Below are positions 1 through 64,000 of a DNA stretch of 64,000 nt, piece after piece. Position 1 is the first letter of the stretch. Every line of letters begins with the position of its first letter. Source of the stretch: Oscillospiraceae bacterium (lineage in GTDB: Bacteria > Bacillota > Clostridia > Oscillospirales > Oscillospiraceae); contig CADBYZ010000004.1 in the NCBI GenBank assembly GCA_902799075.1, positions 1,294-65,293 on the forward strand, in the 5' to 3' direction. The position numbers and the translations under genes were made by a program. A model generated the notes under the pieces. That model ran no database searches, was not told the origin of the DNA, and saw only the letters and a list, made by a program, of their open reading frames with translations.

Positions 1-455
1 ATGCGAGATTGTTCCCGGACACCGCGGGCGTGAGCTGCTATGAGCTGGTGCTTGCCGAGCCCGTCAAGGGCTTTGCCCGCACCGCCGCCGAGGAGAAGTT
101 CCCCATCAAGATGGCCGAGCTCCAGGACAACACCTACCGCTTTGAGCCCGGCAGGCTCTTCAAGCTCCTGCGCGCGGGCATGAAGCGCTCCATGCATCTC
201 GGCACGGCGGTCTACCCATACTGGGAAAACGCCGCCCGCGCAGCCGAGGACCGCGCCGCGGTCTGGCTTGCCGCGGCCCTCGTCACCGGCGCGCTCCCGG
301 CGGCGCTGCTGCTGTACTGGGTGATCCGCTCCCTGGTCCACGGCAAGAAAAAACTGGAGAGCGACGTGCTGCCCGAGGCGAAGACAAGGACGCGCGAGTT
401 CTTCCGCGAGCGTTCAAGAAGACGCTGGGAAAAGAAGCACCCCGGAGAATACTGA
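1..455 (+). CDS. hypothetical protein, C-terminal part (5' end outside window)
   Basis: The frame of track ORF 9..455 stays open to the window edge. One hydrophobic helix (AAVWLAAALVTGALPAALLLYWVI) is followed by a Lys/Arg-rich tail. No family recognised. Confidence 0.35.
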   Translation, partial: ARLFPDTAGVSCYELVLAEPVKGFARTAAEEKFPIKMAELQDNTYRFEPGRLFKLLRAGMKRSMHLGTAVYPYWENAARAAEDRAAVWLAAALVTGALPAALLLYWVIRSLVHGKKKLESDVLPEAKTRTREFFRERSRRRWEKKHPGEY

Positions 456-463
456 GCACTACA

Positions 464-506
464 AAGGCACCCCGTGCGAAATGCACGGGGTGCCTTGCTT
501 GTTTTT
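464..506. terminator. bidirectional intrinsic terminator between ORF 1..455 and pepT
   Basis: Perfect 14-bp stem AAGGCACCCCGTGC / GCACGGGGTGCCTT with a 5-nt loop, followed by GCTTGTTTTT. It sits between convergent genes. Confidence 0.8.
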
Positions 507-534
507 GTACACTCCCTTGCAAGACGCGCAGCGC

Positions 535-1755
535 TCACTCTTCCCTTTCACACACGATGTTCAGCAGGATCTCCACGACCTTGTCCATGTCCTCCACGGC
601 GATGTGCTCGCTCGGTCCGTGGAAGGCGGCGCCGCCGGTGCCGAGGTTCGGGCACGGCAGACCGCTGAACGACAGGCGCGCCCCGTCCGTGCCGCCGCGG
701 ATCGGGCTCGTCGCGGGTTTGAGCCCCGCCTTGCGGATGGCCCGCTCGGCCCGGCGGACGATCTGCATGTGGTCGGCCAGGATCTCCGCCATGTTGCGGT
801 ACTGCTCGTTGAGCGTGAGGGTGACGGTGCCCTCGCCGTACTCGGCGTTGAGCGCGCCCTCGATCTCGCGCAGGCGGTCGCAGCGGGCGAGAAAGCGCTT
901 TGCGTCATGGTCGCGCACGATGTACTTGAGCTCCGCCTCGCTCACGTCGCCGCGCATGTCCGTCAGATGATAAAAGCCCTCGTAGCCCTCGGTGCGGGCG
1001 GGGATCTCATCGGCGGGGAGCATGGCGTTGATGCGCATGGCGACAAGGCTCGCGTTGACCATCACGTCCTTGGCGGAGCCGGGGTGCACGCTCACGCCCT
1101 TGATAAGAAAGCCTGCCGAGGCGGCGTTGAAGGTCTCGTAGTTGATCTCCTCCGGGGCGTCCCCGTCCACCGTGTAGGCAAAGGCCGCGCCGAAGCGCTT
1201 GAAGTCCATCAGCCGCGCCCCGTGGCCGATCTCCTCGTCCGGGGTAAAGCACACCGCCAGCGCGCAGTGGGGCCGGTCAGAATGGATGAGCGTTTCGCAC
1301 ACGGTCATGATCTCGGCAACGCCCGCCTTGTCGTCCGCGCCCAGGAGCGTGGTGCCGTCGGTGGTGATGATGGTCTTGCCCACGCAGTTTTTGAGCTCGG
1401 GGAAGTCCCGCGGACTGAGCACCAGCCCGGACGTGCCGAGGGCGATGTCTCCCCCGTCATAGTCAAAGTGCGTCTGCGGCTTCACGCCGGTGCCGGAGAA
1501 GGCCGGGGCCGTGTCGATGTGTGCGATCAGGCCGATGACGGGCTCCGATTCCCAGCCGGGGCTTGCCGGCAGGAAGGCGTAGGTGTAGGCGTGGGGGTCG
1601 GTGTAGACCCGCTTCATCCCCAGGTCCTGCAGCTCACAGTGCAAAAGCCACGAAAAGGCGTACTGCTTTTCGGTGCTGGGGGTGACGGCGTCGTTGTCTC
1701 CGTTGCTCTGTGTGTCGATCGCCGCATAGCGCAATAAACGTTTGTATGCTCTCAT
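535..1755 (-). CDS. pepT: peptidase T (tripeptide aminopeptidase, M20B)
   Basis: Track ORF 535..1902 trimmed to the ATG at 1753-1755 (MRAYKRLLRYAAIDTQS). Motifs HIDTAP, LGADDKAGVAEIM and FTPDEEIGHG. Confidence 0.9.
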   Translation of the reverse strand: MRAYKRLLRYAAIDTQSNGDNDAVTPSTEKQYAFSWLLHCELQDLGMKRVYTDPHAYTYAFLPASPGWESEPVIGLIAHIDTAPAFSGTGVKPQTHFDYDGGDIALGTSGLVLSPRDFPELKNCVGKTIITTDGTTLLGADDKAGVAEIMTVCETLIHSDRPHCALAVCFTPDEEIGHGARLMDFKRFGAAFAYTVDGDAPEEINYETFNAASAGFLIKGVSVHPGSAKDVMVNASLVAMRINAMLPADEIPARTEGYEGFYHLTDMRGDVSEAELKYIVRDHDAKRFLARCDRLREIEGALNAEYGEGTVTLTLNEQYRNMAEILADHMQIVRRAERAIRKAGLKPATSPIRGGTDGARLSFSGLPCPNLGTGGAAFHGPSEHIAVEDMDKVVEILLNIVCEREE

Positions 1756-1780
1756 GTAAATAGCCTCGCAATTCTTCTTT

Positions 1781-1895
1781 GGCTCCCTCTCTGAGGGAGC
1801 TGTCGCGCAGCGGCTGAGGGAGTTGTGCGTCAGCTTACAAACCCCTTCCACCGCTGAAGCGGTCCCCCTCCCCCAATCGCCGCAAGCGGCTGGGG
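1781..1895. repeat. cluster of GC-rich hairpin modules in the ylmH-pepT spacer
   Basis: Hairpin GCTCCCTC-tctg-AGGGAGC, then CCTCCCCCA...TGGGGGAGG enclosing GCCGC-aa-GCGGC. Same style as the family C modules elsewhere in the window. Confidence 0.5.
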
Positions 1896-1905
1896 GAGGC
1901 AAGTT

Positions 1906-2649
1906 CTATCTGTACAGCTCCGCTGTCACAAACATTCTCCCTTTGCGGGAGCTGCCGCCGATCCCGGCGACTTTTCCCTTGCCGGTGCCGCGTAAGGTCA
2001 GCACGTCGCCCTCCTTCACAGGCGCGTCGGGTTTTAAGCACTCCGTGTAGTTGAGCTGGATAAGCCCCGCCGCGATCTGGCGCGTGACCTCCGTGCGCGA
2101 AAGGTGGAAAAGCCCCGCCGCCACCGCGTCCAGGCGCGGGCTCATGACCGTGAAGCGGCGCTCCTCCGTCTTCTTCCCGCGCACCGGGATCTCTGAAAGC
2201 GCGATTTCGACCGCCTTCACCCCGCAGCGGCCCACCTTGTCGATACTGAGCAAATGCCGCAGGACGCTCGGTTGACATAATACGATCGCCTCATGTCCCT
2301 CGACCAGGATATCGCCGACCCACTCGCGCCCGACCCCCATGCCGAGGATCGCGCCCATATAGTCCCGGTGCCCCGGTTCCCCGAAGGCGGCGGTGAGGCG
2401 GATAGCGCGGATGTGCTCGGAAACGTCCAGGGCGTCCGCCTCCATCCAGTCGGGCAGGAAAAAGGCGATACAGCGCTCGGCGTCCGGGTGGCCGCCGTGA
2501 AAGACCATGTTCGCCTCCCGGAGGGCTTGGTCGTGCTCGAGGGCGCAGCGCTCGGCGGGGGTGAGAAAGCCGGTATTCGTGGGCGTGCCCCGGCCCTCAC
2601 AGCGGCGCGCCAGGTCCTCGGCCCGTTTAAGAATCTCTTCTTTGTCCAT
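1906..2649 (-). CDS. ylmH: YlmH-like S4-domain RNA-binding protein
   Basis: 247 aa with the same motif order as B. subtilis YlmH: FLTPAE, GG..DAER, HRDYMGAILGMGVGREWVGDILV, and a C-terminal S4 region SPRLDAVAAGLFHLSRTEV..VKEGDVLTLRGTGKG. GAGG lies 9 nt upstream of the ATG. Confidence 0.8.
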   Translation of the reverse strand: MDKEEILKRAEDLARRCEGRGTPTNTGFLTPAERCALEHDQALREANMVFHGGHPDAERCIAFFLPDWMEADALDVSEHIRAIRLTAAFGEPGHRDYMGAILGMGVGREWVGDILVEGHEAIVLCQPSVLRHLLSIDKVGRCGVKAVEIALSEIPVRGKKTEERRFTVMSPRLDAVAAGLFHLSRTEVTRQIAAGLIQLNYTECLKPDAPVKEGDVLTLRGTGKGKVAGIGGSSRKGRMFVTAELYR

Positions 2650-5221
2650 CCTGCAGCCTCGTCTGATGTGCGTTGAAGTTTGTTTTTTTCAAGACCTCTT
2701 CGATCTGACTGAGTACCCATTCCACCTCGCCCCTGAATTCCCCGGACGAGCATCTGAGCACCCCGGAGCGCAAGGCCGACAGGCGGATGAGGTTGTCGCT
2801 GGTCACGACGCGCACCGCGTAGTTTTTGCCGATCTCGTCGACGATGCGCTCGATGTAGGCGTCGGCGGTCTCGCCGTCCTTCGTGAAGGCCACCGAGATG
2901 TTGTGGTACTCCGTGCGGGAACCGGGGTTGCCCGGCGTGCGGAAGCCGTCGAACACCAGCACGAGCCTTGCCCCCGTAAAGCCCGCGTAGCCCGAGAGGA
3001 TGTCCATGAGCCGCTCGCGGGCAAGGTCCAGACGGTCGCGCGCCAGGGCCTTGAGCTCGTCCCAGGCGAAGATGAGGTTGTAGCCGTCGACGATGATGTG
3101 CTCTTTCCTGGAAGATATCTGCGAGACCTCCGTCACGGCGGCGTTTACCTGCCGGGCGCGGTACTCGGGGCGGCGGATGGGGCCGAACTCCCGCTCCATG
3201 ATGGCCTCGAGCTCCCGGTCGTCGATGTTCAGGCTCCGGTAGCGCTGTATGGGCTTTGCGGGCGCTTCCTCCTGCTTCGGCTTCAAAACGCTTTCGAGGT
3301 GCATGTATTCCGGCACCTCACGCCAGTTCACGTTCATGCCCGCCCCGTGGGCGCAGAAGACGGAGTCGGCGGGGTTTTCCTCGTCCCGCTCGGGTTCATA
3401 CCCGATTTCTTCCACGATGCGCTTTTGCTCACTGCACGGGCGGTAGCCGCAGGGCGTGAGGCTCAGGCGGCCCCGGCCGTGGGACCAGGAGACCAGCTCC
3501 TCCATATAATGATTGAGCTTCACCGCCGGGGCCGCGCCCTCCAGGCGCAGGTACTCGCCCTGTTCCTCGGGGGACGAGAAGTCCCCGTTCATGGCGCGGA
3601 TGTCGGTGATGGCCCGGCCGATCTGCTCGGCGGGCACTTCCAGCACAAAGCTGTACCAGGGCTCGAGCAGCACGGACTCCGCCTGCATGAGACCCTGCCG
3701 CACGGCGCGGTAGGTGGCCTGGCGAAAGTCCCCGCCCTCGGTGTGCTTGAGGTGGGCGCGGCCCGCTGCCAGCGTGATGCGCATGTCGGTGACGGGTGAG
3801 CCGGTGAGCACGCCCCTGTGCTGCTTTTCGGCAAGGTGCGTCAAAATCAGGCGCTGCCAGTTGCGGTCCAGCACATCCTCCGGCACGATGCTGTCAAAGC
3901 TCAGGCCGCTGCCGGGCGGCAGGGGCTCAAGCAATAAGTGCACCTCGGCATAGTGGCGCAGGGGCTCGAAATGGCCCACGCCCTCCACGGTATTTTTGAT
4001 GGTTTCCCTGTATAAAATACGTCCGGTGTCAAGCTCGATCTCGGTATCGAAGCGGTCGCGGACGATGCTTTTGAAGATCTCCGCCTGGATCTTGCCCATG
4101 AGCTGGACGCTGATCTCCTTGGACTGCGCGTTCCAGACCACGTGCAGCTGCGGGTCCTCCTGGTCAAGCTGCATGAGCTTGGGCAGCAGGAGCATGGGAT
4201 CCGTGCCCTTGGGAAGCAGCACCCGGTAGCTCATGACCGGCTCCAATACCGGGCCCTCCGCGTCGGCGGCGGCGCCCAGGCCCTGGCCGGGTCTTGCGGC
4301 GCTTAAGCCCAGGGCCGCGCAGACCCAGCCCGCCCGTACCTCCTCGGCGGTGTCGAACTTCTGGCCCGAGTAGACGCGAAGCCCGCTGATCTTTTCCTCG
4401 ATGGGGTTGCCCTCGGCGTCGTTATATTTTGATAATGTGCGCACCCTGAGGCTCCCGCCCGTGACCTTGAGCCAGGTCAGGCGGTTTCCCTGGGCGTCGC
4501 GGGAAATCTTATAGACCCGCGCGGCAAAGTCCGGCCCGTAGGCGGGACAGGGGGCGTATTTTTCCAGGGCGTCCAAAAACTCGCCCACGCCCTCGGTCTT
4601 GAGGCCCGAGCCGAAGAAGCACGGGAAGAGCCGCCGGGAGGCAATCAGGCCGCGCAGAGTTTCGTCCCCGATGCTGCCGCCCTCCAGGTATTCCTCCATG
4701 GCCCCCTCGTCGCACATGGCGACAGCGTCGTCACGCTCGGGGCCGCCGAAATCGACGCAGCGCTCGGAAAGGCGCGAGCTCAGCTCGTGCATCAGGGCAT
4801 CGCGGCCGGGGCCGGGCAGGTCCATCTTGGTGATGAATAAGAAGGTCGGAACATGATAGCGCTCCAAAAGCTTCCATAGCGTCTCCGTGTGGGCCTGTAC
4901 GCCGTCGGTGCCGGAGATGACCAGCACCGCGCAGTCGAGTACGCGAAGCGTGCGCTCGGCCTCGGCGGAGAAGTCCACGTGGCCCGGGGTGTCCAGCAGG
5001 GTCAGGCTCCCCTCCCCCAGCGGCAGGACGGCCTGCTTGGAGAAGATGGTGATGCCCCGCTGCCGCTCCAGGGCATGGGTATCGAGGAAGCTGTCGCGGT
5101 GATCGACCCTTCCCAGCTTTTTCAGTTTTCCCGTGAGGTACAGCATGGCCTCGCACAGCGTGGTCTTGCCCGCGTCCACATGCGCCAGGATGCCCAGCAC
5201 CACATTCTTTTCGTTTCCCAT
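2627..5221 (-). CDS. EF-G/TetM-family translational GTPase fused to a C-terminal YacP/Rae1-type NYN ribonuclease domain
   Basis: A single 864-aa ORF. GTPase motifs are G1 AHVDAGKTT, G2 RGITI, G3 DTPGH and G4 TKMD, with domain V-like LLEPWYSF. Residues 706-864 (nt 2630-3106) read IIVDGYNLIFAW / LVLVFDG / VAFTKDGETADAYIE / VVTSDN, as in YacP/Rae1. Confidence 0.85.
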   Translation of the reverse strand: MGNEKNVVLGILAHVDAGKTTLCEAMLYLTGKLKKLGRVDHRDSFLDTHALERQRGITIFSKQAVLPLGEGSLTLLDTPGHVDFSAEAERTLRVLDCAVLVISGTDGVQAHTETLWKLLERYHVPTFLFITKMDLPGPGRDALMHELSSRLSERCVDFGGPERDDAVAMCDEGAMEEYLEGGSIGDETLRGLIASRRLFPCFFGSGLKTEGVGEFLDALEKYAPCPAYGPDFAARVYKISRDAQGNRLTWLKVTGGSLRVRTLSKYNDAEGNPIEEKISGLRVYSGQKFDTAEEVRAGWVCAALGLSAARPGQGLGAAADAEGPVLEPVMSYRVLLPKGTDPMLLLPKLMQLDQEDPQLHVVWNAQSKEISVQLMGKIQAEIFKSIVRDRFDTEIELDTGRILYRETIKNTVEGVGHFEPLRHYAEVHLLLEPLPPGSGLSFDSIVPEDVLDRNWQRLILTHLAEKQHRGVLTGSPVTDMRITLAAGRAHLKHTEGGDFRQATYRAVRQGLMQAESVLLEPWYSFVLEVPAEQIGRAITDIRAMNGDFSSPEEQGEYLRLEGAAPAVKLNHYMEELVSWSHGRGRLSLTPCGYRPCSEQKRIVEEIGYEPERDEENPADSVFCAHGAGMNVNWREVPEYMHLESVLKPKQEEAPAKPIQRYRSLNIDDRELEAIMEREFGPIRRPEYRARQVNAAVTEVSQISSRKEHIIVDGYNLIFAWDELKALARDRLDLARERLMDILSGYAGFTGARLVLVFDGFRTPGNPGSRTEYHNISVAFTKDGETADAYIERIVDEIGKNYAVRVVTSDNLIRLSALRSGVLRCSSGEFRGEVEWVLSQIEEVLKKTNFNAHQTRLQDGQRRDS

Positions 5222-5436
5222 GTGCGTATTTTACCAGCTTTTTCCGAAAGAATCAATGTAAAATATGGCGGAGTTAATGGCGTTATGTAACCTTTTGCAC
5301 ATTGCATGCAAAAAGAAATACAATTTTCTGAAACTTTGTCTATTATTTTTGTCAGAGTCATGTTATAATTAGAGAGTATATTGCAATCTCATTGACTTTG
5401 AATTATCTACTATATAAAATAAGGGGTACACACGAG

Positions 5437-6126
5437 ATGAAGAAAATACTGGTTTTGGAGGACGAGTCCAATATTCGCAGCTTTGTGGTCATCAATCTGC
5501 GCCGCAGCGGCTTTGAGCCCATCGAAGCCGGCACCGGCGAGGAGGCGCTGGAGAAGTGGAAGGTCAATCCCGACATCTGCCTTGCGCTGCTGGACGTGAT
5601 GCTGCCGGACATCGACGGCTTTGAGGTCTGCCGCCGCATCCGCGCCTCGGGCTCGAAGATGGGCATCATCATGCTCACCGCGAAGAACCAGGAGATCGAC
5701 AAGGTCACCGGCCTCATGACCGGGGCCGACGACTATGTCACCAAGCCCTTCTCCCCCGCCGAGCTCACCGCCCGCGTCGACGCGCTCATCCGCCGTCTGG
5801 GCGTGGACGACGCGGAGAAATCCTCCACCGAGATCGTGAGCGGGCCCTTCCTGCTCAACACCCGCAACCGCACCCTTGAAAAGGACGGGCAGCGCCTCAA
5901 GCTCACGCAGATCGAATACATGCTCATCAAGCTCTTTATGGAAAATCCCGGCAAGGCCATGAGCCGCGAGGATATCCTCTCCGCCGTCTGGGGCAGCGAC
6001 TTCACGGGCGAGCTCAAGACCGTGGACGTGAATATCCGGAGACTTCGCATCAAGATCGAAAACGACCCCACCGAGCCGGAGTATTTGACGACCGTGTGGG
6101 GCTACGGGTATAAGTGGGGGTACTGA
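5437..6126 (+). CDS. OmpR-family response regulator
   Basis: Track ORF trimmed to the ATG at 5437 (MKKILVLEDE), with AAGGGG 10 nt upstream. Receiver motif LLDVMLPDIDGFEV and winged-helix end YLTTVWGYGYKW. Confidence 0.9.
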   Translation: MKKILVLEDESNIRSFVVINLRRSGFEPIEAGTGEEALEKWKVNPDICLALLDVMLPDIDGFEVCRRIRASGSKMGIIMLTAKNQEIDKVTGLMTGADDYVTKPFSPAELTARVDALIRRLGVDDAEKSSTEIVSGPFLLNTRNRTLEKDGQRLKLTQIEYMLIKLFMENPGKAMSREDILSAVWGSDFTGELKTVDVNIRRLRIKIENDPTEPEYLTTVWGYGYKWGY

Positions 6127-6131
6127 GAAAG

Positions 6132-6333
6132 CGTGGAGTTTTGAGTGTGGAGTGTGGAGTTAAGGAGCGGCTCCGCCGCGATAAAAAAAGGCTCCGCCAA
6201 CAGTAACGCGAAGCGTACGCTTTCAAGGCATGGAAAAGAATTCAATCCGTCCCCCGAAAGGGAACACCATAACTTCACTCTCCACTCTTTAAACTCCAAA
6301 CTCCAAACTCCAAACTCCAAACTTCAAACTCAA
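6132..6333 (+). repeat. family A heptamer-armed hairpin element, copy A1 (between RR and HK genes)
   Basis: Left arm GTGGAGTTTTGAGTGTGGAGTGTGGAGTT (6133-6161). Right arm AACTCCAAACTCCAAACTCCAAACTCCAAACTTCAAACTC (6292-6331). The heptamer units are complementary at 6 of 7 positions, and the interior is about 130 nt. Confidence 0.8.
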
Positions 6334-6350
6334 ATTAGGAAGTACGATTC

Positions 6351-7367
6351 ATGTTTGGCAACTTACGAACACAGCTGCTGCTGTCGAGCATCGCGGCGCT
6401 GGCCCTGCTGCTGATGGGCACCTGGGCCTCCACGCACGGGCTCATGAACTGGGCCACCGCCATCTATATCGCCCTGTGCGTGTATGTGCTGGCGGTCAAT
6501 GTCTGGTTCCGGTTCTGCGTGGCGGGGCCGCTCGAGAAGCTGCGGGAATTTGCAAAGCGCATCGCCACCGGCAGCTTTGGGCTCAAGACCGAGGACTTTG
6601 AGCCTGACGAGATCGGTTACCTCGCCGAGGAGATCAACGGCATCTCCGAGAAAACGGCGCTGGCCGAGAAGACCAGGACGGAGTTTATCTCCCAGGTCTC
6701 CCACGAGCTGCGCACCCCCCTGACCGCCATCACCGGCTGGGCCGAGACCATCGCCTACGACCCCGCGGTGCAGGGCGACTCCCTCAGGGGCATCCAGATC
6801 ATCTCCAAGGAGGCCGAGAGGCTGACCAACATGGTCAAGGAGCTGCTGGAATTTACCCGCATCCAGGACGGGCGCTTCAATCTGCAGATCGAGCTCATCG
6901 ACATTGCCGCCGAGCTCGAGGACGCGCTGTTTACTTACGGGGAGCTCATGAAGCAGGGCGGCATGAAGGTCAACTACCGCGGCCCGAAATCCGAGATCCC
7001 GCTCATCCCCGGCGACTCCGAGAGGTTAAAGCAGGTGTTTCTGAACCTGCTCGACAACGCCATGAAGCACGGCGGCGAGGGCGGGCGCATCGACGTAGAC
7101 CTCAAGCAGATTGACGGCGCGGTGCGCATCCGCGTGCGCGACTACGGCCACGGCATCCCCGAGGCGGAGCTTCCCCACGTCAAGGAGAAGTTTTACAAGG
7201 GCAGCTCCAAGAACCGCGGCACCGGCATCGGTTTGGCTGTCTGCGACGAGATCGTCACCCGCCACGGCGGCACCCTGGACATCGCCAACGCCCCCGGCAA
7301 GGAGGGCGGCTGTCAGGTCACGGTGACCCTTCCCATCGGGGCGAAACTCAACGCAGGCGGGAAGTAA
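6351..7367 (+). CDS. sensor histidine kinase (two N-terminal TM helices, HisKA + HATPase_c)
   Basis: H-box VSHELRTPLTAITGW, N-box LLDNAMKHG, G-box GTGIGLAVC. Lies directly downstream of the response regulator. Confidence 0.9.
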   Translation: MFGNLRTQLLLSSIAALALLLMGTWASTHGLMNWATAIYIALCVYVLAVNVWFRFCVAGPLEKLREFAKRIATGSFGLKTEDFEPDEIGYLAEEINGISEKTALAEKTRTEFISQVSHELRTPLTAITGWAETIAYDPAVQGDSLRGIQIISKEAERLTNMVKELLEFTRIQDGRFNLQIELIDIAAELEDALFTYGELMKQGGMKVNYRGPKSEIPLIPGDSERLKQVFLNLLDNAMKHGGEGGRIDVDLKQIDGAVRIRVRDYGHGIPEAELPHVKEKFYKGSSKNRGTGIGLAVCDEIVTRHGGTLDIANAPGKEGGCQVTVTLPIGAKLNAGGK

Positions 7368-7405
7368 TCCCCGCATTATCGCAACATACAGAGGAGAATG
7401 CAATT

Positions 7406-8356
7406 TTGAAAAATCCCACATCCTGCAATTTCAAGACATCCATCGGCGGTCAGGCCCTCATCGAGGGCATCCTGATGCGCGGACCGAAGAAGCAGGCCAT
7501 CGTCTGCCGCACGGCGGACGGGCTTGTGGAAAAGACCGAAGACCTCAAGTTCATCAAGGACCGCTACCCGATCCTCGGCTGGCCGCTCATCCGCGGCTGC
7601 GCCATCTTCCTCAGCTCCATGATAAACGGCATGCAGGCCCTCACCTACTCGGCAAGCCTCGTCCCCCTCGAGGAGCAGGGCGAGCCGGATAAGCTCGACC
7701 AGTGGATCAACAACCACTTTTCCGAGGAGAAGGCCAAGAACATCATCATCGGCGTGGCGGTGGTGCTCGGCATCGCGCTGAGCCTGTTTTTGTTCATCTT
7801 CCTGCCCGCCCTGATCGTGAGCCTCATCAAGCCCCTGACCGAGAGCCTCTTTGTGCGCAACATCGCCGAGGGCCTCACCCGCGTCATCATTCTGCTGACC
7901 TACATGAAGCTCGTCACCCTCACCCCCGATGTCAAGCGCCTGTTTTCCTACCACGGCGCCGAGCACAAGACCATCTTCTGCTACGAGCACGGCAAGGAGC
8001 TGACGGTCGAAAACGTGCGGCCCGAGTCCCGCTTCCACCCCCGCTGCGGCACCAGCTTCCTGCTGGTCGTGGTGGTGGTGAGCATCCTGGTAAACTCCGT
8101 GGTGCGCGTGCAGAATACCTTCGCCCGCATGGGCTTTCACCTGCTGCTTTTGCCCGTCGTGGTGGGCATCAGCTATGAGATCAACCGCTGGTGCGGCCTG
8201 CACGACAACTGGCTGTCCGCCGCGCTCTCCGCGCCGGGCAAGTGGCTGCAGCGCATCACCACCAACGAGCCGGACGACAGCATGATCGAGTGCGCCATCC
8301 GCGCCATCGAGCTTGTCATTCCGGACGAACAGGGCAGCGACGCCTGGGGGAGCTGA
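7406..8356 (+). CDS. DUF1385 (YqhQ-like) membrane protein
   Basis: TTG start with GAGGAG 9 nt upstream. Motifs IGGQALIEGILMRGP, YHGAEHKTIFCYEHG and FHPRCGTSFLL. Classic neighbour of prmC. Confidence 0.85.
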   Translation: MKNPTSCNFKTSIGGQALIEGILMRGPKKQAIVCRTADGLVEKTEDLKFIKDRYPILGWPLIRGCAIFLSSMINGMQALTYSASLVPLEEQGEPDKLDQWINNHFSEEKAKNIIIGVAVVLGIALSLFLFIFLPALIVSLIKPLTESLFVRNIAEGLTRVIILLTYMKLVTLTPDVKRLFSYHGAEHKTIFCYEHGKELTVENVRPESRFHPRCGTSFLLVVVVVSILVNSVVRVQNTFARMGFHLLLLPVVVGISYEINRWCGLHDNWLSAALSAPGKWLQRITTNEPDDSMIECAIRAIELVIPDEQGSDAWGS

Positions 8357-8362
8357 ACGCTT

Positions 8363-9217
8363 TTGAAAACCTACAACGAACTGTACATCAATACCCGCAA
8401 CACCTTAAAGCGCGCCGAGATCGAGGCCTACGCCCTCGAGGCGCGGGTCCTGGTGGCCTCCGCCGCCGGGAAGACCGTGCAGCAGCTTCTGCGGGATCTG
8501 AACCTCTACACCACCGACAAGGTGGAGGCGCTGGTGCAGGAGTACACCGACAGGCGGCTCAAGGGTGAACCCGTGGCCTACATCACCGGCGACTGGGAGT
8601 TTTACGGCCTGCCGATGAAGGTGACGAAGGATGTGCTCATCCCGCGCACCGATACGGAGCTGCTGGTGGATCTGAGCAAGGAAGCGCTCACCGGCTGGAA
8701 GATGGACGCGCGGGTACTGGATCTTTGCTGCGGGAGCGGCTGCATCACCTGCGCCGTCGGCCACGAGCTGCCCGCGACGAAGCTGGTGGCGGTCGATTTG
8801 AGCGCAAGCGCCCTCGAGATCTGCCGCCAGAACGTGAACTTAAACCGCCTGACCACCCGCGTCATCTGCATGCAGGCCGACGCCCTCGCCTCTCCCCCGC
8901 TGGGGATCGGGAGCTTTGACCTCATCGTGTCCAATCCCCCTTACATCCAAAGCGGCGAGATCGCGGCCCTTGACCGCTCGGTGCGCGATTACGAGCCCAT
9001 GTGGGCCCTCGACGGCGGCAAGGACGGTCTGCGCTTTTACAAGGGCATCATCAAGCACTGGAAGACCCTCCTGCGCCCCCAGGGCCTCATCATCTTCGAG
9101 GTCGGCGAGGGCCAGGCCGACACGGTCGCCGATATGCTGATGGCGGCGGGCTTTTCCGCCTGCACCGTGCACAGGGACACGAGAGGCGTGCTAAGGGCGG
9201 TTGTCGGGAGAATGTAA
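8363..9217 (+). CDS. prmC: release-factor glutamine N5-methyltransferase
   Basis: SAM motif LDLCCGSGCI and catalytic NPPY (IVSNPPYIQ). TTG start according to the track. Confidence 0.9.
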   Translation: MKTYNELYINTRNTLKRAEIEAYALEARVLVASAAGKTVQQLLRDLNLYTTDKVEALVQEYTDRRLKGEPVAYITGDWEFYGLPMKVTKDVLIPRTDTELLVDLSKEALTGWKMDARVLDLCCGSGCITCAVGHELPATKLVAVDLSASALEICRQNVNLNRLTTRVICMQADALASPPLGIGSFDLIVSNPPYIQSGEIAALDRSVRDYEPMWALDGGKDGLRFYKGIIKHWKTLLRPQGLIIFEVGEGQADTVADMLMAAGFSACTVHRDTRGVLRAVVGRM

Positions 9218-9221
9218 AACA

Positions 9222-9316
9222 GTGTGGAGTTATGAGTGTGGAGTGTGGAGTTTTATACTCTCTTCACGAGCAGGACCCCGTTAACTCCAAACTCCAAACT
9301 CCAAACTCCAAACTTT
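9222..9316 (+). repeat. family A element, copy A2 (short form, prmC-recA spacer)
   Basis: Arms GTGTGGAGTTATGAGTGTGGAGTGTGGAGTT and AACTCCAAACTCCAAACTCCAAACTCCAAACTT around a loop of about 30 nt. Same orientation as A1. Confidence 0.8.
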
Positions 9317-9373
9317 ATATCAAACTTCGTACATCATTACTTGCCTGAAAACATGGCAGATTGGAGAATAACC

Positions 9374-10492
9374 ATGGCTGAAAAGAAAAAGGTCCCCGCG
9401 GTCGTCGCGCCTGCAAACGCCGACAAGAAGAAGGCGCTGGAAACCGCCATCGCCAAGATCGAGAAGGATTACGGCAAGGGCACCATCATGCGTCTGGGCG
9501 ACGATATCAACGTAAACGTCGAGGCGCTGTCCACCGGGTCTCTGGCATTGGACCTGGCCCTCGGCATCGGCGGCATCCCCAGAGGCCGCATCATTGAGAT
9601 CTACGGCCCCGAGGCGAGCGGCAAGACCACCCTGGCCCTGCACGCCGTCGCCTCCGCCCAGAAATCGGGCGGTGAGGCCGCCTACATCGACGTGGAGCAC
9701 GCGCTGGAGCCCGCTTACGCGAGAGCTCTCGGCGTGGACATTGACAGTCTCCTCATCTCCCAGCCCGATACCGGCGAGCAGGCCCTCGACATTGCCGAGT
9801 CCCTGGTGCGCTCCGGCGCCGTGGACGTGGTGGTCATCGACTCCGTCGCCGCCCTCATCCCCCGCGTGGAGCTCGAGGGCGAGGTGGGCGACACCGTGGT
9901 AGGCGCGCTGGCCCGCCTCATGAGCCAGGCCATGCGCCGCCTTGCGGGCGCGATCTCCAAGAATAACTGCACCGTCATCTTCATCAACCAGCTGCGCCAG
10001 AAGATCGGCGTCATGTACGGAAACCCCGAGACCACCCCCGGCGGCCTCGCCCTCAAGTACTACGCGAGCGTGCGCATCGACGTGCGCAGGATCGAGACCC
10101 TCAAGGTCAACGGCGAGATGGTCGGCAACCGCACCCGCGCCAAGGTCGTCAAGAACAAGGTCGCGCCCCCCTTCCGCGAAGCGGAGTTCGACATCATGTA
10201 CGGCGAGGGCATCTCCAAGATCGGTGAGATCGTGGACCTCGGCGTCAAGCTTGAGATCATCGACAAGGCCGGCGCGTGGTTCACCGTGGACGGCAACCGC
10301 ATCCAGGGCCGCGACGGCGTCAAGCAGTACCTGGCCGACAACCCCGAGGTCTGCGACAAGATCGAGCAGGAGATCCGCGACAACGCCCACAAGCTCATGA
10401 GCCCCCAGGCCATGAAGGCCGCCATGGCCTCCGGCCGCGCCGCCCCTGCTCCCGCCCTCGACGTGAGCGCGGCGGACTTTGAGGAGGACTAA
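9374..10492 (+). CDS. recA: recombinase RecA
   Basis: Track ORF 9236.. trimmed to the ATG at 9374 (MAEKKK), with GGAGA 7 nt upstream. Walker [10 protein letters not shown] and [10 protein letters not shown]. Confidence 0.97.
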
Positions 10493-10501
10493 GCCCCGCC
10501 C

Positions 10502-11116
10502 ATGCGCATCACATCCCTGAAACAGACCACCACCGAGCATGTGACGGTGGTGCTGGAGGACGAGAGCGAGGTCAAAACCACCCTCGGCACCGTGACCGAG
10601 CTGCGGCTTTTCGCCGGGCGGGAGCTCAGCGAGCAGGATTTGGACATCCTGCGCCGGGAGTCGAAGAAGGCGCTCAGCCGGGAAAAGGCGCTGGAGCTTG
10701 TGTCCCAGCGGCAGATGTCGGCCAGGGAGCTGAATAAAAAGCTGCGCGACAAGGGCGCGGACGAGGAGACTGCCGATTACTGCGTGCAGTGGATCGTGGA
10801 GCGCGGGCTTCTTGACGAGGAGCGCTACGCCGCCGCCGTCGTGCGCCACTATGCCGCGAAGGGCTACGGCGAGGGGCGCGTGCGCCAGGAGCTTATGCGC
10901 CGGGGCGTGCCGCGTGAGCTGTGGGACGACGCCCTCTCCGAGATGCCGGAGGACACATCAAAGCTTGACCGCCTGGTGGCCGCGAAGCTGCGCGATCCGG
11001 AAGACCGGGACGCGGTGCGCAGGCTCTCCGCCTCCCTCTGCCGCCGGGGCTACAGCGGTGAGGAGATCCGTGAGGCGCTTGAACGGGCAAGAGCGTCGTT
11101 TGACTATGAGGAATAA
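10502..11116 (+). CDS. recX: RecX regulatory protein
   Basis: 204-aa helical-repeat protein immediately downstream of recA, with RecX-like size and composition. The call rests mainly on position and general similarity. Confidence 0.75.
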   Translation: MRITSLKQTTTEHVTVVLEDESEVKTTLGTVTELRLFAGRELSEQDLDILRRESKKALSREKALELVSQRQMSARELNKKLRDKGADEETADYCVQWIVERGLLDEERYAAAVVRHYAAKGYGEGRVRQELMRRGVPRELWDDALSEMPEDTSKLDRLVAAKLRDPEDRDAVRRLSASLCRRGYSGEEIREALERARASFDYEE

Positions 11117-11119
11117 GCT

Positions 11120-12451
11120 ATGGAAGCTACGAATAAAAGCTTTGCAATGATTTCCCTGGGCTGTGCCAAGAACCTGGTCAACAGCGAGCAGATGCTGTAT
11201 CTGATGAGCGAAGCGGGCTTCACGCTGGTGCCGGACCCGGACGGGGCCGACCTTGTGATCGTGAACACCTGCGGCTTCATCGACGCGGCGAAATCCGAGG
11301 CCATCGACAACATTCTTGAGATGGCGGAGCTCAAAAAGGCGGGACGCCTCGGCGGCATCATCGTGACGGGGTGCCTGTCCGAGCGCTACAAGGACACGAT
11401 CCTCAACGAGCTGCCCGAGATCGACGCGGTGCTCGGCATCAGTAATTTCAAGGACATTGTCTTTGCCGCCAACGCCGTCATGGAACGGCGCGCGTGCAGC
11501 CTCTTTTCCGACCAGAGCGCGCCGGTGGATGAGATTCCCCGCGTCGTGACCACCGGGCCGGGCTGGGCCTATCTCAGGATCGCGGAGGGCTGCAACAACT
11601 TCTGCGCCTTCTGCGCCATCCCCTTCATCCGGGGCCGTTACCGCTCCAGGAGCATGGAGAATATCCTGGAGGAGGCGCGGGACCTGGCTGCCCACGGGGT
11701 GAAGGAGCTCATCGTCATCGCCCAGGACATCACCCGCTACGGCACCGATCTCTACGGGAAACGCTGTCTTGCGGAGCTGTGCCGGAAGCTCTCGGAAATT
11801 GAGGGCATCGAGTGGCTGCGCCTGCATTACCTGTATGTGGATCAGTTCGACGAGGAGCTGATCGACGAGATTGCGAACAATCCCAGGATCGTCAAGTATC
11901 TGGACATCCCCATCCAGCACATCAACGATCAGATCCTCAGGCGCATGAACCGCCGCGGCACGGGCGCGGATATCCGCAGGCTCTTCAAAACGCTGCGCGA
12001 GCGCGTTCCCGGTCTGGTGCTGCGCACGAGCCTGATCGCGGGCCTCCCCGGCGAGGGGGAAGCCGAATTTGAGGAGCTGTGCGAATTTCTGAGGGAAGCG
12101 CGTATCGAGCGTGTGGGCGTCTTCCCCTTCTCCCCCGAGGAAGGGACCCCCGCCGCGCAGATGGAGCATGCGGACTATGAGGAGGCCCAGCGCCGCGCCG
12201 ACCTGATCCTGGAGCTCCAGGCCCCGATCATGGAGGACTTCTGCCGGAGCTTTGTGGGCAGGACTATCGACGTGCTGTGCGAGGGCTTCGACGAGGAAAG
12301 TCAGAGCTTCTACGGACGCTCCTACGCCGACTCCCCCGACATCGACGGGCAGGTCTTCTTTGACGGCCCCGGCCGCGCGGGCGATATCCAACGTGTCGTG
12401 ATCGACGATACCGACGACGGCCTGCTCTTCGGGCATTTGGAGGAGGAGTGA
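11120..12451 (+). CDS. rimO: ribosomal protein S12 methylthiotransferase
   Basis: N-terminal ISLGCAKNLVNSEQM, radical-SAM motif CNNFCAFCAIP, C-terminal TRAM region. Confidence 0.88.
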   Translation: MEATNKSFAMISLGCAKNLVNSEQMLYLMSEAGFTLVPDPDGADLVIVNTCGFIDAAKSEAIDNILEMAELKKAGRLGGIIVTGCLSERYKDTILNELPEIDAVLGISNFKDIVFAANAVMERRACSLFSDQSAPVDEIPRVVTTGPGWAYLRIAEGCNNFCAFCAIPFIRGRYRSRSMENILEEARDLAAHGVKELIVIAQDITRYGTDLYGKRCLAELCRKLSEIEGIEWLRLHYLYVDQFDEELIDEIANNPRIVKYLDIPIQHINDQILRRMNRRGTGADIRRLFKTLRERVPGLVLRTSLIAGLPGEGEAEFEELCEFLREARIERVGVFPFSPEEGTPAAQMEHADYEEAQRRADLILELQAPIMEDFCRSFVGRTIDVLCEGFDEESQSFYGRSYADSPDIDGQVFFDGPGRAGDIQRVVIDDTDDGLLFGHLEEE

Positions 12452-12453
12452 GC

Positions 12454-12975
12454 ATGAACACTACTGCCAACAAGATCACCATTGCGCGTATCGCGCTGAT
12501 CCCGGTATTCCTGGTGCTTTGCTACACCGGTCACCGCATCGCCGCCACCGTCGTGTTTATCCTCGCCAGTCTCTCGGACCTGCTGGACGGCTACATCGCC
12601 CGGCACTACAACCAGGTCTCCAACTTCGGCAAGTTCATGGACCCGCTGGCGGACAAAATGCTGGTGCTGTCGGCCATGTGCTTTCTGGCGGAGAAGGGGC
12701 AGATGCCCGGCTGGGTCGTGGCCGTGGTGCTGTTCCGGGAATTTGCGGTGTCCGGCCTGCGCCTTGTCGCCGCCGAGCGCCAGCGCGTCATCGCCGCCGC
12801 CTGGTCCGGCAAGGTCAAGACCACCTGTACGATGGTGGGCCTGTGCTTCGTGCTGGTGTTCACCCGGTATCCCTGGCTGAACATGCTCGTCTCCGCCGTG
12901 ATTCTGATCACCACGATCTACTCCGGCGTCGAGTATTTTATGAAGAACAAGGACGTGTTTCAAGACGCGGACTGA
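12454..12975 (+). CDS. pgsA: CDP-diacylglycerol--glycerol-3-phosphate 3-phosphatidyltransferase
   Basis: CDP-alcohol motif DLLDGYIARHYNQVSNFGKFMDPLADK. I prefer the ATG at 12454 (GGAGGAGGAG upstream) over the track GTG at 12448. Confidence 0.9.
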   Translation: MNTTANKITIARIALIPVFLVLCYTGHRIAATVVFILASLSDLLDGYIARHYNQVSNFGKFMDPLADKMLVLSAMCFLAEKGQMPGWVVAVVLFREFAVSGLRLVAAERQRVIAAAWSGKVKTTCTMVGLCFVLVFTRYPWLNMLVSAVILITTIYSGVEYFMKNKDVFQDAD

Positions 12976-13007
12976 CGCTGTACGCTATTTCTTCGTCGTA
13001 TTTATTG

Positions 13008-13170
13008 TTTCACCGTAGGGGCCGACGCCCTCGGCGGCCCGCACGGTACAGTCTCAAATTGTGTGGAAATCCCTAGTGGTCATTTATATACAGTTTGTTT
13101 TTGCTGTTGATAAGTGCGTTTATTGTGATTTCACCGTCGGGCCGCCGAGGGCGTCGGCCCCTACAATGTC
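13008..13170. mobile_element. family B MITE-like element, copy B1 (about 150 bp, 27-bp perfect terminal inverted repeats)
   Basis: GTAGGGGCCGACGCCCTCGGCGGCCCG at 13015-13041, with its exact reverse complement at 13138-13164. The interior is AT-rich. A second copy lies at 31645-31800. Confidence 0.6.
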
Positions 13171-13258
13171 ACCAATTCCGGACACAAAAACGCCGCTTCT
13201 CTTTAGTCTCTTGCATTATTCGGCTTTTCTATCCTGTTCATAAAAGGAGTTAATATCA

Positions 13259-14710
13259 ATGATCCTGTACAATTCCGCCTCGCGTAAACGGGAAGAGTTT
13301 GTTCCCAACGACCCCAGCCTTGTCAAGATGTACACCTGCGGCCCGACGGTCTACCACTTCGCGCACATCGGCAACCTCCGCTCCTACATCATGGAGGACA
13401 TCCTGGAGAAGTACCTGCGCTACACGGGCTACAACGTCAAGCGCGTCATGAACATCACCGATGTCGGCCACCTCACCTCCGACGCCGACGAGGGCGAGGA
13501 CAAGATGCTCAAGGGCGCAAAGCGCGAGCACAAGTCCGTCATGGAGATCGCGCAGTACTATACCGACGCTTTCTTCGACGACTGCGCAAAGCTCAACATC
13601 AAGACCCCCGATGTGGTGGAGCCCGCCACGCACTGCATCGACGATTACATCAAGATCATCTCGAAGCTCATGGACACGGGCTACGCCTACTTTGCCGGCG
13701 GCAACGTGTACTTTGATACCTCGAAGCTCGAGCGCTACTACGTCTTTAACGACTTCAAAGAGGAGGACCTGAACGTCGGCGTGCGCGAGGGCGTGGAAGA
13801 AGATACCAACAAGCGCAACAAGAACGATTTCGTTCTCTGGTTCACCAAGTCCAAGTTCGAGGACCAGGCCCTCAAGTGGGACTCCCCCTGGGGCGTGGGC
13901 TACCCCGGCTGGCACATCGAGTGCTCCGGCATCTCCATGAAGCACCTGGGTGAGAACATCGACATCCACTGCGGCGGCATCGACAACGCCTTCCCCCACC
14001 ACACCAATGAAATTGCCCAGTCCGAAGCCTATCTTGGCCATCCCTGGGTCAAATACTGGATGCATGTCCTCCACCTGAACACCACCTCCGGCAAAATGAG
14101 CAAGTCCAGCGGCGAGTTTCTGACCGTCTCTCTGCTCGAGCAGAAGGGCTACGATCCCCTCGCCTACCGCTTCTTCTGCCTGCAGAGCCACTACCGCAAG
14201 AGTCTGGTGTTCACCTGGGAAAACCTCGACAACGCCCAGGGCGCGTACCTGAAGCTCATCGCCCGCATCGCCGCCCTCAAACCCGAGGACGGGGAAGTCG
14301 ACGAGGCCGCCTTCAACGAGCTGGACGCGAAGTTCCGCGCCGCCATGGACAACGACCTCAACTCCTCCCTCGCCGTCACGGCGCTCTACGACGTGCTCAA
14401 GGCCAGGACCAATGACGCGACCAAGCTCAAGGCCATCGGCGCGTTCGACACTGTGCTGGGTCTGAGCCTGCTTGAAAAGGCAAGTGTGAAGCGCGAGGAG
14501 CTCAAGCGCCAGCAGGTCGCGGCGGGACAGTTCACCGTCGTGTCCGAATCCGGCGAAGAAGACCCCGAGATCGAGGCAAAGATCATGGCCCGCCAGGACG
14601 CGAAGAAGGCCAAGAATTTCGCCGAGGCCGACCGTATCCGCGACGAGCTCAAGGCCGCCGGGATCGAGGTCACCGACATCCCCCACGGCGCAAAGTGGAA
14701 GAGAATGTAA
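13259..14710 (+). CDS. cysS: cysteine--tRNA ligase
   Basis: HIGH motif (HIGNLRSY), KMSKS motif (KMSKSSG), class I CysRS layout. Confidence 0.97.
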   Translation: MILYNSASRKREEFVPNDPSLVKMYTCGPTVYHFAHIGNLRSYIMEDILEKYLRYTGYNVKRVMNITDVGHLTSDADEGEDKMLKGAKREHKSVMEIAQYYTDAFFDDCAKLNIKTPDVVEPATHCIDDYIKIISKLMDTGYAYFAGGNVYFDTSKLERYYVFNDFKEEDLNVGVREGVEEDTNKRNKNDFVLWFTKSKFEDQALKWDSPWGVGYPGWHIECSGISMKHLGENIDIHCGGIDNAFPHHTNEIAQSEAYLGHPWVKYWMHVLHLNTTSGKMSKSSGEFLTVSLLEQKGYDPLAYRFFCLQSHYRKSLVFTWENLDNAQGAYLKLIARIAALKPEDGEVDEAAFNELDAKFRAAMDNDLNSSLAVTALYDVLKARTNDATKLKAIGAFDTVLGLSLLEKASVKREELKRQQVAAGQFTVVSESGEEDPEIEAKIMARQDAKKAKNFAEADRIRDELKAAGIEVTDIPHGAKWKRM

Positions 14711-14725
14711 GACGATAAGACGCAG

Positions 14726-14765
14726 ACAGCGCCGCACAATTCGTGCGGCGCTGTTGTTGTTTTTA
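14726..14765. terminator. bidirectional intrinsic terminator (cysS / phosphoesterase gene)
   Basis: Stem ACAGCGCCGCAC-aattc-GTGCGGCGCTGT followed by TGTTGTTGTTTTT. Sits between convergent genes. Confidence 0.85.
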
Positions 14766-16586
14766 TCCCTGTATAGACGTGAGCGGGATCTGTCTGAGAT
14801 CCCAGGTGCCGTCCGGGTGGATGGTGATGAGCTCCGCGCCGCGCTGGGCGGTGTCGTTTTCGATGCCCGGCATGGCGAGATAGTCGATGCTCATGCCGTA
14901 GGTCAGGCGGATGCCCTTGTATTCGAGCGACATGTTGTTGTAGTGGTCATGTCCGCAGAAGACGCCCGTGGTGCTGCCGAGCTCGAGCATGCGGTCAAAG
15001 AGCCTGCTCGGGTAGTCGGAGCAGCAGACCTTGTCGATCATCTGCTCCCCGTTTTCGCCGAAGAAGTATTTGACCTCGGGGCTCCCCGCCATGTAGAGCT
15101 CATAGGCGGTGCGGTACTGCTGGAGGGGGATGTGGAAGAAAACCATGGAGGGCACCGTTCTGCCCGCCTCTGCGTTCAGGCGCTCCACCTGGGCGGCGTA
15201 CCAGTCCACCTGGTCGTCGTGGATGTAGTCATAGACGTTGATGCCCTCGCCGGTGTAGGCGTTGGAGTCAAGCAGGAAGAGGCCGGTGTTGAGCGTGCCG
15301 TCGGCGTTTCTGAGCTCGATGAGCTGGTTGTTGCGCCCGGTGATCTCCGGCTGGATATAGGGGTAGAGCAGCAGGCCCGAGGTCTTGAAGGACAGGGACA
15401 TGTACACATCGTTGAGGGATTCCCGGTCCATGGAGGCGATGCTCTCGGTGTCGTGGTTGCCGTAGGTGAAGGCCCAGGGTACGCCCACATTGCGCATGAA
15501 GGCCGCAAACTGGTTGACCGGGGCGGAGTTATTGAGGGACATGGACATGATGCCGAGCGGGAAGCAGAGGTCGCCCGTCACGATGACAAGGTCAGGCTTT
15601 GCGTAATTGATCTCATCGTAGCAGGCCTGCAGGGCTTTGATGTCCTTGTGGTAAGAATAGAGAGAGTTGCCGAGGTGGATGTCCGTCAGGTGGAGGATCT
15701 TAAAATCCCCGTCCCGGGCGGTGATGGTATAGACGCCGCTTTCGTCGTCGTATTCGATGGGACAGGGGCTGCGGGTGACGACGGGGACGGAATTGATGTA
15801 GGGCTGGGTGTACCAGGTCTCCCGGCGCAGGACGACAAAGAGCAGGACAAGGATCGCCGCCGCGGTCCAGATGGCGACGGAGAGGCGGTTGAATACGATG
15901 TTCCGCCGCGCGATATTCTTTCTGAGCGTGACATCGTAAGCGAACACCAGCAGCAGGAAGGCGATGCCCGCGGCGATCATGGCGTTGGCCGGATATTGGA
16001 GCTTATCCCGGAAGATGACCGTGGCGGCGAGGACAAGGGCCCAGTACAGCAGGGAGATCAGCGCCATGCCCCAGAGGTGGCGCTTCGTGAGGTTCTCGTT
16101 CCGGCTGCCGACCCAGCGGTTCAAAAGGCGCAGGCCGAGGCTGTTTTTGATCAGCAGATAAAGCGGCAGCTGGATGAGCAGGATGTTCGACGCCATGTTC
16201 TCCCCCAGCTCCGCCGCCTTGGAATTGCCGAAGAAATAGAAGCTCAGCTCCGCCCCGATAAAGACCGCGAAGGCCGCGACAAACAGCGCGATGGCATGGA
16301 GCAGGCGCTTTAGGTACTGGTCGTGCAGGGCGCAGAGAAACTCCTTTTCCTCCTCGCTCACGTCCGGGCTTTCAGGCAGGTCCTTTTTGAGCCACCGGTA
16401 AATCAGCATCGCGGCGACGAAGAGCGCCAGACCATAGAGTATGTTGAAGGGCAGCTCCCTGTTGCGGTGCACGGCGTTGAACACGGTCCAGACGAGCTCG
16501 CTCACCGCACCCGTCATCAGCAGGGCGATGGCGTAGATCTTGAGCTGGGCTGAGCGGATTGTTTTTTTGACGGTTTTTTGTTCCAT
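14763..16586 (-). CDS. membrane-anchored metallophosphoesterase (calcineurin-like)
   Basis: Multi-TM N-terminal half. Catalytic motifs ILHLTDIHLG, VTGDL, GNHDTE, FFHIPL and GHDHYNN. Start is uncertain: ATG at 16586 or the track TTG at 16607. Confidence 0.85.
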   Translation of the reverse strand: MEQKTVKKTIRSAQLKIYAIALLMTGAVSELVWTVFNAVHRNRELPFNILYGLALFVAAMLIYRWLKKDLPESPDVSEEEKEFLCALHDQYLKRLLHAIALFVAAFAVFIGAELSFYFFGNSKAAELGENMASNILLIQLPLYLLIKNSLGLRLLNRWVGSRNENLTKRHLWGMALISLLYWALVLAATVIFRDKLQYPANAMIAAGIAFLLLVFAYDVTLRKNIARRNIVFNRLSVAIWTAAAILVLLFVVLRRETWYTQPYINSVPVVTRSPCPIEYDDESGVYTITARDGDFKILHLTDIHLGNSLYSYHKDIKALQACYDEINYAKPDLVIVTGDLCFPLGIMSMSLNNSAPVNQFAAFMRNVGVPWAFTYGNHDTESIASMDRESLNDVYMSLSFKTSGLLLYPYIQPEITGRNNQLIELRNADGTLNTGLFLLDSNAYTGEGINVYDYIHDDQVDWYAAQVERLNAEAGRTVPSMVFFHIPLQQYRTAYELYMAGSPEVKYFFGENGEQMIDKVCCSDYPSRLFDRMLELGSTTGVFCGHDHYNNMSLEYKGIRLTYGMSIDYLAMPGIENDTAQRGAELITIHPDGTWDLRQIPLTSIQG

Positions 16587-16620
16587 GGCGCTTTTTTCTC
16601 TCTTCAATGGTTTTGATATG

Positions 16621-17976
16621 TTATCCCACCCCGTAGGGATAGGTGGAGCTGCGGTCGAGCGGGTAATACTTATAATTGCTGTTGACCGGGCGCTCGCCGC
16701 GGCCGAGGGCCCAGTCGATCATGCCGTATTCGATGGCGTCGGTGATGATGCCGTAGTGCCCGCCGCCCGCACACTCGACGACGGTCACGTTGTTGCCATG
16801 GGCGACCATGAGCTCGATGGCCCGCTTGTTCATGCCCACGCCGCCGAACTCGAACAGGTAAAAGCGCGTGCCCGCTTTCGCCGTGCTGTCGCACTGCTCG
16901 GGGCTCATGACATGGCTCTCCACCTCCCAGTGGAGCCCAGCGTCAAAGGTCATGACCGTTTTGGCGGCAAGGCCGTGGTTTTCCCAGAGGATCGCCGCGC
17001 CCTGGCAGGCGGTGTAGGCCCCCATGCTGGCCCCGCAGAGCACCAGATCGTGCAGGAAGACGTTGTTCTCGATCGCCGCCTGCTCGAGGGCCCGGTAAGA
17101 GTCCTCCACCTTGTCCGCCACATGGCCGTAGCCGTTTGCGTAGCACAGGAGCATGATGGCGTTCGGCGGGTCGGGGGCGTAGACATACTCGGTGAGGTAG
17201 TTGTTGGCAAGCGCCTCATCGTAGCCGCCGGGGTAGAAGATCAGGCAGGAAGTCTCCGGCCCCGCGTCCTTGGGGACGTAGATGAGGCCGAGGCGGTGGT
17301 AGTACAAAATCCCCTTTCCGAGGTCGGTGCCCGCGTACTCGGAGTAGTTCACCGGCTCGTCGGTCCCCTCCGCCATGGCGACGATGCGGTCGAGACAGCG
17401 CTGCTTGAGCTTCAGGCTGTCGCGGTAGTCCCCCAGCTCGTTCCAGCGCCGCACGGCCTCGTCCAGGCGGCAGGCGTAGGTCGCCTCGAGCGCCCGGTCA
17501 TAGAGCTTATCCCGGCACGCTTTCATAAGTGTCTCCGCCTCCGGCCAGTCCGTCAGCGTGCCGAGCAGGGAGATGGCCTCGGACAGACGGTCAGCGTCCG
17601 CGTAGGACGAAGCCCTTCGGAAGTCACACTCGAGCGCGCGTGTCGGGGCGTCTTCAAAGTCCCCGAGGGCGAGGAAGGCGTCCTTCGCGTCCAGGTACTC
17701 CCCCGCCGTAAGCTGTGCCTCGGCGGCGGCGTAGGCGTTTTTCATCTCCTGCTGTACGCGCAGAGCTTCACATTCGGCGGCCTCCGTCTCCATGCCGAGG
17801 GAGAGATACAGATCCCGCGCCTCATAGTAGTTCCCCGCGGCCTGATATGCTGCGGCTCGGCTTACGGCCTCGTTATGCTGCTTTTCCTTCCACACACGCC
17901 AGCCCACCAGGCCGAGCAGCGCTGCCGCCAGCAGCACCAGCACGACGGCCAGAACACGTTTTGTCCTTCTCCTCAC
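16621..17976 (-). CDS. hypothetical membrane-anchored protein, helical-repeat N-half plus putative alpha/beta-hydrolase C-half
   Basis: N-terminal TM helix, repeated GDY.DA-type helical motifs, and a GxSxG nucleophile-elbow candidate LCGASMGAY. The likely start is the GTG at 17976, 7 nt after GGAGG. Confidence 0.55.
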   Translation of the reverse strand: MRRRTKRVLAVVLVLLAAALLGLVGWRVWKEKQHNEAVSRAAAYQAAGNYYEARDLYLSLGMETEAAECEALRVQQEMKNAYAAAEAQLTAGEYLDAKDAFLALGDFEDAPTRALECDFRRASSYADADRLSEAISLLGTLTDWPEAETLMKACRDKLYDRALEATYACRLDEAVRRWNELGDYRDSLKLKQRCLDRIVAMAEGTDEPVNYSEYAGTDLGKGILYYHRLGLIYVPKDAGPETSCLIFYPGGYDEALANNYLTEYVYAPDPPNAIMLLCYANGYGHVADKVEDSYRALEQAAIENNVFLHDLVLCGASMGAYTACQGAAILWENHGLAAKTVMTFDAGLHWEVESHVMSPEQCDSTAKAGTRFYLFEFGGVGMNKRAIELMVAHGNNVTVVECAGGGHYGIITDAIEYGMIDWALGRGERPVNSNYKYYPLDRSSTYPYGVG

Positions 17977-18154
17977 CCGCAAGTCCTCCGATTTGATTTA
18001 CATAATATTAGAACCATAATATTGTTGACGGAATTTGATTTACCTACTATTGTTGACATATTGTTGTTTACATAAGTCATGATCCCATGCCTATTCAACC
18101 TTTTTATTTTATCAAATCGTCAATCTTTGCGCAAGTATTTTTCGCCGGATGCGC

Positions 18155-18196
18155 AAACCCCGCTCCCGACGATTGTCGGAAACGGGGCTTGTTTTC
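18155..18196. terminator. hairpin terminator downstream of the GG-leader peptide gene
   Basis: Stem CCCCGCTCCCGAC-gatt-GTCGGAAACGGGG (imperfect). T-rich on the plus side (CTTGTTTTCC) and TTTG on the minus side. Confidence 0.5.
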
Positions 18197-18237
18197 CTGT
18201 CGTTTGTCTGTCACGCGCTGCGCCGGGAGGGCGGCCT

Positions 18238-18462
18238 TTACCAGACCTGCTCTCTGCCGAAGTGGCGGGCGTATTCCTCTTTGGTCATGATCTGGGTGCT
18301 GATGCCGTAGGCCTTGGCAAACTCAACGGCTTTCTCCTTGCCCGGCACCGGGGAAATGACCGCGCCGTTCTGGCGCACGAGCCAGTATTTCTTTCCGTCG
18401 CCGTAGTCCACGATTACGCCGCCGGCTACCTCTTCCATGGTCAGATCGTCAAGGGCTTTCAT
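18238..18462 (-). CDS. double-glycine-leader small protein (74 aa)
   Basis: MKALDDLTMEEVAGG followed by a 59-aa Cys-free core. Hydrophobic residues fall at -4, -7, -12 and -15 relative to the GG. Flanked by its own extended -10-like motif (18530-18538, minus strand) and a downstream hairpin. Confidence 0.6.
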   Translation of the reverse strand: MKALDDLTMEEVAGGVIVDYGDGKKYWLVRQNGAVISPVPGKEKAVEFAKAYGISTQIMTKEEYARHFGREQVW

Positions 18463-18573
18463 TTTATTCGACCTTTTTCCGATCTTCTGTCTGTCCTTTA
18501 CATATCTGCTTTCTACTGCTTACGGGTCTATCTTATCACAGGTTTTGTCACAATACAGTCACACACGCCCGCC

Positions 18574-19812
18574 TCAGTCTCTTCTGAACAGGTCGCGGGT
18601 GTAAACCTTGTCCTCACAGTCCTTCAGCTGCTCATCAAAGCGGTTGGCGAGGATCACGTCGGACCCGGCCTTGAACTTTTCGATATCGTTGACCACCAGG
18701 GAGCCGAAGAAGGTCTGGCCGTCCTCTAAGGTGGGCTCGTAGATGATGACGGTCGCGCCCTTGGCCTTGATGCGCTTCATGACGCCCTGGATGGAGGACT
18801 GGCGGAAGTTGTCGCTGTTGGATTTCATGGTGAGCCGGTAGACGCCGACGGTGATGGGCCGCTCCTTCTGCGCGTTCCACATGCTGCTGGCGGTGTAGTA
18901 GCCCGCCTTTTCCAGCACACGGTCGGCGATGAAGTCCTTGCGGGTGCGGTTGGAATCCACGATGGCCTGGATGAGGTTTTCCGGCACATCCTCATAGTTT
19001 GCCAGCAGCTGCTTGGTGTCCTTGGGCAGGCAGTAGCCGCCGTAGCCGAAGGAGGGGTTGTTGTAGTGGCTGCCGATGCGGGGATCGAGGCACACGCCGT
19101 CGATGATCTCACGGGTATTGAGGCCCTTCATCTCGGCATAGGTGTCAAGCTCGTTGAAGTAGCTGACACGCAGGGCGAGATAGGTGTTGGCGAAGAGCTT
19201 GACGGCCTCGGCCTCGGTAAAGCCCATGAAGCGCACGTCTATGTCCTTCTTCTCCGCGCCCTCGACCAGAAGCTCCGCAAAGCGCTCGGCCACGGGGCGG
19301 GAGGCCTCGTCGCAGCCGACGATGACGCGGCTCGGCCAGAGGTTATCGTAGAGGGCCCTGGACTCGCGCAGAAACTCGGGGCTGAAGAGGATGCGGTCGG
19401 TGCGGTACTTTTCGCGCACGGAAGCCGTGTAGCCGACGGGGATGGTGCTCTTGATGACCATGTGGGCGTCGGGATTGTGGGCCATGGTCTGCTCGATGGC
19501 GTCCTCCACGCTGGAGGTGTCGAAGTAGTTTTTCTGGCTGTCGTAGTTTGTGGGGGTGGCGATCACGACCAGCTCCGCCGAGGCGTAGGCCGCGGCCTTG
19601 TCGGTGGTGGTGTGGAGGTTCAGTACCCGCTTGCCCGCCTTCGCCTCCGCCAGGAAGCGCTCGATCTCGTCGTCCTGGATGGGGCTTTCCCAGTTGTTGA
19701 GCTTCTCGGCCTTGGCCCCGGTGGTGGTGATGGCGGTGACCTCATGGTGCTGGGCGAGCAGCACGGCAAGGCTCAGGCCCACATAACCCACGCCCGCAAC
19801 GGTGATTTTCAT
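18574..19812 (-). CDS. ugd: UDP-glucose 6-dehydrogenase
   Basis: N-terminal Rossmann motif [13 protein letters not shown] and catalytic region [10 protein letters not shown]. Confidence 0.92.
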
Positions 19813-19842
19813 AGCGTTATCCTTTCTCCGGCGCCTGGCCGG

Positions 19843-20910
19843 TCAGCACTTGTAATAGTCCTTGTACCATTCGGCGAAGGCGCGCAGGCCCTCGCGGATG
19901 GTGATGCGCGGGGTGAAGCCGTAGTCCCGCTCGAGGGCTGCGGAGTCGGCGTAGGTCACGGGCACGTCGCCCGGCTGCATGCCCACAAGCTCGCGGTGGG
20001 CTTCAAAGTCGTAATCTGCGGGCAGGACCCCGGCGCGCACCAGCTCCTCCTGGAGCGTTGCGACAAAGTCCAGCAGGTTTTCCGGCTGTCCGCCGCCGAT
20101 GTTGTAGACCGCGTAGGGCGGCAGCGGCAGGCCGTCCTCGCCGGTCTGTTTTTCGGGTGCGCCCTTTATTACGCGCACGATGCCCTCCACAATGTCGTCG
20201 ATGTAGGTAAAGTCCCGCATCATATTGCCGAAGTTGAAGATGCGGATGATCTGCCCGGCGGCGAGGCGTTTGGTGGCGCTGTAGTAGAACATGTCCGGGC
20301 GTCCCGCGGGGCCGTAGACCGTGAAGAAGCGCAGGCCCGTGGAGGGGATGTTGTAGAGCTTCGAGTAGGCGTGGGCCAAAAGCTCGTTTGATTTCTTGGT
20401 GGCGGCGTAGAGGGAGACGGGGTTGTCCACCTTGTCGTCGGTGGAAAACGGCACCTTCTTGTTTCCGCCGTAGACCGAGGAGCTGGAGGCGTAGACCAGG
20501 TGCTCGACCGGGTAACGGCGGCAGGCTTCGAGAAGATTATAGAAGCCGATGATATTCGAGTCGATGTACACGTCCGGGTGGTCGATGGAATAGCGCACGC
20601 CTGCCTGGGCGGCAAGGTTCACCACGACATCAAAGCAGTATTTTTCAAAGAGGCTGTTCACCAGCGCCTTGTCGGCGATGGAGCCGCGGATAAATTCATA
20701 GCGCACTTTCGACGCGGCGGCGGCCTGCTCGATCTGCTTTAAGCGCCACTCCTTGAGGCTGACCTCGTAGTAGTCGTTCATGTTGTCGAGGGACACCACC
20801 GTGCCGCTTTTGAGCTCTTTCAGCAGGCGGATGACCAGATAGGTCCCGATAAAGCCGGGCGCGCCGGTGACGAGGATGGTCTTGCCGTTGAGCTCAACGG
20901 GTGTTTTCAT
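19843..20910 (-). CDS. NAD-dependent epimerase, UDP-glucuronate 4-epimerase-like
   Basis: ILVTGAPGFIGTY, YASSSSVYG, YAATKK (SDR Ser/Tyr/Lys). AAGGAGA RBS. Paired with ugd. Confidence 0.8.
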   Translation of the reverse strand: MKTPVELNGKTILVTGAPGFIGTYLVIRLLKELKSGTVVSLDNMNDYYEVSLKEWRLKQIEQAAAASKVRYEFIRGSIADKALVNSLFEKYCFDVVVNLAAQAGVRYSIDHPDVYIDSNIIGFYNLLEACRRYPVEHLVYASSSSVYGGNKKVPFSTDDKVDNPVSLYAATKKSNELLAHAYSKLYNIPSTGLRFFTVYGPAGRPDMFYYSATKRLAAGQIIRIFNFGNMMRDFTYIDDIVEGIVRVIKGAPEKQTGEDGLPLPPYAVYNIGGGQPENLLDFVATLQEELVRAGVLPADYDFEAHRELVGMQPGDVPVTYADSAALERDYGFTPRITIREGLRAFAEWYKDYYKC

Positions 20911-20988
20911 AGGTTTTCTCCTTACATGGGAAGGTATTCAAAGTATTTTAACAGGTAAAAGCCCCGCGGTCAATGGGGTTTTGCGGTT

Positions 20989-21471
20989 TTACAGCGTGAA
21001 GATCGAGACATAGTGCGGCGGGAGGACGTGGGTTTTGAAGAACATGTCCATGCTGGAAACGTAGTCCTCCAGGCCGTCGTTGACATTGAAGAAGCGGTAG
21101 CCCTCGCCCTTGCGGATGTAGGAGATGAAGTGCGGCACGTCCTCCTCGGTATAGCGGAGGATGCCCGCCTCGCTCCCCTTTGCCGCCTCAAAGGCCGCCT
21201 CCCTGCCGATGTGCTCGGTCATGGCGGGGATGTACTTTCTCAGGTAGCCCCGCATGACGGGCATGGTGGTCGGGCCGGGGATGCGAAGGGAGTGCATGTA
21301 GTCCATCTCGTTCATGACCGCCTGGAAGCTCACGCTGTGGCCCAGGAAGTGCCGGATGTTGTAGGCCGCGATCCAGCCGCAGCCGTTGATGCTGGCCTGC
21401 ATGGTGCGGTATTCGTATTCGTCGAAGTAGTCCTGGTCGATGATATAGCCGTCGTCGGAAAAGCCGTTCAT
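20989..21471 (-). CDS. cytoplasmic papain-fold cysteine peptidase, C39-like
   Basis: 160 aa with no signal peptide. QASINGCGWIAAYN has Gln six residues before the Cys, as in papain/C39. Candidate catalytic His in DVPHFISYI, followed by NVND. Confidence 0.5.
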   Translation of the reverse strand: MNGFSDDGYIIDQDYFDEYEYRTMQASINGCGWIAAYNIRHFLGHSVSFQAVMNEMDYMHSLRIPGPTTMPVMRGYLRKYIPAMTEHIGREAAFEAAKGSEAGILRYTEEDVPHFISYIRKGEGYRFFNVNDGLEDYVSSMDMFFKTHVLPPHYVSIFTL

Positions 21472-21547
21472 TATTGCTCCTGTTTCTGTGATGACAGCGC
21501 CGCGCCGCCGGGGTCTCCCGACGGCGCATGTCTGTTTTTCGGTAAAA

Positions 21548-22774
21548 TCAGCCGAGGCTCGCGTAGTAGTCGGAGTAATCCGCGCCCTGGGAGGCGGGCT
21601 GATACTCGCCGTAGAGCTTGGACATGACGCGCATGTACTCCTGCGAGTCCGTCTCGTATGGGGTCGGGCAGTAGTTGTTGTAGTTCTGGGCCTTGGTGTT
21701 GGCGCCCTCGATGTTGCTGCTGACGCAGCACGGGATCACGTCGAAGCCCACGGGAGTGAGGCTGCCGTCGTCGGCGCGGACAAGGCGGATCTGAAAGATG
21801 GCGGTGTCCGGGTCGGAGGGCATGGTGTTGCCGCCGAAGACCCAGTTGCCGCAGCTGTAGAGGATGACGCCCTCGCGGTATTTCTCAATGGGCTGGAGGC
21901 AGTGGGAGTGGCTGCCGTAGATCATGTCCGCCCCCGCGTCGATGCAGGCGTGGGCAAGCTCGATCTGGGCCTGGTTGGGCGAATAGTAGAGCTCCTGGCC
22001 CCAGTGGAAGGCGCAGATGACATATTCGGCGCCCTCGCCTTTCATCTGCCGCACGGCGCTGACCGCCTTGTCGCGGTTGGGCGCAAGGTCCGTGCCCGAG
22101 CAGTAGATGCCGATTTTCAGGCCGTGGGGCGTGGTGATGATCCGGGCCTCGCCCTCCTTGCCGTAGGGGACGCCGTGGGCCTCGAGCGCCGCGTAGGTGC
22201 TGTCCGCGCCCGCCTGATAGCAGTCCATCATGTGGTTGTTGGCGGTGGTGACAAAGTCCACGCCGCCCTCTTTGAAGATCTCCGCGTACTCGGTGGGTGC
22301 CCTAAACGGGAAGACCACCTGGGTGTAATCGTAGGTCATGTTGGGGTTATCCGTCAGGGTGCACTCGCAGTTGGCAAGAGTGAGCTCGTCGTCCTTGAAA
22401 AACCGCACGGTGTTGGAGAAGGGATAGGCGTAGTTCCCGTTCAGCACGCCTGCAAAGCCCGCGGGATGGGACTGGTAGTTCTGGTTCGACCAGAGGGTGC
22501 AGTCGCCCACAAAGGAGATGACGTACTCCTGCGGCGCTTCGGGCGTCGGCTCCGGCGTCGGCGCGGGAGTATTGACGGGCGCGGGCGTGTAGGGGCTCGG
22601 CGTGTAGGTGATGAGGTTCGGGTTTTGCTGGGCCGGGGTGTAGGTCTGCACCGTCTCCCCCGCGGTCTTTACCCGCGACACGGTGGTCATGGGCGTCTCG
22701 ATGCGCAGCTTCTCCAGCAGCAGCAGCTCCGCGATCAAAAGCACCAGGCAGGCGATCTTCAGGAAATTTTTCAT
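21548..22774 (-). CDS. CapA-family (PGA_cap) metallophosphatase-fold envelope protein
   Basis: N-terminal TM helix and Pro/Thr linker. Motifs FVGDCTLW, ANNHMMDC, CAFHWGQE and GSHSHCLQP. Confidence 0.85.
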   Translation of the reverse strand: MKNFLKIACLVLLIAELLLLEKLRIETPMTTVSRVKTAGETVQTYTPAQQNPNLITYTPSPYTPAPVNTPAPTPEPTPEAPQEYVISFVGDCTLWSNQNYQSHPAGFAGVLNGNYAYPFSNTVRFFKDDELTLANCECTLTDNPNMTYDYTQVVFPFRAPTEYAEIFKEGGVDFVTTANNHMMDCYQAGADSTYAALEAHGVPYGKEGEARIITTPHGLKIGIYCSGTDLAPNRDKAVSAVRQMKGEGAEYVICAFHWGQELYYSPNQAQIELAHACIDAGADMIYGSHSHCLQPIEKYREGVILYSCGNWVFGGNTMPSDPDTAIFQIRLVRADDGSLTPVGFDVIPCCVSSNIEGANTKAQNYNNYCPTPYETDSQEYMRVMSKLYGEYQPASQGADYSDYYASLG

Positions 22775-22815
22775 GTCTCTATCCTTTATATGTAAATACT
22801 CTGTATCTCAATATC

Positions 22816-23829
22816 TCAAAACAGCCGCTTCACAAGCGGGATCTTTCTCAGTACGAACGCCAGCGCAAAGCACGAAAGCGCAAGGACCAGGTAGAAAACC
22901 AGCAGGGATGATACCGGCGCCGCGGGCGTCGGGGCAAGGCCAAAGCGCTCAAGCACGTTGATCATCAGCGGGTGCGTAAGGTACACGCCGAGGGTGCAGG
23001 CGGAGAGCTCCGTTAATAGCTTCACGCGGCGAAATGTCCTCCCCTTCAGGGCGAGGAAGAAGCAGTAAGCCGCCGTGGACTGCAAAAAGGTCGGCAGAGA
23101 GAAGAAGTGGAAGAGCCACCCGTCCGCCGTATTCTTATACAGCGAATACCAGCGGTTCAAAACACTCGCCGCCAGCGTCACCGCGAGGAAGGCAAGCGGC
23201 GCAAGAAGCAGTGTCCGGCGGGAATACTCCCGTTTCGACAAATACCAGCCCCAGACAGCATACCCCAGATACGGCAGGTAGTCAAGGCTGAAATTCTGTG
23301 TAAAGCGATAAAGAAGCGGCGCGGGGTCGGGGGTGAGGTTGCAGTTGACGAGGAAAACGCCGAGGAAGAGGAAGAGGCCCACGACATAGCGCCCGTCCAG
23401 CTCGCCCCCGTGGAGCGCCGCGTGCACCACCGGCAGGAACAGGCACACCATCACCATCGCGGGCAGGAACCAGAGATGATAGTGCCCCGCGATGACGGCG
23501 TACAGGAAGTCATACGGCCCCTCGAACGCGCCCGAGGCCGCGCGGGCCAGGGCATAGAAAAGCGACCAGAGATAATACATGCCCGTAAAGCGCAGCACCC
23601 GGTGAATAAAATTCTGTCTGAGATCCAGCTTCTCCCGCGCTATAAGCAGCGTCCCGGTGAGCATGAAAAACAGCGGCAGACCGCCCCGGCTCAGGGTGCT
23701 CAAAAAGGTCACGGCGAAGAAGGCCGCGCCGGGAAGCGGCAGCTCGTGGTAGATGTCCGCCGCCGCGTGGATCATCAGGATCAGCAGGCAGGCAAAAACG
23801 CGGCAGAGGTCAAGCTCCGTTCTTCGCAT
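22816..23829 (-). CDS. acyltransferase family 3 membrane protein (paralog 1 of 3)
   Basis: Track ORF trimmed to the ATG at 23829 (MRRTELDLCRVFACLLILMIHA), with GGAGG upstream. Polytopic. Confidence 0.8.
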   Translation of the reverse strand: MRRTELDLCRVFACLLILMIHAAADIYHELPLPGAAFFAVTFLSTLSRGGLPLFFMLTGTLLIAREKLDLRQNFIHRVLRFTGMYYLWSLFYALARAASGAFEGPYDFLYAVIAGHYHLWFLPAMVMVCLFLPVVHAALHGGELDGRYVVGLFLFLGVFLVNCNLTPDPAPLLYRFTQNFSLDYLPYLGYAVWGWYLSKREYSRRTLLLAPLAFLAVTLAASVLNRWYSLYKNTADGWLFHFFSLPTFLQSTAAYCFFLALKGRTFRRVKLLTELSACTLGVYLTHPLMINVLERFGLAPTPAAPVSSLLVFYLVLALSCFALAFVLRKIPLVKRLF

Positions 23830-24073
23830 GTTCCGCCTCCTTAATAAGCGCGAGCTTCTGCGCGCGCGTAAGCCTCTTGATGTGCCACTCGCGGCATCTG
23901 GCCTCGTGTTCGGTCTCAAAGCGCTCGGTATAGACGAGGGCTGCCGGCAGGCGGGCGCGGGTGTACTTGCCGCCCTTCCCCGCCGCGTGGGTTTTGAGAC
24001 GTTTATCGAGGTCGTTTGTCCAGCCGGTATAGAGCGAGCCGTCCGAGCAGCGGAGCATGTAGACCACGTTCAT
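23810..24073 (-). CDS. GIY-YIG nuclease-family protein (UPF0213-like)
   Basis: VYMLRCSDGSLYTGWTNDLDKRLKTH..GKGGKYT. 87 aa. Confidence 0.85.
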   Translation of the reverse strand: MNVVYMLRCSDGSLYTGWTNDLDKRLKTHAAGKGGKYTRARLPAALVYTERFETEHEARCREWHIKRLTRAQKLALIKEAEHAKNGA

Positions 24074-24246
24074 CGCTGCACCTGCTTGATATTCTTTTCA
24101 AACTTGCTGCGCGCGCCCATGACCTCATGCCCGCAGCCGAGGCACTTGAGCTTGAAGTCCGCGCCCGTGCGCAGCACCTGCCACTGCTTGGAGCCGCAGG
24201 GGTGTTCCTTTTTCATGGTGAGGATGTCGCCGACCTGAATGTCCAT
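24070..24246 (-). CDS. DUF951-family small protein (58 aa, not in the supplied ORF track)
   Basis: Hand translation: MDIQVGDILTMKKEHPCGSKQWQVLRTGADFKLKCLGCGHEVMGARSKFEKNIKQVQR. Its start overlaps the rarA stop by 1 nt, and its stop overlaps the GIY-YIG start (ATGA). Confidence 0.75.
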   Translation of the reverse strand: MDIQVGDILTMKKEHPCGSKQWQVLRTGADFKLKCLGCGHEVMGARSKFEKNIKQVQR

Positions 24247-25493
24247 TATTTCTTGATTTCCTCCCAGTAGCGCTTTGCCGCCTGCTCGGTCTTGTTGTCG
24301 CCGTATTCGTAGTATTTCACGTCCCGGAGGGCGTCGGGCAGGTACTGCTGTTTTACCCAGTGGCCTGGGAAATCGTGGGGATAGAGATAGCCCTGCTCCC
24401 GCTCAAAGCCCGTGCCGTCGGCGTGGACGTTCTGAAGCTCCCGCGGGATATTGCCGGTCTTCCCCGCGCGCACGTCCGCCCATGCCTTCTCGATGGCCAT
24501 GACGCCGGTGTTGGATTTGGGCGCGGTGGCAAGCAGGATGCAGGCTTCCGCCAGCGGCAGCTTCGCCTCCGGAAGGCCGAGCTGCAGGGCCGAGTCCACG
24601 CAGGCCTTCACAATGGGCACCGCCATGGGCCAGGCAAGGCCCACGTCCTCACTGGCAGAGCAGAGGATGCGGCGGCTCGCGCCGATGAGGTCCCCTACCT
24701 CCAGAAGCCGCGCGAGGTAATGCAGGGCAGCGTCCGGGTCCGAGCCGCGCAGGGACTTCATCAGGGCCGAGAGGATGTCGAAGTGCTCGTCCCCCTCCCG
24801 GTCGTAGCGCATGGCGCTGCGCTGGGTGATGGCTTTGGCGTCGGAGAGGGTGATGACCCCGTTTTCGGAGGCGGAGAAGAGAAGCTCCACGGCGTTGATG
24901 GCTTTTCGCACATCGCCCCCGCAGGCCGCGGCAATGTGGTCGAGCACGCCTTCCTCGGGCGTGAGGGGCGTGTCGCGCCGCGTGTTCATGATGTTCACCG
25001 CGCGCTCGACCGCGGTCTTTACATCCTCGGGCGTGATGGCCTTGAACTCGAAGACGGTCGAACGGCTGAGGATGGCGTTGAAGACGGTGAAATAGGGGTT
25101 TTCGGTGGTGGAGGCGATGAGCGTGATGCGTCCGTCCTCGATAAACTCCAGAAGGGACTGCTGCTGCTTTTTATTGAAATACTGGATCTCGTCGAGGTAC
25201 AAAAGCACGCCGCCCGGTGTGAGGAAGGTGTCCAGCTCGTCGATGATCTTCTTGATGTCGGCGATGCCCGCGGTGGTGGCGTTGAGCTTTCTCAAGGAGC
25301 GGTTGGTGCGCTGCGCGATGATGCGGGCTACTGTTGTTTTGCCCGTGCCCGAGGGGCCGTAGAAGATCATGTTCGGGATCTGCCCGCTCTCCACGATGCG
25401 GCGCAGAAGCCCGCCCTTGCCGAGGATGTGCCGCTGGCCCACCACATCGTCAAGAGATTCCGGGCGGATCTCGTCCGCAAGCGGCTGATACAT
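24246..25493 (-). CDS. rarA: replication-associated recombination protein A (AAA+ ATPase)
   Basis: Walker A FYGPSGTGKTT, Walker B LYLDEIQYFNK, MgsA C-terminal domain. Confidence 0.93.
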   Translation of the reverse strand: MYQPLADEIRPESLDDVVGQRHILGKGGLLRRIVESGQIPNMIFYGPSGTGKTTVARIIAQRTNRSLRKLNATTAGIADIKKIIDELDTFLTPGGVLLYLDEIQYFNKKQQQSLLEFIEDGRITLIASTTENPYFTVFNAILSRSTVFEFKAITPEDVKTAVERAVNIMNTRRDTPLTPEEGVLDHIAAACGGDVRKAINAVELLFSASENGVITLSDAKAITQRSAMRYDREGDEHFDILSALMKSLRGSDPDAALHYLARLLEVGDLIGASRRILCSASEDVGLAWPMAVPIVKACVDSALQLGLPEAKLPLAEACILLATAPKSNTGVMAIEKAWADVRAGKTGNIPRELQNVHADGTGFEREQGYLYPHDFPGHWVKQQYLPDALRDVKYYEYGDNKTEQAAKRYWEEIKK

Positions 25494-25629
25494 GGCGCGC
25501 CCTCCCTTTCGTAAACCATAATAAAGGAATTATATCACCCTGCGGCGCGTTTGTAAAAGAAATTCTTTGAATTTCCCTTTTGCTTCGTCTTAACTCTTGG
25601 CAAAACATGGCAGATGTTCAAGCTTCGTG

Positions 25630-25658
25630 TGGACATTTTCGGCTCTGTGCTGTATAAT
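25630..25658 (+). promoter_or_regulatory. sigma-A-type promoter candidate
   Basis: TGGACA, 17-nt spacer, TATAAT. Lies 29 nt upstream of the ATG at 25687, which has an AAAGGAG RBS. Confidence 0.5.
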
Positions 25659-25686
25659 GCCAATACTTGCGTAAAGGAGTACATAT

Positions 25687-26370
25687 ATGCGTAAAGGGAA
25701 AATCAAAGCGATTTTGTTTATTGTTGTATTTCTGCTGGTGATGGCCACCGCCATCACCCTGCTGCTGGATATGGAACGGGAGAAGAAGGAGGTCGAGAGC
25801 CTGGGCTATGACCCCTACCGCGCGACGCCCGCGCCGACGGTTGCGCCCACTGTGACGCCCATGCCCGTCTCCACCATCATGCCGACCCCCGTGCCGCCGA
25901 CGCCCGCGCCTACCCCGACGCCGACGCCCGCGCCCACCCCCACGCCGAAGCCCACGGCCACGCCCGTTCCGGTGGGACAGGTCATCGGCACCGGCTCCTT
26001 TGTCTCTAATACCGGTGTTCCCATGAACGTCCGGGCCGACTGGGAGGCGCTGCTGCTGGATGAGCAGCATGTGGGCGTGCGCGTGAAGGTCTATCTCGAG
26101 TCCTACTCGATCCAGATCCAGGAGTCCCGCGGCGCCGTCAACGTCTCTGTCGGCGACAATTACCAGACAGCCGACACCCCCTCGCTGGACATCGACGACA
26201 ACGTCAACCTCCATTCAAGCCTCATCGCCACGACCGAGCACGTGCTGAACCTCGCCCCCGGACAGCAGAAGAGCTTCCCGGTGCAGGTGCAGTATCTCTT
26301 CCGCGGCACCTACTTCCGACAGGAGATCGACACCGTGGAATGCGGCGGCGCGATCGACCTGATGAGATGA
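25687..26370 (+). CDS. hypothetical membrane-anchored protein with a Pro/Thr-rich linker
   Basis: N-terminal TM helix, PTPAPTPTPTPAPTPTPKPTATP linker, and a C-terminal domain of about 130 aa from an unrecognised family. Confidence 0.6.
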   Translation: MRKGKIKAILFIVVFLLVMATAITLLLDMEREKKEVESLGYDPYRATPAPTVAPTVTPMPVSTIMPTPVPPTPAPTPTPTPAPTPTPKPTATPVPVGQVIGTGSFVSNTGVPMNVRADWEALLLDEQHVGVRVKVYLESYSIQIQESRGAVNVSVGDNYQTADTPSLDIDDNVNLHSSLIATTEHVLNLAPGQQKSFPVQVQYLFRGTYFRQEIDTVECGGAIDLMR

Positions 26371-26380
26371 GGTGAACACC

Positions 26381-27016
26381 ATGCGGACACCCGAACAGGT
26401 ACGGGAGATCGTGCGGCTGCTGCTGGAGGAATACCCCGAGGCAAGCTGTACGCTTGACTGGGGCAAGGACTATGAGCTTTTGTTTTCCGTGCGCCTTGCC
26501 GCCCAGTGCACCGACGAGCGCGTAAACCAGATCACCCCAGCCCTCTTTGCGCGCTTCCCCACCCTCGAAGCCTTCGCGGAGGCCGATGTTTCCGAGGTTG
26601 AGAAATACGTACACTCCTGCGGCTTTTTCCGGGCCAAGGCGAGGGACATCGTCAAGTGCTCCCAGGTGCTTTTGGAAAAGTACGGCGGCGAACTGCCGCG
26701 CACGATGGAGGAGCTGACCGCCCTGCCCGGCGTGGGGCGCAAGACGGCGAACCTCATCCTCGGCGATGTGTTCCGGGTGCCCGGCTCCACGGTGGTGGAC
26801 ACCCACTGCATACGCCTCTCGAACCGCATGGGCCTGGTGGACGATCTCAAGGACCCGGTGAAGATCGAAATGGAGCTCAGAAAGATCCTGCCGCCCGAGC
26901 GCTCCTCCGACTTCTGCCACTGTCTGGTCCTGCATGGCAGGGCCGTGTGCGACGCGAGAAAGCCGGAATGCGAAAAATGCTGCGTGCGGCACCTGTGTCA
27001 GCACTTTTCAGGCTGA
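26381..27016 (+). CDS. nth: endonuclease III
   Basis: HhH-GPD motif LPGVGRKTANLILG and a C-terminal 4Fe-4S Cys cluster CDARKPECEKCCVRHLC. I prefer the ATG at 26381 over the track GTG at 26372. Confidence 0.92.
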   Translation: MRTPEQVREIVRLLLEEYPEASCTLDWGKDYELLFSVRLAAQCTDERVNQITPALFARFPTLEAFAEADVSEVEKYVHSCGFFRAKARDIVKCSQVLLEKYGGELPRTMEELTALPGVGRKTANLILGDVFRVPGSTVVDTHCIRLSNRMGLVDDLKDPVKIEMELRKILPPERSSDFCHCLVLHGRAVCDARKPECEKCCVRHLCQHFSG

Positions 27017-27023
27017 CGCCTTA

Positions 27024-27140
27024 TGAGTTTGGAGTTTGGAGTTAGGAGTTTGGAGTTAACGTGTCCGCTTCGCGGACAATTTCTATCGTGTTGAAGGCAC
27101 ACCATAACTCCACACTCCACACTCCTAACTCCACACTTAA
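27024..27140 (-). repeat. family A element, copy A3 (inverted orientation, nth-ACT spacer)
   Basis: Arms (TTGGAGT)n and (ACTCCAC)n are the reverse complements of the A1/A2 arm units. The core GTGTCCGCTTCGCGGACAATTTC..GAAGGCACACC is the reverse complement of the A4 core. Confidence 0.8.
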
Positions 27141-27173
27141 CAAAAACCTGCGCTGAAAGGAACCATACCGACT

Positions 27174-27443
27174 ATGAAAGCTATCGTCAGTGTATTTGCC
27201 AAAGACAGCAAGGGCATCATCGCCTATGTGACCGCGCTGCTCGCGGAGAAGGATATCAACGTCCTGGACATCAGCCAGACGCTTTTGCAGGAGTATTTCG
27301 CCATGATCATGCTGGTGGACCTCACCGACTGCGGCATGAGCTTTGTGGAGCTCAGCCGCTACCTTGCCGACAAAGGGCAGGAGCGCGGCCTTGACATCCA
27401 CATTCAGCGTCAGGACATCTTCGACGCCATGCACAAGGTCTGA
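27174..27443 (+). CDS. ACT-domain protein (UPF0237)
   Basis: 89 aa, MKAIVSVFAKDSKGIIAYVTALLAEKDINVLDISQT. Standard partner of UPF0210. Confidence 0.85.
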   Translation: MKAIVSVFAKDSKGIIAYVTALLAEKDINVLDISQTLLQEYFAMIMLVDLTDCGMSFVELSRYLADKGQERGLDIHIQRQDIFDAMHKV

Positions 27444-27452
27444 GGTGCCGCC

Positions 27453-28808
27453 ATGAGCTATCTTCTCAACAGCAGCGAAATTCTGCAGACCATCCAGATG
27501 ATCAACCAGCAGCATCTGGACGTGCGCACCATCACCATGGGCATAAGTCTCCTGGACTGCGCGGACACGGACATGGACGCCTGCTGCCGCAAAATCTATG
27601 ACAAAATCTGCCGCTGTGCCGGGAACCTCGTCAAAACCGGCTGCGACATTGAGGACGAGTTCGGCATCCCCATCGTCAACAAGCGCATCTCCGTGACGCC
27701 CGTTTCGCTGGTCGCGGCGGCCTGCGCCGGGGAGGATTACGCCCCCATCGCCCGCACCCTCGATAAAGCGGCAAAGGAGACCGGCGTCAACTTCATCGGC
27801 GGCTTCTCGGCCCTCTGCCACAAGGGCTTTACCGATAGCGATCTGCAGCTCATCCGCTCTCTGCCCGGGGCTTTGAGCGAAACCGAGCTTGTGTGCGCGA
27901 GCGTCAATGTCGGCTCCACCAGGGCCGGCATCAACATGGACGCCGTGGCCCTCATGGGCAGGATCATCAAGGAGACCGCCGAGCGCGGCTTCATGGGCTG
28001 TGCCAAGCTCGTGGTGTTTGCCAACGCCGTGGAGGACAACCCCTTCATGGCGGGCGCCTTCCACGGCGTGGGCGAGCCGGAGACCGTTATCAACGTGGGC
28101 GTTTCCGGCCCCGGCGTTGTGGCCCACGCGCTCAAGGAGTGCAAGGGCGAGAGCTTTGACGTGGTGGCCGAGACCATCAAGCGCACCGCCTTCAAGATCA
28201 CCCGCATGGGCGAGCTGGTGGCGCAGGAGGCGTCCCGCCGCCTGGGCGTGCCCTTCGGCGTGGTGGACCTGTCTCTGGCCCCCACCCCCGCCATCGGCGA
28301 CAGCGTGGCCGAGATTTTGGAGATCATGGGCCTGGAGCGCTGCGGCGGGCACGGCACGACGGCGGCCCTCGCGCTTCTAAACGACGCGGTCAAAAAGGGC
28401 GGCGTGATGGCGTCGTCCCATGTGGGCGGCCTCTCCGGCGCGTTCATCCCGGTGTCCGAGGACGCGGGCATGATCGCCTCGGCCAAGGAAGGGACGCTCT
28501 GCATCGACAAGCTTGAGGCCATGACCTGCGTGTGCTCCGTGGGCCTTGACATGATCGCCGTCCCCGGCGACACCGACGCCGACACCATCTCCGCCGTCAT
28601 CGCCGACGAGGCCGCCATCGGCATGGTCAACAACAAGACCACCGCCGTGCGCATCATCCCCGTCAAGGGCAGGACCGTGGGCGACAGCGTGGACTTCGGC
28701 GGGCTGCTGGGCTCGGCGCCCATCATGCCGCTGCACCGCGGCAGCGCGAGTGAGTTCATCGCCCGCGGCGGCAGAATACCGGCGCCGCTGCACAGTCTGA
28801 GGAACTGA
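27453..28808 (+). CDS. UPF0210 / DUF711 (PFL-like) protein
   Basis: 451 aa with [13 protein letters not shown] and [13 protein letters not shown]. Conserved pair with the upstream ACT gene. Confidence 0.85.
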
Positions 28809-28831
28809 GCATCTTGATTCCTATGTTTTTC

Positions 28832-28860
28832 TTGACAAGGATGCCTGCACTCGCTATAAT
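28832..28860 (+). promoter_or_regulatory. consensus sigma-A promoter
   Basis: TTGACA (28832-28837), exactly 17 nt of spacer, TATAAT (28855-28860). Confidence 0.65.
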
Positions 28861-28866
28861 GAAAAT

Positions 28867-28959
28867 ATAAAAGGCGTTGCCTGAATGCGGCTCCGCCCGT
28901 TAGGTTTTCTACAAAATATTAGAAACCGTCACTGGCCAGAGTGGCGGTTTCTGCTTTTT
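28867..28959 (+). ncRNA. candidate short transcript or cis-regulatory leader (unclassified)
   Basis: Bounded by the consensus promoter and by the hairpin AGAAACCGTCAC-tggccaga-GTGGCGGTTTCT plus GCTTTTT (28921-28959). Composition is AT-richer than the coding DNA. No Rfam family recognised by eye. Confidence 0.3.
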
Positions 28960-29091
28960 ACCGTGACCGTAACCGTATATCCGAGGATATGGAAGGTCAA
29001 TGTAATCGGCATCAGCAACACCTCCTTTCGGAGATGTGGCGGAACCGCCTTTATCGCGTGGCAACGCCCCGTCAAGATAGTACTGTATGTT

Positions 29092-30606
29092 ATGAGATTT
29101 GTCAATCAAATATCGACTCATATGGAAATAAAACGACTTTACAATGAAAATCGCCTGCCCTTCTTTTCCGCTTTGGGCTTTTCGCTTCTGGCTTACGGCT
29201 TCTGCATGACGAACAAGATCCCCGTGGGCGATGATCTGAACCCCCTGGGCCTCTTCGGCAAGGGGATCACCACGCCCTCCGGGCGCTACGGACTGGAGCT
29301 TCTGCGCTTCGTGATGCCCGATGTGTCCATGCCCTGGATCTACGGGCTCATGAGCATCCTGCTGCTCGCGGCGGCGGTGTGCATCACGGTACGGCTTTTT
29401 GAGATCAAGAGCCCGGTTTTGCAGATCCTGCTTGCCGGGGCCTTTGTCAGCTTCCCCGCCCAGGCGGGCACCATGCTCTATACCTTCACCGCCGCGCCCT
29501 ACGCCGTCTCTCTGCTGCTGACCGTGACGGGCGTGTGGTACTTTATCACGGGCAGGCGCGGACGCTGGATCGCCGCTCCCCTGCTCATCGGCTTTTCGTG
29601 CAGCATCTATCAGGGCTACTTCTCCATAGCTGCCAGCTTCTGCGTGATCTATATGATCGTGCAGCTCTGCCGCACAAAAAAAACCGCGCTCACGATTTTC
29701 CGCGAGGGCGTGATGATGCTCGCGATGCTGCTGCTTGCGCTCGCGCTTTACGGTCTTGCGCTGCTGGCGGCGCTGAAGCTGCTGAATCTCCCTCTTCTGC
29801 AGGAGGCCGTCAACGATTCCCTGAGCTTCCCGCGCCGCTTTCTGGTGGTGTACAAGTCCTGGCTCATGACCTTCCTCGACGGGCGCTTCGGCTATGTGCC
29901 GAACAAGGTCTCGCGCGTGATGCACCTGGCGCTGCTGCTTATCGTCGGTGTCACGATGCTCGCGCAGCTTCGGAAAAAGGGCGACCTGCCCTCCCTCGCT
30001 CTTGCGGGGCTGTGCCTGTTTCTCTGGCCGTTGAGCTGCTACTGCCTGTACCTGCTGGCGGACAGCGGCTTCATCCACTCCCTGTCGCTTTACAGCTTCG
30101 CGTCGCTGTACGTGCTGTGCGCGGCGCTTCTGGACGGATGGTCCCCCGCTCCGGCCCCGGCGCTTAAACGCCTCGCGGCGCTCGCGCTCGCGGTGATCCT
30201 CTGCGGGAACATCTATTGCGCAAACGCCCTGTATCTGCGCTATTATCTGCGCTTTGAGGAGCTCAAGAGCTTCTATACCACGCTGCTCACGCGCGTGATG
30301 GAGACCCCGGGCTTTGCCGAGGGCGACCGCCTTGCCATCGTGGGCGACGCCCCCGCGCTCAGCTACGACATCGACCGGCACTTCACCGACGCGCCGCTGC
30401 AGCTTCCGAGTCTGGAGCTGGGGAGCGTGGCCTACGCCGAGGACATCATCAGTCAGTATCTGGGCTGTGACATCCCCTTCGCCTCGGAGGAAGAGGCGGC
30501 GGCGCTGGAGACGGACGGCATGCCCGTCTACCCCTATGACGGTTCGGTCAAACGCATGGGGGATGTGATCGCGGTCAAATTTTCTGCCAAGGAGGCCGAC
30601 GCATGA
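29092..30606 (+). CDS. polytopic membrane protein, GtrII-like glucosyltransferase-domain candidate
   Basis: More than 10 predicted TM helices. The N-terminus (NRLPFFSALGFSLLAYGF..PVGDDL) resembles the glucosyltransferase GtrII family. Start is uncertain (ATG at 29092 or 29122); I judge the track start at 28885 to be non-coding. Confidence 0.5.
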   Translation: MRFVNQISTHMEIKRLYNENRLPFFSALGFSLLAYGFCMTNKIPVGDDLNPLGLFGKGITTPSGRYGLELLRFVMPDVSMPWIYGLMSILLLAAAVCITVRLFEIKSPVLQILLAGAFVSFPAQAGTMLYTFTAAPYAVSLLLTVTGVWYFITGRRGRWIAAPLLIGFSCSIYQGYFSIAASFCVIYMIVQLCRTKKTALTIFREGVMMLAMLLLALALYGLALLAALKLLNLPLLQEAVNDSLSFPRRFLVVYKSWLMTFLDGRFGYVPNKVSRVMHLALLLIVGVTMLAQLRKKGDLPSLALAGLCLFLWPLSCYCLYLLADSGFIHSLSLYSFASLYVLCAALLDGWSPAPAPALKRLAALALAVILCGNIYCANALYLRYYLRFEELKSFYTTLLTRVMETPGFAEGDRLAIVGDAPALSYDIDRHFTDAPLQLPSLELGSVAYAEDIISQYLGCDIPFASEEEAAALETDGMPVYPYDGSVKRMGDVIAVKFSAKEADA

Positions 30607-31616
30607 GAAAAGCGAGTCTTGACGTATGCCGGGTGCTGGCCTGCATGATGGTGGTGCTGGGGCACACGGGGATGCTGTTCTGGGACTTCGATCCCGCCGC
30701 CCCCGCCTGGGCCGTCTACAACCTGCTGTGCGTGTTTCTGCGCTCGTCGGTGCTGCTGTTTTTCATGGTCAGCGGCACGCTTTTCCTGGGCCGGGAGAAG
30801 CTGGATTTCAAAAAGCACCTCAAAAGAGCCGGACACATGCTGGTGCTGTATTATGTCTGGTCATTGATCTTAAACGGCATCGACGCCCTGTTCCTCCACT
30901 ACCATACACCGGGCGAGGACTTTCTTTCGCTGGTGCTGCGGGGCTACTTCCATCTGTGGTTCCTGCCCACGATGGCGATGAGCTACTGCGCCCTGCCGCT
31001 TCTGCACGGGATGCTGCACAACAATCACGACAATGTGCGTCGCGGCGCGATCCTGCTTGCCGCCATCGTCTGCGTGCAGGCGACCTTGAACGCACTGCCC
31101 GATAAGCCCGAATGGCTTGCGGCCCTCATTGCGCCCTACGATTTTCGCTATTACCGCTACTTTGTGATGATGCCGCTGGGCTATGTGCTATATAAGGAGA
31201 CGCTATCCAAAAAACAGCTCGCGTCCCTGGGCTGCGCCTCTCTCGCGGCGGCGCTGCTGATCGCGTTTCTCAACCGGCGCTACGCGATCTCCATCGGCGC
31301 GGCCTCGGATGCCCTGTATGAGGATCTGTCGATCTCCTCCGCGCTCACGGCGGCTTTCATTTTCTGCCTGTGCAAGCGCATCGAGACCCTGCCGCCGAAG
31401 CTCTGGAGCTTTGTCAAGACCTTCTCGGCCTGCTCCTTCGGGATGTACCTCATGCATCCCATCTTCCTCGACGCCGTGCGCAGCCGGCACTTTGACCTCA
31501 CGCAGTACAGCGCCGTGTGGCTCTACCCGCTGTGCTACGCCTGCTTCCTGCTGCTGCCCGCGTGCCTGACCTGGGTCATGCTGAAGATCCCGGGACTGCG
31601 GAAGCTGGTCACATGA
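30603..31616 (+). CDS. acyltransferase family 3 membrane protein (paralog 2 of 3)
   Basis: LDVCRVLACMMVVLGHT, polytopic. Overlaps the upstream stop by 4 nt. Confidence 0.8.
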   Translation: MRKASLDVCRVLACMMVVLGHTGMLFWDFDPAAPAWAVYNLLCVFLRSSVLLFFMVSGTLFLGREKLDFKKHLKRAGHMLVLYYVWSLILNGIDALFLHYHTPGEDFLSLVLRGYFHLWFLPTMAMSYCALPLLHGMLHNNHDNVRRGAILLAAIVCVQATLNALPDKPEWLAALIAPYDFRYYRYFVMMPLGYVLYKETLSKKQLASLGCASLAAALLIAFLNRRYAISIGAASDALYEDLSISSALTAAFIFCLCKRIETLPPKLWSFVKTFSACSFGMYLMHPIFLDAVRSRHFDLTQYSAVWLYPLCYACFLLLPACLTWVMLKIPGLRKLVT

Positions 31617-31644
31617 AAAATGGAGTTGTGAAAAAAACCACTTG

Positions 31645-31800
31645 ACATTGTAGGGGCCGACGCCCTCGGCGGCCCGGCAGTAGAGTCTGAATAATTGTAC
31701 TTATCCCCGGCGAATTCGTACAATTGTACGTTTTCGCCGGGGATTTCTGCATATTTTCAAGTTGTACCGCGCGGGCCGCCGAGGGCGTCGGCCCCTACGA
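31645..31800. mobile_element. family B MITE-like element, copy B2 (opposite orientation to B1)
   Basis: The same 27-bp terminal inverted repeats at 31650-31676 and 31772-31798. The interior holds a nested palindrome, TCCCCGGCGAA..GTACAATTGTAC..TTCGCCGGGGA. Confidence 0.6.
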
Positions 31801-31813
31801 AACAGGCACTTTA

Positions 31814-32665
31814 TTATGGGTAGCTGCGCCCCAGCACTTCCCCGAGCTTTACCGGGGTCTCGAGGCCGTTTTCGGTGTTTTCAAAGAGCTCTCTGTCCAG
31901 CTCCGCGCGGTCCTTCCGCAAAAGCAGGACCACCGTGCTGCCGCCGTAGAGGAAGCGTCCCTTTTCCTCGCCGCGCCGGAACGTGACGCCCGCGCCCTTG
32001 TAATTCTCCACGCGCCCGACCAGCATGGCGCCGACCTCGATCTGGGCAAGGCGGCCGAAGTTTTTCGTGTCCATGACCGTATACTCCCGGCAGTTGCGGA
32101 TGAAGACCGGCAGGGCCGCGAGCGCGATGGGCCGCACGGTGTGAAGCTCACCGGGCAGGAAACGCCTGCTCACGATCACCCCGTCGTCTGCGTAGGCGTA
32201 GCGGTGGTAGTGCTGCACGCACAGGCGGAAGACCAAGCACACGCCGTCTTGAAAATCCGCGGCGGCGGGATCATTGCCGAGCAGGTCCGCGATGGTGTAG
32301 CGGCTCTGCTTGATGGGCAGGACGAGGCCGTCCGTGATTTGATAGGCGCTCAGAAGCCCGTCGCAGGGGGCCATGAAGCTTTCAGCCTCGTCCGGGACGG
32401 GGCGCAGGCTTTTGCGGATCGGGCGGCAGAAAAAGGCGTTGAAGCAGTCGTACCTCACCGGCAGATAGTCCGCCATATTGATGCCGACGGCGCGGGCAAA
32501 GGGCTTAATGAGCGGACGCGACAGCGGCGAGTCCATGAATCTGCCCGCAAGCTTTGATACCGGGCGGGAGGCGGCGATTTTCAGCAGGCCCCGCCCCGCC
32601 TTCTTTTCATATAAAAAACGCAGCGCCGCCCCGGCGGGGAGCGGCGCGATGCCCTGACGCTTCAT
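31814..32665 (-). CDS. psd: phosphatidylserine decarboxylase proenzyme
   Basis: Self-cleavage motif GGST (FLYGGSTVVLLL). Overlaps the pssA stop. Confidence 0.9.
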   Translation of the reverse strand: MKRQGIAPLPAGAALRFLYEKKAGRGLLKIAASRPVSKLAGRFMDSPLSRPLIKPFARAVGINMADYLPVRYDCFNAFFCRPIRKSLRPVPDEAESFMAPCDGLLSAYQITDGLVLPIKQSRYTIADLLGNDPAAADFQDGVCLVFRLCVQHYHRYAYADDGVIVSRRFLPGELHTVRPIALAALPVFIRNCREYTVMDTKNFGRLAQIEVGAMLVGRVENYKGAGVTFRRGEEKGRFLYGGSTVVLLLRKDRAELDRELFENTENGLETPVKLGEVLGRSYP

Positions 32666-33357
32666 TTCACGATCACCTTCCAGAACAGCAAAAGGAAAAA
32701 TTCCAGCGCGCCTATGCCCACCATGATGAGGATGCCGCGAAGTCCCGGCTTTGCCACCCGGATCGGTGTAATGAACAGCGCCCCCGTCAGGATGCTGGCC
32801 GCGAGGTAGACGACGGTGATGTCCGCCCTTGTCAGGTACTGCAGCAGCAGCACGAAGGGAAAAATCAGCGCCGCCGAGGTCACGGGAAGGCCCAGGTATT
32901 CCTTGCGGGCGCTTTTCTCTTTGCTCTGCCGCTCCTCCTCGGTCACGTTGTAGTAGGCCAGGCGGATCATCGCCGCCAGCACATACAGCACCAGGAAAGC
33001 ATGCAGCACAAATTTCCAGGAGGCGGTCTCCCAGCGCACGGGCAGGCCCTCCAGCATGTTCGTCAGGTACGGGGACACGCGGATGAGCGCCGCGCCGATG
33101 CAGGCGGGCAGCACGCCGAAGGCCACCAGATCGGACAGGGAATCGATCTGAATGCCGAAGTCCATCTCCATCTTGGTCCTGCCCTTTTTGGTGCGGGCGA
33201 CTTTGCCGTCAAAGGCGTCGCACAACCCGCAGAACAGCAGGAAGAGGCAGCCGTAATACGGATGCCCGCCGCCGGAGAGCGACACAACGATGCCCGTTGT
33301 TGCCGACAGCAGCGAGAAATAGGTCAGGATCACGGTATAGTCATAGAATCCGATCAT
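32662..33357 (-). CDS. pssA: CDP-diacylglycerol--serine O-phosphatidyltransferase
   Basis: CDP-alcohol motif DAFDGKVARTKKG..DSLSDLVAFG. Start trimmed to MIGFYDYTVILTY (ATG at 33357, AGGAAGG upstream). Confidence 0.85.
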   Translation of the reverse strand: MIGFYDYTVILTYFSLLSATTGIVVSLSGGGHPYYGCLFLLFCGLCDAFDGKVARTKKGRTKMEMDFGIQIDSLSDLVAFGVLPACIGAALIRVSPYLTNMLEGLPVRWETASWKFVLHAFLVLYVLAAMIRLAYYNVTEEERQSKEKSARKEYLGLPVTSAALIFPFVLLLQYLTRADITVVYLAASILTGALFITPIRVAKPGLRGILIMVGIGALEFFLLLFWKVIVK

Positions 33358-33472
33358 GGGTGTATTTCCTTCCTGAGACGCCAAAACGCAGCGCGTCCTG
33401 TATTGTCAACCTTTCGACAAAGTATCTTAACATAAGACACGCTTTTTTTCAATCCCCAAATATGCCGACCGC

Positions 33473-33697
33473 TCAGTCGCCGATGCCGCTGCGCATGATC
33501 TTGCCGAAGTTCCAGAGCCGCGCCGCGCTGCGTGCCGCTTCCGCGCGGTCTTCGGGCTTTTTATACTCGATCTGCGCCGTCTGCGCGCCGCAGTCCAGGC
33601 ACATGGCGTACCAGCACCAGCCCTGCTCCTCCTCCAGAAGCCCGGCCCCGCCGCAGTAGGGGCAGTCATGCAAAATCAGTTCCTCGTGCAGGTTCAT
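33473..33697 (-). CDS. small zinc-ribbon protein, Lar-family-like
   Basis: CPYCGG..(20 aa)..CLDCGAQT, then AARLWN, resembling Lar restriction-alleviation-type proteins. Start chosen at the ATG at 33697, 7 nt after GGAGGA. Confidence 0.45.
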   Translation of the reverse strand: MNLHEELILHDCPYCGGAGLLEEEQGWCWYAMCLDCGAQTAQIEYKKPEDRAEAARSAARLWNFGKIMRSGIGD

Positions 33698-33720
33698 GGT
33701 CATATCCTCCTGTAAACTTT

Positions 33721-34011
33721 TTACCATTCATCGTCCCGGGTGACGAAGCCGCGCTCGTCCGGCTCGACCGGGATCAGGCGGCTGTTGATGTCTTCGATGC
33801 GGATCCACGGCGCGCGCTCGAGTGTCCGGAGCACCTGGTCAAGCCGGGCCTCGGTCCCCTGCAGCTCCATGGACACGGTGCCGGTATAGTCGTTTCGCAC
33901 CCAGCCGGTACAGCCCGCGGCGTTGGCCGCCTGCCTTGCCCGCCAGCGAAATCCCACGCCCTGGACAACGCCCGAGAAGATCAGATGGCGGCGTATCAGC
34001 TTTTCCTGCAT
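33721..34011 (-). CDS. acyP: acylphosphatase
   Basis: VVQGVGFRW and GWVRN motifs, 96 aa. Confidence 0.9.
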   Translation of the reverse strand: MQEKLIRRHLIFSGVVQGVGFRWRARQAANAAGCTGWVRNDYTGTVSMELQGTEARLDQVLRTLERAPWIRIEDINSRLIPVEPDERGFVTRDDEW

Positions 34012-34087
34012 GGTTCAGACCTCCCCGGCACATTCTGTTTAATTGTACTGAATCCTCTCCCGAAAAGCAAGTGCTTTTCATAAAAAA

Positions 34088-34195
34088 GCCGTCTCAGACT
34101 TCCTGTCATCCTGAGCGGAGCGAAGGATCTTTTCCGCTGTGCTGCAGGCCAAGATCCTTCGCTGCGCTCAGAATGACACGGTACACTGAGACGGC
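34088..34195. repeat. family D long nested hairpin
   Basis: Outer stem GCCGTCTCAG / CTGAGACGGC. Inner 27-nt arms GTCATCCTGAGCGGAGCGAAGGATCTT / AAGATCCTTCGCTGCGCTCAGAATGAC match at 25 of 27 positions. Confidence 0.75.
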
Positions 34196-34214
34196 AGTCT
34201 TGAATGTTCTGTCG

Positions 34215-34436
34215 TTACTTTCTGATCTCGTCGTGGAGGATGCCCGCCACCTCGGGGACCCACTCGTGGATGAACAGGTCCGCGTCCACATTGTGCTGCT
34301 CGGCGACATACTCCTCGAGGGTTGAGCCGATGCGGTCAAAGTCCGCGCCCGTCAGCACGCCGACGCCGGCGCACACGGCACCGACCGCAATGCAGATGAC
34401 CACGATGACCAGGATGATATTCCAGCCCTTTTTCAC
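34215..34436 (-). CDS. small single-pass membrane protein
   Basis: 73 aa with an N-terminal TM helix (WNIILVIVVICIAVGAVCAGVGVL). Overlaps the upstream stop by 4 nt. Confidence 0.55.
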   Translation of the reverse strand: MKKGWNIILVIVVICIAVGAVCAGVGVLTGADFDRIGSTLEEYVAEQHNVDADLFIHEWVPEVAGILHDEIRK

Positions 34437-35650
34437 GCCGACACCTCCTTATAGCACAGCTTGCGGCCAAGCGCCAGGACCCAGCGGATGAAGCCCGGGA
34501 TCGCGCCGATCAGCAGCCAGATGAAGGTCCAGGCCAGCAGCAGACCGATGGCCGTGGCCGCCAGCGACAGACCGAACACCAGCAGGATATCCGCGAACAC
34601 CGTAAAGCCGAAGGCCGCGATCAGACCGCTGATGCCCACAAAGCCGAAAACCGCAGCCATGCTCAGTGTGAGCAGCGCCGCCCCCAGGATCAGCCCCAGG
34701 CACAGAAGCCCCAGCGGGATCGCCAGTATAATGAACAGGATCAAAAGCGGCACGTTTGCCTCCCGCTCGGCAGGGCCTGTCAGATCCGGCAGGTCCTTCA
34801 CGGAAAGCTTTTTGCGCTGCGGCTGCGTGCGGGCCGGATGCTCCTCCTGCGGCTGTATACGCGCCGGATGCTCCTCCGGCTCCAGGGACAGGGTGCTGAC
34901 ATCCACATGATGCGGCTTTTCCTGCACATGTGCGCTCGCGGGCTCTTCCTTCTTTACAGGCTGCTCCGGCAGCGGCTGGGGAGCGTCCTCATCCGGGATC
35001 GACGGGATCTGTGTCGGGGTACTCGCCGCCTGCTCAGCGGCGGCAAAATCGTCCTTGAGCGTAAAGTCCTTGAGGAAGGCGTCCACATCGGAGAGCTTGT
35101 CCGTCTCCGGGGCGGGAGCTTCCTCCGCAGCCGGGGCCACCGGCTCGACGGGAGCCTGCGGGACGGCGGGCGGCGGCACAAGGGGCGCGCTCTCGCCTTC
35201 CCTGTCCTCATCGGGGTAGAAGGCGGACTCATGGGCGGCGGGCTGTGCAGGCTCCGCGCTCTCGGTGTGGTCCTCGGGCAGGATGCCGAGGTTGAGGCTG
35301 TCAAACACATTTTCCGTGTTCGCCGGATCGTTGAAGAGGGAGACCTGCCCCTCCTCGGGCTTGGGCTCTGCGGGAATGAGCGTGAGCGCTTCGCGGCGCA
35401 GATCCTCGATCACCAGCTGATAGGCGGGCTCCTGCCCGTCGTCGGTCCGGTATTTGCGGTCCCTCGCATCATAGGCGCGGGCGAGGTTCACCGCCTGGCG
35501 CGTCGGGGAGACCAGCAGCTGGAGCACAGCCGTGTCGTTGCCCGCCTCATCAAATATGTCATTATACAGCTCGAGCGCGCGGATCCTGTCGTCATCCTGC
35601 ATGAAGGTCAGCAGTCTCCCGAGCTCTGCCAGAAATCTCTGTTTGTTAAT
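34433..35650 (-). CDS. membrane protein with DUF1700-like N-terminus, disordered Pro/Glu-rich middle and a multi-TM C-terminus
   Basis: INKQRFLAELGRLLTFMQDDDRIRALELYNDIF resembles DUF1700. Contains the tandem decapeptide EEHPAR(I/T)QPQ. The start is uncertain: no ATG lies near the GGAGG at about 35660, so ATT at 35650 is possible. Confidence 0.55.
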   Translation of the reverse strand: MNKQRFLAELGRLLTFMQDDDRIRALELYNDIFDEAGNDTAVLQLLVSPTRQAVNLARAYDARDRKYRTDDGQEPAYQLVIEDLRREALTLIPAEPKPEEGQVSLFNDPANTENVFDSLNLGILPEDHTESAEPAQPAAHESAFYPDEDREGESAPLVPPPAVPQAPVEPVAPAAEEAPAPETDKLSDVDAFLKDFTLKDDFAAAEQAASTPTQIPSIPDEDAPQPLPEQPVKKEEPASAHVQEKPHHVDVSTLSLEPEEHPARIQPQEEHPARTQPQRKKLSVKDLPDLTGPAEREANVPLLILFIILAIPLGLLCLGLILGAALLTLSMAAVFGFVGISGLIAAFGFTVFADILLVFGLSLAATAIGLLLAWTFIWLLIGAIPGFIRWVLALGRKLCYKEVSA

Positions 35651-35774
35651 AGGGGTCACCTCCAACCGGTGTTCATCGTGATTATACCTTTTCCCGTTCG
35701 TTTGGTCAAGATAAATATTACAAAAAAAAGACAAAAATTTTCGACCGGCTTCGGCAAATGAAATTTTCAAAGTC

Positions 35775-35803
35775 TTGACAAGCCTCCCTTACCGCTATAA
35801 AAT
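35775..35803 (+). promoter_or_regulatory. sigma-A-type promoter of proS
   Basis: TTGACA (35775-35780), 17-nt spacer, TAAAAT (35798-35803). Confidence 0.6.
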
Positions 35804-35871
35804 ATGTAGACACGGCGCAATGAGCCGACATTACGGCGGGGCAAGGGCCCTGGCGATTGAGAGGTAGTTTT

Positions 35872-37308
35872 ATGGCGAAAGACAAGAAAGTCGAGCAGAT
35901 CACCGATATGGAGGTCGATTTTGCCCAGTGGTATACCGATATCTGCCGCAAGGCGGAGCTGGTGGAGTATGCCTCCGTCAAGGGCTTTACGATCCTGCGC
36001 CCCTATGGCTACGCCATTTGGGAGAATATGCAGCAGATCATGGACGCGGAGTTTAAAAAGACCGGGCACGTCAATGTGGCCATGCCGGTGCTGATCCCGG
36101 AGAGCCTGCTGAAAAAAGAGGGCGAGCTCGTCAACGGCTTTGCGCCCGAGGTCGCCTGGGTCACCATGGGCGGCAGCGAGCAGCTCGAGGAGCGCCTTGC
36201 CTTCCGTCCCACCTCCGAGACCATGTTCTGCGACCACTGGTCCCGCGTGCTGCACTCCTACCGGGAGCTGCCCATGCTCTATAATCAGTGGTGCTCCGTC
36301 ATCCGCTGGGAGAAGACCACCCGCCCCTTCCTGCGCTCGCGCGAGTTCTGGTGGCAGGAAGGCCACACCATCCACGAGACCGCCGAAGAGGCGAAAGCCG
36401 AGACCGAGCAGCAGCTCAACTGCTACGCCGATTTCTTTGAAAAGGTCCTCGCCATCCCCGTGGTGCGCGGCAGAAAGACCGACAAGGAGAAGTTTGCGGG
36501 CGCTGAGGCCACCTACACGGTCGAGTGCATGATGAAGGACCGCAAGGCCCTGCAGGGCGCGACCTCCCACTACTTCGGCGACAAGTTCTCGCGTGCCTAC
36601 AACGTGACCTTCACCGGGCGCGACAACAAGCTGCAGTACCCGTTCCAGACCTCCTGGGGCTCCACGACCCGCATGATCGGCGCGGTCATCATGGCCCACG
36701 GCGACAACAACGGCCTGGTCCTGCCCCCGATGGTGGCCCCCATCCAGGTGGTGGTCGTACCCGTGGCCCAGCACAAGCCGGGCGTTCTCGAGAAGGCAAA
36801 CGAGCTGTATGAGGCCCTCAAGGCCGCAGGCATCCGCGTCAGGCTCGACGACAGCGACAACAGCCTCGGCTGGAAGTGCGCCCAGTACGAGATGAAGGGC
36901 GTGCCGCTGCGTGTGGAGCTGGGCCCCAAGGATATCGAAAACGGCGTGTGCGTGGCGGTGCGCCGCGACAGCGGCGAGAAGACCCAGGTCAAGCTCGAAG
37001 AGCTGACCGCGAAGGTGCCGGAGCTTCTGGCTGCGGTGCAGCAGGGGCTTTATGACAAGGCCAAAAAGAACCTGGACGAGCACATCTACGCGGCCCACTC
37101 CGTGGAGGAAGCCAGGGAACTGCAGGAGAAGAACGGCGGCTTCATCAAGACCATGTGGTGCGGCGATGTGGAATGCGAGCTTAAGATGAAGGAGCAGGCG
37201 GGCATGTCCTCCCGCTGCATCCCCTTCAAGCAGGAGAAGCTGGACGAGGTCTGCGCCTGCTGCGGCAAACCGGCCAAGCACATGATCTTCTGGGGCGTTG
37301 CCTATTAA
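35872..37308 (+). CDS. proS: proline--tRNA ligase (archaeal/eukaryote-like type with C-terminal Zn-binding domain)
   Basis: Trimmed to MAKDKKVEQITD (ATG at 35872, GAGAGG upstream). FAQWYTDICRKAELVEY, class II motifs, and a C-terminal end CACCGKPAKHMIFWGVAY. Confidence 0.95.
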   Translation: MAKDKKVEQITDMEVDFAQWYTDICRKAELVEYASVKGFTILRPYGYAIWENMQQIMDAEFKKTGHVNVAMPVLIPESLLKKEGELVNGFAPEVAWVTMGGSEQLEERLAFRPTSETMFCDHWSRVLHSYRELPMLYNQWCSVIRWEKTTRPFLRSREFWWQEGHTIHETAEEAKAETEQQLNCYADFFEKVLAIPVVRGRKTDKEKFAGAEATYTVECMMKDRKALQGATSHYFGDKFSRAYNVTFTGRDNKLQYPFQTSWGSTTRMIGAVIMAHGDNNGLVLPPMVAPIQVVVVPVAQHKPGVLEKANELYEALKAAGIRVRLDDSDNSLGWKCAQYEMKGVPLRVELGPKDIENGVCVAVRRDSGEKTQVKLEELTAKVPELLAAVQQGLYDKAKKNLDEHIYAAHSVEEARELQEKNGGFIKTMWCGDVECELKMKEQAGMSSRCIPFKQEKLDEVCACCGKPAKHMIFWGVAY

Positions 37309-37321
37309 GTGAAACTTTCAG

Positions 37322-37353
37322 GAATGCGCGGCGAAAGCTGCGCATTCTTTTTT
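37322..37353 (+). terminator. proS intrinsic terminator
   Basis: Stem GAATGCGC-ggcgaaagct-GCGCATTC followed by TTTTTTG. Confidence 0.75.
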
Positions 37354-37375
37354 GCCTTCCCCTCAAGGGGAAGGC
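37354..37375. repeat. family C hairpin module, copy C1
   Basis: GCCTTCCCCT-ca-AGGGGAAGGC palindrome. The same module occurs at 42143-42162, 47322-47342 and 55552-55573 (variant). Confidence 0.7.
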
Positions 37376-37424
37376 AAGGACCGCGGGAGCCCTGTTTTCC
37401 CCAAAAGGGGAGGCAGGTTTTAAA

Positions 37425-37466
37425 ACCGAAAAGAGCCCGTCCCTTTTGGGGACAGGCTCGTTTCGG
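37425..37466. terminator. bidirectional terminator (rpmB side)
   Basis: ACCGAAAAGAGCCCGTCCC-tttt-GGGGACAGGCTCGTTTCGGT, flanked by an A-run and a T-run. Confidence 0.75.
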
Positions 37467-37478
37467 TAATTATTTGAA

Positions 37479-37643
37479 TTACACAGCGCGGGTGACCTTG
37501 CCGCTGCGCAGGCAGCGGGTGCACACGTAGACGTGCTTGGGAGAGCCGTCGACGATGGCCTTGACGCGCTTCACGTTGGGCTTCCAGGTACGGTTGGAAC
37601 GTCTGTGAGAGTGGCTGACGTCGCAGAATTCGCACTTCGCCAT
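37479..37643 (-). CDS. rpmB: 50S ribosomal protein L28
   Basis: Trimmed to MAKCEFCDVSHSHRRSNRTWKPNVKRV (ATG at 37643), with GGAGG upstream. Confidence 0.93.
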   Translation of the reverse strand: MAKCEFCDVSHSHRRSNRTWKPNVKRVKAIVDGSPKHVYVCTRCLRSGKVTRAV

Positions 37644-37790
37644 GGATGAAGCACCTCCTTGCATGTGTTGGCTGTCAGGCAGACAGCTCATTTATAATAG
37701 CAGATGGTCCGGGTAAATGCAAGGAAAATTTTGCAGTTTGCCAGAAAAAGTTTTTTCATGCGGTCAACGCCCGGATGTGTGGAAAAGAGC

Positions 37791-37819
37791 TTGCCAAATT
37801 CACTGAAAATGGGTAAAAT
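37791..37819 (+). promoter_or_regulatory. sigma-A-type promoter of hprK
   Basis: TTGCCA, 17-nt spacer, TAAAAT. Confidence 0.55.
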
Positions 37820-37841
37820 GGAGGATACGATCATAACAGAC

Positions 37842-37883
37842 ATTTCTCAGAAAGGGTAAGCGATTTCTCAGAAAGGGTAAGCG
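37842..37883 (+). repeat. perfect 2 x 21-bp tandem duplication in the hprK 5' UTR
   Basis: ATTTCTCAGAAAGGGTAAGCG occurs twice head-to-tail, ending 9 nt before the hprK ATG. Confidence 0.9.
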
Positions 37884-37892
37884 TGAACGACT

Positions 37893-38834
37893 ATGCGCAG
37901 CAAGTATTCCGTCAAGCTCAAGAAGCTCGTGGAGGAGCACGGCGGGCTCGAGCCGCTCAACCTCTCCTCCGACTACGAGGAGGCACTGATCTCCAACTCC
38001 GACGTCAACCGCCCCGCCATGCAGCTGACCGGCTTTTACAACTACTTCGACCCCACCCGCATCCAGATCATGGGCCGGGTCGAGAGCACCTACCTCGACA
38101 CCCTCTCCCCCGAGGAGCGGCTCAAGACCTTCGAGCGCTTCATGGAGCATGAGATCGCGGCGCTGGTGATCTGCCACGGCGTGTCCGCGTTTTCCGAGTG
38201 CATCGAGATGGCCCGCAAATATGACCGCAACGTCTTCATCACCGACGAGGACACCTCGGCCTTCCAGGCGGACCTGATCCACTCGCTGCAGAAATACCTC
38301 GCCCCACGCGTGACCGTGCACGGCGTGCTGGTGGAGATCTACGGCGAGGGCATCCTGCTCATGGGCGACAGCGGCATCGGCAAGAGCGAGACGGCCCTGG
38401 AGCTCATCAAGCGCGGCCACCGCCTTATCGCCGACGACGCGGTGGAGATCCGGCGCGTCAGCCGCCATTCGCTCATCGGCAGCGCACCCGAGCTCATAAG
38501 ATATTATATGGAGCTTCGAGGCATCGGCGTGGTCAACGTCAAGCATCTGTTCGGCATGGGCGCCGTCAAGCCCCAGAGCAACGTGGATCTGGTCATCATG
38601 ATGGAGCCCTGGGACAACACCAAAGCCTATGACCGTCTGGGCCTGAGCAGCGAGACGGCGAGCTTCGTCGGCGTGGAGATCCCGCAGGTCACGATCCCGG
38701 TGCGGCCCGGGCGCAACCTCGCCGTCATCATGGAGCTTGCCGCCATGAACAACCGCCAGAAGAAGATGGGCTACAACGCCGCCGAAGCGCTGGCGATGGA
38801 GCACGACATGGCGATCGACGCGGGGTTACTTTGA
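37893..38834 (+). CDS. hprK: HPr kinase/phosphorylase
   Basis: Walker A LLMGDSGIGKSETALELIKRGHRLIADD. 313 aa. Confidence 0.93.
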   Translation: MRSKYSVKLKKLVEEHGGLEPLNLSSDYEEALISNSDVNRPAMQLTGFYNYFDPTRIQIMGRVESTYLDTLSPEERLKTFERFMEHEIAALVICHGVSAFSECIEMARKYDRNVFITDEDTSAFQADLIHSLQKYLAPRVTVHGVLVEIYGEGILLMGDSGIGKSETALELIKRGHRLIADDAVEIRRVSRHSLIGSAPELIRYYMELRGIGVVNVKHLFGMGAVKPQSNVDLVIMMEPWDNTKAYDRLGLSSETASFVGVEIPQVTIPVRPGRNLAVIMELAAMNNRQKKMGYNAAEALAMEHDMAIDAGLL

Positions 38835-39011
38835 GTCAAATGCGAGCAATGCTCGCATTTGAGAGACTCGCATTTATCGCACGCGGCGGTGCGTGACACG
38901 CCGCGTTTGGTCGATGCGAGGCCTCGCTAAGCTCGGCTTATGGTGTGTTTGAGGAAGCAAAGCTCCCTCAAACACGATTTGTATTTATTTAGTAAGTATT
39001 TGGAGATTTCT

Positions 39012-40007
39012 ATGGAACAGCTGGAACTTGCGATTCAGGAGATCAAAAAGGAGATGCCGGGGCTGGAGCTCAAGGAAAACGAGCCCATGAGCGGCCATTG
39101 CTCCTTCCGTATCGGAGGGCCCGTTCGGGCGCTGGCCGCGCCGCAGGACGTGACGGGACTGACAAGGCTCTGCTACCTGCTCAAAAAGCACGAGCTCGCC
39201 CCCTACATTCTCGGCAACGGCACCAACATCCTCTTCCCCGACGAGGGCTTGAAGGATCTCTTCATCATCTCCACCGAGAAGCTGACAAAGATGTTCCTGC
39301 TGCCGGACGGCGCGATCTACGCCGAGGCGGGGGTCTCGCTTTCCAGGCTCGCAAGCTTCGCGCAGCAAAACGGCCTGACGGGGCTGGAGTTCGCCTCCGG
39401 CATCCCCGGCAGCGTGGGCGGCGGTCTGATGATGAACGCGGGGGCCTACGGCGGGGAGCTCAAGGATGCGGCGGAGAGCGTGGTCATCCACTTTCTGCCC
39501 GAGCAGGCGCTGTATGAACTCACAAACGAGCAGTGCGCCTTCGGCTACCGTTCAAGCTTTTTCCAGAAGATGCCGGGCTGCGTGATTTTAAGCGGGGTGT
39601 TCCGCCTTCAAAAGGGCGAGCCTGAAGAAATTGCCGGGAAAATGCGCGAGCTCAACGCCAAACGCCGCGAGAAGCAGCCGCTGGACCTCCCCTCCGCGGG
39701 CAGCGCCTTCAAGCGCCCCGAGGGCGGCTTCGCCGCCGCGCTCATCGACGAGGCCGGCTTAAAGGGCTATACCGTGGGCGGGGCGCAGGTGTCGGAAAAG
39801 CACGCGGGCTTTGTGGTCAATGCAGGCTCCGCCACGTCCCACGATGTGTACGATCTCATGATGCACATACGCCGCACGGTCTGGGAGCACAGCAAGGTCG
39901 CGCTCGAGCCGGAGATGATCATCCTCCCGCCGGACTACAAGCTTGAGGATCACGGCCCCCAGGTCCCGCTGCACCGGGTATGGGGCGTTGGAGAAAGTGA
40001 AGAGTGA
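39012..40007 (+). CDS. murB: UDP-N-acetylenolpyruvoylglucosamine reductase
   Basis: Trimmed to MEQLELAIQE (ATG at 39012, GGAGA upstream). FRIGGPVRAL, GNGTNILF, AGSAFKRP. Confidence 0.92.
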   Translation: MEQLELAIQEIKKEMPGLELKENEPMSGHCSFRIGGPVRALAAPQDVTGLTRLCYLLKKHELAPYILGNGTNILFPDEGLKDLFIISTEKLTKMFLLPDGAIYAEAGVSLSRLASFAQQNGLTGLEFASGIPGSVGGGLMMNAGAYGGELKDAAESVVIHFLPEQALYELTNEQCAFGYRSSFFQKMPGCVILSGVFRLQKGEPEEIAGKMRELNAKRREKQPLDLPSAGSAFKRPEGGFAAALIDEAGLKGYTVGGAQVSEKHAGFVVNAGSATSHDVYDLMMHIRRTVWEHSKVALEPEMIILPPDYKLEDHGPQVPLHRVWGVGESEE

Positions 40008-40105
40008 AAAGTGGAAAGTGAAGTGAAGGTGTGCCTTCGGCACTTTAAAATTGTCCGCAAAGCGGACACCATATCTCCACTTTTCACTTTCCACTTTACA
40101 CTTTC
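39993..40105 (+). repeat. family A element, copy A4 (variant arms, overlaps the murB 3' end)
   Basis: Arms GAAAGTGAAGAGTGAAAAGTGGAAAGTGAAGTGAAGG / CTCCACTTTTCACTTTCCACTTTACACTTTC. The core GGTGTGCCTTCGGCAC..AATTGTCCGCAAAGCGGACACC is shared with A3. Confidence 0.75.
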
Positions 40106-40124
40106 AAAGAGATAGAGGTGACAT

Positions 40125-40982
40125 ATGGATTTCTTGATCATAACCGGTCTTTCCGGCGCGGGGAAGAGTCGCGCGGCGGACGTTCTGGAGGACCTGGACT
40201 ACTACTGCGTGGATAACCTGCCGGTGGCGCTGATGCCGAAGTTTGCCGAGCTGTGCATCGCGACCGGCGGCCGCTATGAAAAGGTCGCGCTGGTGACAGA
40301 TGTGCGCGCCAAAAACGGCTTTGACGAGCTGCTGAAAACGCTTGACCAGCTCAAGGACATGAACTGCGCCTGCCGCATCCTGTACATGGACGCGGACGTG
40401 CCCACCATCGTCAAGCGCTACAAGGAGACGCGAAGGCCCCACCCGCTGGCCAAACGCGGCGGCAGCATCGAGGAGGCCGTCTACCAGGAGATGGACCTGC
40501 TGGCCCCCATCCGGGAACGGGCGGACTTTATCGTCAACAGCTCCAATCTCACGCTGGGGCAGCTGCAGAGCAGGCTCTTTGAGCTCATTGCCCCCTCGGG
40601 CGCCAAGCGGCAGCTCGAGGTCACGGTGGAGGCCTTCGGCTTTAAACACGGCATCCCGCTCGACGCCGATCTCGTGTTCGATGTGCGCTTTCTCCCGAAC
40701 CCCTATTACCTCGAGGAGCTGCGCCCGCTCACCGGCCTTGACAGGCCCGTGGCCCAGTATGTTTTCGACAGCAACGACGCCCGCAGCTTCATGGCGAAGG
40801 TGGAGGACTTGCTGGACTTTCTGCTGCCGCTTTACGTGGAGGAGGGCAAGCTGAGCCTGCTCGTCGCCGTGGGCTGCACCGGCGGGCGGCACCGCAGCGT
40901 CGCCATTGCGGCCGCGCTGACCGAGTATCTCAAGGCCAAGGGCATCAACGCCGAGAACGTCAACCGCGACATCAAGAAGTAG
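40125..40982 (+). CDS. rapZ: RNase adapter protein RapZ (YvcJ)
   Basis: IITGLSGAGKS and C-terminal GCTGGRHRSV. Confidence 0.92.
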   Translation: MDFLIITGLSGAGKSRAADVLEDLDYYCVDNLPVALMPKFAELCIATGGRYEKVALVTDVRAKNGFDELLKTLDQLKDMNCACRILYMDADVPTIVKRYKETRRPHPLAKRGGSIEEAVYQEMDLLAPIRERADFIVNSSNLTLGQLQSRLFELIAPSGAKRQLEVTVEAFGFKHGIPLDADLVFDVRFLPNPYYLEELRPLTGLDRPVAQYVFDSNDARSFMAKVEDLLDFLLPLYVEEGKLSLLVAVGCTGGRHRSVAIAAALTEYLKAKGINAENVNRDIKK

Positions 40983-40989
40983 GTACGCC

Positions 40990-41892
40990 ATGTCATTTTC
41001 ATCCGATGCCAAGCGCGAGCTCTGCCGGGACCGGCTGGAGCGCCGCGACGCCGCCGTGGCCGAGTGCTACGGCGTGCTGCTGTACTGCCACAGCTTTGAC
41101 GCGCGCGAGGTGCGCATCATCACCGCGAGCCCCGACTTTGCCCAGCGCCTGCCGAAGCTTTTCAAACGCGCCTTCTCCCTTACGTTCGACCAGCTCCCGC
41201 CCGAAGGGGCAGCGGGCAAGCAGAGCTTTGCCGTCACCGCCCCCAAGAAGCTGGCACAGATCTTTGACGCCTTCGGCGCGGAGATCGGCGGCACCCTCTC
41301 CCACCATGTCAATTTCGGCGTACTGGAGGACGAGAGCTGCCGCGCGGCCTTCATACGGGGCGCCTTCCTCGCGGGCGGCAGCGTCACCGATCCCGAGAAG
41401 CGCTACCACCTGGAGCTTGCCACCGCCCACCAGAGCGTGAGCCGCGAGGTATACACGCTGCTTTTAGACATGGGCTTTTCCCCGCGCGAGACGAAGCGGG
41501 CGGGCAACGCGCTGTTATACTTCAAGCAGGCCGACGCCATCGCCGACTTCTTCACCGCCATCGGCGCGCCGAGCACCGCCATGGGCGTCATGACCGCCAA
41601 GGTGGAAAAGGAGATGCGCAACACCGTCACCCGGCAGATCAACTGCGACAGCGCAAACGCGGACAAAACCGTCGCCGCCGCCCAGGAGCAGCTTGCCGCC
41701 ATCCGCCGCATTGTCAAGGACTACGGCAGTCTCGACGTACTGCCGGAGACGCTCAAGGACGCAGCGCTGCTGCGTATCACGAACCCCGAGGCAAGTTTGG
41801 CCGACCTTGCCGAGCTGAGCTTCCCCAAGGTCAGCAAGAGCTGTCTGAGCCACAGATTGAAAAAGCTCATGAACTATACGCCGGAGACGTGA
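40990..41892 (+). CDS. whiA: DNA-binding protein WhiA
   Basis: MSFSSDAKRELC N-terminus, LAGLIDADG-like middle region, C-terminal HTH (CLSHRLKKL). Confidence 0.9.
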   Translation: MSFSSDAKRELCRDRLERRDAAVAECYGVLLYCHSFDAREVRIITASPDFAQRLPKLFKRAFSLTFDQLPPEGAAGKQSFAVTAPKKLAQIFDAFGAEIGGTLSHHVNFGVLEDESCRAAFIRGAFLAGGSVTDPEKRYHLELATAHQSVSREVYTLLLDMGFSPRETKRAGNALLYFKQADAIADFFTAIGAPSTAMGVMTAKVEKEMRNTVTRQINCDSANADKTVAAAQEQLAAIRRIVKDYGSLDVLPETLKDAALLRITNPEASLADLAELSFPKVSKSCLSHRLKKLMNYTPET

Positions 41893-42163
41893 TCCCTTGC
41901 CTTCCCCTTGAGGACTTATGCGAAGCAAAAAGCTGCCGGGGGCAGGTTTTTGCCGCAGAAGAGGCCCGCAGGGAAGGTGGATCGCCCCGATCCCCCGCGA
42001 GGGGCGAGACGGATGAGGTGTCACCCTTGCCGACGGTACAATGCCGCCCAGAGGTGGTGACTTTCACCTCATCCGCCCCAGTGTGAGCAGAAGGTGAATT
42101 GCCCCGAAGGGGCAAGAGAAGCCGGCCTGGGCCGCTGGGGCACCTTCCCCTCAAGGGGAAGGC
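41893..42163. repeat. composite of family C hairpin modules (whiA-dnaE spacer)
   Basis: Contains a half module at 41898-41913, the pair GGATGAGGTG / CACCTCATCC, the hairpin TTGCCCCGAAGGGGCAA, and a full module CCTTCCCCTCAAGGGGAAGG at 42143-42162. It shares ACCTCATCCGCCCCAGTG..CTGGGGCACCTTC with 55519-55573. Confidence 0.7.
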
Positions 42164-42194
42164 ATTTATGCTATACGACCAAAGGAGACAAGCC

Positions 42195-45100
42195 ATGGCC
42201 TTTGTGCATTTACATGTTCACAGCGAGTACAGCCTGCTCGACGGCGCGTGCCGGACGGAGAGGCTCCCTGCGCGCGCAAAGGAGCTGGGACAGACCGCCG
42301 TCGCGCTCACCGACCACGGGGTCATGTACGGGGCCGTGGCTTTCTACAAAGCCTGTGAGGCGGCGGGTGTCAAGCCCATCATCGGCTGCGAGGTCTATGT
42401 CGCCCCCCACAGCCGCACCGACCGCGTGCACGGCGTGGACAACGAGTACTCCCACCTCATCCTCCTGTGCCGCAATGAGACGGGCTACCGCAACCTCTGC
42501 TATATGGTCTCCGCCGCGTTTACCGAGGGCTTCTACGTCAAGCCCCGCATCGACTGGGCGCTGCTGCATGAGCACGCGGAGGGCCTTGTGTGCCTCTCCG
42601 GGTGCCTCGCCGGAGCCATCCCCCAGATGCTCATTCACGACGACTACGAGGGCGCGAAGGCCAAGGCGCTCGAGCTGCGGGACCTGTTCGGGAAGGAATA
42701 CTTTTTCCTTGAGATCCAGAACCACGGCATTCATGACGAGGAACGGGCCGCGCGGGGGCTCATCCGTCTGAGCCGCGAGACCGGCATTCCCCTCGCCGTC
42801 ACGAACGACGCGCACTATATCGACAAGTCCGACGCCTATTACCAGGATGTGCTCATGTGCATCCAGACCGGCAAGACCGTGGACGAGCCCAACCGCATGC
42901 GCTTTGAGACCCAGGAGTTTTACTTAAAGTCCGAGGACGAGATGCGCGCGCTGTTCCCGGAGCTGCCCGAGGCCGCCGACAACACGCAGAAAATTGCGGA
43001 CATGTGCGACTTCCACTTTGAGTTCGGCAACTACAAGCTGCCGCGCTTCAAGCTCCCCCAGGGCGAGACGGACAGCTGGGAATATCTGCGGAAGCTGTGC
43101 GAAAAGGGTTTTCAAGAGCGCTTTGCCAACAGGCCTGAGATCCACAAACAGCTTGACTATGAGCTGGACATGATCCACCGCATGGGCTTTGTGGATTACT
43201 TCCTCATCGTCTCGGACTTTATCGGCTATGCCAAGCGAAACGGCATCCCCGTCGGACCCGGACGCGGCAGCGCGGCGGGCAGCGTGGTGTCCTACTGTCT
43301 GCACATCACCGATGTGGACCCCATCAAATACAGCCTCTTCTTTGAACGCTTCTTAAACCCCGAGCGCGTCTCCATGCCGGATATCGACGTGGACTTCTGC
43401 GTCAACCGCCGGGGCGAGGTTATTGATTATGTAAACCGTCTGTACGGCCACGACCATGTGGCCCAGATCGTCGCGCGGGCCGCGATCCGCGACGTGGGCA
43501 GGGTACTGAACATGAGCTACGCCGAGACGGACGCGGTGGCAAAGCAGGTGCCCATGGCCCTCAATATGACGCTCGACGAGGCCCTGAAATTATCAAAACC
43601 CCTGCGGGACATGTATGAGGGGGACGAGAAAGTCAAGCGCCTCATCGACGTGGCCAAGGCCCTTGAGGGCATGCCGCGCCACGCCTCCACCCACGCCGCC
43701 GGGGTCGTCATCACGGACAGGCCGGTCTACGAATATGTGCCGCTGGCAATGAACGACGAGTCTGTGGTGTGCCAGTACCAGATGACGACGCTCGAGGAGC
43801 TGGGGCTTCTCAAGATGGACTTTCTGGGGCTTCGGAACCTCACGGTTTTGGACGACGCGGAGCGCCTTGTGCGCGAGAAGGAGCCGGACTTTCGCGTGGC
43901 GGACGCGCCGGTGGACGACAAGGAGACCTTCGACATGCTGGCGGCGGGCCACACCTCGGGTGTGTTTCAGCTTGAAAGCGTGGGCATGACGGGCGTCTGT
44001 ACCGGGATCAAGGCCAAGAGCATCGAGGATATCACCGCCATCATCGCCCTCTACCGCCCCGGCCCCATGGACTCCATCCCGAAGTTTATCGAATGGTCCC
44101 AGCACCCGGAGAAAATCAAATACAAGCACGAAAGCCTGCGCCCCATCCTCGCGGTCACCTACGGATGCATCGTGTACCAGGAGCAGGTCATCGAAATTTT
44201 CCGCTCCCTCGCGGGCTTTTCGCTGGGGCAGGCGGACAACATCCGCCGCGCCATGTCCAAGAAAAAGCACAAGGTCATCGACGCCGAGCGCATCGCCTTC
44301 GTCCACGGCGACGAAAAGCGCGGCATCGACGGGGCTATAAAGCGCGGCATCCCGGAGGATACGGCAAACTCCATCTATGACGAGATCCTGGACTTCGCAA
44401 GCTACGCCTTCAATAAAGCGCATGCGGTTTCCTACGCGATCGTCGTCTACCGCACGGCCTACATGAAGCGGCACTACCCCCAGCAGTACATGGCGGCGCT
44501 GCTGACCTCCATCCTCGGCAACAGCGGCAAGGTCGCGGAATACATCGCCGAGTGCCGGGAGATGGGCATCAAGCTCCTGCCGCCGGACGTGAACGCCTCG
44601 GGGGCAAACTTCACGGTGGCCGGGCAGAACATCCGCTACGGCCTCGTCGCCATCAAGGGCATCGGCTGGGGCGCCATCGACCAGATGGTGGCCGAACGCA
44701 CGGAAAACGGACCTTTTACCGATTTTGAGGACTTCTGCCGCCGCATGAACGGCAAGGAATTAAACCGTCGGGCGGTCGAAAACCTCATCAAAGCCGGGGC
44801 CTTCGACTCCATGGGCTATAAGCGCCGGGCGCTGATGCAGGTGTCAGGCGCGGTGCTGGACTCCATTGCCCAGTCGGCGCGGGACAATATCTCCGGACAG
44901 CTCGACCTCTTCGGCGACTTTAACGATGAGGGGCAGAAGGCCCCGGCGGTCATCCCTATTCCCGATGTGGAGGAATATACCCCCATGGAGAAGATGCAGA
45001 TGGAGAAGGAGACCACGGGCCTGTATTTGAGCGGTCACCCCATGGACGGCTACCGGGACGCGGTGCGGCGCATCGGCGCGGTGCCCATCGGAGCTGTGAC

Positions 45101-45641
45101 GGGCGACTTTGCCTCCGAGGACGGGCCGCGCCGCTTCCAGGACAATCAGATGATTACAGTAGCGGGCGTGGTGGAATCCGCCCGCACGCGCACGACGAAG
45201 AACAACACTCTCATGAGCTACATCATGCTGGAGGACGACACCGGCTCCATGGAGCTCATGGCCTTCCAGCGGGCGCTGGACTCCGGCGGGGCCTACGTCA
45301 AAGATAACGCCGCGCTGCTCGTCAAGGGACGTATTTCCGTGCGCGACGAGAAGGAGCCCCAGCTCATGGTGGAGAGCATCCGCCCCCTCTCCGACGCGAA
45401 TCTCCCGACGGAGAAGAGCGCCCCGCCGAAGGAAGCCAAGCTCTGGGTCAAGCTCAAGAGCGCGTCCGACCCCGAGCTTGAGCGGATCAAGCTGATCCTC
45501 ACCATGTTCCCCGGCACACAGCAGATGATCATTTACTGCGCCGAGGAGAAAAAACGCATCGGCGCAAGCTGCCTCATCCACGAGGGGCTGGTGCTGGAGC
45601 TGGAGGAACGGCTCGGAAAAGAGAATGTGGTGGTGAAGTGA
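42195..45641 (+). CDS. dnaE: DNA polymerase III alpha subunit
   Basis: Trimmed to MAFVHLHVHSEYSLLDGA (ATG at 42195, AAGGAG upstream). PHP domain, GRGSAAGSVVSYCL, PDIDVDF. Confidence 0.97.
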   Translation: MAFVHLHVHSEYSLLDGACRTERLPARAKELGQTAVALTDHGVMYGAVAFYKACEAAGVKPIIGCEVYVAPHSRTDRVHGVDNEYSHLILLCRNETGYRNLCYMVSAAFTEGFYVKPRIDWALLHEHAEGLVCLSGCLAGAIPQMLIHDDYEGAKAKALELRDLFGKEYFFLEIQNHGIHDEERAARGLIRLSRETGIPLAVTNDAHYIDKSDAYYQDVLMCIQTGKTVDEPNRMRFETQEFYLKSEDEMRALFPELPEAADNTQKIADMCDFHFEFGNYKLPRFKLPQGETDSWEYLRKLCEKGFQERFANRPEIHKQLDYELDMIHRMGFVDYFLIVSDFIGYAKRNGIPVGPGRGSAAGSVVSYCLHITDVDPIKYSLFFERFLNPERVSMPDIDVDFCVNRRGEVIDYVNRLYGHDHVAQIVARAAIRDVGRVLNMSYAETDAVAKQVPMALNMTLDEALKLSKPLRDMYEGDEKVKRLIDVAKALEGMPRHASTHAAGVVITDRPVYEYVPLAMNDESVVCQYQMTTLEELGLLKMDFLGLRNLTVLDDAERLVREKEPDFRVADAPVDDKETFDMLAAGHTSGVFQLESVGMTGVCTGIKAKSIEDITAIIALYRPGPMDSIPKFIEWSQHPEKIKYKHESLRPILAVTYGCIVYQEQVIEIFRSLAGFSLGQADNIRRAMSKKKHKVIDAERIAFVHGDEKRGIDGAIKRGIPEDTANSIYDEILDFASYAFNKAHAVSYAIVVYRTAYMKRHYPQQYMAALLTSILGNSGKVAEYIAECREMGIKLLPPDVNASGANFTVAGQNIRYGLVAIKGIGWGAIDQMVAERTENGPFTDFEDFCRRMNGKELNRRAVENLIKAGAFDSMGYKRRALMQVSGAVLDSIAQSARDNISGQLDLFGDFNDEGQKAPAVIPIPDVEEYTPMEKMQMEKETTGLYLSGHPMDGYRDAVRRIGAVPIGAVTGDFASEDGPRRFQDNQMITVAGVVESARTRTTKNNTLMSYIMLEDDTGSMELMAFQRALDSGGAYVKDNAALLVKGRISVRDEKEPQLMVESIRPLSDANLPTEKSAPPKEAKLWVKLKSASDPELERIKLILTMFPGTQQMIIYCAEEKKRIGASCLIHEGLVLELEERLGKENVVVK

Positions 45642-46699
45642 TGGCAAAAAAGCATGACATCAATCTGGACTTTGTGCGGGCCGTGGCGGCGCTGTTCATC
45701 GTGTTCTCCCACTTTTTCGACAACACGGGGCTTTACGAGTTCGACACCGCCTTTCCCATCAAGCTCGCCTCCATCGGTCTGAGAATGATCGTGGGCACCT
45801 GCGTTGCCATGTTTATTATGTTAACCGGGTATCTCTGTTCCGAGAAAAAGCTCTCGGCGCGGTATTATCTGGGCTTTGTGCGCATTTATATCACCTATCT
45901 CGTGTGCAGCGCCTTTGCCTGGCTTGCCCGCGCTTTCCTCCTGCATGAGCCTTTGGGCCTGCACCGGATGGTCAGTGAGCTCATCAGCTTCGAGAGCATC
46001 GAGTACGCCTGGTATCTGCTGATGTACCTGGGGCTTTTCCTGATGATCCCGTTTCTGAATCTCGCGTTCAACGGTCTGGAGTCGAATAAGCAGCGGCTGG
46101 TGCTGATCGGGACCTTTCTGTATCTCTCCATCCTGCCGAGCCTGCTGCACCGCCCGGTACACCTGATGACCGTGTGGTGGAAAAATCTCTCCCCCATCGC
46201 GTATTATTTTACCGGCGCGTATCTCCACAGGACGCGCCCGCGGGTGTCGGCGAAGAAGGCTCTCGGCCTGCTGCTGGTGCTGGTGGCGGCGTTTGTGGGA
46301 ATAGACGTGCTGCTGCTCGGCCCGGGCGGCGAGTGGACCATCGATGTGACGCGCCACGACCATTACCAGGGCTATGTCACGGCGCTGCTGTGCTTTGTGA
46401 TTTTGCAGAACGCCGGGGCCGATCGCTTCCCCGAGAAGGTGCAGGCGGCGGTCAAGTACTTTGCCTCCCTGTCGCTGTCGATCTATCTGCTGTCCTGGAT
46501 CACCGATGCGCTGATATACCCCCGGTTCAAAGCGGCCGTGCCGGATCTGAACACGCAGTTCTGGTTCATGCTGCCGGTGGGGCTTTCGAGCTTTCTCGGC
46601 GCGGCGGTACTGGCGCAGCTTGCGGATTGGATCATCAAGCCGCTGGACAAAGCCGTGCGCGGGATGCTGGAAAAGTGGATCCCGGCTTTACGCACATAA
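45641..46699 (+). CDS. acyltransferase family 3 membrane protein (paralog 3 of 3)
   Basis: INLDFVRAVAALFIVFSHF, polytopic. Its ATG overlaps the dnaE TGA (GTGATGG). Confidence 0.8.
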   Translation: MAKKHDINLDFVRAVAALFIVFSHFFDNTGLYEFDTAFPIKLASIGLRMIVGTCVAMFIMLTGYLCSEKKLSARYYLGFVRIYITYLVCSAFAWLARAFLLHEPLGLHRMVSELISFESIEYAWYLLMYLGLFLMIPFLNLAFNGLESNKQRLVLIGTFLYLSILPSLLHRPVHLMTVWWKNLSPIAYYFTGAYLHRTRPRVSAKKALGLLLVLVAAFVGIDVLLLGPGGEWTIDVTRHDHYQGYVTALLCFVILQNAGADRFPEKVQAAVKYFASLSLSIYLLSWITDALIYPRFKAAVPDLNTQFWFMLPVGLSSFLGAAVLAQLADWIIKPLDKAVRGMLEKWIPALRT

Positions 46700-46733
46700 C
46701 AAAAACCACCTGCCGGAGCAGGTGGTTTTGTTA
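46700..46733. terminator. bidirectional intrinsic terminator
   Basis: AAAAACCACCTGC-cgga-GCAGGTGGTTTTGTT between convergent genes. Confidence 0.85.
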
Positions 46734-46745
46734 TATGAATCTGTC

Positions 46746-47159
46746 TCAGATCAGGTACTGCTTAAGCTCCTCGGGGCATTTCTCGCGGTCGGAGCTCATG
46801 GAGATCACGAACTCGATCTTCTCGCGCTCGGCGTAATCGGCCAGCCACAGGATGAAGGCCACGACGCTTGCCTCGTCGCGGTCATTGACGAGCTTATAGA
46901 AGTTATCAATAAAGAAGTGGGTAATGTCATAGTTGCCGGCATGGATGCCGGAGATGAAGCCCTTGAAGAATTCGTAGGTGCCGACGTCGTAGCTGCCGGC
47001 GTCGATGAGACGGGCCTGGTAGGGGATGTCGTAGGTGAGCTTGCGGTCCTTCTCGATGACGATCACGTCGCCCTCGCCCTCGCTGACAGCCTTGCAGACA
47101 AGGCCGACCAGTTCCTTCGTTTTTCCGGAGCCCTTGAGCCCCATGATAATTTTAAGCAT
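46746..47159 (-). CDS. minimal P-loop NTPase (137 aa), family not recognised
   Basis: Walker A GLKGSGKT and Walker-B-like GDVIVIEKD. Start at the ATG at 47159, 9 nt after AAGGAG. Confidence 0.6.
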   Translation of the reverse strand: MLKIIMGLKGSGKTKELVGLVCKAVSEGEGDVIVIEKDRKLTYDIPYQARLIDAGSYDVGTYEFFKGFISGIHAGNYDITHFFIDNFYKLVNDRDEASVVAFILWLADYAEREKIEFVISMSSDREKCPEELKQYLI

Positions 47160-47289
47160 AATGACATGCACTCCTTTTTCAGTAAAGTATGTAATGGGAT
47201 ACTGTTGGTATTAGCTTACCATCTTTCCCGCTCGGACGCAAGGGGGGAGTTGTAAATGTGAGGTAAATTTTATTTTGTGGGTATCGACC

Positions 47290-47345
47290 CTTTGCCTTCC
47301 TCTGCAAGGGGTGCGGAATCGGCTTCCCCTTGAGGGGAAGGCAAT
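47290..47345. repeat. family C hairpin modules, copy C3
   Basis: TTGCCTTCCTCTGCAAGGGG plus GCTTCCCCTTGAGGGGAAGGC (47322-47342). Confidence 0.65.
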
Positions 47346-47473
47346 GTGAAAGCACTGTACAAAAGCCGTAAATCCCTCCTCCGTTCTTGACTGTATGGGG
47401 CGGATATGATAAACTTTTCATCAGCACATACGTTTTCAATCGGTTTTAATAAACAGAAAAGAGGTGTACCTGC

Positions 47474-48661
47474 TTGAAGGATCTGAAACATCTGATCTAC
47501 TTCGAGAACCTGCTGCAGGACGCGCAGAATGAGCTTGTGACCAAGGCCACCGAGGACGGAAAGCTTGCCCTGGGGTATAACTGCTACTACATCCCCGAGA
47601 CGCTTTTGAACCTCCCCGGCTGCTTCTCGTCCAGACTGCGCGCGCCGCGCTGCACATCCACGGACGTGGCGGGCTATTACATGACCAACCGCACATGTCC
47701 CTACGCCCGCTCCATCCTCGAGCGCGCCATCGAGGGCGGCTACAACTACCTGAACGCTCTCTTCGGCGCGGAGTCCTGCGCCACCATGGAGCGCATGGAG
47801 GAGCATTTTGAGCTCCTGCACCCGGTGAAGAACGAGCGCTTCTTCACCACCATCATGGACCCGCCCATGAAGGGCGACAAAAACAACCTTGAATACTACA
47901 AGGTCCAGCTGCGCAAGAACATCCTGCTCCCGCTCCGGGAGCACTACGGCGTCGACATCTCCGACGAGGCCATCCGCAAGGCCATCGACGACCACAACGC
48001 CGTCAGCGCCATCATCGAGGCCATCGGCGACCACCGCCGGGCAGACAACCCCAACATCACGGGCTATGAGTTCCACGTCATCCAGCTGGTAAGCCAGGTC
48101 TGCCCGCATGAGCTGATCCTCCCCTACCTGCGGGAAACCCTGTGGGAGCTTGAAAAGCGCGAGCCGGAGCCGAAGTTCCCCTTCCGCGCACGCGTGGCCC
48201 TCGTCGGCTCCGAGGTCGACGACCCCGACTTTACCAAGCTCATCGAGTCCTGCGGCGCCATGGTGGTTGCAGACCGCTACTGCTTCGGCTCCTTCCCGAG
48301 CCGCGAGCAGATCACCGTCCGCGACGGCGAGACCGCCTTCGACGCCGTGTGCCGCCACTATCTGCACTGGAACCAGTGCGCCCGCTTCATGGACGGCATG
48401 AAGATCGACCAGCGCCACCACGAGGTCGAGCGCCTGGTCAAGGAGTTCAAGGCCGACGGCGTCATCTACGAGAACATGAAGTTCTGCGAGTTCTGGAGCT
48501 ATGAAAAGGTGCTGGCAAACCACATCTTCACCAACGAGCTTCACATCCCCTGCTGCACCATCGAGAAGGAATATGCCCTCGGCGCGGTGGGCCAGCTGCG
48601 CACCCGCTTCCAGGCCTTTATCGAGTCGCTGGAAATCAAGCAGATTCACGGAGGGAAATAA
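47474..48661 (+). CDS. 2-hydroxyacyl-CoA dehydratase family protein, HgdB/BadD-like subunit
   Basis: TTG start. LALGYNCYYIPE, TCPYARS, VVADRYCFGS, and a C-terminal GVIYENMKFCEFWSYE..IPCCTIEKEY..LRTRFQAFIESL parallel to HgdB. Confidence 0.8.
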   Translation: MKDLKHLIYFENLLQDAQNELVTKATEDGKLALGYNCYYIPETLLNLPGCFSSRLRAPRCTSTDVAGYYMTNRTCPYARSILERAIEGGYNYLNALFGAESCATMERMEEHFELLHPVKNERFFTTIMDPPMKGDKNNLEYYKVQLRKNILLPLREHYGVDISDEAIRKAIDDHNAVSAIIEAIGDHRRADNPNITGYEFHVIQLVSQVCPHELILPYLRETLWELEKREPEPKFPFRARVALVGSEVDDPDFTKLIESCGAMVVADRYCFGSFPSREQITVRDGETAFDAVCRHYLHWNQCARFMDGMKIDQRHHEVERLVKEFKADGVIYENMKFCEFWSYEKVLANHIFTNELHIPCCTIEKEYALGAVGQLRTRFQAFIESLEIKQIHGGK

Positions 48662-48663
48662 CG

Positions 48664-50271
48664 ATGAAGTTTACCGATAAGCTCATAGACGCCGTCGACA
48701 AAAAGCTTGAGCGCTTCGACCCCCTGTGGCAGGCAGAGCACGGCGTCGGCGGCCAGCGCAGCCGCTACTGCGACAAGACCGGCGTCGCCAAATGGCGCGA
48801 GTGGCGCGGCGTTAAGGACACCTTCTACGATTACTCCGCGTGGCTCAAGAACCTCGCCGCCATGGCGGGCATGGTCGCCTCCGCCCCCCTCCCCATCCTC
48901 AAGGGCTTCTGGGAGTACCGCTGGATGGGCTCCTACCTCGGCACCTTCATGTTCATCGACAGGCTCTTCGAGGGCTACCGCGGCACGGAGCTGCGCATCG
49001 CGCACATGAACATGTACGGCATCGTCCAGAACCTCACCAAGAAGATCGCCTTCATCCTCGCAAACGACAAGCGTCTCGGCGGCGGGCCCGATTCCGACAA
49101 GTGCATCCCCTTCGATGAGACTATTCCGCCCCTCTTCCTCAAGGGCTTCAAGGGCCTGACCCCCGTCCCCATGCAGACCTTGCCGGAGTTCATCATCTGC
49201 GACATCGACCAGCACATCGAGCCCTATTACATCGACGTGGCCGAGTCCTTCGGGCTGGCGGCCGACGTGTGCTCCAGGTGCGCGGCAGAGGCGGGCGTTG
49301 CCCTTGACGACGCCTTCCCCATCCTCGGCAAGGTCATGCTCTCGACCAACATGCCCTGCAACGCCTCCGAGGCGACCTCCATGTTCCAGCGCCGCCGCAT
49401 CGGCCTGCCCGACTTCCCCGTCACCATGGCCATGCAGCACGCCGAGAAGGAGGCCATCCCCTACTCCCGTCAGGAGCTTCTCAACGCCATCGCCTTCGTC
49501 GAGGAGCACTACGGCGTCAAGTACGATTGGGATACCTTCTATAAGTACGCCGAGATCATGAACGAGCAGAACGCCATCGAGCTTGAAAAGTGGGAGATCT
49601 TCAAGACCCCCTACTCCGCCCTCTCCGGCATCGCCGAGACGCTCTACAAGCTCTACGAGTGGCAGTCCGCCAACGGCGCCGACCCCTACTTCAACAAGAT
49701 CGACCGCAAGGTCATTGAGATCATGCGCAAGGCTTACGAGGACAAGTACCGGCCCTTTGGCGGCAAGACCCGCCACCGCGCCTTCCTGTGGGGGCCGTCC
49801 GCTGTCTACTACACCGACTTCCCCACCTGGACGCAGAACTGCTGGGGCATCACCATCGTTCTCAACATGGACTCCACCATGGGCTACAACCAGATCGACA
49901 CCTCCGACCGCGAGAAGGCCCTGGACGATCTGACCGCCCTCGAGCAGCGCGCCACCATGCGCCACCACGCCGTCGGCGGCTGGGACAACGTCAACGCCGT
50001 CTGGGACTGGGCCAAGAAGTTCAACTGCGACATGGTGCTCATGAACGACAACATCGCCTGCAAGGGCATGCTGGGCGTGCACGCCATGATGGAGGAGCAG
50101 GCCCGCGACCTCGGCTTCCACTTCATCTTCATCGAGCATGACCTGGAGGACAGCCGCACTGTCTCCCGTCAGGACATGCGCAACTGCGTGAATAACTACA
50201 TGTCCGTCGTGCTCAACGAAAAGCCGCTCGACCCCACCATCGTCGAATTTGACGACTCCCAGGCATACTGA
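48664..50271 (+). CDS. 2-hydroxyacyl-CoA dehydratase family protein, HgdA-like large subunit with N-terminal extension
   Basis: 535 aa. VAESFGLAADVCSRC, STNMPCNASE, and a C-terminal CDMVLMNDNIACKGM..FIFIEHD. About 120 extra residues at the N-terminus. Confidence 0.8.
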   Translation: MKFTDKLIDAVDKKLERFDPLWQAEHGVGGQRSRYCDKTGVAKWREWRGVKDTFYDYSAWLKNLAAMAGMVASAPLPILKGFWEYRWMGSYLGTFMFIDRLFEGYRGTELRIAHMNMYGIVQNLTKKIAFILANDKRLGGGPDSDKCIPFDETIPPLFLKGFKGLTPVPMQTLPEFIICDIDQHIEPYYIDVAESFGLAADVCSRCAAEAGVALDDAFPILGKVMLSTNMPCNASEATSMFQRRRIGLPDFPVTMAMQHAEKEAIPYSRQELLNAIAFVEEHYGVKYDWDTFYKYAEIMNEQNAIELEKWEIFKTPYSALSGIAETLYKLYEWQSANGADPYFNKIDRKVIEIMRKAYEDKYRPFGGKTRHRAFLWGPSAVYYTDFPTWTQNCWGITIVLNMDSTMGYNQIDTSDREKALDDLTALEQRATMRHHAVGGWDNVNAVWDWAKKFNCDMVLMNDNIACKGMLGVHAMMEEQARDLGFHFIFIEHDLEDSRTVSRQDMRNCVNNYMSVVLNEKPLDPTIVEFDDSQAY

Positions 50272-50288
50272 GAAAGGAGTAAGTGAAA

Positions 50289-50474
50289 ATGAAAGAAGCA
50301 CTTGCGTTCCTGCTGAAGCTGCTCGGCAAGATCGCGCTCGTTGCGCTGATCCTCTTTGCCGCGACCTTCGCCCTCTACATCACCAACGGCGAAAACAAGC
50401 TGATCTACTACGTCATCCGCCCCTTCCTCAACAAGCACTACGACGCCCAGGTCAGAGACAAGAGAATCGTATGA
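50289..50474 (+). CDS. small single-pass membrane protein
   Basis: ATG at 50289, 7 nt after AAGGAG. Hydrophobic LLGKIALVALILFAATFALYI. Last gene before the hairpin at 50479. Confidence 0.5.
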   Translation: MKEALAFLLKLLGKIALVALILFAATFALYITNGENKLIYYVIRPFLNKHYDAQVRDKRIV

Positions 50475-50478
50475 ACGC

Positions 50479-50504
50479 ACGGCGGCGGGTTTTCCCGCCG
50501 CCGT
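50479..50504 (+). terminator. hairpin terminator candidate (weak T-tract)
   Basis: ACGGCGGCGGG-tttt-CCCGCCGCCGT, followed by GTCTCTGCCTTT. Confidence 0.5.
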
Positions 50505-50534
50505 GTCTCTGCCTTTAAATCCCAAAACTTGCCC

Positions 50535-50563
50535 TTGTTTTTCTCCCTTCACCATGATATAAT
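50535..50563 (+). promoter_or_regulatory. extended -10 promoter candidate of the BMP gene
   Basis: TTGTTT, 17-nt spacer, TGaTATAAT. Confidence 0.5.
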
Positions 50564-50626
50564 TTTTTCGCGGGGTTTTCCGCACATACAACATTCGTCC
50601 AAAATTTATTTTATGGAGGAAAGAAC

Positions 50627-51628
50627 ATGAAAAAAATCATCGCAATGGCTCTCGTTCTGTGCATGATCTTCGCTCTGACCGTCACCGCGCACGCTGACGA
50701 CAAGATCAAGATCGGTATGGTCACCGACGTCGGCGGCGTCAATGACCAGTCCTTCAACCAGTTTGCATGGGCCGGTCTCCAGGCCCTGGCCGAGGAAGAC
50801 CCCAGCTTTGAGGTCAATTACCTCGAGTCCAAGACCGATGCCGACTACCAGACCAACATCAACACCTTCATTGACGAAGAGTATGACCTCATCATCACCG
50901 TCGGCTATATGCTGGCTGACGCCACCCGCGAGGCTGCGATCGACAACCCCGACGTGAAGTTTGCCATCATCGACGACGCCACCAACGCCGATCTCGAGAA
51001 CGTCGCCTGCCTGACCTTCGCGCAGGAGCAGTGCTCCTACCTCGTCGGCCTGATCGCCGGCTACATGACCCAGAGCAAGACCGTCGGCTACATCCAGGGC
51101 ATGGTTTCCGATACCATGAATCTCTTCGGTGTCGGCTACATCACCGGTGTTCTCGAGGCTTGCCCCGATGCCACCGTTCTCCAGTACAACGCCAACTCCT
51201 TCACTGACATTGCCGGCGGCAACACCGCTGCCAAGGACATGATCACCAAGGGTGCCGACGTTATCTATCATGCTGCCGGCGGTACCGGCACCGGCGCCAT
51301 GAACGCCTGCGCCGAGGCTCAGATCTGGGGTATCGGCGTTGACGCCGACCAGGCTGCCGTTCTCAACAACGATTGGATCGTCTCCTCCGCTCTGAAGGAC
51401 ACCGGCGCCGGCTGCGTTGCCATCGCCAAGGATCTCAAGGCCGGCGAGTTCAAGGGCGGCGAGCACCACTACACCCTCGCTGACGGCGCTGTCGGCTTCG
51501 CCACCACCGGCGACCACATCCCCGCTGACGTGCTCGAGAAGGTCGAGGCTGCCAAGAAGGCCATCATCGACGGCACCCTGACTGTTCCCACCAGCACCGC
51601 TGACTGCCCCACCTTTACTCTGGGCTGA
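50627..51628 (+). CDS. BMP-family (Med/PnrA-like) nucleoside ABC transporter substrate-binding protein
   Basis: Signal peptide, then IGMVTDVGGVNDQSFNQ. Codon usage looks like that of a highly expressed gene. Confidence 0.9.
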   Translation: MKKIIAMALVLCMIFALTVTAHADDKIKIGMVTDVGGVNDQSFNQFAWAGLQALAEEDPSFEVNYLESKTDADYQTNINTFIDEEYDLIITVGYMLADATREAAIDNPDVKFAIIDDATNADLENVACLTFAQEQCSYLVGLIAGYMTQSKTVGYIQGMVSDTMNLFGVGYITGVLEACPDATVLQYNANSFTDIAGGNTAAKDMITKGADVIYHAAGGTGTGAMNACAEAQIWGIGVDADQAAVLNNDWIVSSALKDTGAGCVAIAKDLKAGEFKGGEHHYTLADGAVGFATTGDHIPADVLEKVEAAKKAIIDGTLTVPTSTADCPTFTLG

Positions 51629-51650
51629 TAAGCAGAGCAATTGAATCCCC

Positions 51651-51682
51651 ATCCCGTCGCCGAAAGGCGGCGGGATTTTTAT
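51651..51682 (+). terminator. intrinsic terminator after the BMP gene
   Basis: ATCCCGTCGCC-gaaa-GGCGGCGGGAT followed by TTTTTAT. Confidence 0.8.
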
Positions 51683-51858
51683 ATTTTATCAGATTGAAAC
51701 AAGAAATGGTAGAAAAGCACAAGGTCTTGTGTTATAATACAGTATCTGATTTCATGCGCATCCGGTCCGCGCTGCCCGGTCGCTTGCCCTGTCCCGGTTT
51801 TGCGGCGTCTCACCGGCGGAAAGAAGAGAGATAATTTATCTTATAGGGGGCGGTCAAT

Positions 51859-53400
51859 TTGGCAAAACAGTATGTGGACATGAACACGCCCGTCATCGAA
51901 ATGCGCAACATCGTCAAGCGCTTCGGCGATTTTGTCGCCAATGACGGCATCAACCTCACCGTCCACAAAGGCGAGATCCACGCGATCCTGGGTGAAAACG
52001 GCGCGGGCAAGTCGACGCTGATGAACCAGCTCTACGGCCTGCTCAAGCCCACCTCGGGAGACATCCTGGTCAACGGCAAGAAAATCGTCATGAACAATCC
52101 CCGTGACGCCATCGACGCCGGTATCGGCATGGTACACCAGCACTTCATGCTCGTCCAGCCTTTCACCGTCACGGAGAACATCGTCCTCGGCACCGAGCCG
52201 ACCAAGGGCATCAAGCTCGACATGGCCACCGCGCGCCAAAACGTGGTCGAGATCTCCGAGCGCTACGGCCTGTCCATCGACCCCGACGCGAAGATCGAGG
52301 ATATCTCCGTCGGCATGCAGCAGCGCGTGGAGATCCTGAAAGCCCTCTACCGCGGCGCGGATATCCTGATTCTGGACGAGCCCACCTCCTCCCTCACCCC
52401 GCAGGAGATCACAGAGCTCATCGCTATCATGCACAACCTCGTCAAGGACGGCAAGAGCATTATCATCATCACCCACAAGCTCAAGGAGATCAAGGAGTCC
52501 GCCGACTTCTGCACCATCATCCGCATGGGCAAGTACATTGATACCGTGGATGTGGAGAAGGTGGACGAAAACGATCTGGCCGCCATGATGGTCGGCCGCA
52601 AGGTCACCTTCAAGGTCGACAAGCCCGAGCAGGAGCCCGGCGGCGTGGTGCTGGACGTGAAGGACCTGCACTGTCTGGACTACCGCGGCATTGAGATCGT
52701 CAAGGGCCTCAATCTCCAGGTGCGGCGCGGCGAGATCGTCGGCATAGCCGGTATCGACGGCAACGGCCAGACGGAGCTTGTCGAGGTCATCACGGGCCTG
52801 CGCAAGGGAACGAAGGGCCAGGTGCTGGTAAACGGCACGGACGTATTCAACAAGCCGCCCGCCTTCGGTTTTCAGCACGGTGTGTCCTCCATCCCCGCCG
52901 ACCGGCAGAAGCACGGTCTGGTGCTGGACTTCTCCATCGAGGATAACCTCATCCTGCAGAACTATGAAAAAGATCCCTTCGCGAAAAAGAGCGTTTTGCA
53001 GCGCGATCCCATCTTCACCCATGCGAGCGAGTCCATCGAGAAGTATGACATCCGCCCCTCCGGCAGCGAGAAGCGTCCGGCGGGCACCCTCTCCGGCGGC
53101 AACCAGCAGAAGGTCATTATCGCCCGCGAGGTACAGAACGACAAGGACCTGCTAATCGCCGTCAACCCCACCCGCGGTCTGGACGTGGGCGCGATCGAGT
53201 ATGTGCACAAGTACATCGTCGACCAGCGCAACAAGGGCAAGGCGGTGCTGCTCGTGAGCTTTGAGTTGGACGAGATCATGAGTCTTTCGGACATTATCGA
53301 CGTCATCTTCGACGGTCAGATCGTCGCCTCCATCCCCGGCAAGGACGCCAACGAAAACGATCTGGGCCTGATGATGGCAGGAGGAGGGAAAAAGGCATGA
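51859..53400 (+). CDS. nucleoside/sugar ABC transporter ATP-binding protein (two fused ABC domains)
   Basis: Walker A GENGAGKST and GIDGNGQTE, signature LSGGNQQKV. TTG start 8 nt after AGGGGG. Confidence 0.92.
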   Translation: MAKQYVDMNTPVIEMRNIVKRFGDFVANDGINLTVHKGEIHAILGENGAGKSTLMNQLYGLLKPTSGDILVNGKKIVMNNPRDAIDAGIGMVHQHFMLVQPFTVTENIVLGTEPTKGIKLDMATARQNVVEISERYGLSIDPDAKIEDISVGMQQRVEILKALYRGADILILDEPTSSLTPQEITELIAIMHNLVKDGKSIIIITHKLKEIKESADFCTIIRMGKYIDTVDVEKVDENDLAAMMVGRKVTFKVDKPEQEPGGVVLDVKDLHCLDYRGIEIVKGLNLQVRRGEIVGIAGIDGNGQTELVEVITGLRKGTKGQVLVNGTDVFNKPPAFGFQHGVSSIPADRQKHGLVLDFSIEDNLILQNYEKDPFAKKSVLQRDPIFTHASESIEKYDIRPSGSEKRPAGTLSGGNQQKVIIAREVQNDKDLLIAVNPTRGLDVGAIEYVHKYIVDQRNKGKAVLLVSFELDEIMSLSDIIDVIFDGQIVASIPGKDANENDLGLMMAGGGKKA

Positions 53401-54530
53401 CAAAGAACAAAAGCTTCCTCGACATCATTTCGGAAAACCGCTTCATCCATATCCTGCTGTCCATCCTGCTGGGCTTTCTGGTGGGCGCGGTGTTCCTTGT
53501 GATCATGAATCTTTCCGTGAGCGCAGCCTATGGAAGGCTCATTAACAGCGTAACCAGTCTCAAGGGCTTTTCCTACGTCATCGTCTACTCGGTGCCCTAC
53601 ATCGTGGCGGGCCTGTCGGTGGCCTTCTCGTTCAAGACCGGCGTTTTCAACATCGGCGCTGAGGGCCAGTTTGTGGTCGGCTCCATGGCGGCGGTGTGCA
53701 CCGGCATCCTTGCGGGTAATCTCCCCAAGCCCGTGCTCATTCCCCTGTGCTTTCTCGCCGCGATGGCGGCAGGCGCTCTCTGGGGCATCATCGTCGGCGT
53801 GCTCAAGACCAAATGGGGCATCAACGAAGTGCTGTCCATGATCATGTTCAACTGGATCGCCTTTTATCTCTCCAACTTCATTGCCGGCATTCCCGCCATC
53901 AAAAACGACGGTTCTGCCGAGGCCACCAAGAACATTTCCGACAACGCGAGCCTTCTTTTCTCCAAGGATTTCATCAAGAGCGCCGGGCTCGCCCCGACGG
54001 CAAACTGGGGCTTCATCATTGCGATCATCGCGACGCTGCTCGTCTGGTTCATCATTGAAAAGACCACCTTGGGCTTTGAACTCAAGGCGGTCGGCTCCAA
54101 CAAATTTGCGGCCGAGTACGCCGGCATTAACGTCAACCGCTCCATCCTTACGGCGCTGGCCATCTCCGGCGCTCTTGCCGGACTGGCGGGCGCGCTTCAA
54201 GTCATGGGCATGGGCAAGCGTATCTCCATCTTTACGAGTCAGGAGGGCTTCGGCTTTGCGGGCATCGTCGTGGCCCTGATCGGCTGCTCCAATCCCTTCG
54301 GCGTGCTGGTGGCCGGTCTCTTCTACGGCGCGCTGATGTACGGCGGCAGCAAGCTGAATCTGGAAGGTGTTCCCACCCAGCTCATCAACGTCATCGTCGG
54401 CACCGTCGTTTTCTTCATCGCCATCTCCGTGATCTTTGAAAACCTCAAGCGCTTCAAGTCCCGCTCGAACCGCAACGCGGAGGCGGCAGCCATCAAAAAA
54501 GCAGAAGAGAAGGAGGGCAATAAGAAATGA
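53397..54530 (+). CDS. ABC transporter permease (NupP/RnsC-like)
   Basis: Polytopic. Overlaps the ATPase stop by 4 nt. Confidence 0.88.
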   Translation: MTKNKSFLDIISENRFIHILLSILLGFLVGAVFLVIMNLSVSAAYGRLINSVTSLKGFSYVIVYSVPYIVAGLSVAFSFKTGVFNIGAEGQFVVGSMAAVCTGILAGNLPKPVLIPLCFLAAMAAGALWGIIVGVLKTKWGINEVLSMIMFNWIAFYLSNFIAGIPAIKNDGSAEATKNISDNASLLFSKDFIKSAGLAPTANWGFIIAIIATLLVWFIIEKTTLGFELKAVGSNKFAAEYAGINVNRSILTALAISGALAGLAGALQVMGMGKRISIFTSQEGFGFAGIVVALIGCSNPFGVLVAGLFYGALMYGGSKLNLEGVPTQLINVIVGTVVFFIAISVIFENLKRFKSRSNRNAEAAAIKKAEEKEGNKK

Positions 54531-55471
54531 CGAACTTCATCAACACCCTGGGTATCATTCTCTTTGCCACGCTGGCCTACTCCACCCCGCTGCTGTACGG
54601 CGCACTCGGCTCCTGCTTTTCGGAGGTCTCGGGCGTGGTCAACATCGGCATTGAGGGCATGATGACCGCCGGCGCCTTTACCGGCACCGTCATCGCCTAC
54701 TTTACCGGAAACCCCTGGATCGGTTTTCTCTGCGGCGGTCTCGCGGGCGCGTTCTTCGGCATGCTCCACGCCATCGCCACCGTCAATCTCGGCGCGGACC
54801 AGACCATTGCCGGCACCGCCATCAACATGCTCGGCCCCGGCATCGTGATCATGCTCGCCAAGGTTATGTTCAACTCCACCGACACCATTCCCCTGTCTGC
54901 CACCCAGAAAATGCCCAAGCTGTTTTCCGGTCTGTTTGACACCGCGACGACCTTCGGGCGTTTCATGGACAACGTCTTCGCCACCTATGCCTCTACCTAT
55001 CTGGTGTTTATCGCGGTTTTGATCGTGTGGTTCGTATTCTACAAGACCCGCTTCGGCCTGCGCCTTCGCGCCTGCGGCGAGCATCCCCAGGCCTGTGAGA
55101 CCCTGGGCATCAACGTCATTGCCATGCGCTTTGCCTGCGTGTGCATCTCGGGCTTTCTGGCGGGCCTCGGCGGCGCCTGTGTCACCATGACGCTCTCCAC
55201 CCAGTTTAAGCCCATCTCCATCGTCGGCCAGGGCTTTATCGCCATCGCGGCGGTCATCTTCGGCAAGTTCCGCCCCCAGGGCGCGCTGCTGGGCTGCCTG
55301 CTGTTCGGCTTCTGCTCCGGCCTCAAGGTGGTGCTGGGCGGCTCGTCCGGCGTGAACATGCACCTCATCTCCATGATCCCCTATGTGGTCACGGTCATCG
55401 TGCTGGTGCTGTTCGTGGGCAAGTCCCGCGTCCCCGCCGCCAACGGCAAGCCCTATATCAAAGCCAAGTAA
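54527..55471 (+). CDS. ABC transporter permease (NupQ/RnsD-like)
   Basis: Polytopic. Overlaps the upstream stop by 4 nt. Confidence 0.88.
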   Translation: MTNFINTLGIILFATLAYSTPLLYGALGSCFSEVSGVVNIGIEGMMTAGAFTGTVIAYFTGNPWIGFLCGGLAGAFFGMLHAIATVNLGADQTIAGTAINMLGPGIVIMLAKVMFNSTDTIPLSATQKMPKLFSGLFDTATTFGRFMDNVFATYASTYLVFIAVLIVWFVFYKTRFGLRLRACGEHPQACETLGINVIAMRFACVCISGFLAGLGGACVTMTLSTQFKPISIVGQGFIAIAAVIFGKFRPQGALLGCLLFGFCSGLKVVLGGSSGVNMHLISMIPYVVTVIVLVLFVGKSRVPAANGKPYIKAK

Positions 55472-55518
55472 GCGAAGCCTCAGCATCTGTACGATACCAC
55501 TCAGAGGCGGTCAGCTCT

Positions 55519-55573
55519 ACCTCATCCGCCCCAGTGTTGCGACACTGGGGCACCTTCTCCTCAAGGAGAAGGC
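55519..55573. repeat. family C hairpin modules, copy C4
   Basis: CCCCAGTGT-tgcg-ACACTGGGG, then CCTTCTCC-tcaa-GGAGAAGG. Shares its core with 42066-42162. Confidence 0.7.
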
Positions 55574-55620
55574 TTTTATAACATGTTTCCCGTCAAAAAA
55601 GCTATTTACAGGAGTAAATT

Positions 55621-56493
55621 ATGAATCAGTATCTTGACATTTCCCCCGAAGTGAAGGCCGCGCTCATCTCCCACGGCATGCCCTACCCCAAGAACGTGGA
55701 AACCGCGCTTTTAGTCGAGCAGACCATCCGCGATAACGGCGCAACTCCCGCCACCATCGCCGTCATCGGCGGCAGGCTCAAGGCGGGCCTTACCCGTGAG
55801 GAGATCGAATACCTCGGCAAGACCGGGCGCGGCGTTGCCAAGGCCAGCCGCCGCGATCTGCCCGCGCTGGTAGCGAGAAAGGCCGACGGCGCCACCACCG
55901 TCACCACCACCATGATCATCGCCCACATGGCGGGCATCAAAATCTTCGCCACCGGCGGCATCGGTGGTGTGCACCGCGGCGCGGAAACGACCATGGACAT
56001 CTCCGCCGACCTCGAGGAGCTTGCCCAGACGCCGGTCATGGTGGTTTGCGCGGGCGCAAAGTCCATCCTCGATCTCGGCCTCACGCTCGAGTACCTCGAG
56101 ACCAAGGGTGTGCCCGTGATCGGCTACGGCACCGACGAGCTGCCCGCCTTCTATACCCGCAAGTCGGGCTTTGGGGTCGATTACCGCGTGGACTCCCCCG
56201 AGGAGCTGGCCGCCATGTTCCGCGCCCAGCGCGGTCTCGGCTACAAGGGCGGCATGCTGGTCACGAATCCCATCCCCGAGGAGTACGCCATGGACAAGGC
56301 GACCATCGACGCCGCCATCGAGCAGGCGCTCTCTGAGGCCAAGGCCCAGGGCATCCACGGCAAGGAGACCACCCCCTTCTTACTTGCCAAGGTCGTGGAG
56401 CTCACCGGCGGGGACAGCCTCGAGTCCAACATCAAGCTGGTGCTCAATAACGCGAAGGTCGCAGCCCAGACCGCAAAGCTGCTGGGAGAATAA
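55621..56493 (+). CDS. psuG: pseudouridine-5'-phosphate glycosidase, N-terminally shortened
   Basis: [39 protein letters not shown]. The usual segment preceding ISHGMP (..[10 protein letters not shown]) is absent. Confidence 0.85.
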
Positions 56494-56596
56494 GCTGCTT
56501 TATCGCTCAGAGGCTGTTGCCTGCGTAATGCGCAGGTCATGTCTTTTGAGCAACAACACTATAAGAATCCAAGTAATACTTTTTCTGGAGCTTGCT

Positions 56597-58630
56597 ATGG
56601 AAAACAACGTCCTTGTCTCGATCTGCTGTCTGGCCTACAACCATGAAAAATACCTCCGCGATACGCTGGAGGGTTTTCTCATGCAGAAGGTGGACTTCCC
56701 CATCGAGATCCTTATCAACGACGACGCCTCCACCGATCACACGGCGGAGATCATGCGCGAATATGAAGCGAAGTACCCAGGGCTCATCCGCGCCTTTTAC
56801 CAGCCGGTGAACCTCTATTCCCAGGGCAAGGACCTGTGTCTGGAGGTGCTCTACCCCCAGGCCCGCGGCAAGTACATCGCCCTGTGCGAGGGGGACGACT
56901 ACTGGACGCATCCGAACAAGCTCCAGCGCCAGGTGGACTGGCTCGAGGCGCACCCGGAATACTCCGCTTGCGTGCATGACACCATGCTGCACTACTGCGG
57001 CGGCGACGGGAAGAAGGACAGGCCGCTCTTAAACCATCCCGCCGACTGCGACGTGCGCTTTGAGGATCTGTGCAACGGCATGTCCTACTCCTTCCACACA
57101 AGCTCCGTCGTTGCGAAAAAATCCATCATCGCAAACCCGCAGGACTTTTTCTTTGTGGGCCTGCGCTACGGCTTCGGCGACCATCCGGACGGACTGTGGC
57201 TGTACGTAAACGGCCCCATCCGCTGCTTCAAGGAGTGCATGTCGGTCTACCGCATCCACTCGGGCAGCGCCTCCTGGAGCGCGGCGGTGGACGGAGAGTA
57301 CGACAAGCTGCGGGAGTTCATCATCGGCAAGCTCGAGCTGCTGCGCGCCTTCCGGCCCTGGGCCCCGAAGGACAGGCTGGACGTGGTGGACAGGGCGATC
57401 CTCGAAAAGGAATTTGAGCTCATGTACATCGAGGGCCGGGACGCCGACCAGCGCAAGCCGCCCTACGACGAGATCCTGGCTTCCAAGCCCCTGGCCTACC
57501 GCGCCAAAAACGAGCTCAAGACCCTCTTCCCCGCCATCCAGCGGCGCTACCGCGAAAAGCGCGGCTACACCACCGCGCGCTTCGGCGAGCTGCCGATGCG
57601 GCCGCTTTCCCTTGAAAATCTGCGGAAGCTGCCTTATGACGACTATCCCGGCACAACCGTCTCGGACGCGTGCCTGGTGTCGGTCTTCTGCACCGCCTAT
57701 AACCACGAGGCCTTTCTGCGCGACGCGCTGGACGGCTTTGTCAACCAGCGCACCCGCTTCCGCTACGAGGTGCTGGTAAACGACGATGTATCCACCGACT
57801 CCACCCGCGACATCATCCGCGAGTACGCCGAAAAGTACCCGGACATCATCCGCCCCTTCTATCAGGAAAAGAACCTCTATTCCCAGAAGATCGACGTCTA
57901 CCGGACCGTCTTCTTCCCCAACGCCCGCGGCAAATACGTCGCCTACTGCGAGGGTGACGACTACTGGACCGACCCCACGAAGCTCCAGCGCCAGGTGGAC
58001 TGGCTGGAGGCGCACCCGGAGTGCTCCGCGTGCGTGCACAATACGGTCCTTGAGTACTGCGGCGACGGGCACATCGAGCCGCTGCTGGACCGCTACGAGG
58101 GCAGCGTGGACTTTTCCAACATTGTCCCCGGCATGCCGGGCGCCTATCATACGAGCTCTCTGGTTGCCAGAAAGGACATTCTCGACCAGGCTACGGACTT
58201 TTACGAGGTTGCCTGCAAGTACGATTTCGGCGACTACCCCGAGGCACTGTGGCTGCGTCTCAACGGCACGATCCACTTCCTCGACCGCTTCATGTCCGTC
58301 TACCGCGTCAACTCCAACGCGAGCGCCTGGAGCACCGGCGTGGACGGGCAGTACGACAAGCTGCGGCTTTTCATCACCGGCAGGATCGAGATGCTGCGCG
58401 CCTTCCGGCCCCACGCGCCCCAGGAGGTGCGGGAGCTTGTCGACCGCACGATCCGCGACTACGAGTTCGAGCTCATGTATATCGAGGGCCGGGACCGCGA
58501 ACAGCGCAAAGCCCCTTACGACAAGCTGCTCCGGGCCAAGCCCTTTGACTACCAGCTCAAGAATTTCGTCAAATGCACGCTGCCCGGCATCCAGCGCCTG
58601 CACCGCAAAAAACGCGGGTACGGAGATTAA
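56597..58630 (+). CDS. tandem GT2-GT2 fusion glycosyltransferase
   Basis: Track ORF 56171.. trimmed to the ATG at 56597 (MENNVLVSICCLAYNHEKYL). Two paralogous halves of about 335 aa each carry NDD(A/V)STD and CEGDDYW. Confidence 0.85.
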   Translation: MENNVLVSICCLAYNHEKYLRDTLEGFLMQKVDFPIEILINDDASTDHTAEIMREYEAKYPGLIRAFYQPVNLYSQGKDLCLEVLYPQARGKYIALCEGDDYWTHPNKLQRQVDWLEAHPEYSACVHDTMLHYCGGDGKKDRPLLNHPADCDVRFEDLCNGMSYSFHTSSVVAKKSIIANPQDFFFVGLRYGFGDHPDGLWLYVNGPIRCFKECMSVYRIHSGSASWSAAVDGEYDKLREFIIGKLELLRAFRPWAPKDRLDVVDRAILEKEFELMYIEGRDADQRKPPYDEILASKPLAYRAKNELKTLFPAIQRRYREKRGYTTARFGELPMRPLSLENLRKLPYDDYPGTTVSDACLVSVFCTAYNHEAFLRDALDGFVNQRTRFRYEVLVNDDVSTDSTRDIIREYAEKYPDIIRPFYQEKNLYSQKIDVYRTVFFPNARGKYVAYCEGDDYWTDPTKLQRQVDWLEAHPECSACVHNTVLEYCGDGHIEPLLDRYEGSVDFSNIVPGMPGAYHTSSLVARKDILDQATDFYEVACKYDFGDYPEALWLRLNGTIHFLDRFMSVYRVNSNASAWSTGVDGQYDKLRLFITGRIEMLRAFRPHAPQEVRELVDRTIRDYEFELMYIEGRDREQRKAPYDKLLRAKPFDYQLKNFVKCTLPGIQRLHRKKRGYGD

Positions 58631-58657
58631 CCAGACTTTTCGGGAGACCTCTCTCTT

Positions 58658-60112
58658 ATGGATAAAAAGCAATCCGTCATCACCAATTTCATATGGCGGC
58701 TCATGGAGCGCGGCGGCACCTATGTGGTAAACTTCGCGGTGTCCGTGGTGCTGGCGCGGCTGCTGGCGCCGCAGCTCTACGGCAGCATTGCCCTGGTCAC
58801 GGCCATCACCTCCATCTTGCAGGTGTTCGTGGACAGCGGCATGGCAAACTCCCTCATCCAGAAAAAGGACACGGACGATCTGGACTACTCCTCCGTCTTC
58901 TATTTTAACCTCGTTTTCTGTCTGGTGCTGTACCTGGGGCTGTTCCTCGCGGCCCCGCTCATCGGGCGCATTTATAAAGACATGTCGCTGGTGCCCGTGG
59001 TGCGGGTGCTGGGGCTTACGATCGTGGTGTCCGGCGTCAAGAACGTGCAGCAGGCGTATGTGGCCAAGACCATGCAGTTTCGCCGCTTCTTCTTCGCCAC
59101 CCTCGGCGGCACGCTCTTCTCCGCCGTGGTGGGCATCACGCTCGCCTGCCTCGGCTACGGCGTGTGGGCGCTGGTGTTCCAGCAGCTCGTGAACGTCACG
59201 GTCAACACCGCCATCCTCTGGCTCACGGTGGGCTGGCGGCCCAAGCCCGTCTTCTCCTGGCAGAGACTCGGCGGGCTCATCTCCTACGGCTGGAAGCTGC
59301 TGATTTCCCAGCTTCTGGACACGGCCTATCTGAAGCTCTATCAGTTCATCATCGGCCTGCGCTACTCCACCGCCGATCTCGCCTACTATAACCGGGCCGA
59401 GCAGTTTCCGAACCTCATCATGGAAAACGTGAACGCCTCCCTCGACAGCGTGCTGCTGCCGGTCCTGTCTTCGGAGCAGGACGACATCGAGCGCGTGAGG
59501 GAGATGACGCGGCGGGCCATCCGGGTGAGCACCTATGTGCTGATGCCGCTGATGGCGGGACTCGCCGTGTGCGCAGAGCCGCTGGTGCGCCTGCTGCTGA
59601 CGGAGAAGTGGATGCCAAGCGTTCCGTACATGCAGCTGTTTTGCCTGTACTACGCCCTCTGGCCCCTGCACACGGCAAACCTCAACGCCATCAAGGCCAC
59701 CGGGCACAGCGGCATCTTCCTGTATCTCGAGATCATCAAGAAGGTGCTGGAGACCGCCGTGCTGCTCGTCACGATGCGCTACGGCGTCATGGCGATCATG
59801 CTGGGGCTTTTGTTCAACGGCTTTGCGTCCGTCATTATCAACGCCTGGCCCAACGGAAAGCTCCTGCATTATACGATCCCCCAGCAGCTCAGGGACGCCG
59901 CCCCGGCGATGCTCCTGTCGCTTGCGATGGGCGCGCTTATCCTGCCCGTGACCTGGACGGGGCTTTCCGATTTCGTGAAGCTTCTCATCATGGTGCCGGC
60001 GGGCGCGGCCCTCTATGTGGGCGGCTCGATCCTCTTCAAGGTGGACAGCTTCCGCTACATCTGGGAGATCGTACAGAAAATCCTGCACCGCGGAAAGGAA
60101 GAAACCGCATGA
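58658..60112 (+). CDS. Wzx-type polysaccharide flippase (MOP superfamily)
   Basis: 484 aa, about 12-14 TM helices. The N-terminus FIWRLMERGGTYVVNFAVSVVLARLLAPQLYG is typical of the polysacc_synt family. Confidence 0.85.
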   Translation: MDKKQSVITNFIWRLMERGGTYVVNFAVSVVLARLLAPQLYGSIALVTAITSILQVFVDSGMANSLIQKKDTDDLDYSSVFYFNLVFCLVLYLGLFLAAPLIGRIYKDMSLVPVVRVLGLTIVVSGVKNVQQAYVAKTMQFRRFFFATLGGTLFSAVVGITLACLGYGVWALVFQQLVNVTVNTAILWLTVGWRPKPVFSWQRLGGLISYGWKLLISQLLDTAYLKLYQFIIGLRYSTADLAYYNRAEQFPNLIMENVNASLDSVLLPVLSSEQDDIERVREMTRRAIRVSTYVLMPLMAGLAVCAEPLVRLLLTEKWMPSVPYMQLFCLYYALWPLHTANLNAIKATGHSGIFLYLEIIKKVLETAVLLVTMRYGVMAIMLGLLFNGFASVIINAWPNGKLLHYTIPQQLRDAAPAMLLSLAMGALILPVTWTGLSDFVKLLIMVPAGAALYVGGSILFKVDSFRYIWEIVQKILHRGKEETA

Positions 60113-61311
60113 ATCAGAAAAAACTGCTGCTGCTCGGCGGGGCGCACTATCTGCGCCCGGTGATCCGGGAGGCCCACGCGCTGGGGCTGCATGTCATCAC
60201 CTGCGACTACCTGCCGGACAACGCCGCCCACAAGCTGAGCGATCAATACCTCAATATCAGCATTCTCGACAAGGACGCCGTTTTGGATGCGGCGCGGGAG
60301 CTTAAGATCGACGGTGTGATGAGCTTTGCCTGCGATCCCGGCGTCGTGACGGCTGCATACGTTGCGGAGAAGCTGGGCCTGCCCTCCCCCGCCTCCTTTG
60401 AATCCACCTGCATTTTGCAGGACAAGGGGCGCTTTCGCGCCTTCCTGCGGGACAACGGCTTCACCGTCCCCTGGGCCCACAGCTATACCGACAGGCAGGC
60501 GGCGCTCGCTGACGCCAAAAACTTCACCTGGCCCTGTATCGTCAAGCCCGTGGACTGCGCGGGCAGCAAGGGCGTCAGGCGCGTGGACAGCTTCTTTGAG
60601 CTGGAGGCCGCCATCGACTATGCCCTCGACTTTTCCCACAGTGGGGCCTTCATCATTGAGCAGTTCATCACCCAGCGGGGCTATTCCTCGGACACGGACT
60701 GCTTCGTGAAGGACGGGGTCCTCTGCTACTGCTCCTTTGATGAGCAGCGCTTCGACCGCGAGGCCGAAAACCCCTATACCCCGGCGGCCTACTCCTGGCC
60801 CTCCGGCATGCCGCAGGAGATCCAGGCGGAGCTCAGATCCGAGCTGCAGCGGCTCATGACCCTGCTCGGCATCACGACCGGCGTCTTCAACATTGAGACC
60901 CGCCAGGGCACCGACGGCCGGGCCTACATCATGGAGTGCACCCCCCGCGGCGGCGGCAACCGTCTGAGCGAGGTGCTGGAAATGGCGACGGGCACAAAAC
61001 TCGTGCAGAACGCGGTGCGGGCCGCGGTCGGCCTGCCGGTGGACGACATGTCCGACCCCGTCTACAAAGGCCACTGGGCCGAGATCATCCTGCACGGCAG
61101 GCAGGCCGGGATCTATCAGTCCGTGCAGATCGACCCCGCGGTCATGCCCTATGTGGTACAGGAGGATTACTGGGTCGCGCCCGGCGAGGAGATCGAGGGC
61201 TTTTCCGGCGCCAACAAGGCCATCGGCACGCTGGTGCTGAACTTCCCCGACCGTGAGACCCTGGAGAAGTATATGTCCGATGATTCCTGGTATCAGGTCA
61301 TTGTCTCATAA
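60109..61311 (+). CDS. ATP-grasp domain ligase 1
   Basis: Its ATG overlaps the wzx TGA (ATGA). KKLLLLGG pre-ATP-grasp domain, WPCIVKPVDCAGSKGV, YIMECTPRGGG. Confidence 0.8.
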   Translation: MNQKKLLLLGGAHYLRPVIREAHALGLHVITCDYLPDNAAHKLSDQYLNISILDKDAVLDAARELKIDGVMSFACDPGVVTAAYVAEKLGLPSPASFESTCILQDKGRFRAFLRDNGFTVPWAHSYTDRQAALADAKNFTWPCIVKPVDCAGSKGVRRVDSFFELEAAIDYALDFSHSGAFIIEQFITQRGYSSDTDCFVKDGVLCYCSFDEQRFDREAENPYTPAAYSWPSGMPQEIQAELRSELQRLMTLLGITTGVFNIETRQGTDGRAYIMECTPRGGGNRLSEVLEMATGTKLVQNAVRAAVGLPVDDMSDPVYKGHWAEIILHGRQAGIYQSVQIDPAVMPYVVQEDYWVAPGEEIEGFSGANKAIGTLVLNFPDRETLEKYMSDDSWYQVIVS

Positions 61312-61341
61312 AATGTACAGAGAACGGAGAAACACGAACAC

Positions 61342-62622
61342 ATGAAGAAACTCTTGATGCTCGGCACCAGCTACGCTTCGCTGCTCATGCTGGACTACGC
61401 GAAGAAGCAGGGCGTGTACACCATTGTCACCGACTATCTGGAGCCCGAGCACTCCCCCGGCAAGCTCAAAGCGGATGAATACTGGATGATCAACACCGGC
61501 GATCTGGACGCGCTGGAAAAAAAGTGCCGCGAGGAAGGCGTGAACGCCGTGGTGTGCGGCATCAGCGAATTTAACCTGGAAATGTGTATGGCGCTGTGCG
61601 CGCGGCTGGGCCTGCCCTGCTACTGCACGCCGGAGGCCTGGCACTACTCCCGCGACAAGGTGGACTACAAGGCCCTGGCGACCAAACTCGGCGCGCCGCT
61701 TGCCGACGACTATTTTCTCTCCGATCCCCCCACGCGCGAGGAGCTGGACAAGGTGAAATACCCCGTGGTTGTAAAGCCCATTGATCTCAGCTGCAACCGC
61801 GGCATCAGCTATTGTCATGACGAGAAGGAGATGCTGGCGGCCTGCGACTACGCGCGCTCCATGTCCAAAAGCCGCAAGCTCGTGGTGGAGCGCATGCTGC
61901 ACGGCGAGGAGTGGTACGGCACCTACGCCCTGGCAGACGGCAAGGTGAGCCTGCTGGGCCTTTGCGCCATGTATGCCCAGCCGGGCTACCCCAAGTTCTG
62001 CTACTCCATCACCTCCACCCTCTCCAACCACGTTGAGGACTTCTGCCGGGACATCAATCCCGCCATCGAGAAGGTCCTGCAGGGCGTGGGCTGCAGGGAG
62101 GGCTACGCCTGGACCCAGGCCATGCTGGACGAGGACGGGCACTTCTACATCATCGAGATGGGCTACCGTCTCGACGGCGACATGATGTTCGTCCCCTTCA
62201 AGGACCTGCTGGGCTTCGACACCATCGCCTGGATCGTGGACTACGCCCTCGGGAAAAAGAACGATCCCGCTGAGCTGCCCCATTCCCAGGAGAAGGCTTT
62301 CAGGCGCGTCGCCACAAGCTATATGCTCTGGACCAACGACAAGGGCGGCACCATCGGCTCCATCGAGGGTCTGGACGAGGTGCGAAGCTTCCCCGGCGTG
62401 ACGGTGGATTCCCTCGCCTGCGTTGGCGACCCGATCCGGCCTTACGGCCCGCTCGGCTGCATTCTCTTCACCACCGACAATGCCGAGGAGATGTTCGACC
62501 TTGTCCGGCGCATCAACGACACCGTGCGCATCAAGAACACCGACGGCGACGATGTGCTCATCTATTACGACGATTTTGACTACCTCAGAGGCGTGTATCA
62601 GGAGGGCCTCGAGGGGAAATAA
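61342..62622 (+). CDS. ATP-grasp domain ligase 2
   Basis: KKLLMLGTS, YPVVVKPIDLSCNRGI, FYIIEMGYRLDGD. Confidence 0.8.
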   Translation: MKKLLMLGTSYASLLMLDYAKKQGVYTIVTDYLEPEHSPGKLKADEYWMINTGDLDALEKKCREEGVNAVVCGISEFNLEMCMALCARLGLPCYCTPEAWHYSRDKVDYKALATKLGAPLADDYFLSDPPTREELDKVKYPVVVKPIDLSCNRGISYCHDEKEMLAACDYARSMSKSRKLVVERMLHGEEWYGTYALADGKVSLLGLCAMYAQPGYPKFCYSITSTLSNHVEDFCRDINPAIEKVLQGVGCREGYAWTQAMLDEDGHFYIIEMGYRLDGDMMFVPFKDLLGFDTIAWIVDYALGKKNDPAELPHSQEKAFRRVATSYMLWTNDKGGTIGSIEGLDEVRSFPGVTVDSLACVGDPIRPYGPLGCILFTTDNAEEMFDLVRRINDTVRIKNTDGDDVLIYYDDFDYLRGVYQEGLEGK

Positions 62623-62642
62623 AATTTTAAGGAGTGTCCGCT

Positions 62643-63245
62643 ATGTTGAGAAAATGGAAAGTGATCGTGCCCCTGGCGCTGACCGCCGCGGGCGCTGTGG
62701 CTTCGGGGCTTGCGGTGCTGATGCAGAAGCTGCCGAAGGACGAGGCCCCCGTTTCTGAGCCTGCCCCCGCGGCGAGGCCCGCCAATCTCCGTACCGGCGT
62801 CTACAGCTTTATCTCCGGCTATCAGGATGCCGCCACCGTGGAGCTGAGCATGGACTACGACCCCGAGAAGTTCAGCTTTGCCATCGTGGAGGATGAGTTT
62901 TTGAACTACTCCAGCGCCTCCCATGTTGCCATCGTCTACGGCGAGGAGTTCAACCTCCAGCTTGAGTACGCGGCCTATTACAGCGGCGAGGACTTTGCCG
63001 CCCACAGCGCCGCCCTGCGGGAAAAGTACAGTGCCTGCAACGCGTACAGCTGCGGTGCGCTGGACGGGCTTTGGGTGCTCGACGGGGACAATGTCGCCAT
63101 GCACTTCCCCATCCCGGACGATCAGCACAGCTATCTGCTGGTCACGGTGCAGAAGACGCCCGGGTACGACGACGAGGTCACGACCCTGCCGGACTACGCG
63201 CCGCTCAGGGAGCTGCTGTCTACGGTGAAATTTACGAGGATCTGA
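62643..63245 (+). CDS. hypothetical membrane-anchored/exported protein
   Basis: ATG at 62643, 8 nt after AAGGAG. N-terminal TM helix (VIVPLALTAAGAVASGLAVLM), then a domain of about 150 aa from an unrecognised family. Confidence 0.55.
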   Translation: MLRKWKVIVPLALTAAGAVASGLAVLMQKLPKDEAPVSEPAPAARPANLRTGVYSFISGYQDAATVELSMDYDPEKFSFAIVEDEFLNYSSASHVAIVYGEEFNLQLEYAAYYSGEDFAAHSAALREKYSACNAYSCGALDGLWVLDGDNVAMHFPIPDDQHSYLLVTVQKTPGYDDEVTTLPDYAPLRELLSTVKFTRI

Positions 63246-63293
63246 CGAAATAACAGCGCGGGACCGCCCCTGATCTGTTCATCCGCAAAAAGG

Positions 63294-63341
63294 CCCCGGT
63301 GATACGCCATATCGCACGTTTTCACCGGGGATTTCATTTTC
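63294..63341 (+). terminator. hairpin terminator candidate
   Basis: CCCCGGTGA..(19-nt loop)..TCACCGGGG followed by ATTTCATTTTC. Confidence 0.5.
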
Positions 63342-63380
63342 ATTGCAGGAACCTGTATTATAATGTACTGCATCCATGCC

Positions 63381-63416
63381 AAAACAGAACACAGACCCTG
63401 CTTTCGCAGGGCCTGT
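63381..63416 (-). terminator. intrinsic terminator of the gene entering from the right edge
   Basis: On the minus strand: CAGGCCCTGC-gaaa-GCAGGGTCTG followed by TGTTCTGTTTTGG. Confidence 0.65.
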
Positions 63417-63468
63417 GCGTGGTTCACTGATTGTCAGGATCAGTGATTAGATTCTGTTGCGTGATTGA

Positions 63469-64000
63469 TCAGGAAGCAAAGCCCATGGCAACCAGAGCGG
63501 GGTAAGCGTCAATGGCGACATCCCCATTAGCGGTGCTGCCCATGGCGTACTGGCTCCAGGTGGTGGAATCCTTGCCAGGGATGAAGAGCTGGCCGCCATT
63601 GAGGAAATCTTCGAAGCCGAACTCGTCGTACTTGTCCATGCCCCAATCGACCATGTCGTAGTACAGAGTCTCACCGGCGTCGTTAACAGCCTTCTGAGCC
63701 TTCAGAGCAGCGAGACCCCAAACCAGGGACTCGAGGCCCTTCTGAGCCTTGGCGCTGTTGACAGCCTTGGTAGCAGCATCGGAGAAGGCCTTCAGGTACT
63801 TCTCGGGATTGTAGGTGCCGTTGTCAGCATCGTACCAGCCGTTCTTGTTGGAGTCGAGCTCCTTCATGATCTCAGCACCGATGGTCTGCTTGATGAAGAC
63901 TCTGACGTTGTCGACGAGATCGTCGTGGTAGATGGTGGTGCCAGCGATCTTGACGCTGTCAACGCCGTCGAACATGTTCTTGGCAAGGCCGTCGGCCAGA
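63469..64000 (-). CDS. hypothetical protein, C-terminal part (5' end outside window)
   Basis: The frame stays open to the window edge beyond the track start at 63975. Codon usage resembles the highly expressed BMP gene. No family recognised. Confidence 0.45.
   Translation of the reverse strand, partial: LADGLAKNMFDGVDSVKIAGTTIYHDDLVDNVRVFIKQTIGAEIMKELDSNKNGWYDADNGTYNPEKYLKAFSDAATKAVNSAKAQKGLESLVWGLAALKAQKAVNDAGETLYYDMVDWGMDKYDEFGFEDFLNGGQLFIPGKDSTTWSQYAMGSTANGDVAIDAYPALVAMGFAS

Follow-up and report, generated by a model that had tools for sequence, protein, structure and literature searches.

A Clostridial family of EF-G/TetM-type GTPases fused to a Rae1-type NYN domain, possibly acting as a ribosome-anchored mRNA endonuclease

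Introduction

The locus described here raises the question of what a translational GTPase (trGTPase) might do with a Rae1/YacP-type NYN ribonuclease domain carried on the same polypeptide. The gene lies on the reverse strand of the window, a 64,000-nucleotide stretch of contig CADBYZ010000004.1 from an Oscillospiraceae bacterium. Although the original prediction implied that this architecture was new, it had already been noted, without a function, by Atkinson in 2015 (PMC4342817) and by Matelska et al. in 2017 (PMC5499597). A literature search found no function for the trGTPase–NYN architecture, in keeping with the original prediction, to which none was known.

Results

The fusion is a real single protein

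The fusion is encoded by one unbroken frame of 864 codons plus a stop codon, and no possible start precedes the ATG at 5221 (Table 1). In 24 reference-genome loci the fusion is likewise one ORF, and it is present in all 240 homologues among the database matches listed, each of which contains PF00009, PF03764, PF00679 and PF05991. Among metagenome loci, a single ORF is found in 72 of 75. The three exceptions are located on contigs of 2–2.5x coverage: one contains a frameshift, whereas the other two look chimeric and are probably chimeric assemblies. The GTPase module thereby leads into the NYN domain at 73 of the 75 loci (72 in frame and one via a sequencing frameshift). The recurrence of this ORF in the 24 reference loci, in all 240 listed homologues and in 72 of the 75 metagenome loci shows that the fusion does not stem from faulty assembly or a frameshift; the single-gene claim of the original prediction stands, and the fusion is obligate in the family. 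At a threshold of E ≤ 1e-30, the family comprises 339 clusters at 50% identity; it is a large and old family of Clostridia, with many occurrences among those of the gut and rumen. Conservation was evaluated across 68 diverse members, each less than 50% identical to the others.

Table 1 Features of the fusion gene and its surroundings in the window
Feature	Residues	Window positions	Strand	Basis or remark
ylmH-family gene (YlmH_RBD and S4 domain), downstream		1906..2649	-	Pfam, NCBIfam
trGTPase–NYN fusion CDS, complete	1-864	2627..5221	-	864 aa; stop at 2627-2629; ORF conserved in homologues
G domain	1-230	4532..5221	-	Pfam GTP_EFTU, residues 6-224, E = 2.3e-47
G1 AHVDAGKTT	13-21		-	motif read in ORF
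G2 RGITI	55-59		-	motif read in ORF
G3 DTPGH, including catalytic His	77-81		-	motif read in ORF
G4 TKMD	131-134		-	motif read in ORF
Domains II and III	231-399	4025..4531	-	Pfam EFG_III, residues 327-398, E = 2.9e-07; AF2 beta-barrel and alpha/beta elements
Domain IV	400-515	3677..4024	-	Pfam EFG_IV, residues 400-514, E = 1.8e-17
Domain IV tip loop I GHFEPLRHYAEV	416-427	3941..3976	-	family signature
Domain IV tip loop III KHTEGGDFRQAT	492-503	3713..3748	-	conservation 0.87
Domain V	516-598	3428..3676	-	Pfam EFG_C, residues 517-600, E = 5.8e-15
LLEPWYSF	518-525		-	motif read in ORF
Family-specific C-terminal extension (mini-domain)	599-645	3287..3427	-	conservation; AF2
Disordered tether	646-705	3107..3286	-	AF2 pLDDT; length survey
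Short helix motif in tether, D.ELE.I..R..GPI.R	668-684	3170..3220	-	conserved columns
NYN_YacP endoribonuclease domain and long C-terminal helix	706-864	2630..3106	-	Pfam NYN_YacP, residues 709-853, E = 3.1e-40; 5MQ8/5MQ9
IIVDGYNLIFAW	709-720		-	motif read in ORF
LVLVFDG	753-759		-	motif read in ORF
VAFTKDGETADAYIE	777-791		-	motif read in ORF
VVTSDN	805-810		-	motif read in ORF
Promoter-like site TTGATT-17 nt-(TG)TAAAAT		5228..5256	-	ends 6 nt before ATG, without Shine-Dalgarno

The N-terminal module resembles a ribosome-binding GTPase

GTP_EFTU, EFG_III, EFG_IV, EFG_C and NYN_YacP are all matched above their Pfam gathering scores, and EF-G_D2 is detected in homologues of the protein. Every motif quoted in the original prediction was located at the position given there, and its assignment of the N-terminal part to the EF-G/TetM family is borne out by the Pfam domains and the conserved G motifs. 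All 68 members have D16, K19, T20, T58, D77, K132 and D134, and 67 of the 68 have H81. Conservation along the protein is highest, in a tie, in domain IV and in the core from the P-loop to G3. Within domain IV, loop I is the top-conserved 12-mer (mean top-residue fraction of 0.95, compared to 0.93 for the P-loop) and loop III is the third most conserved, at 0.87. By alignment, loop I differs both from its TetM counterpart, HIEVPPNPFWAS, and from the longer RQSGGKGQYGH loop of EF-G, and loop III stands in place of the L505–V510 (LYYSPV) loop when aligned to authentic Tet(M) and Tet(O). If the domain IV tip touches the decoding centre, which is itself invariant, near-invariance of the tip is what would be expected. 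Based on the conservation of G1–G4 and the catalytic His, and on the nearly invariant domain IV tips, the module appears to be an authentic trGTPase that binds ribosomes.

The module shares its fold with EF-G (the top Foldseek matches are all EF-G, E about 1e-52), as well as G1–G4, the catalytic His and domains II–V. The identity to EF-G is 27–28%, and the fusion scores 269 bits against the EF-G model (TIGR00484; cut-off of 659). In contrast to EF-G, the G′ insertion is strongly reduced, such that most of this subdomain is missing, loop I has four residues fewer and no GGRGQ motif, and a C-terminal mini-domain, a tether and a nuclease are added. The Tet(M)/Tet(O) proteins (NF012153, tet_protect) are, like the fusion, five-domain EF-G-like GTPases with a reduced G′ insertion, and are similar in length to the ~600–640 residues that precede the tether. 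They align in one stretch over residues 7–596 and have an extension after domain V in common with the fusion. Relative to these proteins, however, the fusion contains a 22-residue insertion in the C-terminal extension, in addition to the tether and NYN domain, and loops I and III, which are the tetracycline-dislodging elements of Tet(M)/Tet(O), are family-specific and nearly invariant.

A folded mini-domain and a disordered tether precede the nuclease

The original prediction placed a linker of ~65 residues ahead of the NYN domain. This segment consists of two parts, a folded mini-domain (residues 599–645) and a disordered tether of ~60 residues. The mini-domain has the consensus GY(D/E)P..D..NP..SVFC.HGAG..V.W..V..YMH, is covered by no Pfam model, and is predicted by AF2 with a pLDDT of 80–88 as a helix, a hairpin and a helix. 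Its second half may be a homologue of the TetM/TetO C-terminal helix region, as suggested by a tentative alignment of the tails. In the tether, the pLDDT falls below 50 at residues 648–668 and 679–704 (AF2 model, pTM of 0.50). The tether is the least conserved segment of the protein, and its length ranges from 64 to 147 residues with a median of 83 (68 members). Because this variable sequence is never shorter than 64 residues, it fits a spacer that reaches a site away from the factor-binding pocket, and the target of the nuclease would thus lie at a distance from the factor-binding site. A helix is predicted inside the tether at residues 666–679 (AF2), and the motif found there (E670, 0.87; I674, 0.90; G680, 0.81) may be a docking or autoinhibitory element.

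The C-terminal domain retains the Rae1 active site

The C-terminal 159 residues, which correspond to the nucleotides given for them in the original prediction, are a clear homologue of Bacillus subtilis Rae1: the NYN part matches the sequence of the YacP/Rae1 crystal structures (5MQ8/5MQ9) with E = 2.7e-20 over 139 residues. The VDGYN, FTK..ETAD and TSD motifs and the long C-terminal helix are common to both proteins. The acidic site is intact, with D712, D758, D787 and D809 corresponding to D7, D53, D81 and D104 of B. subtilis Rae1. These four aspartates, together with N715 and T780, are invariant in 68 of 68 members, and the Rae1/YacP identity proposed for the domain is upheld. Since both the G-motif residues and the NYN aspartates are found in 68 of 68 members (67 of 68 for H81), the predicted GTPase and NYN activities are, as judged by sequence conservation, both under selection. 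In contrast to Rae1, a free protein of ~170 residues, the NYN domain of the fusion is covalently tethered to a 600-residue trGTPase plus mini-domain. The genomic setting also differs: the canonical context is cysS-mrnC-rlmB-rae1-sigH, whereas the cysS gene of the window has no such cluster adjoining it. By analogy to Rae1, the fusion may be a translation-dependent, ribosome-associated mRNA endonuclease that acts at stalled or collided ribosomes.

The gene occupies housekeeping contexts

The promoter-like arrangement upstream of the gene is kept in ~18 related Oscillospiraceae loci despite diverged flanks, and the transcript is probably leaderless in the Oscillospiraceae clade of the window. 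In other clades, a GGAG is present upstream of the fusion. The downstream ylmH gene starts with an ATG (2647–2649) within the fusion ORF, so that the two genes overlap by 23 nt; given this overlap, they are likely co-transcribed and translationally coupled. This overlap or adjacency is kept in the clade of the window and is absent in other clades. In an unbiased tally of downstream neighbours, ylmH comes up more often than any other gene; its product acts as an RQC factor in B. subtilis (PMC11317155). The downstream neighbours nonetheless span 46 different Pfam families, and the fusion gene usually stands alone in unrelated housekeeping contexts. The 16S rRNA methyltransferase gene rsmF overlaps or lies near the fusion in two Lachnospiraceae loci, and Dus and a pseudouridine synthase are among the sporadic neighbours. 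No rescue-pathway gene emerged from the neighbour tally as a family-wide conserved neighbour. The YlmH and RsmF links are lineage-specific, and the former could reflect synteny inherited within a single clade. Nine diverse loci showed neither a mobile-element context nor a resistance context, and neither an antitoxin-like partner nor a defence signature was found near the fusion genes.

Discussion

With moderate confidence, the fusion is proposed to be a GTPase-anchored, tethered Rae1 that would cleave mRNA at or next to ribosomes that have stalled or collided. The five-domain N-terminal module would function as an active EF-G/TetM-type translational GTPase. Its GTP form, based on the docking mode of EF-G and TetM, would bind in the ribosomal factor-binding site and place the tip of domain IV into the decoding centre. 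This docking would occur only where the A site or factor site stays free, as on paused, stalled or collided ribosomes. The mini-domain and the disordered tether of at least 64 residues link this module to an NYN domain that appears, by sequence, to be catalytically intact, and from the docked GTPase the nuclease could range over the mRNA immediately beyond the ribosome. The likely cut sites would be on the mRNA entry side or in the stretch between a collided pair, instead of within the A site. Cleavage would leave a truncated-mRNA complex for clearance by trans-translation or RQC, an outcome demonstrated for free Rae1 in B. subtilis, and GTP hydrolysis would then free the factor. The proposal of mRNA as the target derives solely from the NYN domain being a homologue of Rae1.

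In the Dom34–Hbs1 system of eukaryotes and archaea, a translational GTPase loads an A-site-binding module onto stalled ribosomes. The fusion would share with this system, and with SmrB of E. coli and Cue2 of yeast, the logic that recognition of a stalled or collided ribosome brings or activates an mRNA endonuclease for rescue (PMC13622287). This likeness is purely one of analogy: these factors are unrelated to the fusion by sequence (SMR or Pelota domains rather than NYN), and recognition by the fusion would run via the factor-binding site with a single polypeptide instead of via the disome interface. In B. subtilis, Rae1 has been placed in collision rescue by Tetreault et al. in 2026, where mRNA cutting by the free protein feeds collided ribosomes to tmRNA and contact with the ribosome is transient (PMC13622287). 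Because Rae1 binding is transient, a built-in anchor is a plausible solution.

Domain IV of EF-G and TetM inserts into the A site, and the original prediction envisaged a GTPase-delivered A-site nuclease, which would imply a RelE-like cut of the A-site codon. A 2017 proposal that docked Rae1 in the A site, as summarised in PMC12407103, agrees with this reading, and the possible TetM C-terminal-helix homologue would, tentatively, turn the polypeptide back in the direction of the decoding centre. The A-site model for Rae1 has, however, been withdrawn by its own authors (Deves et al.). The A site would also, judging from EF-G and TetM structures, be filled by domain IV of the same polypeptide, and a tether so long, disordered and constant in its minimum length speaks for a target at a distance. 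Delivery into the A site is thus quite unlikely. The GTPase could instead dock on ribosomes or pre-ribosomal particles for the NYN domain to process or cut rRNA or tRNA (for instance the 16S 3′ region, h44 or A/P-site tRNA) in ribosome maturation, quality control, or the stress inactivation or degradation of ribosomes. In line with this reading, which we consider unlikely though deserving of some weight, the YacP-type NYN was first tied to rRNA/tRNA processing by its gene context with mrnC, rlmB and cysS (PMC5499597), some neighbours act on rRNA or tRNA or bind RNA (RsmF, Dus, the pseudouridine synthase and the S4-domain protein YlmH), and the invariant domain IV tip would speak for intimate contact with the decoding centre. 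These neighbours are sporadic, however, and B. subtilis Rae1, the only characterised NYN_YacP member, cuts mRNA in a way that depends on translation, with no rRNA role described in the Rae1 literature examined. Furthermore, rRNA or tRNA beside domain IV could be reached without a tether of at least 64 residues, and a constitutive rRNA cutter would be toxic, which fits poorly with the lack of an antitoxin-like partner or defence signature.

The remaining reading, a true tetracycline ribosomal protection protein (RPP) with an accessory RNase, follows the RefSeq label 'TetM/TetW/TetO/TetS family' and the 'novel mechanism of antibiotic resistance' suggested by Atkinson. The top NCBIfam model is indeed tet_protect, the TetO/TetM alignment runs uninterrupted, with no EF-G G′ insertion, HMM classification put these proteins in the Tet subfamily (PMC4342817), and Rae1 responds to antibiotic-stalled ribosomes, such as those stalled by erythromycin. 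Nevertheless, tet_protect gives 382.6 bits, under half of the equivalog cut-off of 775, every specific Tet model fails as well, and the fusion shares 28–30% identity with Tet(M), Tet(O), Tet(S) and TetB(P), about the same as with EF-G. In loop III, the key functional element of Tet(M) and other RPPs (PMC4750697), the fusion has R, A, H, L, K and H in place of L505, Y506, Y507, S508, P509 and V510, and loop I is different too. The fusion is chromosomal, vertically inherited and in a syntenic housekeeping context, with IS elements, transposons and resistance genes absent at the examined loci, whereas Tet(M)/Tet(O) are carried on mobile elements; nor would a resistance gene mobilised only recently be expected to form so deep and broad a family. 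On these grounds of scores, identity, loop III and context, tetracycline protection was rejected as very unlikely. A drug-related role may still exist, since among characterised proteins the GTPase module is most closely related to the drug-displacing RPPs.

The family is routinely mislabelled in databases as a tetracycline-resistance gene. With moderate confidence, the fusion is instead read as a housekeeping translation-surveillance factor, which may be described as a 'ribosome-anchored Rae1'.

Architecture of the fusion gene

The original prediction described a single 864-codon ORF in which an EF-G/TetM-family GTPase is joined to a Rae1/YacP-type nuclease. This arrangement is borne out, with the start at the first available ATG and every quoted motif lying at the residues assigned to it. 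The domains GTP_EFTU, EFG_III, EFG_IV, EFG_C and NYN_YacP (PF05991) are all recognized above their Pfam gathering scores. Residues 1-705 are similar to EF-G (E = 4e-71), Tet(O) (E = 8e-67) and Tet(M) (E = 5e-64), and the AlphaFold model of the fusion retrieves only EF-G structures (Foldseek, E about 1e-52). The features that define a translational GTPase (trGTPase) are all present: motifs G1-G4, the catalytic His after DxxG and EF-G-type domains II-V. The C-terminal 159 residues resemble crystallized B. subtilis YacP/Rae1 (5MQ8/5MQ9) over 139 aligned positions (E = 2.7e-20). In Gram-positive bacteria, NYN_YacP usually occurs as a single-domain, stand-alone protein (PMC5499597); here, instead of forming a stand-alone protein of ~170 aa, it is the C-terminus of an 864-aa protein. 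No second NYN or trGTPase gene, and hence no free rae1, is found within the 64-kb window, and structured RNA, tRNA and tmRNA searches of the window were likewise negative. The same single ORF recurs in 24 reference-genome loci and in 240 of 240 homologues among the matches listed, and the join between GTPase and NYN domain is therefore real, the product of one gene rather than two.

Features of the fusion protein and its locus (residues refer to the fusion, nucleotides to the window)
Feature	Residues	Window (strand)	Description
Fusion ORF		2627..5221 (-)	864 codons
GTP_EFTU	6-224		Pfam, above gathering score, E = 2.3e-47
EFG_III	327-398		Pfam, above gathering score
EFG_IV	400-514		Pfam, above gathering score, E = 1.8e-17
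EFG_C	517-600		Pfam, above gathering score, E = 5.8e-15
Mini-domain	599-645		After domain V; GY(D/E)P..D..NP..SVFC.HGAG..V.W..V..YMH; family-specific, conserved
Tether	646-705		Predicted disordered, pLDDT about 30-40; lowest conservation in the fusion
Short helix motif	668-684	3170-3220 (-)	D.ELE.I..R..GPI.R; conserved, mid-tether, surroundings unconserved and disordered
NYN_YacP (PF05991)	709-853		Pfam, 138.3 bits (cut-off 24.6), E = 3.1e-40
Promoter-like sequence		5228-5256 (-)	TTGATT-17 nt-(TG)TAAAAT, extended -10; ends 6 nt before the ATG at 5221
ylmH-family gene		1906..2649	Downstream of fusion; YlmH_RBD PF17774, 34.2 bits (cut-off 23); S4 PF01479, 22.9 (22.8)
pepT ORF		535-1902 (-)	Listed start TTG
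RR-HK-DUF1385-prmC-recA-recX-rimO-pgsA-cysS		5392-14710 (+)	Order syntenic with L033

Conservation of the two enzymatic halves and the tether

Conservation was assessed in an alignment of 68 full-length family representatives, each drawn from a different 50%-identity cluster. Residues D16, K19 and T20 of G1, T58 of G2, D77 of G3, and K132 and D134 of G4 are present in all 68, and the catalytic His81 is kept in 67. The acidic residues expected of a Rae1-type nuclease are likewise retained throughout: D712, D758, D787 and D809 correspond to D7, D53, D81 and D104 of B. subtilis Rae1 and, together with N715 and T780, are found in 68 of 68 representatives. The assignment of these NYN residues as catalytic is based on the alignment to 5MQ8 and on their invariance in the family. 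The near-universal retention of the motif residues indicates that both enzymatic halves are under purifying selection. Loop I at the tip of domain IV, GHFEPLRHYAEV, is the most conserved 12-mer of the entire fusion (0.95, compared with 0.93 for the P-loop), and tip loop III, KHTEGGDFRQAT, is the third most conserved (0.87). The domain IV tip of this family is thus under extreme constraint.

The mini-domain that follows domain V is confidently folded in the AlphaFold model (pLDDT 80-88). Among the family representatives, the tether that connects it to the NYN domain drifts freely in sequence, yet no tether has fewer than 64 residues; the longest has 147 and the median is 83. The short helix motif in the middle of the tether may serve as a docking or autoinhibitory element. 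Longer family members carry only G-domain insertions or longer tethers, and no extra domains.

Distribution and linkage of the GTPase and NYN domains

A search of other genomes showed that the fusion recurs in reference genomes, database homologues and metagenomes. With just the C-terminal 264 residues as query, 339 clusters are recovered (50% identity, E <= 1e-30), and the alignment of most full-length matches extends through the mini-domain. A metagenome scan with two domain IV signature peptides returned at least 600 matches. Carriers include Ca. Limivicinus and Pseudoflavonifractor of the Oscillospiraceae, Roseburia, Agathobacter rectalis and strain MD1 of the Lachnospiraceae, and Monoglobus pectinilyticus and Acetivibrio cellulolyticus. 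The source of the window is a rumen or gut Oscillospiraceae bacterium, the nearest relatives of which are RUG and Limivicinus metagenome-assembled genomes (91-97% identity).

In a metagenome sample biased to relatives with 62-77% identity over domains IV and V, the signature GTPase module and the NYN domain share one ORF in 72 of 75 informative loci. One of the other three contains a frameshift on a contig of 2x coverage, and two switch abruptly to unrelated sequence on contigs of 2-2.5x coverage. Neither an unfused signature GTPase nor a split gene pair was found among the 75 loci. Taken together, the GTPase and NYN domain are effectively always linked in this family.

In the two abruptly switching loci, the GTPase and mini-domain run into an NlpC/P60-like domain (L049, about 4735-5425) or into sequence similar to the C-terminal end of a beta-barrel protein of the outer membrane (L096, about 2157-2934). 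Given the low coverage of these contigs, both are probably chimeric assemblies; for L049 only, a real domain swap is conceivable. A further contig labelled 'Bacteroidaceae bacterium' (L013, CAVFGM010000149.1) contains a full Oscillospiraceae-type block, DUF1385-HK-RR and fusion-ylmH-pepT, at 65-91% protein identity and is probably mis-binned.

Comparison with ribosomal protection proteins and EF-G

Many members of the fusion family carry the RefSeq/NCBI label 'TetM/TetW/TetO/TetS family tetracycline resistance ribosomal protection protein', including database homologues P0017, P0052, P0066, P0289, P0313 and others, as well as H27 (Agathobacter rectalis), a hit in a plasmid collection. For comparison, genuine tet(M), tet(O) and fusA sequences were taken from plasmid records and aligned with the fusion. 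The GTPase part of the fusion shares 28-30% identity with Tet(M), Tet(O), Tet(S) and TetB(P), and 27-28% with EF-G. The fusion resembles the tetracycline ribosomal protection proteins (RPPs) in missing most of the G' insertion of EF-G and in extending beyond domain V. Within this extension, helix 633-639 is tentatively equated, through a weak short-motif alignment (C...V..YM), with the C-terminal helix of Tet(M), a helix that matters for RPP function; it is preceded by a 22-aa insertion.

The elements that characterize an RPP are replaced. Loop III, which displaces tetracycline, is described as being of greatest functional importance in Tet(M) (PMC4750697). In the fusion, residues L505-Y-Y-S-P-V510 of Tet(M) become R-A-H-L-K-H in a loop of equal length, such that the L505-YYSPV-S511 of Tet(M) and Tet(O) reads R-AHLKH-T, a version that is invariant within the fusion family. 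Loop I differs in sequence as well and is shortened, by two residues relative to Tet(M) and by four relative to EF-G. The fusion also departs from EF-G in that the GGRGQ(Y/F)GH motif of loop I is absent and the G' subdomain is largely deleted. The fusion scores well below the NCBIfam cut-offs for tet_protect (NF012153; 382.6 bits versus 775), Tet(M) (203 versus 1420), TetM/W/O/S (235 versus 1100), Otr(A) (293 versus 900) and Tet(Q) (255 versus 1425). It reaches the cut-off of no specific Tet model and of none of the EF-G equivalogs, TIGR00484 included (268.9 bits versus 659.4). The Tet-labelled fusion members themselves reach less than half of the NCBIfam cut-offs and are without the Tet(M) loop III. 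With Tet-model scores that fall short and Tet(M)-specific loops that are replaced, these proteins do not qualify by sequence for the class after which they are named, and the tetracycline-resistance label is almost certainly wrong. As the family is plentiful in human-gut and rumen Clostridia, its mislabelled members can inflate resistome surveys, in which they are likely to be a source of false positives.

Gene neighbourhood and promoter

The neighbours of the fusion gene vary within the family: no partner is common to nine diverse loci, and an unbiased tally of downstream ORFs comprises 46 different Pfam families. Genes for RPPs are typically carried by mobile elements, but no transposases, mobile elements or resistance genes lie beside the fusion in these nine loci or in the syntenic clade. 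An anti-phage defence or toxin system was considered and rejected, as PADLOC returned no defence matches, no small gene is retained as a partner of the fusion and the surrounding synteny is of the core-genome kind.

In the window, the downstream ylmH-family gene starts within the fusion ORF, its ATG placed 23 nt before the end of that ORF, and pepT follows. With a TIGR03069 score of 105.7, below the equivalog cut-off of 201.55, the downstream gene is a YlmH-family member and not the cyanobacterial Sll1252 equivalog. The fusion-ylmH arrangement is kept throughout the clade of the window and extends to more diverged metagenome relatives, in which YlmH is 46-61% identical. With about 10 occurrences in 76 metagenome loci, YlmH is the single most frequent downstream neighbour. 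In B. subtilis, YlmH acts as an RQC factor (PMC11317155). A role as universal partner was rejected, because ylmH is not beside the fusion in Lachnospiraceae, Pseudoflavonifractor, Acetivibrio, Monoglobus and other lineages. In two Lachnospiraceae loci, a gene for an rsmF-type 16S rRNA m5C methyltransferase is nearby: in L022 (8657-9994) it overlaps the fusion stop codon by 26 nt, and in L023 (10825-12207) it is one gene away, downstream. RsmF was also rejected as a partner, being confined to these two loci and one metagenome species; its presence nonetheless ties the fusion, independently of YlmH, to another neighbour with a ribosomal role. Both links are suggestive and lineage-specific.

The -35/-10/N6/ATG spacing of the promoter-like sequence is kept in about 18 related Oscillospiraceae loci (L001-L005, L007, L009-L018, L024), although the flanks have diverged, and no Shine-Dalgarno sequence precedes the fusion ATG in the window. 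From this sequence pattern, the fusion-ylmH mRNA is probably leaderless in the clade of the window. Other clades of the family have GGAG before the start. Upstream of the fusion gene in Acetivibrio cellulolyticus (L027, 5873-6001), a 42-codon ORF ends exactly at the fusion start; this may be coincidence, or the ORF may act as a leader peptide or attenuator of the kind known from tet(M).

The RR-to-cysS gene order of the window is shared with L033 (Vescimonas fastidiosa pMM35_01, an 861-kb replicon of a cultured Oscillospiraceae), whose cysS is 78% identical to that of the window; the fusion-ylmH-pepT block is not adjacent to this gene order in L033. The mrnC-rlmB-rae1-sigH cluster by cysS is the normal home of stand-alone rae1 in Firmicutes, and cysS is without it in both the window and L033. 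Three further observations concern the window. The listed pepT start lies about 50 codons upstream of the peptidase T homology (residue ~50, MRAYKRLL...), and the true start is probably an internal ATG. Long 'mirror' ORFs, some reaching about 500 aa, run antisense to real genes (2507-3799 (+), 481-1737 (+), 9320-10849 (-) and many others); they are typical of a genome of ~65% G+C and are no evidence of genes. Finally, the GC content falls to 0.55-0.58 around 4.5-7 kb, a stretch that takes in the two-component genes and the intergenic region with the promoter.

Discussion

GTPases of the EF-G/TetM type bind the factor site and put domain IV in the 30S A site. In the fusion family, the GTPase motifs and the NYN site are intact, and the two halves are obligately joined by a disordered tether of at least 64 residues. 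The explanation that best fits these observations, in which we place moderate confidence, is that a factor-site GTPase docks on stalled or collided ribosomes and the tethered Rae1-type NYN domain cuts mRNA outside the A site. The fusion would dock where the factor site or A site stays free, as in a stalled or collided ribosome. Because its own domain IV would fill the A site and the spacer is long, the NYN domain would act elsewhere, probably on mRNA where it enters the ribosome or in the stretch separating a collided pair, a target compatible with where free Rae1 cuts. Cleavage would yield a truncated message and permit clearance of the ribosome by tmRNA or RQC (YlmH), and GTP hydrolysis would reset the factor. 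The original prediction of a GTPase-delivered nuclease on the ribosome remains the best general reading, and its placement of the nuclease in the A site is to be dropped: a literal A-site cutter, for which the same occupancy by domain IV would leave little room, is improbable. That the fusion is instead directed at rRNA or tRNA is a possibility to which we give a low, though somewhat higher, probability. A genuine tetracycline RPP, as the database names imply and as the reduced G' insertion would fit, is very improbable given the replaced loop III and the model scores.

The preferred reading, of a docked GTPase with a nuclease cutting outside the A site, may be extended. We tentatively propose that the family could be a self-contained bacterial 'no-go decay' factor, in which the domain IV tip would sense a stuck ribosome (one with a vacant A site, or one locked and collided) and give a GTP-gated licence for the tethered Rae1 to cut the adjacent mRNA. 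Such a factor would replace or supplement free Rae1 in these Clostridia and feed tmRNA or RQC (YlmH).

A TetM-like-NYN_YacP architecture in Clostridia was noted by Atkinson 2015 (PMC4342817), and 'TetM-NYN_YacP fusion proteins' were listed, with a role given as unclear, by Matelska et al. 2017 (PMC5499597). The window protein, a TetM-like trGTPase followed by NYN_YacP in one clostridial polypeptide, belongs to this class. A literature search found no paper that characterizes these fusions or links them to Rae1 biology. The architecture is thus already catalogued, and the family is commonly mis-annotated as resistance. The picture of Rae1 has changed since 2017 (Deves et al.; Tetreault et al. 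2026, PMC13622287). Rae1 makes tmRNA substrates from collided ribosomes, and no ribosome-bound Rae1 structure exists because its binding is transient (PMC13622287).

The fusion bears on how Rae1 recognizes ribosomes that have stalled or collided during translation. If the no-go-decay reading is true, stall sensing, timing and cleavage would reside in one polypeptide, and the fusion would be a naturally occurring Rae1 that docks stably and could reveal the position of Rae1 on the ribosome. Since a Rae1 joined to a GTPase of the factor site could be locked in place by a non-hydrolysable GTP analogue, its recognition of the ribosome becomes directly testable. The proposed sensing, through the GTPase-associated centre and with the nuclease built in, would differ from that of SmrB and MutS2, which are disome-interface sensors, and would be conceptually close to eukaryotic Hbs1-Dom34/Cue2. 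The fusion, abundant in human-gut and rumen Clostridia that include Agathobacter rectalis, Roseburia, Pseudoflavonifractor and Monoglobus, offers a tangible way into the engagement of ribosomes by Rae1-type nucleases and suggests that stalled ribosomes may be sensed in a new manner, via the factor site.

What the first reader, a model, noticed from the sequence alone, without database searches (positions are those of the whole stretch)
1906..5221. The GTPase-NYN gene overlaps ylmH: candidate ribosome rescue / quality-control module
The ylmH ATG (2647-2649) lies 23 nt inside the 3' end of the fusion gene on the same strand. GAGG sits 9 nt upstream and I see no terminator between them, which fits co-transcription and translational coupling. 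YlmH is an S4-domain protein that has been implicated in ribosome-associated quality control in B. subtilis as an RqcP-like factor. There it sits in the dcw/divIVA region. Here it is detached from any division genes and placed behind a putative A-site nuclease. My inference is a two-step module: stalled-ribosome recognition and mRNA cleavage, then handling of the 50S-bound peptidyl-tRNA.
Basis: inference. Interest (0 to 1): 0.7.

Follow-up and report, generated by a model that had tools for sequence, protein, structure and literature searches.

The report
GTPase-nuclease gene paired with ylmH
A gut Clostridia gene that fuses an EF-G-like ribosome GTPase to a Rae1-type RNA-cutting domain overlaps the gene for the ribosome quality-control factor YlmH, and this pairing recurs in three gene orders in two distant lineages, which suggests an untested ribosome-rescue module.

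Summary
On the minus strand, an 864-aa gene (2627-5221) encodes an EF-G/Tet-like GTPase joined to a Rae1/YacP NYN nuclease. It overlaps a 247-aa ylmH-family gene (1906-2649) by 23 nt. A GAGG lies 7 nt before the ylmH ATG, and no terminator-like site lies between the genes.

The fusion architecture is already published (2015, 2017) but has not been characterised. It is a large family, and its GTPase motifs and nuclease Asp residues are conserved.

The link to ylmH appears to be new. Of 80 species-level fusion loci, 15 have ylmH directly downstream. These form one clade, the genes overlap by 8-23 nt in most of them, and the flanking genes differ. A second, distant clade has ylmH divergent from the fusion (5 loci) or upstream of it in tandem (2 loci). 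About 80% of fusion loci have no ylmH nearby.

The protein is not a Tet(M)-type resistance factor: it scores below the family cut-off and lacks the loop-III motif.

The best reading is that both proteins act on stalled ribosomes. The GTPase would deliver the nuclease for RNA cleavage, and YlmH would then handle the 50S-peptidyl-tRNA product. This rests on gene neighbourhood only. The 'A-site nuclease' detail conflicts with recent Rae1 work. Interest is moderate to high.

The parts
5228..5256 (-). Promoter-like site TTGATT-17 nt (with TG)-TAAAAT. It ends 6 nt before the fusion ATG, and no SD is visible, so the mRNA is probably leaderless.
   Evidence: Consensus scan and sequence. The same layout is found in relatives L001 and L004-L007. 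The transcription start is inferred and has not been mapped.
2627..5221 (-). Fusion gene, 864 aa: EF-G/Tet-like translational GTPase, Cys/His linker and Rae1/YacP-type NYN nuclease.
   Evidence: ORF, Pfam, NCBIfam, PDB sequence matches to EF-G, TetO, TetM and YacP.
4550..5206 (-). G domain (residues 6-224). Motifs: G1 AHVDAGKT (13-20), G3 DTPGH (77-81), G4 TKMD (131-134).
   Evidence: Pfam GTP_EFTU, E=2.3e-47. The motifs are conserved in 138 family representatives; G4 is NKxD in 126 of them and T or S in 12.
3422..4243 (-). EF-G domains III, IV and V (residues 327-600). The domain IV tip G-R-A-H-L-K-H (487-493) is EF-G-like.
   Evidence: Pfam EFG_III, EFG_IV and EFG_C. Alignment to EF-G GSYH and to TetM YYSP. 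Conservation.
3098..3421 (-). Linker (residues 601-708). Together with C596 it carries a conserved Cys/His set (C596, C623, H625, H641), a possible metal site.
   Evidence: Alignments A1 and A2. Counts in 138 representatives: 122, 121, 102 and 127. Metal binding is inferred only.
2663..3097 (-). NYN_YacP nuclease domain (residues 709-853) with acidic residues D712, D758, D787 and D809.
   Evidence: Pfam, E=3.1e-40. B. subtilis YacP (PDB 5MQ8/5MQ9), E=4.8e-20, with D7 and D81 aligned to D712 and D787. D7N D81N is the published catalytic mutant (PMC10351889). These positions are Asp in at least 135 of 138 representatives.
2657..2660 (-). SD-like GAGG inside the 3' end of the fusion gene, 7 nt before the ylmH ATG.
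   Evidence: Sequence. Similar purine-rich motifs are found at the same place in orthologous junctions.
2627..2649 (-). 23-nt overlap between the fusion stop and the ylmH start.
   Evidence: Overlaps of 8-23 nt are found in 12 of 16 clade-A loci.
1906..2649 (-). ylmH-family gene, 247 aa: N-terminal domain, YlmH_RBD (81-152) and S4 (172-217). R172 is equivalent to B. subtilis R182.
   Evidence: Pfam. B. subtilis YlmH (PDB 8S1P chain V), E=1.4e-23 over residues 25-244. R172 is invariant in 25 homologues. The R182A variant is inactive in B. subtilis (PMC11317155).
1756..1905 (-). Structured spacer between ylmH and pepT with GC-rich hairpins and no U tract. It may mark the end of the operon.
   Evidence: RNA fold -74.4 kcal/mol, z=-3.6 against shuffles. 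Not called as a terminator. pepT is a neighbour only in the closest relatives.

Best explanation
This is a two-gene operon whose products most likely act one after the other on stalled ribosomes.

Gene 1 encodes an EF-G-type translational GTPase. Its C-terminus carries a Cys/His linker and an intact Rae1-type NYN endoribonuclease. The inferred action is as follows. In the GTP form, the GTPase body docks at the ribosomal factor site with domain IV reaching into the A site, as EF-G and Tet(M) do. This brings the tethered nuclease to the ribosome-bound mRNA, which it cuts. GTP hydrolysis then releases the factor. The cut makes the ribosomes behind it substrates for tmRNA, or leads to subunit splitting.

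Gene 2 encodes YlmH, and its translation is probably coupled to gene 1. By analogy with B. subtilis, YlmH would bind the resulting 50S subunit that still holds peptidyl-tRNA and support RqcH-driven alanine tailing.

What is shown: the gene anatomy, the domain content, the conserved catalytic residues, and the recurrent genomic linkage.

What is inferred: co-transcription, ribosome binding, the RNA target, and the hand-over to YlmH.
For: Anatomy: the genes overlap by 23 nt, there is an SD-like GAGG, no terminator lies between them, and there is one promoter-like site upstream.

Active-looking enzymes: G1, G3 and G4 and the catalytic His of DTPGH are conserved. The four NYN Asp residues, including the equivalents of Rae1 D7 and D81, are conserved in at least 135 of 138 representatives clustered at 50% identity (PMC10351889).

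YlmH is full length relative to the ribosome-bound B. subtilis protein and keeps the essential Arg (PMC11317155).

Linkage:
- ylmH lies immediately downstream in 15 of 80 species-level fusion loci, plus L001 and the window.
- These loci form one clade and have at least six different flanking contexts.
- In a distant clade, ylmH is divergent from the fusion (L063, L082, L083, L091, L094) or upstream of it with a 4-8 nt overlap (L084, L092).
- The YlmH proteins of the two clades are only about 30% identical. That is no closer than either is to unlinked YlmH.
- No other gene is a conserved neighbour of the fusion.

Published roles: Rae1 cleaves mRNA at stalled or collided ribosomes and feeds tmRNA (PMC12407103, PMC13622287). 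YlmH binds 50S-peptidyl-tRNA and can replace RqcP (PMC11317155).
Against: Linkage is absent in about 80% of the sampled fusion loci, including Flavonifractor, Intestinimonas, Oscillibacter, Faecalibacterium and the Lachnospiraceae. It is also absent for the more distant YlmH homologues.

No rqcH, mutS2, smpB or ssrA lies in the 64-kb window. Whether the genome has them is unknown.

Rae1 cuts upstream of the stalled ribosome rather than in the A site (PMC12407103). The geometry of a nuclease tethered to the factor site is therefore unclear, and the target could be rRNA or tRNA.

In B. subtilis, most YlmH-bound particles were late 50S assembly-like particles without tRNA (PMC11317155).

There is no expression, binding or genetic data for any member of the family. 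The structure model was too poor to use.
Confidence: 0.5

Rival explanations
1. Late ribosome-biogenesis checkpoint. The GTPase-nuclease would test-drive or trim rRNA on nearly mature 50S or 70S particles, and YlmH would act as a late 50S assembly factor. The pair would work in ribosome maturation, not in rescue of stalled translation.
For: 66% of the YlmH-bound particles pulled down from B. subtilis were 50S without P-site tRNA, with an immature H68/H69 arrangement (PMC11317155, read). In Bacilli and many Clostridia, yacP lies in an operon with mrnC and yacO, and it was first proposed to act in rRNA/tRNA processing (PMC5499597). In L094 a SpoU/RlmB-type methyltransferase gene lies two genes from the ylmH-fusion pair. 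The linkage data fit this reading as well as they fit rescue.
Against: Experimental work on Rae1 shows translation-dependent mRNA cleavage, not rRNA maturation (PMC10351889, PMC12407103, PMC13622287). The genetic phenotype of YlmH is synthetic sickness with loss of tmRNA, together with rescue of RQC (PMC11317155). No rRNA-processing or assembly genes are conserved next to the fusion.
Confidence: 0.2
2. The neighbours are not partners. The fusion would be a Rae1-like regulator of specific mRNAs, or a general stress factor. ylmH would sit beside it through inherited synteny and shared expression needs, with no mechanistic hand-over.
For: Most fusion genes have no ylmH nearby, and their neighbours are variable. 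ylmH wanders between unrelated contexts in Clostridia. The linked loci fall in just two clades, so there may be as few as two independent events. Known Rae1 targets in B. subtilis are specific short ORFs with regulatory outcomes (PMC10351889).
Against: The pair survives repeated turnover of both flanks in clade A. It is found in three gene orders in lineages whose YlmH proteins are only about 30% identical. The genes overlap in both tandem orders. Direct adjacency of two given genes is expected about once in a thousand random placements; that figure is my estimate, not a computed value.
Confidence: 0.12
3. Tetracycline ribosomal protection protein, as the public annotation says, with the nuclease as an accessory to resistance.
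For: NCBI names close homologues as TetM/TetW/TetO/TetS family proteins. Overall similarity to TetO and TetM is collinear over residues 7-596. Atkinson raised an RNase-assisted resistance idea in 2015 (PMC4342817).
Against: The NCBIfam tet_protect score is 382.6 bits against a cut-off of 775, and all Tet-specific models are far below threshold. The TetM loop-III YYSP motif is replaced by RAHLKH, which aligns with the EF-G GSYH motif. The gene is chromosomal, lies among housekeeping genes, and is broadly inherited across Oscillospirales and Lachnospiraceae. It has no mobile-element context in the window.
Confidence: 0.03

Closest known systems
Rae1/YacP of Bacillus subtilis (ribosome-associated endoribonuclease 1)
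   Same: The NYN_YacP fold family is shared. The C-terminal 140 residues align with E=4.8e-20, and the catalytic D7 and D81 equivalents are present. Action is expected to be ribosome-dependent.
   Different: Rae1 is a free-standing protein of about 170 aa. Here the domain is tethered through a 110-aa Cys/His linker to a 600-aa EF-G-like GTPase. Recruitment would therefore be GTPase-driven and at the factor site. Rae1 cuts 12 nt upstream of the stalled codon (PMC12407103); the cut site here is unknown.
Tet(M)/Tet(O) ribosomal protection proteins and EF-G (EF2 family of translational GTPases)
   Same: The five-domain body and intact G motifs are shared. The body is collinear with TetO/TetM and lacks the long G' insert of EF-G.
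   Different: The protein scores below every Tet family cut-off. The domain IV tip is EF-G-like rather than the Tet loop-III motif. It has a C-terminal nuclease. Its role in translocation or drug release is untested.
YlmH / RqcP with RqcH and MutS2 (bacterial ribosome-associated quality control, B. subtilis)
   Same: The second gene is a full-length YlmH with the essential Arg. The proposed logic is the same: sense a stalled ribosome, generate a 50S-peptidyl-tRNA particle, and let an S4-domain factor hold the tRNA.
   Different: In B. subtilis the sensor and splitter is the ATPase MutS2, which does not cut mRNA, and ylmH lies in the ylm operon near dcw (PMC11317155, PMC13622287). Here ylmH is coupled to a GTPase-nuclease. 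The presence of rqcH, rqcP and mutS2 in this genome is unknown.
SmrB (E. coli) and Cue2/NONU-1 with Hbs1-Dom34 (eukaryotic no-go decay)
   Same: The concept is the same: an endonuclease cuts mRNA on stalled or collided ribosomes, and a translational GTPase probes the A site during rescue.
   Different: These use unrelated nuclease folds (SMR), and the nuclease and GTPase are separate proteins. Here the two activities are in one polypeptide. This is an analogy drawn from general knowledge and is not homology.
Published descriptions of the TetM-NYN_YacP fusion (Atkinson 2015, PMC4342817; Matelska et al. 2017, PMC5499597)
   Same: It is the same domain architecture in Clostridia.
   Different: Those papers noted the architecture only. 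One counted ten clostridial species, and the other reported some co-expression with HTH genes. Neither mentions ylmH, and the YlmH paper has no mention of NYN or Rae1.

Membership tests
Translational GTPase, EF2/EF-G family | G1 (AHxDxGKT), G3 (DxPGH) and G4 (NKxD) motifs | tested here: met
   AHVDAGKT at 13-20, DTPGH at 77-81, TKMD at 131-134. G4 Asn is replaced by Thr in this subclade; it is Asn in 126 of 138 representatives.
Translational GTPase, EF2/EF-G family | Domains III, IV and V following the G domain and domain II | tested here: met
   Pfam EFG_III, EFG_IV and EFG_C are all above their cut-offs. EF-G_D2 is recorded on close homologues.
Translational GTPase, EF2/EF-G family | Ribosome-stimulated GTP hydrolysis | not testable with these tools
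   Needs biochemistry.
Tetracycline ribosomal protection proteins (Tet(M)/Tet(O) type) | Score above the curated NCBIfam family cut-off | tested here: not met
   tet_protect scores 382.6 bits against 775. tet_protect_M_W scores 235 against 1100.
Tetracycline ribosomal protection proteins (Tet(M)/Tet(O) type) | Domain IV loop-III motif (YYSP in TetM) that displaces the drug. The role of the motif is from the literature as I recall it. | tested here: not met
   TetM KYGLYYSPVS aligns with AAGRAHLKHT in the fusion. The TetM sequence was verified against PDB 3J9Y.
Tetracycline ribosomal protection proteins (Tet(M)/Tet(O) type) | Confers tetracycline resistance | not testable with these tools
   Needs an MIC assay.
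Rae1/YacP NYN endoribonucleases | NYN_YacP domain above the Pfam cut-off | tested here: met
   138.3 bits against 24.6, residues 709-853. PDB 5MQ8/5MQ9 YacP, E=4.8e-20.
Rae1/YacP NYN endoribonucleases | Catalytic aspartates (Rae1 D7 and D81) | tested here: met
   D712 and D787 align with D7 and D81. The D7N D81N mutant is inactive (PMC10351889). The positions are conserved in at least 135 of 138 representatives.
Rae1/YacP NYN endoribonucleases | Translation-dependent mRNA cleavage | not testable with these tools
   Needs in vivo or in vitro cleavage assays.
YlmH family (S4-domain RQC factor) | YlmH_RBD central domain plus C-terminal S4 domain | tested here: met
   YlmH_RBD scores 34.2 bits against 23. 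S4 scores 22.9 against 22.8, which is borderline. The YlmH N-terminal family PF21278 is recorded on close homologues.
YlmH family (S4-domain RQC factor) | Full-length similarity to the ribosome-bound B. subtilis YlmH | tested here: met
   PDB 8S1P chain V, E=1.4e-23, residues 25-244 of 247.
YlmH family (S4-domain RQC factor) | Functionally essential Arg of the S4 domain (B. subtilis R182) | tested here: met
   R172 lies in SPRLDAV and is invariant in 25 homologues. R182A is inactive (PMC11317155).
YlmH family (S4-domain RQC factor) | Cyanobacterial Sll1252 equivalog (TIGR03069) | tested here: not met
   105.7 bits against a cut-off of 201.55. The protein is a family relative and not that equivalog.
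YlmH family (S4-domain RQC factor) | Binds 50S-peptidyl-tRNA and supports Ala-tailing | not testable with these tools
   Needs pull-down, cryo-EM or reporter assays.
Bacterial RQC pathway (RqcH-dependent) | rqcH present in the same genome | not testable with these tools
   It is not in the 64-kb window. The whole genome was not available.
Known anti-phage defence systems | Match to a PADLOC model | tested here: not met
   No hits for either protein.

The most novel reading that the evidence does not exclude
In some Oscillospirales, the fusion protein is an all-in-one bacterial no-go-decay factor. A single polypeptide would sense a stalled ribosome through an EF-G-like GTPase (the Hbs1/Dom34-like step) and cut the RNA with its own tethered nuclease (the Cue2/SmrB/Rae1-like step). 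It would then work obligatorily with YlmH, which would take the 50S-peptidyl-tRNA product into alanine tailing. This would be a GTPase-driven route into RQC that runs parallel to, or replaces, the MutS2 route.
Probability: 0.3. Interest if true: 0.8.

Novelty: new variant of a known kind. Interest (0 to 1): 0.62.

Why it matters
How bacteria other than E. coli and B. subtilis detect stalled or collided ribosomes and resolve them is still being worked out. Two routes are known so far: an ATPase splitter (MutS2) feeding RqcH with RqcP or YlmH, and free nucleases (SmrB, Rae1) feeding tmRNA.

A translational GTPase that carries its own Rae1-type nuclease and is genomically tied to YlmH would connect these two routes. 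It would also give an uncharacterised family, abundant in gut Clostridia, a testable function.

There is a practical consequence too. Public annotation calls these genes tetracycline-resistance proteins, and the evidence here argues against that. Resistome surveys of gut metagenomes may therefore be over-counting resistance genes.

Tried and rejected
- Structure: the AlphaFold2 model of the fusion, built on the only alignment the tool would accept (47 sequences at 74% identity or more), had mean pLDDT 56.7, with domain IV, the linker and the NYN domain below 50. I did not use it, and I ran no fold search.
- RNA elements: an Rfam scan of 1-6500 gave only two sub-threshold chance hits. No riboswitch or leader was found.
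- Defence system: there were no PADLOC hits.
- Other conserved partners of the fusion: I clustered all ORFs within 3.5 kb of 80 fusion genes. Apart from ylmH, only neighbours specific to the closest relatives (histidine kinase, pepT) and small clusters of at most 8 loci emerged. Downstream ORFs in the sister lineages looked unrelated to each other on inspection of their sequences, and some looked spurious. I did not scan them against Pfam.
- Tet resistance reading: rejected on cut-offs and the loop motif.
- Plasmid or mobile origin: only two 'plasmid' records carry a full-length fusion. The record inspected (Monoglobus, 518 kb) is large and non-mobilizable; the other (Agathobacter, 252 kb) was not inspected.
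- Single copy: I could not test whether ylmH is the only copy in the genome, or whether a free-standing rae1, rqcH, rqcP or mutS2 co-occurs, because only loci were reachable and not whole genomes.
- Literature: searches for YacP/NYN with GTPase/TetM, and for YlmH with ribosome, found no functional study of the fusion and no report of the ylmH link.


Full report
**1. What is in the sequence**

Two minus-strand genes fill 1906-5221.

- The upstream gene runs 5221->2627 and encodes 864 aa. It starts MGNEKNVVLGILAHVDAGKTT and ends at the TAA at 2629-2627.
- The downstream gene runs 2649->1906 and encodes 247 aa. Its ATG is at 2649-2647, so the two overlap by 23 nt in different reading frames.
- GAGG lies at 2660-2657, 7 nt before the ATG.
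- A consensus scan finds no terminator-like site on the minus strand between the genes.
- The scan finds one promoter-like site upstream: TTGATT, 17 nt, TAAAAT at 5256-5228. It ends 6 nt before the fusion ATG, and no SD is visible, which suggests a leaderless mRNA. This layout recurs in relatives L001 and L004-L007.
- Downstream of ylmH there is a 150-nt GC-rich structured spacer (z=-3.6), followed by pepT.
- Upstream and divergent lies a response-regulator/histidine-kinase pair.
- The rest of the window is ordinary chromosome. It includes prmC, recA, recX and cysS (by synteny with the 97%-identical relative L001) and proS, hprK, murB, whiA, dnaE and cell-envelope genes. No division genes and no other ribosome-rescue genes were seen.

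**2. What the two proteins are**

The fusion protein:
- Pfam finds GTP_EFTU, EFG_III, EFG_IV and EFG_C, then NYN_YacP at residues 709-853.
- Against solved structures, the body matches EF-G and is collinear with TetO/TetM over residues 7-596.
- The C-terminal domain matches B. subtilis YacP/Rae1 with E=4.8e-20. Rae1 D7 and D81 align with D712 and D787. D7N D81N is the published catalytic mutant (PMC10351889).

The second protein:
- It has YlmH_RBD and S4 domains.
- It aligns over residues 25-244 with B. subtilis YlmH from the 50S-bound cryo-EM structure 8S1P, E=1.4e-23.
- Its R172 corresponds to B. subtilis R182, whose Ala variant is inactive (PMC11317155). The residue is invariant in 25 homologues.

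**3. The fusion family**

An exhaustive profile search returned full-length GTPase-plus-NYN proteins for nearly all of the best 150 cluster representatives at 50% identity.

In 138 full-length representatives the following are conserved:
- the G1, G3 and G4 motifs;
- the domain IV tip G-(R/K)-A-H-x-K-H;
- four NYN aspartates;
- a Cys/His set in the linker (C596, C623, H625, H641).

Both enzymatic halves therefore look functional.

The architecture itself is not new. Atkinson (2015) noted Tet-like proteins with a YacP NYN domain in ten clostridial species (PMC4342817). Matelska et al. (2017) noted the TetM-NYN_YacP fusion and left its role open (PMC5499597). I found no functional study.

**4. 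It is not a Tet(M)-type resistance protein**

- The NCBIfam tet_protect model scores 382.6 bits against a cut-off of 775, and the specific Tet models are much further below threshold.
- The TetM loop-III segment KYGLYYSPVS aligns with AAGRAHLKHT in the fusion. I checked the TetM sequence against PDB 3J9Y first.
- The same segment aligns with the EF-G GSYH motif, with the His kept.
- The public name 'TetM/TetW/TetO/TetS family' given to close homologues is therefore probably an over-annotation.

**5. Testing the neighbourhood: the fusion side**

I scanned one genome per species (GTDB set) with an alignment of the linker-plus-NYN region. This gave 80 loci, all of them fusions. They come from Oscillospiraceae, Ruminococcaceae, Faecalibacterium, Monoglobus and Lachnospiraceae such as Blautia and Dorea.

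A YlmH profile finds a ylmH gene within 6 kb in 16 of the 80 loci.

- In 15 loci (L002-L014, L020, L026), as in L001 and the window, ylmH lies immediately downstream on the same strand.
- The genes overlap by 8-23 nt in 12 of those 16 loci (the 15 plus L001). In the other four they are separated by 5-119 nt.
- These loci form essentially one clade in a distance tree of the fusions (L012 falls just outside it). Fusion identity to the window ranges from 56% to 96%, and YlmH identity from 47% to 95%.
- Within the clade the flanking genes differ in at least six ways. The pair has therefore stayed together while both sides turned over.
- No other gene is a conserved neighbour of the fusion across the 80 loci. 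The downstream ORFs in the sister lineages looked unrelated to each other on inspection.

**6. Testing the neighbourhood: the ylmH side**

The sixteenth locus, L063, has ylmH divergent from the fusion, 82 nt away. I searched for homologues of that YlmH and looked up the contigs of 12 of them. The results:

| Arrangement | Loci | YlmH identity to L063 |
|---|---|---|
| Divergent pairs | L082, L094, L083, L091 | 70%, 62%, 58%, 58% |
| Tandem, ylmH first, overlap 8 and 4 nt | L084, L092 | 51%, 50% |
| Unlinked | L085-L088 | 41-47% |
| Unlinked (L093, where only 560 nt of sequence is available on one side) | L093 | 52% |

The flanks differ in every case. None of the unlinked loci sits next to division genes.

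In trees, this second linked group is far from the first, for both proteins. Its YlmH is about 30% identical to the window's, which is no closer than the unlinked ones are.

The association therefore exists in three gene orders in two distant lineages. Either it arose more than once, or it is old and has survived inversions and many losses. Both histories argue for selection on proximity, which is the usual signature of a functional link.

The limits are equally clear. About 80% of the sampled fusion-bearing species lack the link. The sample was also biased towards relatives of the window, because only the best 80 of at least 577 matches were kept.

**7. Mechanism**

Shown: the anatomy, the domain content, the conserved catalytic residues and the linkage.

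Inferred:
- The two genes are co-transcribed and translationally coupled.
- The GTPase body binds the ribosomal factor site with domain IV in the A site, as EF-G and Tet(M) do.
- The nuclease, which hangs from the C-terminus on a 110-residue Cys/His linker, cuts ribosome-bound RNA.
- YlmH then binds the 50S subunit still carrying peptidyl-tRNA, as it does in B. subtilis (PMC11317155).

This fits what is known of the free-standing relatives. Rae1 cleaves mRNA at stalled or collided ribosomes and creates tmRNA substrates (PMC12407103; PMC13622287). YlmH can replace RqcP in RqcH-driven alanine tailing and is synthetically sick with loss of tmRNA.

Newer data place Rae1 cuts 12 nt upstream of the stalled codon, so the actual target and geometry here are open.

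**8. Rival explanations**

- A late 50S-maturation role is the strongest rival. Most YlmH-bound particles in B. subtilis looked like late assembly intermediates, and yacP classically sits with the rRNA-processing genes mrnC and yacO.
- Neighbours without partnership is weakened by the three gene orders and the flank turnover.
- Tetracycline protection is rejected on the membership tests.
- Defence-system models and RNA-family scans gave nothing.
- The structure model was too poor to use.

**9. Verdict**

The fusion is a known architecture. Its tie to ylmH appears to be unreported in the literature I could search.

I rate it a new variant of a known kind (ribosome rescue and quality control), with interest 0.62.

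Noticed in passing
window 5228-5256 (minus strand), just upstream of the fusion ATG at 5221: A promoter-like TTGATT-17-TAAAAT with an extended -10 TG ends 6 nt before the start codon, and no SD is visible. The operon mRNA may therefore be leaderless. The same layout is found in relatives L001 and L004-L007. More distant members (L002, L003, L009-L014) have a leader, and several of those show an SD-like motif.
   Followed up: partly
window 3298-3436 (fusion residues 596-641): A Cys/His set (C596, C623, H625, H641) in the linker after domain V is conserved in 102-127 of 138 family representatives. It may be a metal-binding module. The AlphaFold model was too weak to judge.
   Followed up: partly
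L089 (Ligilactobacillus salivarius pMP118, NC_007930.1 226540-228474): An unfused homologue (644 aa, 49% identical over fusion residues 5-643) keeps the Cys/His extension but has no NYN domain. It sits next to rpsN and a 'putative metal homeostasis protein'. The GTPase subfamily therefore also exists without the nuclease, and it is also annotated as a Tet protein.
   Followed up: partly
window 1756-1905 (minus strand), between ylmH and pepT: This spacer is strongly structured: nested GC-rich hairpins, -74.4 kcal/mol, z=-3.6 against shuffles. It has no U tract, was not called as a terminator, and has no Rfam match. It could be an atypical terminator or a repeat-type element.
   Followed up: partly
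window 2627-5221 and homologues P0017, P0052, P0066: Public records name these proteins 'TetM/TetW/TetO/TetS family tetracycline resistance ribosomal protection protein', although they score at about half the curated family cut-off and lack the TetM loop-III motif. Gut resistome surveys may be counting them as resistance genes.
   Followed up: yes
L094 7203-7988 (minus strand): A SpoU/RlmB-type rRNA methyltransferase gene lies two genes from a divergent ylmH-fusion pair. This recalls the yacO-yacP adjacency of B. subtilis. It is a single instance.
   Followed up: no
window 131-134 of the fusion protein (nt 4820-4831): The G4 motif is TKMD rather than NKxD in the window and its close relatives. 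It is Asn in 126 of 138 family representatives, and Thr or Ser in 12.
   Followed up: partly

Follow-up and report, generated by a model that had tools for sequence, protein, structure and literature searches.

Two ATP-grasp ligases coupled to a Wzx flippase in a rumen Oscillospiraceae bacterium: predicted attachment of amino-acid-type groups to a surface-glycan amino sugar

Two divergent ATP-grasp ligase genes, here called AG1 and AG2, follow a gene for a Wzx flippase in a 64,000-nucleotide stretch of DNA (the window) from a rumen Oscillospiraceae bacterium, whose metagenome-assembled genome (MAG) is only 76% complete. The locus raises the question of what these ligases join, and to which sugar. 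A first-pass annotation of the window predicted an envelope glycan that contains uronic acids and carries amide-linked amino acids or amines. Amide decoration of a glycan by this locus is well supported. The most likely role of AG1 and AG2 is to attach substituents of the amino-acid type to an amino sugar in a surface glycan.

Layout of the locus

The five genes form an operon-like block (Table 1). The preceding gene, psuG, ends at 56493. The start codon of AG1 (ATG, 60109-60111) overlaps the stop codon of wzx (TGA, 60110-60112), and this ATGA junction suggests that AG1 is translationally coupled to wzx. A 30-nt spacer separates AG1 from AG2, and GGAG is present upstream of the AG2 start. The coordinates of both ligases, the overlap and the gap are all as first described, and the neighbours grouped with them into a compact locus are identified as in that description. 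The hairpin between the end of the block and the convergent gene is likely a bidirectional terminator.

Table 1. Features of the five-gene block and its edges; positions are counted from the first nucleotide of the window.
Feature	Position	Strand	Basis or detail
Terminator-like hairpin, upstream edge of the operon-like block	56519..56537	+	Consensus scan; after psuG
Tandem GT2-GT2 glycosyltransferase, 674 aa	56606..58630	+	Pfam Glycos_transf_2, twice
Wzx-type MOP flippase, 484 aa	58658..60112	+	Polysacc_synt_3 match
AG1, L-amino-acid-ligase-like ATP-grasp ligase, 400 aa	60109..61311	+	Pfam, NCBIfam and PDB matches
AG2, second divergent ATP-grasp ligase, 426 aa	61342..62622	+	Pfam; weak LAL_C2
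20-nt spacer where the nearest relatives hold a 1.1-kb DesI-like DegT gene	62623..62642		blastn
200-aa protein, N-terminal membrane anchor and beta-rich domain	62643..63245	+	Homology-based start
Strong hairpin between block end and convergent gene	63389..63418	-	13-bp stem, 8 GC pairs

The two Glycos_transf_2 domains of the GT2-GT2 protein (E = 1.4e-34) are TuaG/EpsE-like, with NCBIfam scores under the cut-offs, and the protein has no transmembrane segment. In relatives from the same genus, a single GT2 of approximately 330 aa takes its place. The flippase has the features of a polytopic MOP flippase (Polysacc_synt_3, E = 5.6e-94; at least nine hydrophobic spans) and scores under the specific NCBIfam flippase equivalog cut-offs. 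The 200-aa protein, which probably starts at the ATG at 62643, has a single N-terminal transmembrane span. Its AF2 model has a core pLDDT of about 90 and no significant fold match in the PDB (best E = 0.027). This protein is lineage-restricted, with homologues in five of the 80 AG1 loci surveyed below and in L029-L031, all of which are close relatives.

The locus contains no Wzy, chain-length regulator or priming transferase. The first-pass annotation saw none before the end of the window, and this extends past 64000, where none is recognised among the profiled genes in a further 13.5 kb of the contig. Two downstream ORFs in that region (253 and 334 aa) are without a Pfam match.

Family placement of the two ligases

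Both ligases translate without internal stops and match ATP-grasp_4 (AG1, 48.6 bits; AG2, 28.6 bits; Pfam gathering cut-off, 27). AG1 also matches ATPgrasp_N (31.8 bits; cut-off, 27). AG2 has an LAL_C2 score of 22.5 bits, which is below the cut-off of 29.4, and AG1 has no match to this domain. The motifs quoted in the first-pass annotation are present in both proteins: KKLLLLGG in AG1 and KKLLMLG in AG2 at the N-terminus, VKPVDCAGSKGV and VKPIDLSCNRGI in the central strand, and ME..PRGGGN and IEMGYRLDGD in the C-terminal part. Over 290 residues the two ligases share 24% identity (E = 2e-17), congruent with their earlier description as only distantly related. In family alignments, the AG1 invariants K106, K146, E184 and R280 and the near-invariant E276 are all present. 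The residues that define the ATP-grasp superfamily (the conserved Lys of VKP, a hinge Glu, a Mg-binding Glu and a J-loop Arg) are found in AG1 as K146, E184, E276 and R280, and equivalent motifs can be read directly in AG2. Judged from their sequences, AG1 and AG2 are intact ATP-grasp ligases.

The closest characterised sequence relatives of both proteins are the L-amino-acid ligases (BL00235/3VOT, BacD/YwfE, RizA/RizB, DdaF and LdmS), which share with them the pre-ATP-grasp N domain and ATP-grasp_4, and with AG2 the weak LAL_C2. PDB entry 3VOT is matched at E = 1.4e-16 by AG1 and 4.6e-9 by AG2, and 4DIM, of the same group, is also among the matches. The NCBIfam models BacD, DdaF and LdmS score 17-21 bits against cut-offs of 475-850. 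The two proteins are homologous to L-amino-acid ligases, yet are members of no defined equivalog among them. The characterised enzymes join free amino acids in secondary-metabolite clusters, whereas AG1 and AG2 are encoded in glycan loci and fall far under all equivalog cut-offs. A TupA-like domain (Pfam ATPgrasp_TupA) is absent from both at E <= 0.01. By these comparisons AG1 and AG2 are L-amino-acid-ligase-like and not TupA-like.

Two other families were considered. Primary-metabolism ATP-grasp enzymes (PurT, PurK, PurD, CarB, Ddl and AccC) score 14-51 bits against NCBIfam cut-offs of 243-1027, with best scores of 51 bits for AG1 (PurT; cut-off, 339) and 36 bits for AG2. The clustering with such enzymes that was named as counter-evidence when the locus was first described is not seen. 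No graspetide (RiPP) ligase is among the Pfam or NCBIfam matches listed, and the sole small neighbour is the membrane-anchored 200-aa protein.

Genes that accompany AG1 and the supply of an amino sugar

AG1 orthologues with at least 56% identity are present in at least 80 genomes from several phyla, and the surroundings of 80 of them were compared. Their hosts are Oscillospiraceae, Lachnospiraceae, Acutalibacteraceae, Muribaculaceae, Bacteroides, Prevotella, Victivallales and Synergistaceae. The GT2-Wzx-AG1 gene order is kept across phyla. Wzx is a neighbour in 62 of the 80 loci and GT2 in approximately 53. An AG1 ORF was called in 71 loci, and in 31 of these Wzx lies directly upstream of it. 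One lineage (three contigs from two sources) contains a fusion of Wzx and AG1 (P0123, 903 aa). A DesI-like DegT aminotransferase is encoded within 10 kb of AG1 in 56 loci, the divergent DegT-fold protein P315 in 43, RmlB in 28 and RmlA in 26. Many loci also hold Bac_transf, EpsG and GT4 genes. The complete series GT2-Wzx-AG1-P315-second ligase-DegT-RmlA-RmlB occurs in L085 and L105, the same genes occur in other orders in L068, L072, L106 and L109, and several loci contain AG1 and DegT without a second ligase. The block in the window appears to be a trimmed version of this series, a horizontally mobile gut and rumen cassette.

In all contexts examined, AG2 orthologues (56-94% identity) are found beside an AG1-clade ligase that shares 34-88% identity with AG1, and a BCCT-type transporter and DegT are usually close to them. 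A tree of 125 ATP-grasp sequences contains 46 that are nearer to AG2 than to AG1, and 43 of these group in a separate clade.

The glycan-decoration part of the first-pass annotation stands: the ligases are not housekeeping enzymes, and the conserved GT2-Wzx-AG1 order and the fusion tie them to a glycan assembly and export module. The link to a glycan would be incidental if AG1 and AG2 were genuine L-amino-acid ligases whose product is a free dipeptide or short peptide, or a modified peptidoglycan precursor, with export by a MOP-family transporter. The best characterised relatives of both are indeed such ligases (3VOT and, more weakly, BacD, DdaF and LdmS), paired ligases occur in the single proteins P0127, P0152 and P0250, and in the nearest relatives the locus adjoins the dcw cell-wall cluster. 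However, the transporter is a Polysacc_synt_3 Wzx and not a MATE-type exporter, the genes that accompany AG1 across phyla are GT2, DegT, RmlA/B and often Bac_transf, EpsG and GT4, and the dcw adjacency is missing in the window and in L037. A free peptide product is very unlikely.

The uronic-acid part of the annotation fares differently. In this model AG1 or AG2, or both, would amidate the C6 carboxylate of GlcA or GalA with amino acids or amines, in the manner of the C-terminal part of Cj1438 in the Campylobacter jejuni HS:2 capsule, with the sugars supplied by a ugd/epimerase pair at 18574-20910. ATP-grasp chemistry permits such an amidation, and the gene at 18574-19812 encodes a UDP-glucose 6-dehydrogenase-type nucleotide-sugar dehydrogenase, as annotated. 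Its neighbour at 19843-20910 is an extended SDR that reaches no equivalog cut-off, and its label as a UDP-GlcA epimerase is therefore tentative. Some DegT-family enzymes use small phosphorylated metabolites as substrates (Campylobacter, Cj1436/Cj1437), so DegT or P315 could make a free amine. In C. jejuni the DegT-like PLP enzymes Cj1436 and Cj1437 reportedly make the amine partners, a role that a canonical DegT together with the divergent P315 could take in the present case.

The linkage to a UDP-glucuronate supply expected of a Cj1438C-type system is missing, however. Ugd is encoded on the opposite strand, 40 kb from the ligases, and occurs in five of the 80 AG1 loci, far fewer than DegT or RmlA/B. 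The DegT partner is nearest to dTDP-4-keto-6-deoxyglucose aminotransferases and is located beside RmlA and RmlB in the window genome, and the recurrent neighbours noted around AG1 do not include a HAD phosphatase. Cj1438 resembles what is predicted for AG1 and AG2 in forming an ATP-grasp amide on a surface polysaccharide, in company with GT2 and DegT-like PLP enzymes (PMC11800379). Cj1438C, however, is TupA-like, activates the GlcA carboxylate of the growing chain and takes phosphorylated small amines as partners (PMC11800379), none of which is seen here. Because the ligases here are not TupA-like, and because DegT, RmlA and RmlB are common near AG1 and Ugd is rare, an amino sugar is a much likelier amine partner than an amino acid that would attack a uronate. 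Uronate amidation is unlikely, and this part of the annotation is not upheld.

In the window, DegT, P315 and RmlA/B are all unlinked to the ligases. In the nearest relatives (L029-L031), which have no P315, DegT sits between AG2 and the 200-aa gene. Positions 9282-10426 of L029 are unmatched in the window by blastn, and the alignment resumes at 62641. The same DegT-less arrangement is present in the window, RUG14036 and RUG13650 (L036 and L037). The window genome and these two sister MAGs each contain a single unlinked pair of P315 and DegT genes, with 92-96% identity between the genomes, which in the window genome is located on contig C53 and adjoins Glf, RmlA and RmlB. Every close genome contains exactly one close DesI-like DegT. 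Within-locus DegT and the unlinked pair thus have a complementary distribution, among only seven close genomes, from which we infer that the aminotransferase is supplied to the ligases in trans.

The best model for the DegT partners is DesI (dTDP-4-dehydro-6-deoxyglucose aminotransferase) at 264-292 bits, far under the equivalog cut-off. The model of P315 (pLDDT 81) shows a DegT fold that matches ArnB, DesV and WecE in Foldseek at E of approximately 1e-11, and the protein retains the Asp and Lys motif positions. It is confined to AG1-positive genomes (61 relatives compared), and P0148 joins it to an AG1-type ligase in one protein.

That exactly the DegT gene is missing by comparison with L029-L031 would also fit a decaying remnant, in which the aminotransferase (and, relative to distant kin, the BCCT transporter and P315) has been lost and the ligases are without a substrate. 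The MAG contains no BCCT homologue. Against decay, every ORF is intact and all five genes are under purifying selection, also between two DegT-less genomes (dN/dS 0.07-0.16 for GT2-GT2, 0.12-0.19 for AG1, 0.07-0.13 for AG2, 0.09-0.18 for the 200-aa protein and 0.07-0.19 across the five). The unlinked P315-DegT pair is present in the DegT-less genomes and only there, and an identical arrangement is maintained in three independent assemblies. A remnant is very unlikely.

Proposed pathway and known systems

The best reading, held as moderately probable, takes AG1 as the enzyme that N-acylates a dTDP-4-amino-4,6-dideoxyhexose, AG2 as the one that extends it, GT2-GT2 as its transferase and Wzx as its flippase; everything in this reading rests on gene context. 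RmlA and RmlB, whose genes on C53 score above equivalog cut-offs, would form dTDP-4-keto-6-deoxyglucose. The DesI-like DegT encoded beside P315 on that contig would aminate this to the 4-amino sugar, a specificity that is predicted. AG1 is predicted to perform the first amide-forming step, in which a carboxylate (an amino acid or small organic acid) would become an acyl phosphate and be ligated to the sugar amine. AG2 is predicted to perform the second, adding a residue to the substituent left by AG1. This order is modelled on RizA and RizB, two ligases that reportedly act in succession.

GT2-GT2 is predicted to move the decorated sugar to an undecaprenyl-diphosphate-linked glycan, and it may add a second sugar as well. 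The acceptor glycan would be primed elsewhere, and Bac_transf genes that could serve this role are present on contigs C39 and C69. The co-travelling Wzx would flip the product. The ATGA coupling and the natural Wzx-AG1 fusion hint that ligation may take place at the membrane, on a lipid-linked sugar at the flippase, instead of on the dTDP-sugar. Transporters of the citrate/dicarboxylate type, PrpD or BCCT transporters are encoded in related cassettes, and the acyl groups may therefore be other than proteinogenic amino acids.

The amide chemistry is known in outline, and the cassette that carries AG1 is widespread. By analogy, the closest biochemical precedents appear to be Pat/Pyl of Bacillus cereus and PglB2 of Neisseria. 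The context expected of ligases of this type, an ATP-grasp gene that has a DegT 4-aminotransferase as its partner within a glycan locus, is found for AG1, with the window's own DegT on C53. Pat/Pyl belong to the UDP-yelosamine pathway of B. cereus ATCC 14579 (Hwang et al. 2014 J Biol Chem 289:35620, via PMC11257628). As far as that account describes them, a DegT-type 4-aminotransferase and an ATP-grasp enzyme place a carboxylic acid in amide linkage on the 4-amine of an NDP-6-deoxy sugar, in a glycan locus. The system described there has a UDP-sugar, one ligase and 2-oxoglutarate as the acid, whereas the loci here have a dTDP-sugar context (RmlA/B), two divergent ligases, often P315, and a dedicated GT2 and Wzx.

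The ATP-grasp domain of PglB2 leads to the glyceramido sugar GATDH (PMC11130364). By its description, it stands in for the usual acetyltransferase and puts glyceroyl, an acyl group other than acetyl, on the 4-amine of a trideoxyhexose. The pathway is lipid-linked with a flippase, PglF, like the locus with its Wzx. Unlike the locus, PglB2 is a single ligase fused to a priming transferase, is not coupled to Wzx, and uses a UDP-sugar for protein O-glycosylation (PMC11130364).

Natural products of the predicted kind are known from E. coli and Shigella O antigens, which carry amide-linked amino acids in O121 (N-acetylglycine) and O114 (N-acetyl-L-serine), and an N-(3-hydroxybutanoyl)-D-alanyl group on Qui4N in E. 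coli O123 (PMC7685785). Fusions of AG1 to GNAT are present among the orthologues, and GNAT genes also neighbour AG1. Both fit N-acetylated aminoacyl groups.

The five-gene block and its two ligases

In the window, the two ATP-grasp ligases AG1 and AG2 lie 3' of the genes for a GT2-GT2 fusion and a Wzx flippase, and a gene for a 200-aa protein follows them (see table). The gaps from the GT2-GT2 gene to the 200-aa gene are, in order, 27 nt, -4 nt (an ATGA overlap), 30 nt and 20 nt. A hairpin is present 3' of psuG and a strong hairpin 3' of the 200-aa gene. All five genes have dN/dS values of 0.07-0.19, including between the window and the sister MAG RUG13650, and a pseudogenised locus is rejected on these values. 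The model of the 200-aa protein has no significant PDB match.

The source MAG (2.4 Mb, 116 contigs, 76% complete; window = C4:1294-65293) has its closest public records among rumen 'Ruminococcaceae/Oscillospiraceae' and 'Candidatus Limivicinus' MAGs. Contig C4 extends 13.5 kb past the window end, and genes there were called via third-position GC. The 200-aa gene is followed by a convergent gene for a secreted protein (253 aa) and a 334-aa ORF, neither of which has a Pfam match. Further downstream are DUF1810, a phosphoesterase, an aspartate aminotransferase, a PHP protein, rubrerythrin, MgtE and an integrase. The block therefore consists of only five genes. Elsewhere in the genome, contigs C39 and C69 encode Bac_transf priming transferases, and C72 encodes a second Wzx.

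Both ligases pass the Pfam ATP-grasp_4 model. ATPgrasp_N is matched above threshold by AG1, and LAL_C2 below threshold by AG2. The two are 24% identical to one another, and all sequence features cited in the first-pass annotation were found. Against the NCBIfam models for PurT, PurK, PurD, CarB, Ddl and AccC, both score tens of bits versus cut-offs of hundreds, and identity as primary-metabolism ligases is rejected on these scores. Among solved structures, the closest relatives are 4DIM (E = 1e-21), a 'PurD-like' protein from structural genomics, and BL00235/3VOT, an L-amino-acid ligase. The AG1 family contains 525 clusters (50% identity) at E < 1e-30.

Coordinates of the features in the window and in related loci
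Feature	Record	Coordinates	Strand	Remark
psuG	window	55621-56493	+	precedes block
GT2-GT2 fusion	window	56606-58630	+	
Wzx	window	58658-60112	+	
AG1	window	60109-61311	+	
AG2	window	61342-62622	+	
200-aa protein	window	62643-63245	+	
P315	C53 (L035)	1209-2156		GGY.ELE N-terminus
P315	L018-L022			GGY.ELE N-terminus
P315	L033	9033-10004		GGY.ELE N-terminus
AG2 orthologue-BCCT	L046	12480-14039		
AG2 orthologue-BCCT	L048	12157-13665		
AG2 orthologue-BCCT	L116	9342-10802		
AG2 orthologue-BCCT	L118	9279-10781		
AG2 orthologue-BCCT	L033	11983-13278		
GT2 genes either side of Wzx	L116	3331-6757		
Right flank	window	63245-64000		
Right flank	L029	11104-17281		
Second amide-ligase module	C29 (L028)	9766-14535	-	

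Conserved neighbours of AG1

Within the same genus, a full-length AG1 orthologue (56-63% identity) is present in 7 of 36 genomes, and an eighth genome carries part of the gene at the end of a contig. In each of the seven, Wzx and then AG1 follow a single GT2, and two of them have the block right after psuG. Genes 3' of AG1 in these genomes encode P315 (a protein of about 315 aa with no Pfam match) and a DegT aminotransferase, in some cases joined by a GNAT or a membrane spermine-synthase-like protein. The fused GT2-GT2 is limited to the window's sub-lineage; same-genus relatives (L018-L024) have one GT2 of about 330 aa, and in L116 and L117 Wzx lies between two separate GT2 genes. The G+C content of sampled contigs from genomes labelled as the same genus ranges from about 47% to 65%, which is unusually wide for one genus.

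A scan of species-representative genomes with a 10-sequence AG1 alignment as query recovered 80 loci whose AG1 is at least 56% identical. These span the Oscillospiraceae, Lachnospiraceae, Acutalibacteraceae, Muribaculaceae, Bacteroides, Prevotella, Victivallales and Synergistaceae, so that the cassette occurs at this identity in several phyla. The neighbours detected by tblastn are Wzx (62 loci), DegT (56), GT2 (approximately 53), P315 (43), RmlB (28), RmlA (26) and Ugd (5); these counts are lower bounds because many contigs are incomplete. Unbiased clustering of all neighbouring ORFs gives the same ranking and adds Bac_transf, EpsG, GT4, a 'sugar-transfer associated' ATP-grasp protein, LysR, DctM/CitMHS transporters and PrpD. 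In L085 and L105 the order is GT2-Wzx-AG1-P315-ligase-DegT-RmlA-RmlB, and other orders of the same genes occur in L068, L072, L106 and L109.

Judged from these conserved partners, the amine that the ligases acylate probably belongs to an amino sugar, and a dTDP-4-amino-4,6-dideoxyhexose is the likeliest one. The general proposal of the first-pass annotation, amide decoration of a glycan, is supported. Its specific version, a uronic acid amidated by a Cj1438-type enzyme, is not borne out. Campylobacter Cj1438C is TupA-like (PMC11800379), neither AG1 nor AG2 has a TupA-like match, and Ugd is a neighbour in only five of the 80 loci. A literature search on ATP-grasp enzymes with uronic acids or O antigens found no direct precedent for the AG1/AG2 family. 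Direct biochemical precedent for ATP-grasp acylation of a nucleotide-linked 4-amino sugar comes from Neisseria PglB2 (PMC11130364) and, as cited in PMC11257628, from Bacillus cereus Pat/Pyl. Escherichia coli O antigens bear amide-linked amino acids, in O123 on Qui4N (PMC7685785).

P315 and the position of the aminotransferase

Among 61 relatives, P315 is found only in AG1-positive genomes. It has no BLAST similarity to the neighbouring DegT, and its PDB profile matches are marginal (E = 0.007 to QdtB). The AlphaFold model (pLDDT 81) matches the sugar aminotransferases ArnB, DesV, WecE and QdtB at E of about 1e-11 and a TM of about 0.63, and it is only via this predicted fold that P315 is placed as DegT/ArnB-like. 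In P315, the invariant DNAQA and RK positions may correspond to the PLP-binding Asp and Lys of DegT enzymes, with which they align by motif.

The nearest relatives (AG2 94% identical) have the order psuG-GT2GT2-Wzx-AG1-AG2-DegT-200aa. By blastn, the window differs from them by the absence of exactly the DegT gene. An assembly artefact is rejected because two other MAGs, RUG14036 and RUG13650, have the same DegT-less arrangement; RUG13650 also has the window's downstream genes. In the window's genome, contig C53 has the order dTMP kinase-P315-DegT-Glf-RmlA-RmlB-galactokinase-like-nucleotidyltransferase. Its RmlA, RmlB and Glf score above equivalog cut-offs, and its DegT is nearest DesI.

Six close genomes were searched besides the window's own. 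The two DegT-less genomes contain an unlinked P315-DegT pair that is 92-96% identical to the C53 pair. The four genomes with an in-locus DegT contain no close P315, and their sole close DesI-like DegT is 64-65% identical; in three of these four it lies at the in-locus position, as placed by contig and coordinates. This complementary placement of the aminotransferase, within the locus or outside it, offers a clean natural experiment on module rewiring.

The right flank also differs among the close relatives. In L029-L031, the nearest kin, the block abuts the dcw cluster (MurG, FtsW, MraY, Mur ligase, PBP); its neighbours in the window and RUG13650 are the gene for the secreted 253-aa protein and unrelated genes. 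This difference therefore puts a rearrangement breakpoint immediately 3' of the 200-aa gene.

AG2, transporters and the predicted decoration

A second ligase at least 68% identical to AG2 is present in only 11 of the 80 loci. Outside these 11, second ligases are 22-32% identical to AG2, yet most of these sequences fall in the AG2 clade of the tree. Other lineages, among them one with a Prevotella brevis record, have AG2 orthologues (56-74% identity) that adjoin an AG1-clade ligase 34-88% identical to AG1. DegT is near the AG2 orthologue in all of those lineages and P315 in two. In most lineages a BCCT-family (betaine/carnitine/choline-type) membrane protein lies directly 3' of the AG2 orthologue (56-75% identical in the BCCT loci of the table), which hints at import of the carboxylate substrate of AG2. 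No BCCT homologue is present in the window's genome. A shorter, 387-aa relative occurs in L044 and L047. In L056, L072, L075, L088, L092, L099, L105 and L106, the second ligase is followed by LysR, DctM/CitMHS-type carboxylate transporters, a protein of about 97 aa and sometimes MmgE/PrpD. Such cassettes suggest organic acids as acyl donors in these versions.

Several loci contain AG1 and DegT without a second ligase, which favours AG1 over AG2 for the initial reaction on the sugar. AG2 would add a second unit after the AG1 step. The co-occurrence of GT2 and Wzx with the ligases is consistent with a self-contained module for the synthesis, decoration, transfer and flipping of one sugar, able to plug into glycan pathways primed elsewhere.

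Natural fusions are present in the AG1 family. P0123 fuses Wzx to an AG1-type ligase that is 55% identical to AG1 (903 aa in all; three contigs, two sources), P0148 joins AG1 to P315 (three member sequences, many contigs), and AG1-GNAT fusions and tandem ATP-grasp proteins also occur. The Wzx-AG1 coupling and fusion hint at ligation at the flippase mouth. This forms part of a more specific reading that we consider unlikely, in which AG1, P315 and the second ligase are a portable, uncharacterised 'side-chain builder'. The product would be an acyl chain of two residues, possibly charged or non-proteinogenic, attached to a 4-amino-6-deoxyhexose. A betaine-type or organic-acid unit, for instance, would be imported by the BCCT, CitMHS or DctM transporters found with the set in other lineages, and ligation would take place on the lipid-linked sugar. 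If true, gut bacteria would swap a ribosome-independent, peptide-like glycan decoration system across phyla.

Rumen and gut anaerobes carry surface glycans that are mostly uncharted and that influence how phages, the immune system and lectins recognise the cells. No functional name for the cassette's ligases or P315 is found in the libraries and sources searched. With substrates assigned, amide-decorated amino sugars would be predictable from sequence in thousands of genomes, and new carboxylate-amine ligases would be available for glycoengineering.

The window's genome contains a second amide-ligase module, on contig C29. It encodes an ATP-grasp_4 ligase (414 aa) together with a DegT aminotransferase (406 aa), a GT2 (317 aa) and two small EamA/SMR-like membrane proteins of 115 and 122 aa that recall ArnE/ArnF. 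The module resembles an Arn-like system of lipid-carrier amino-sugar decoration to which a ligase has been added.
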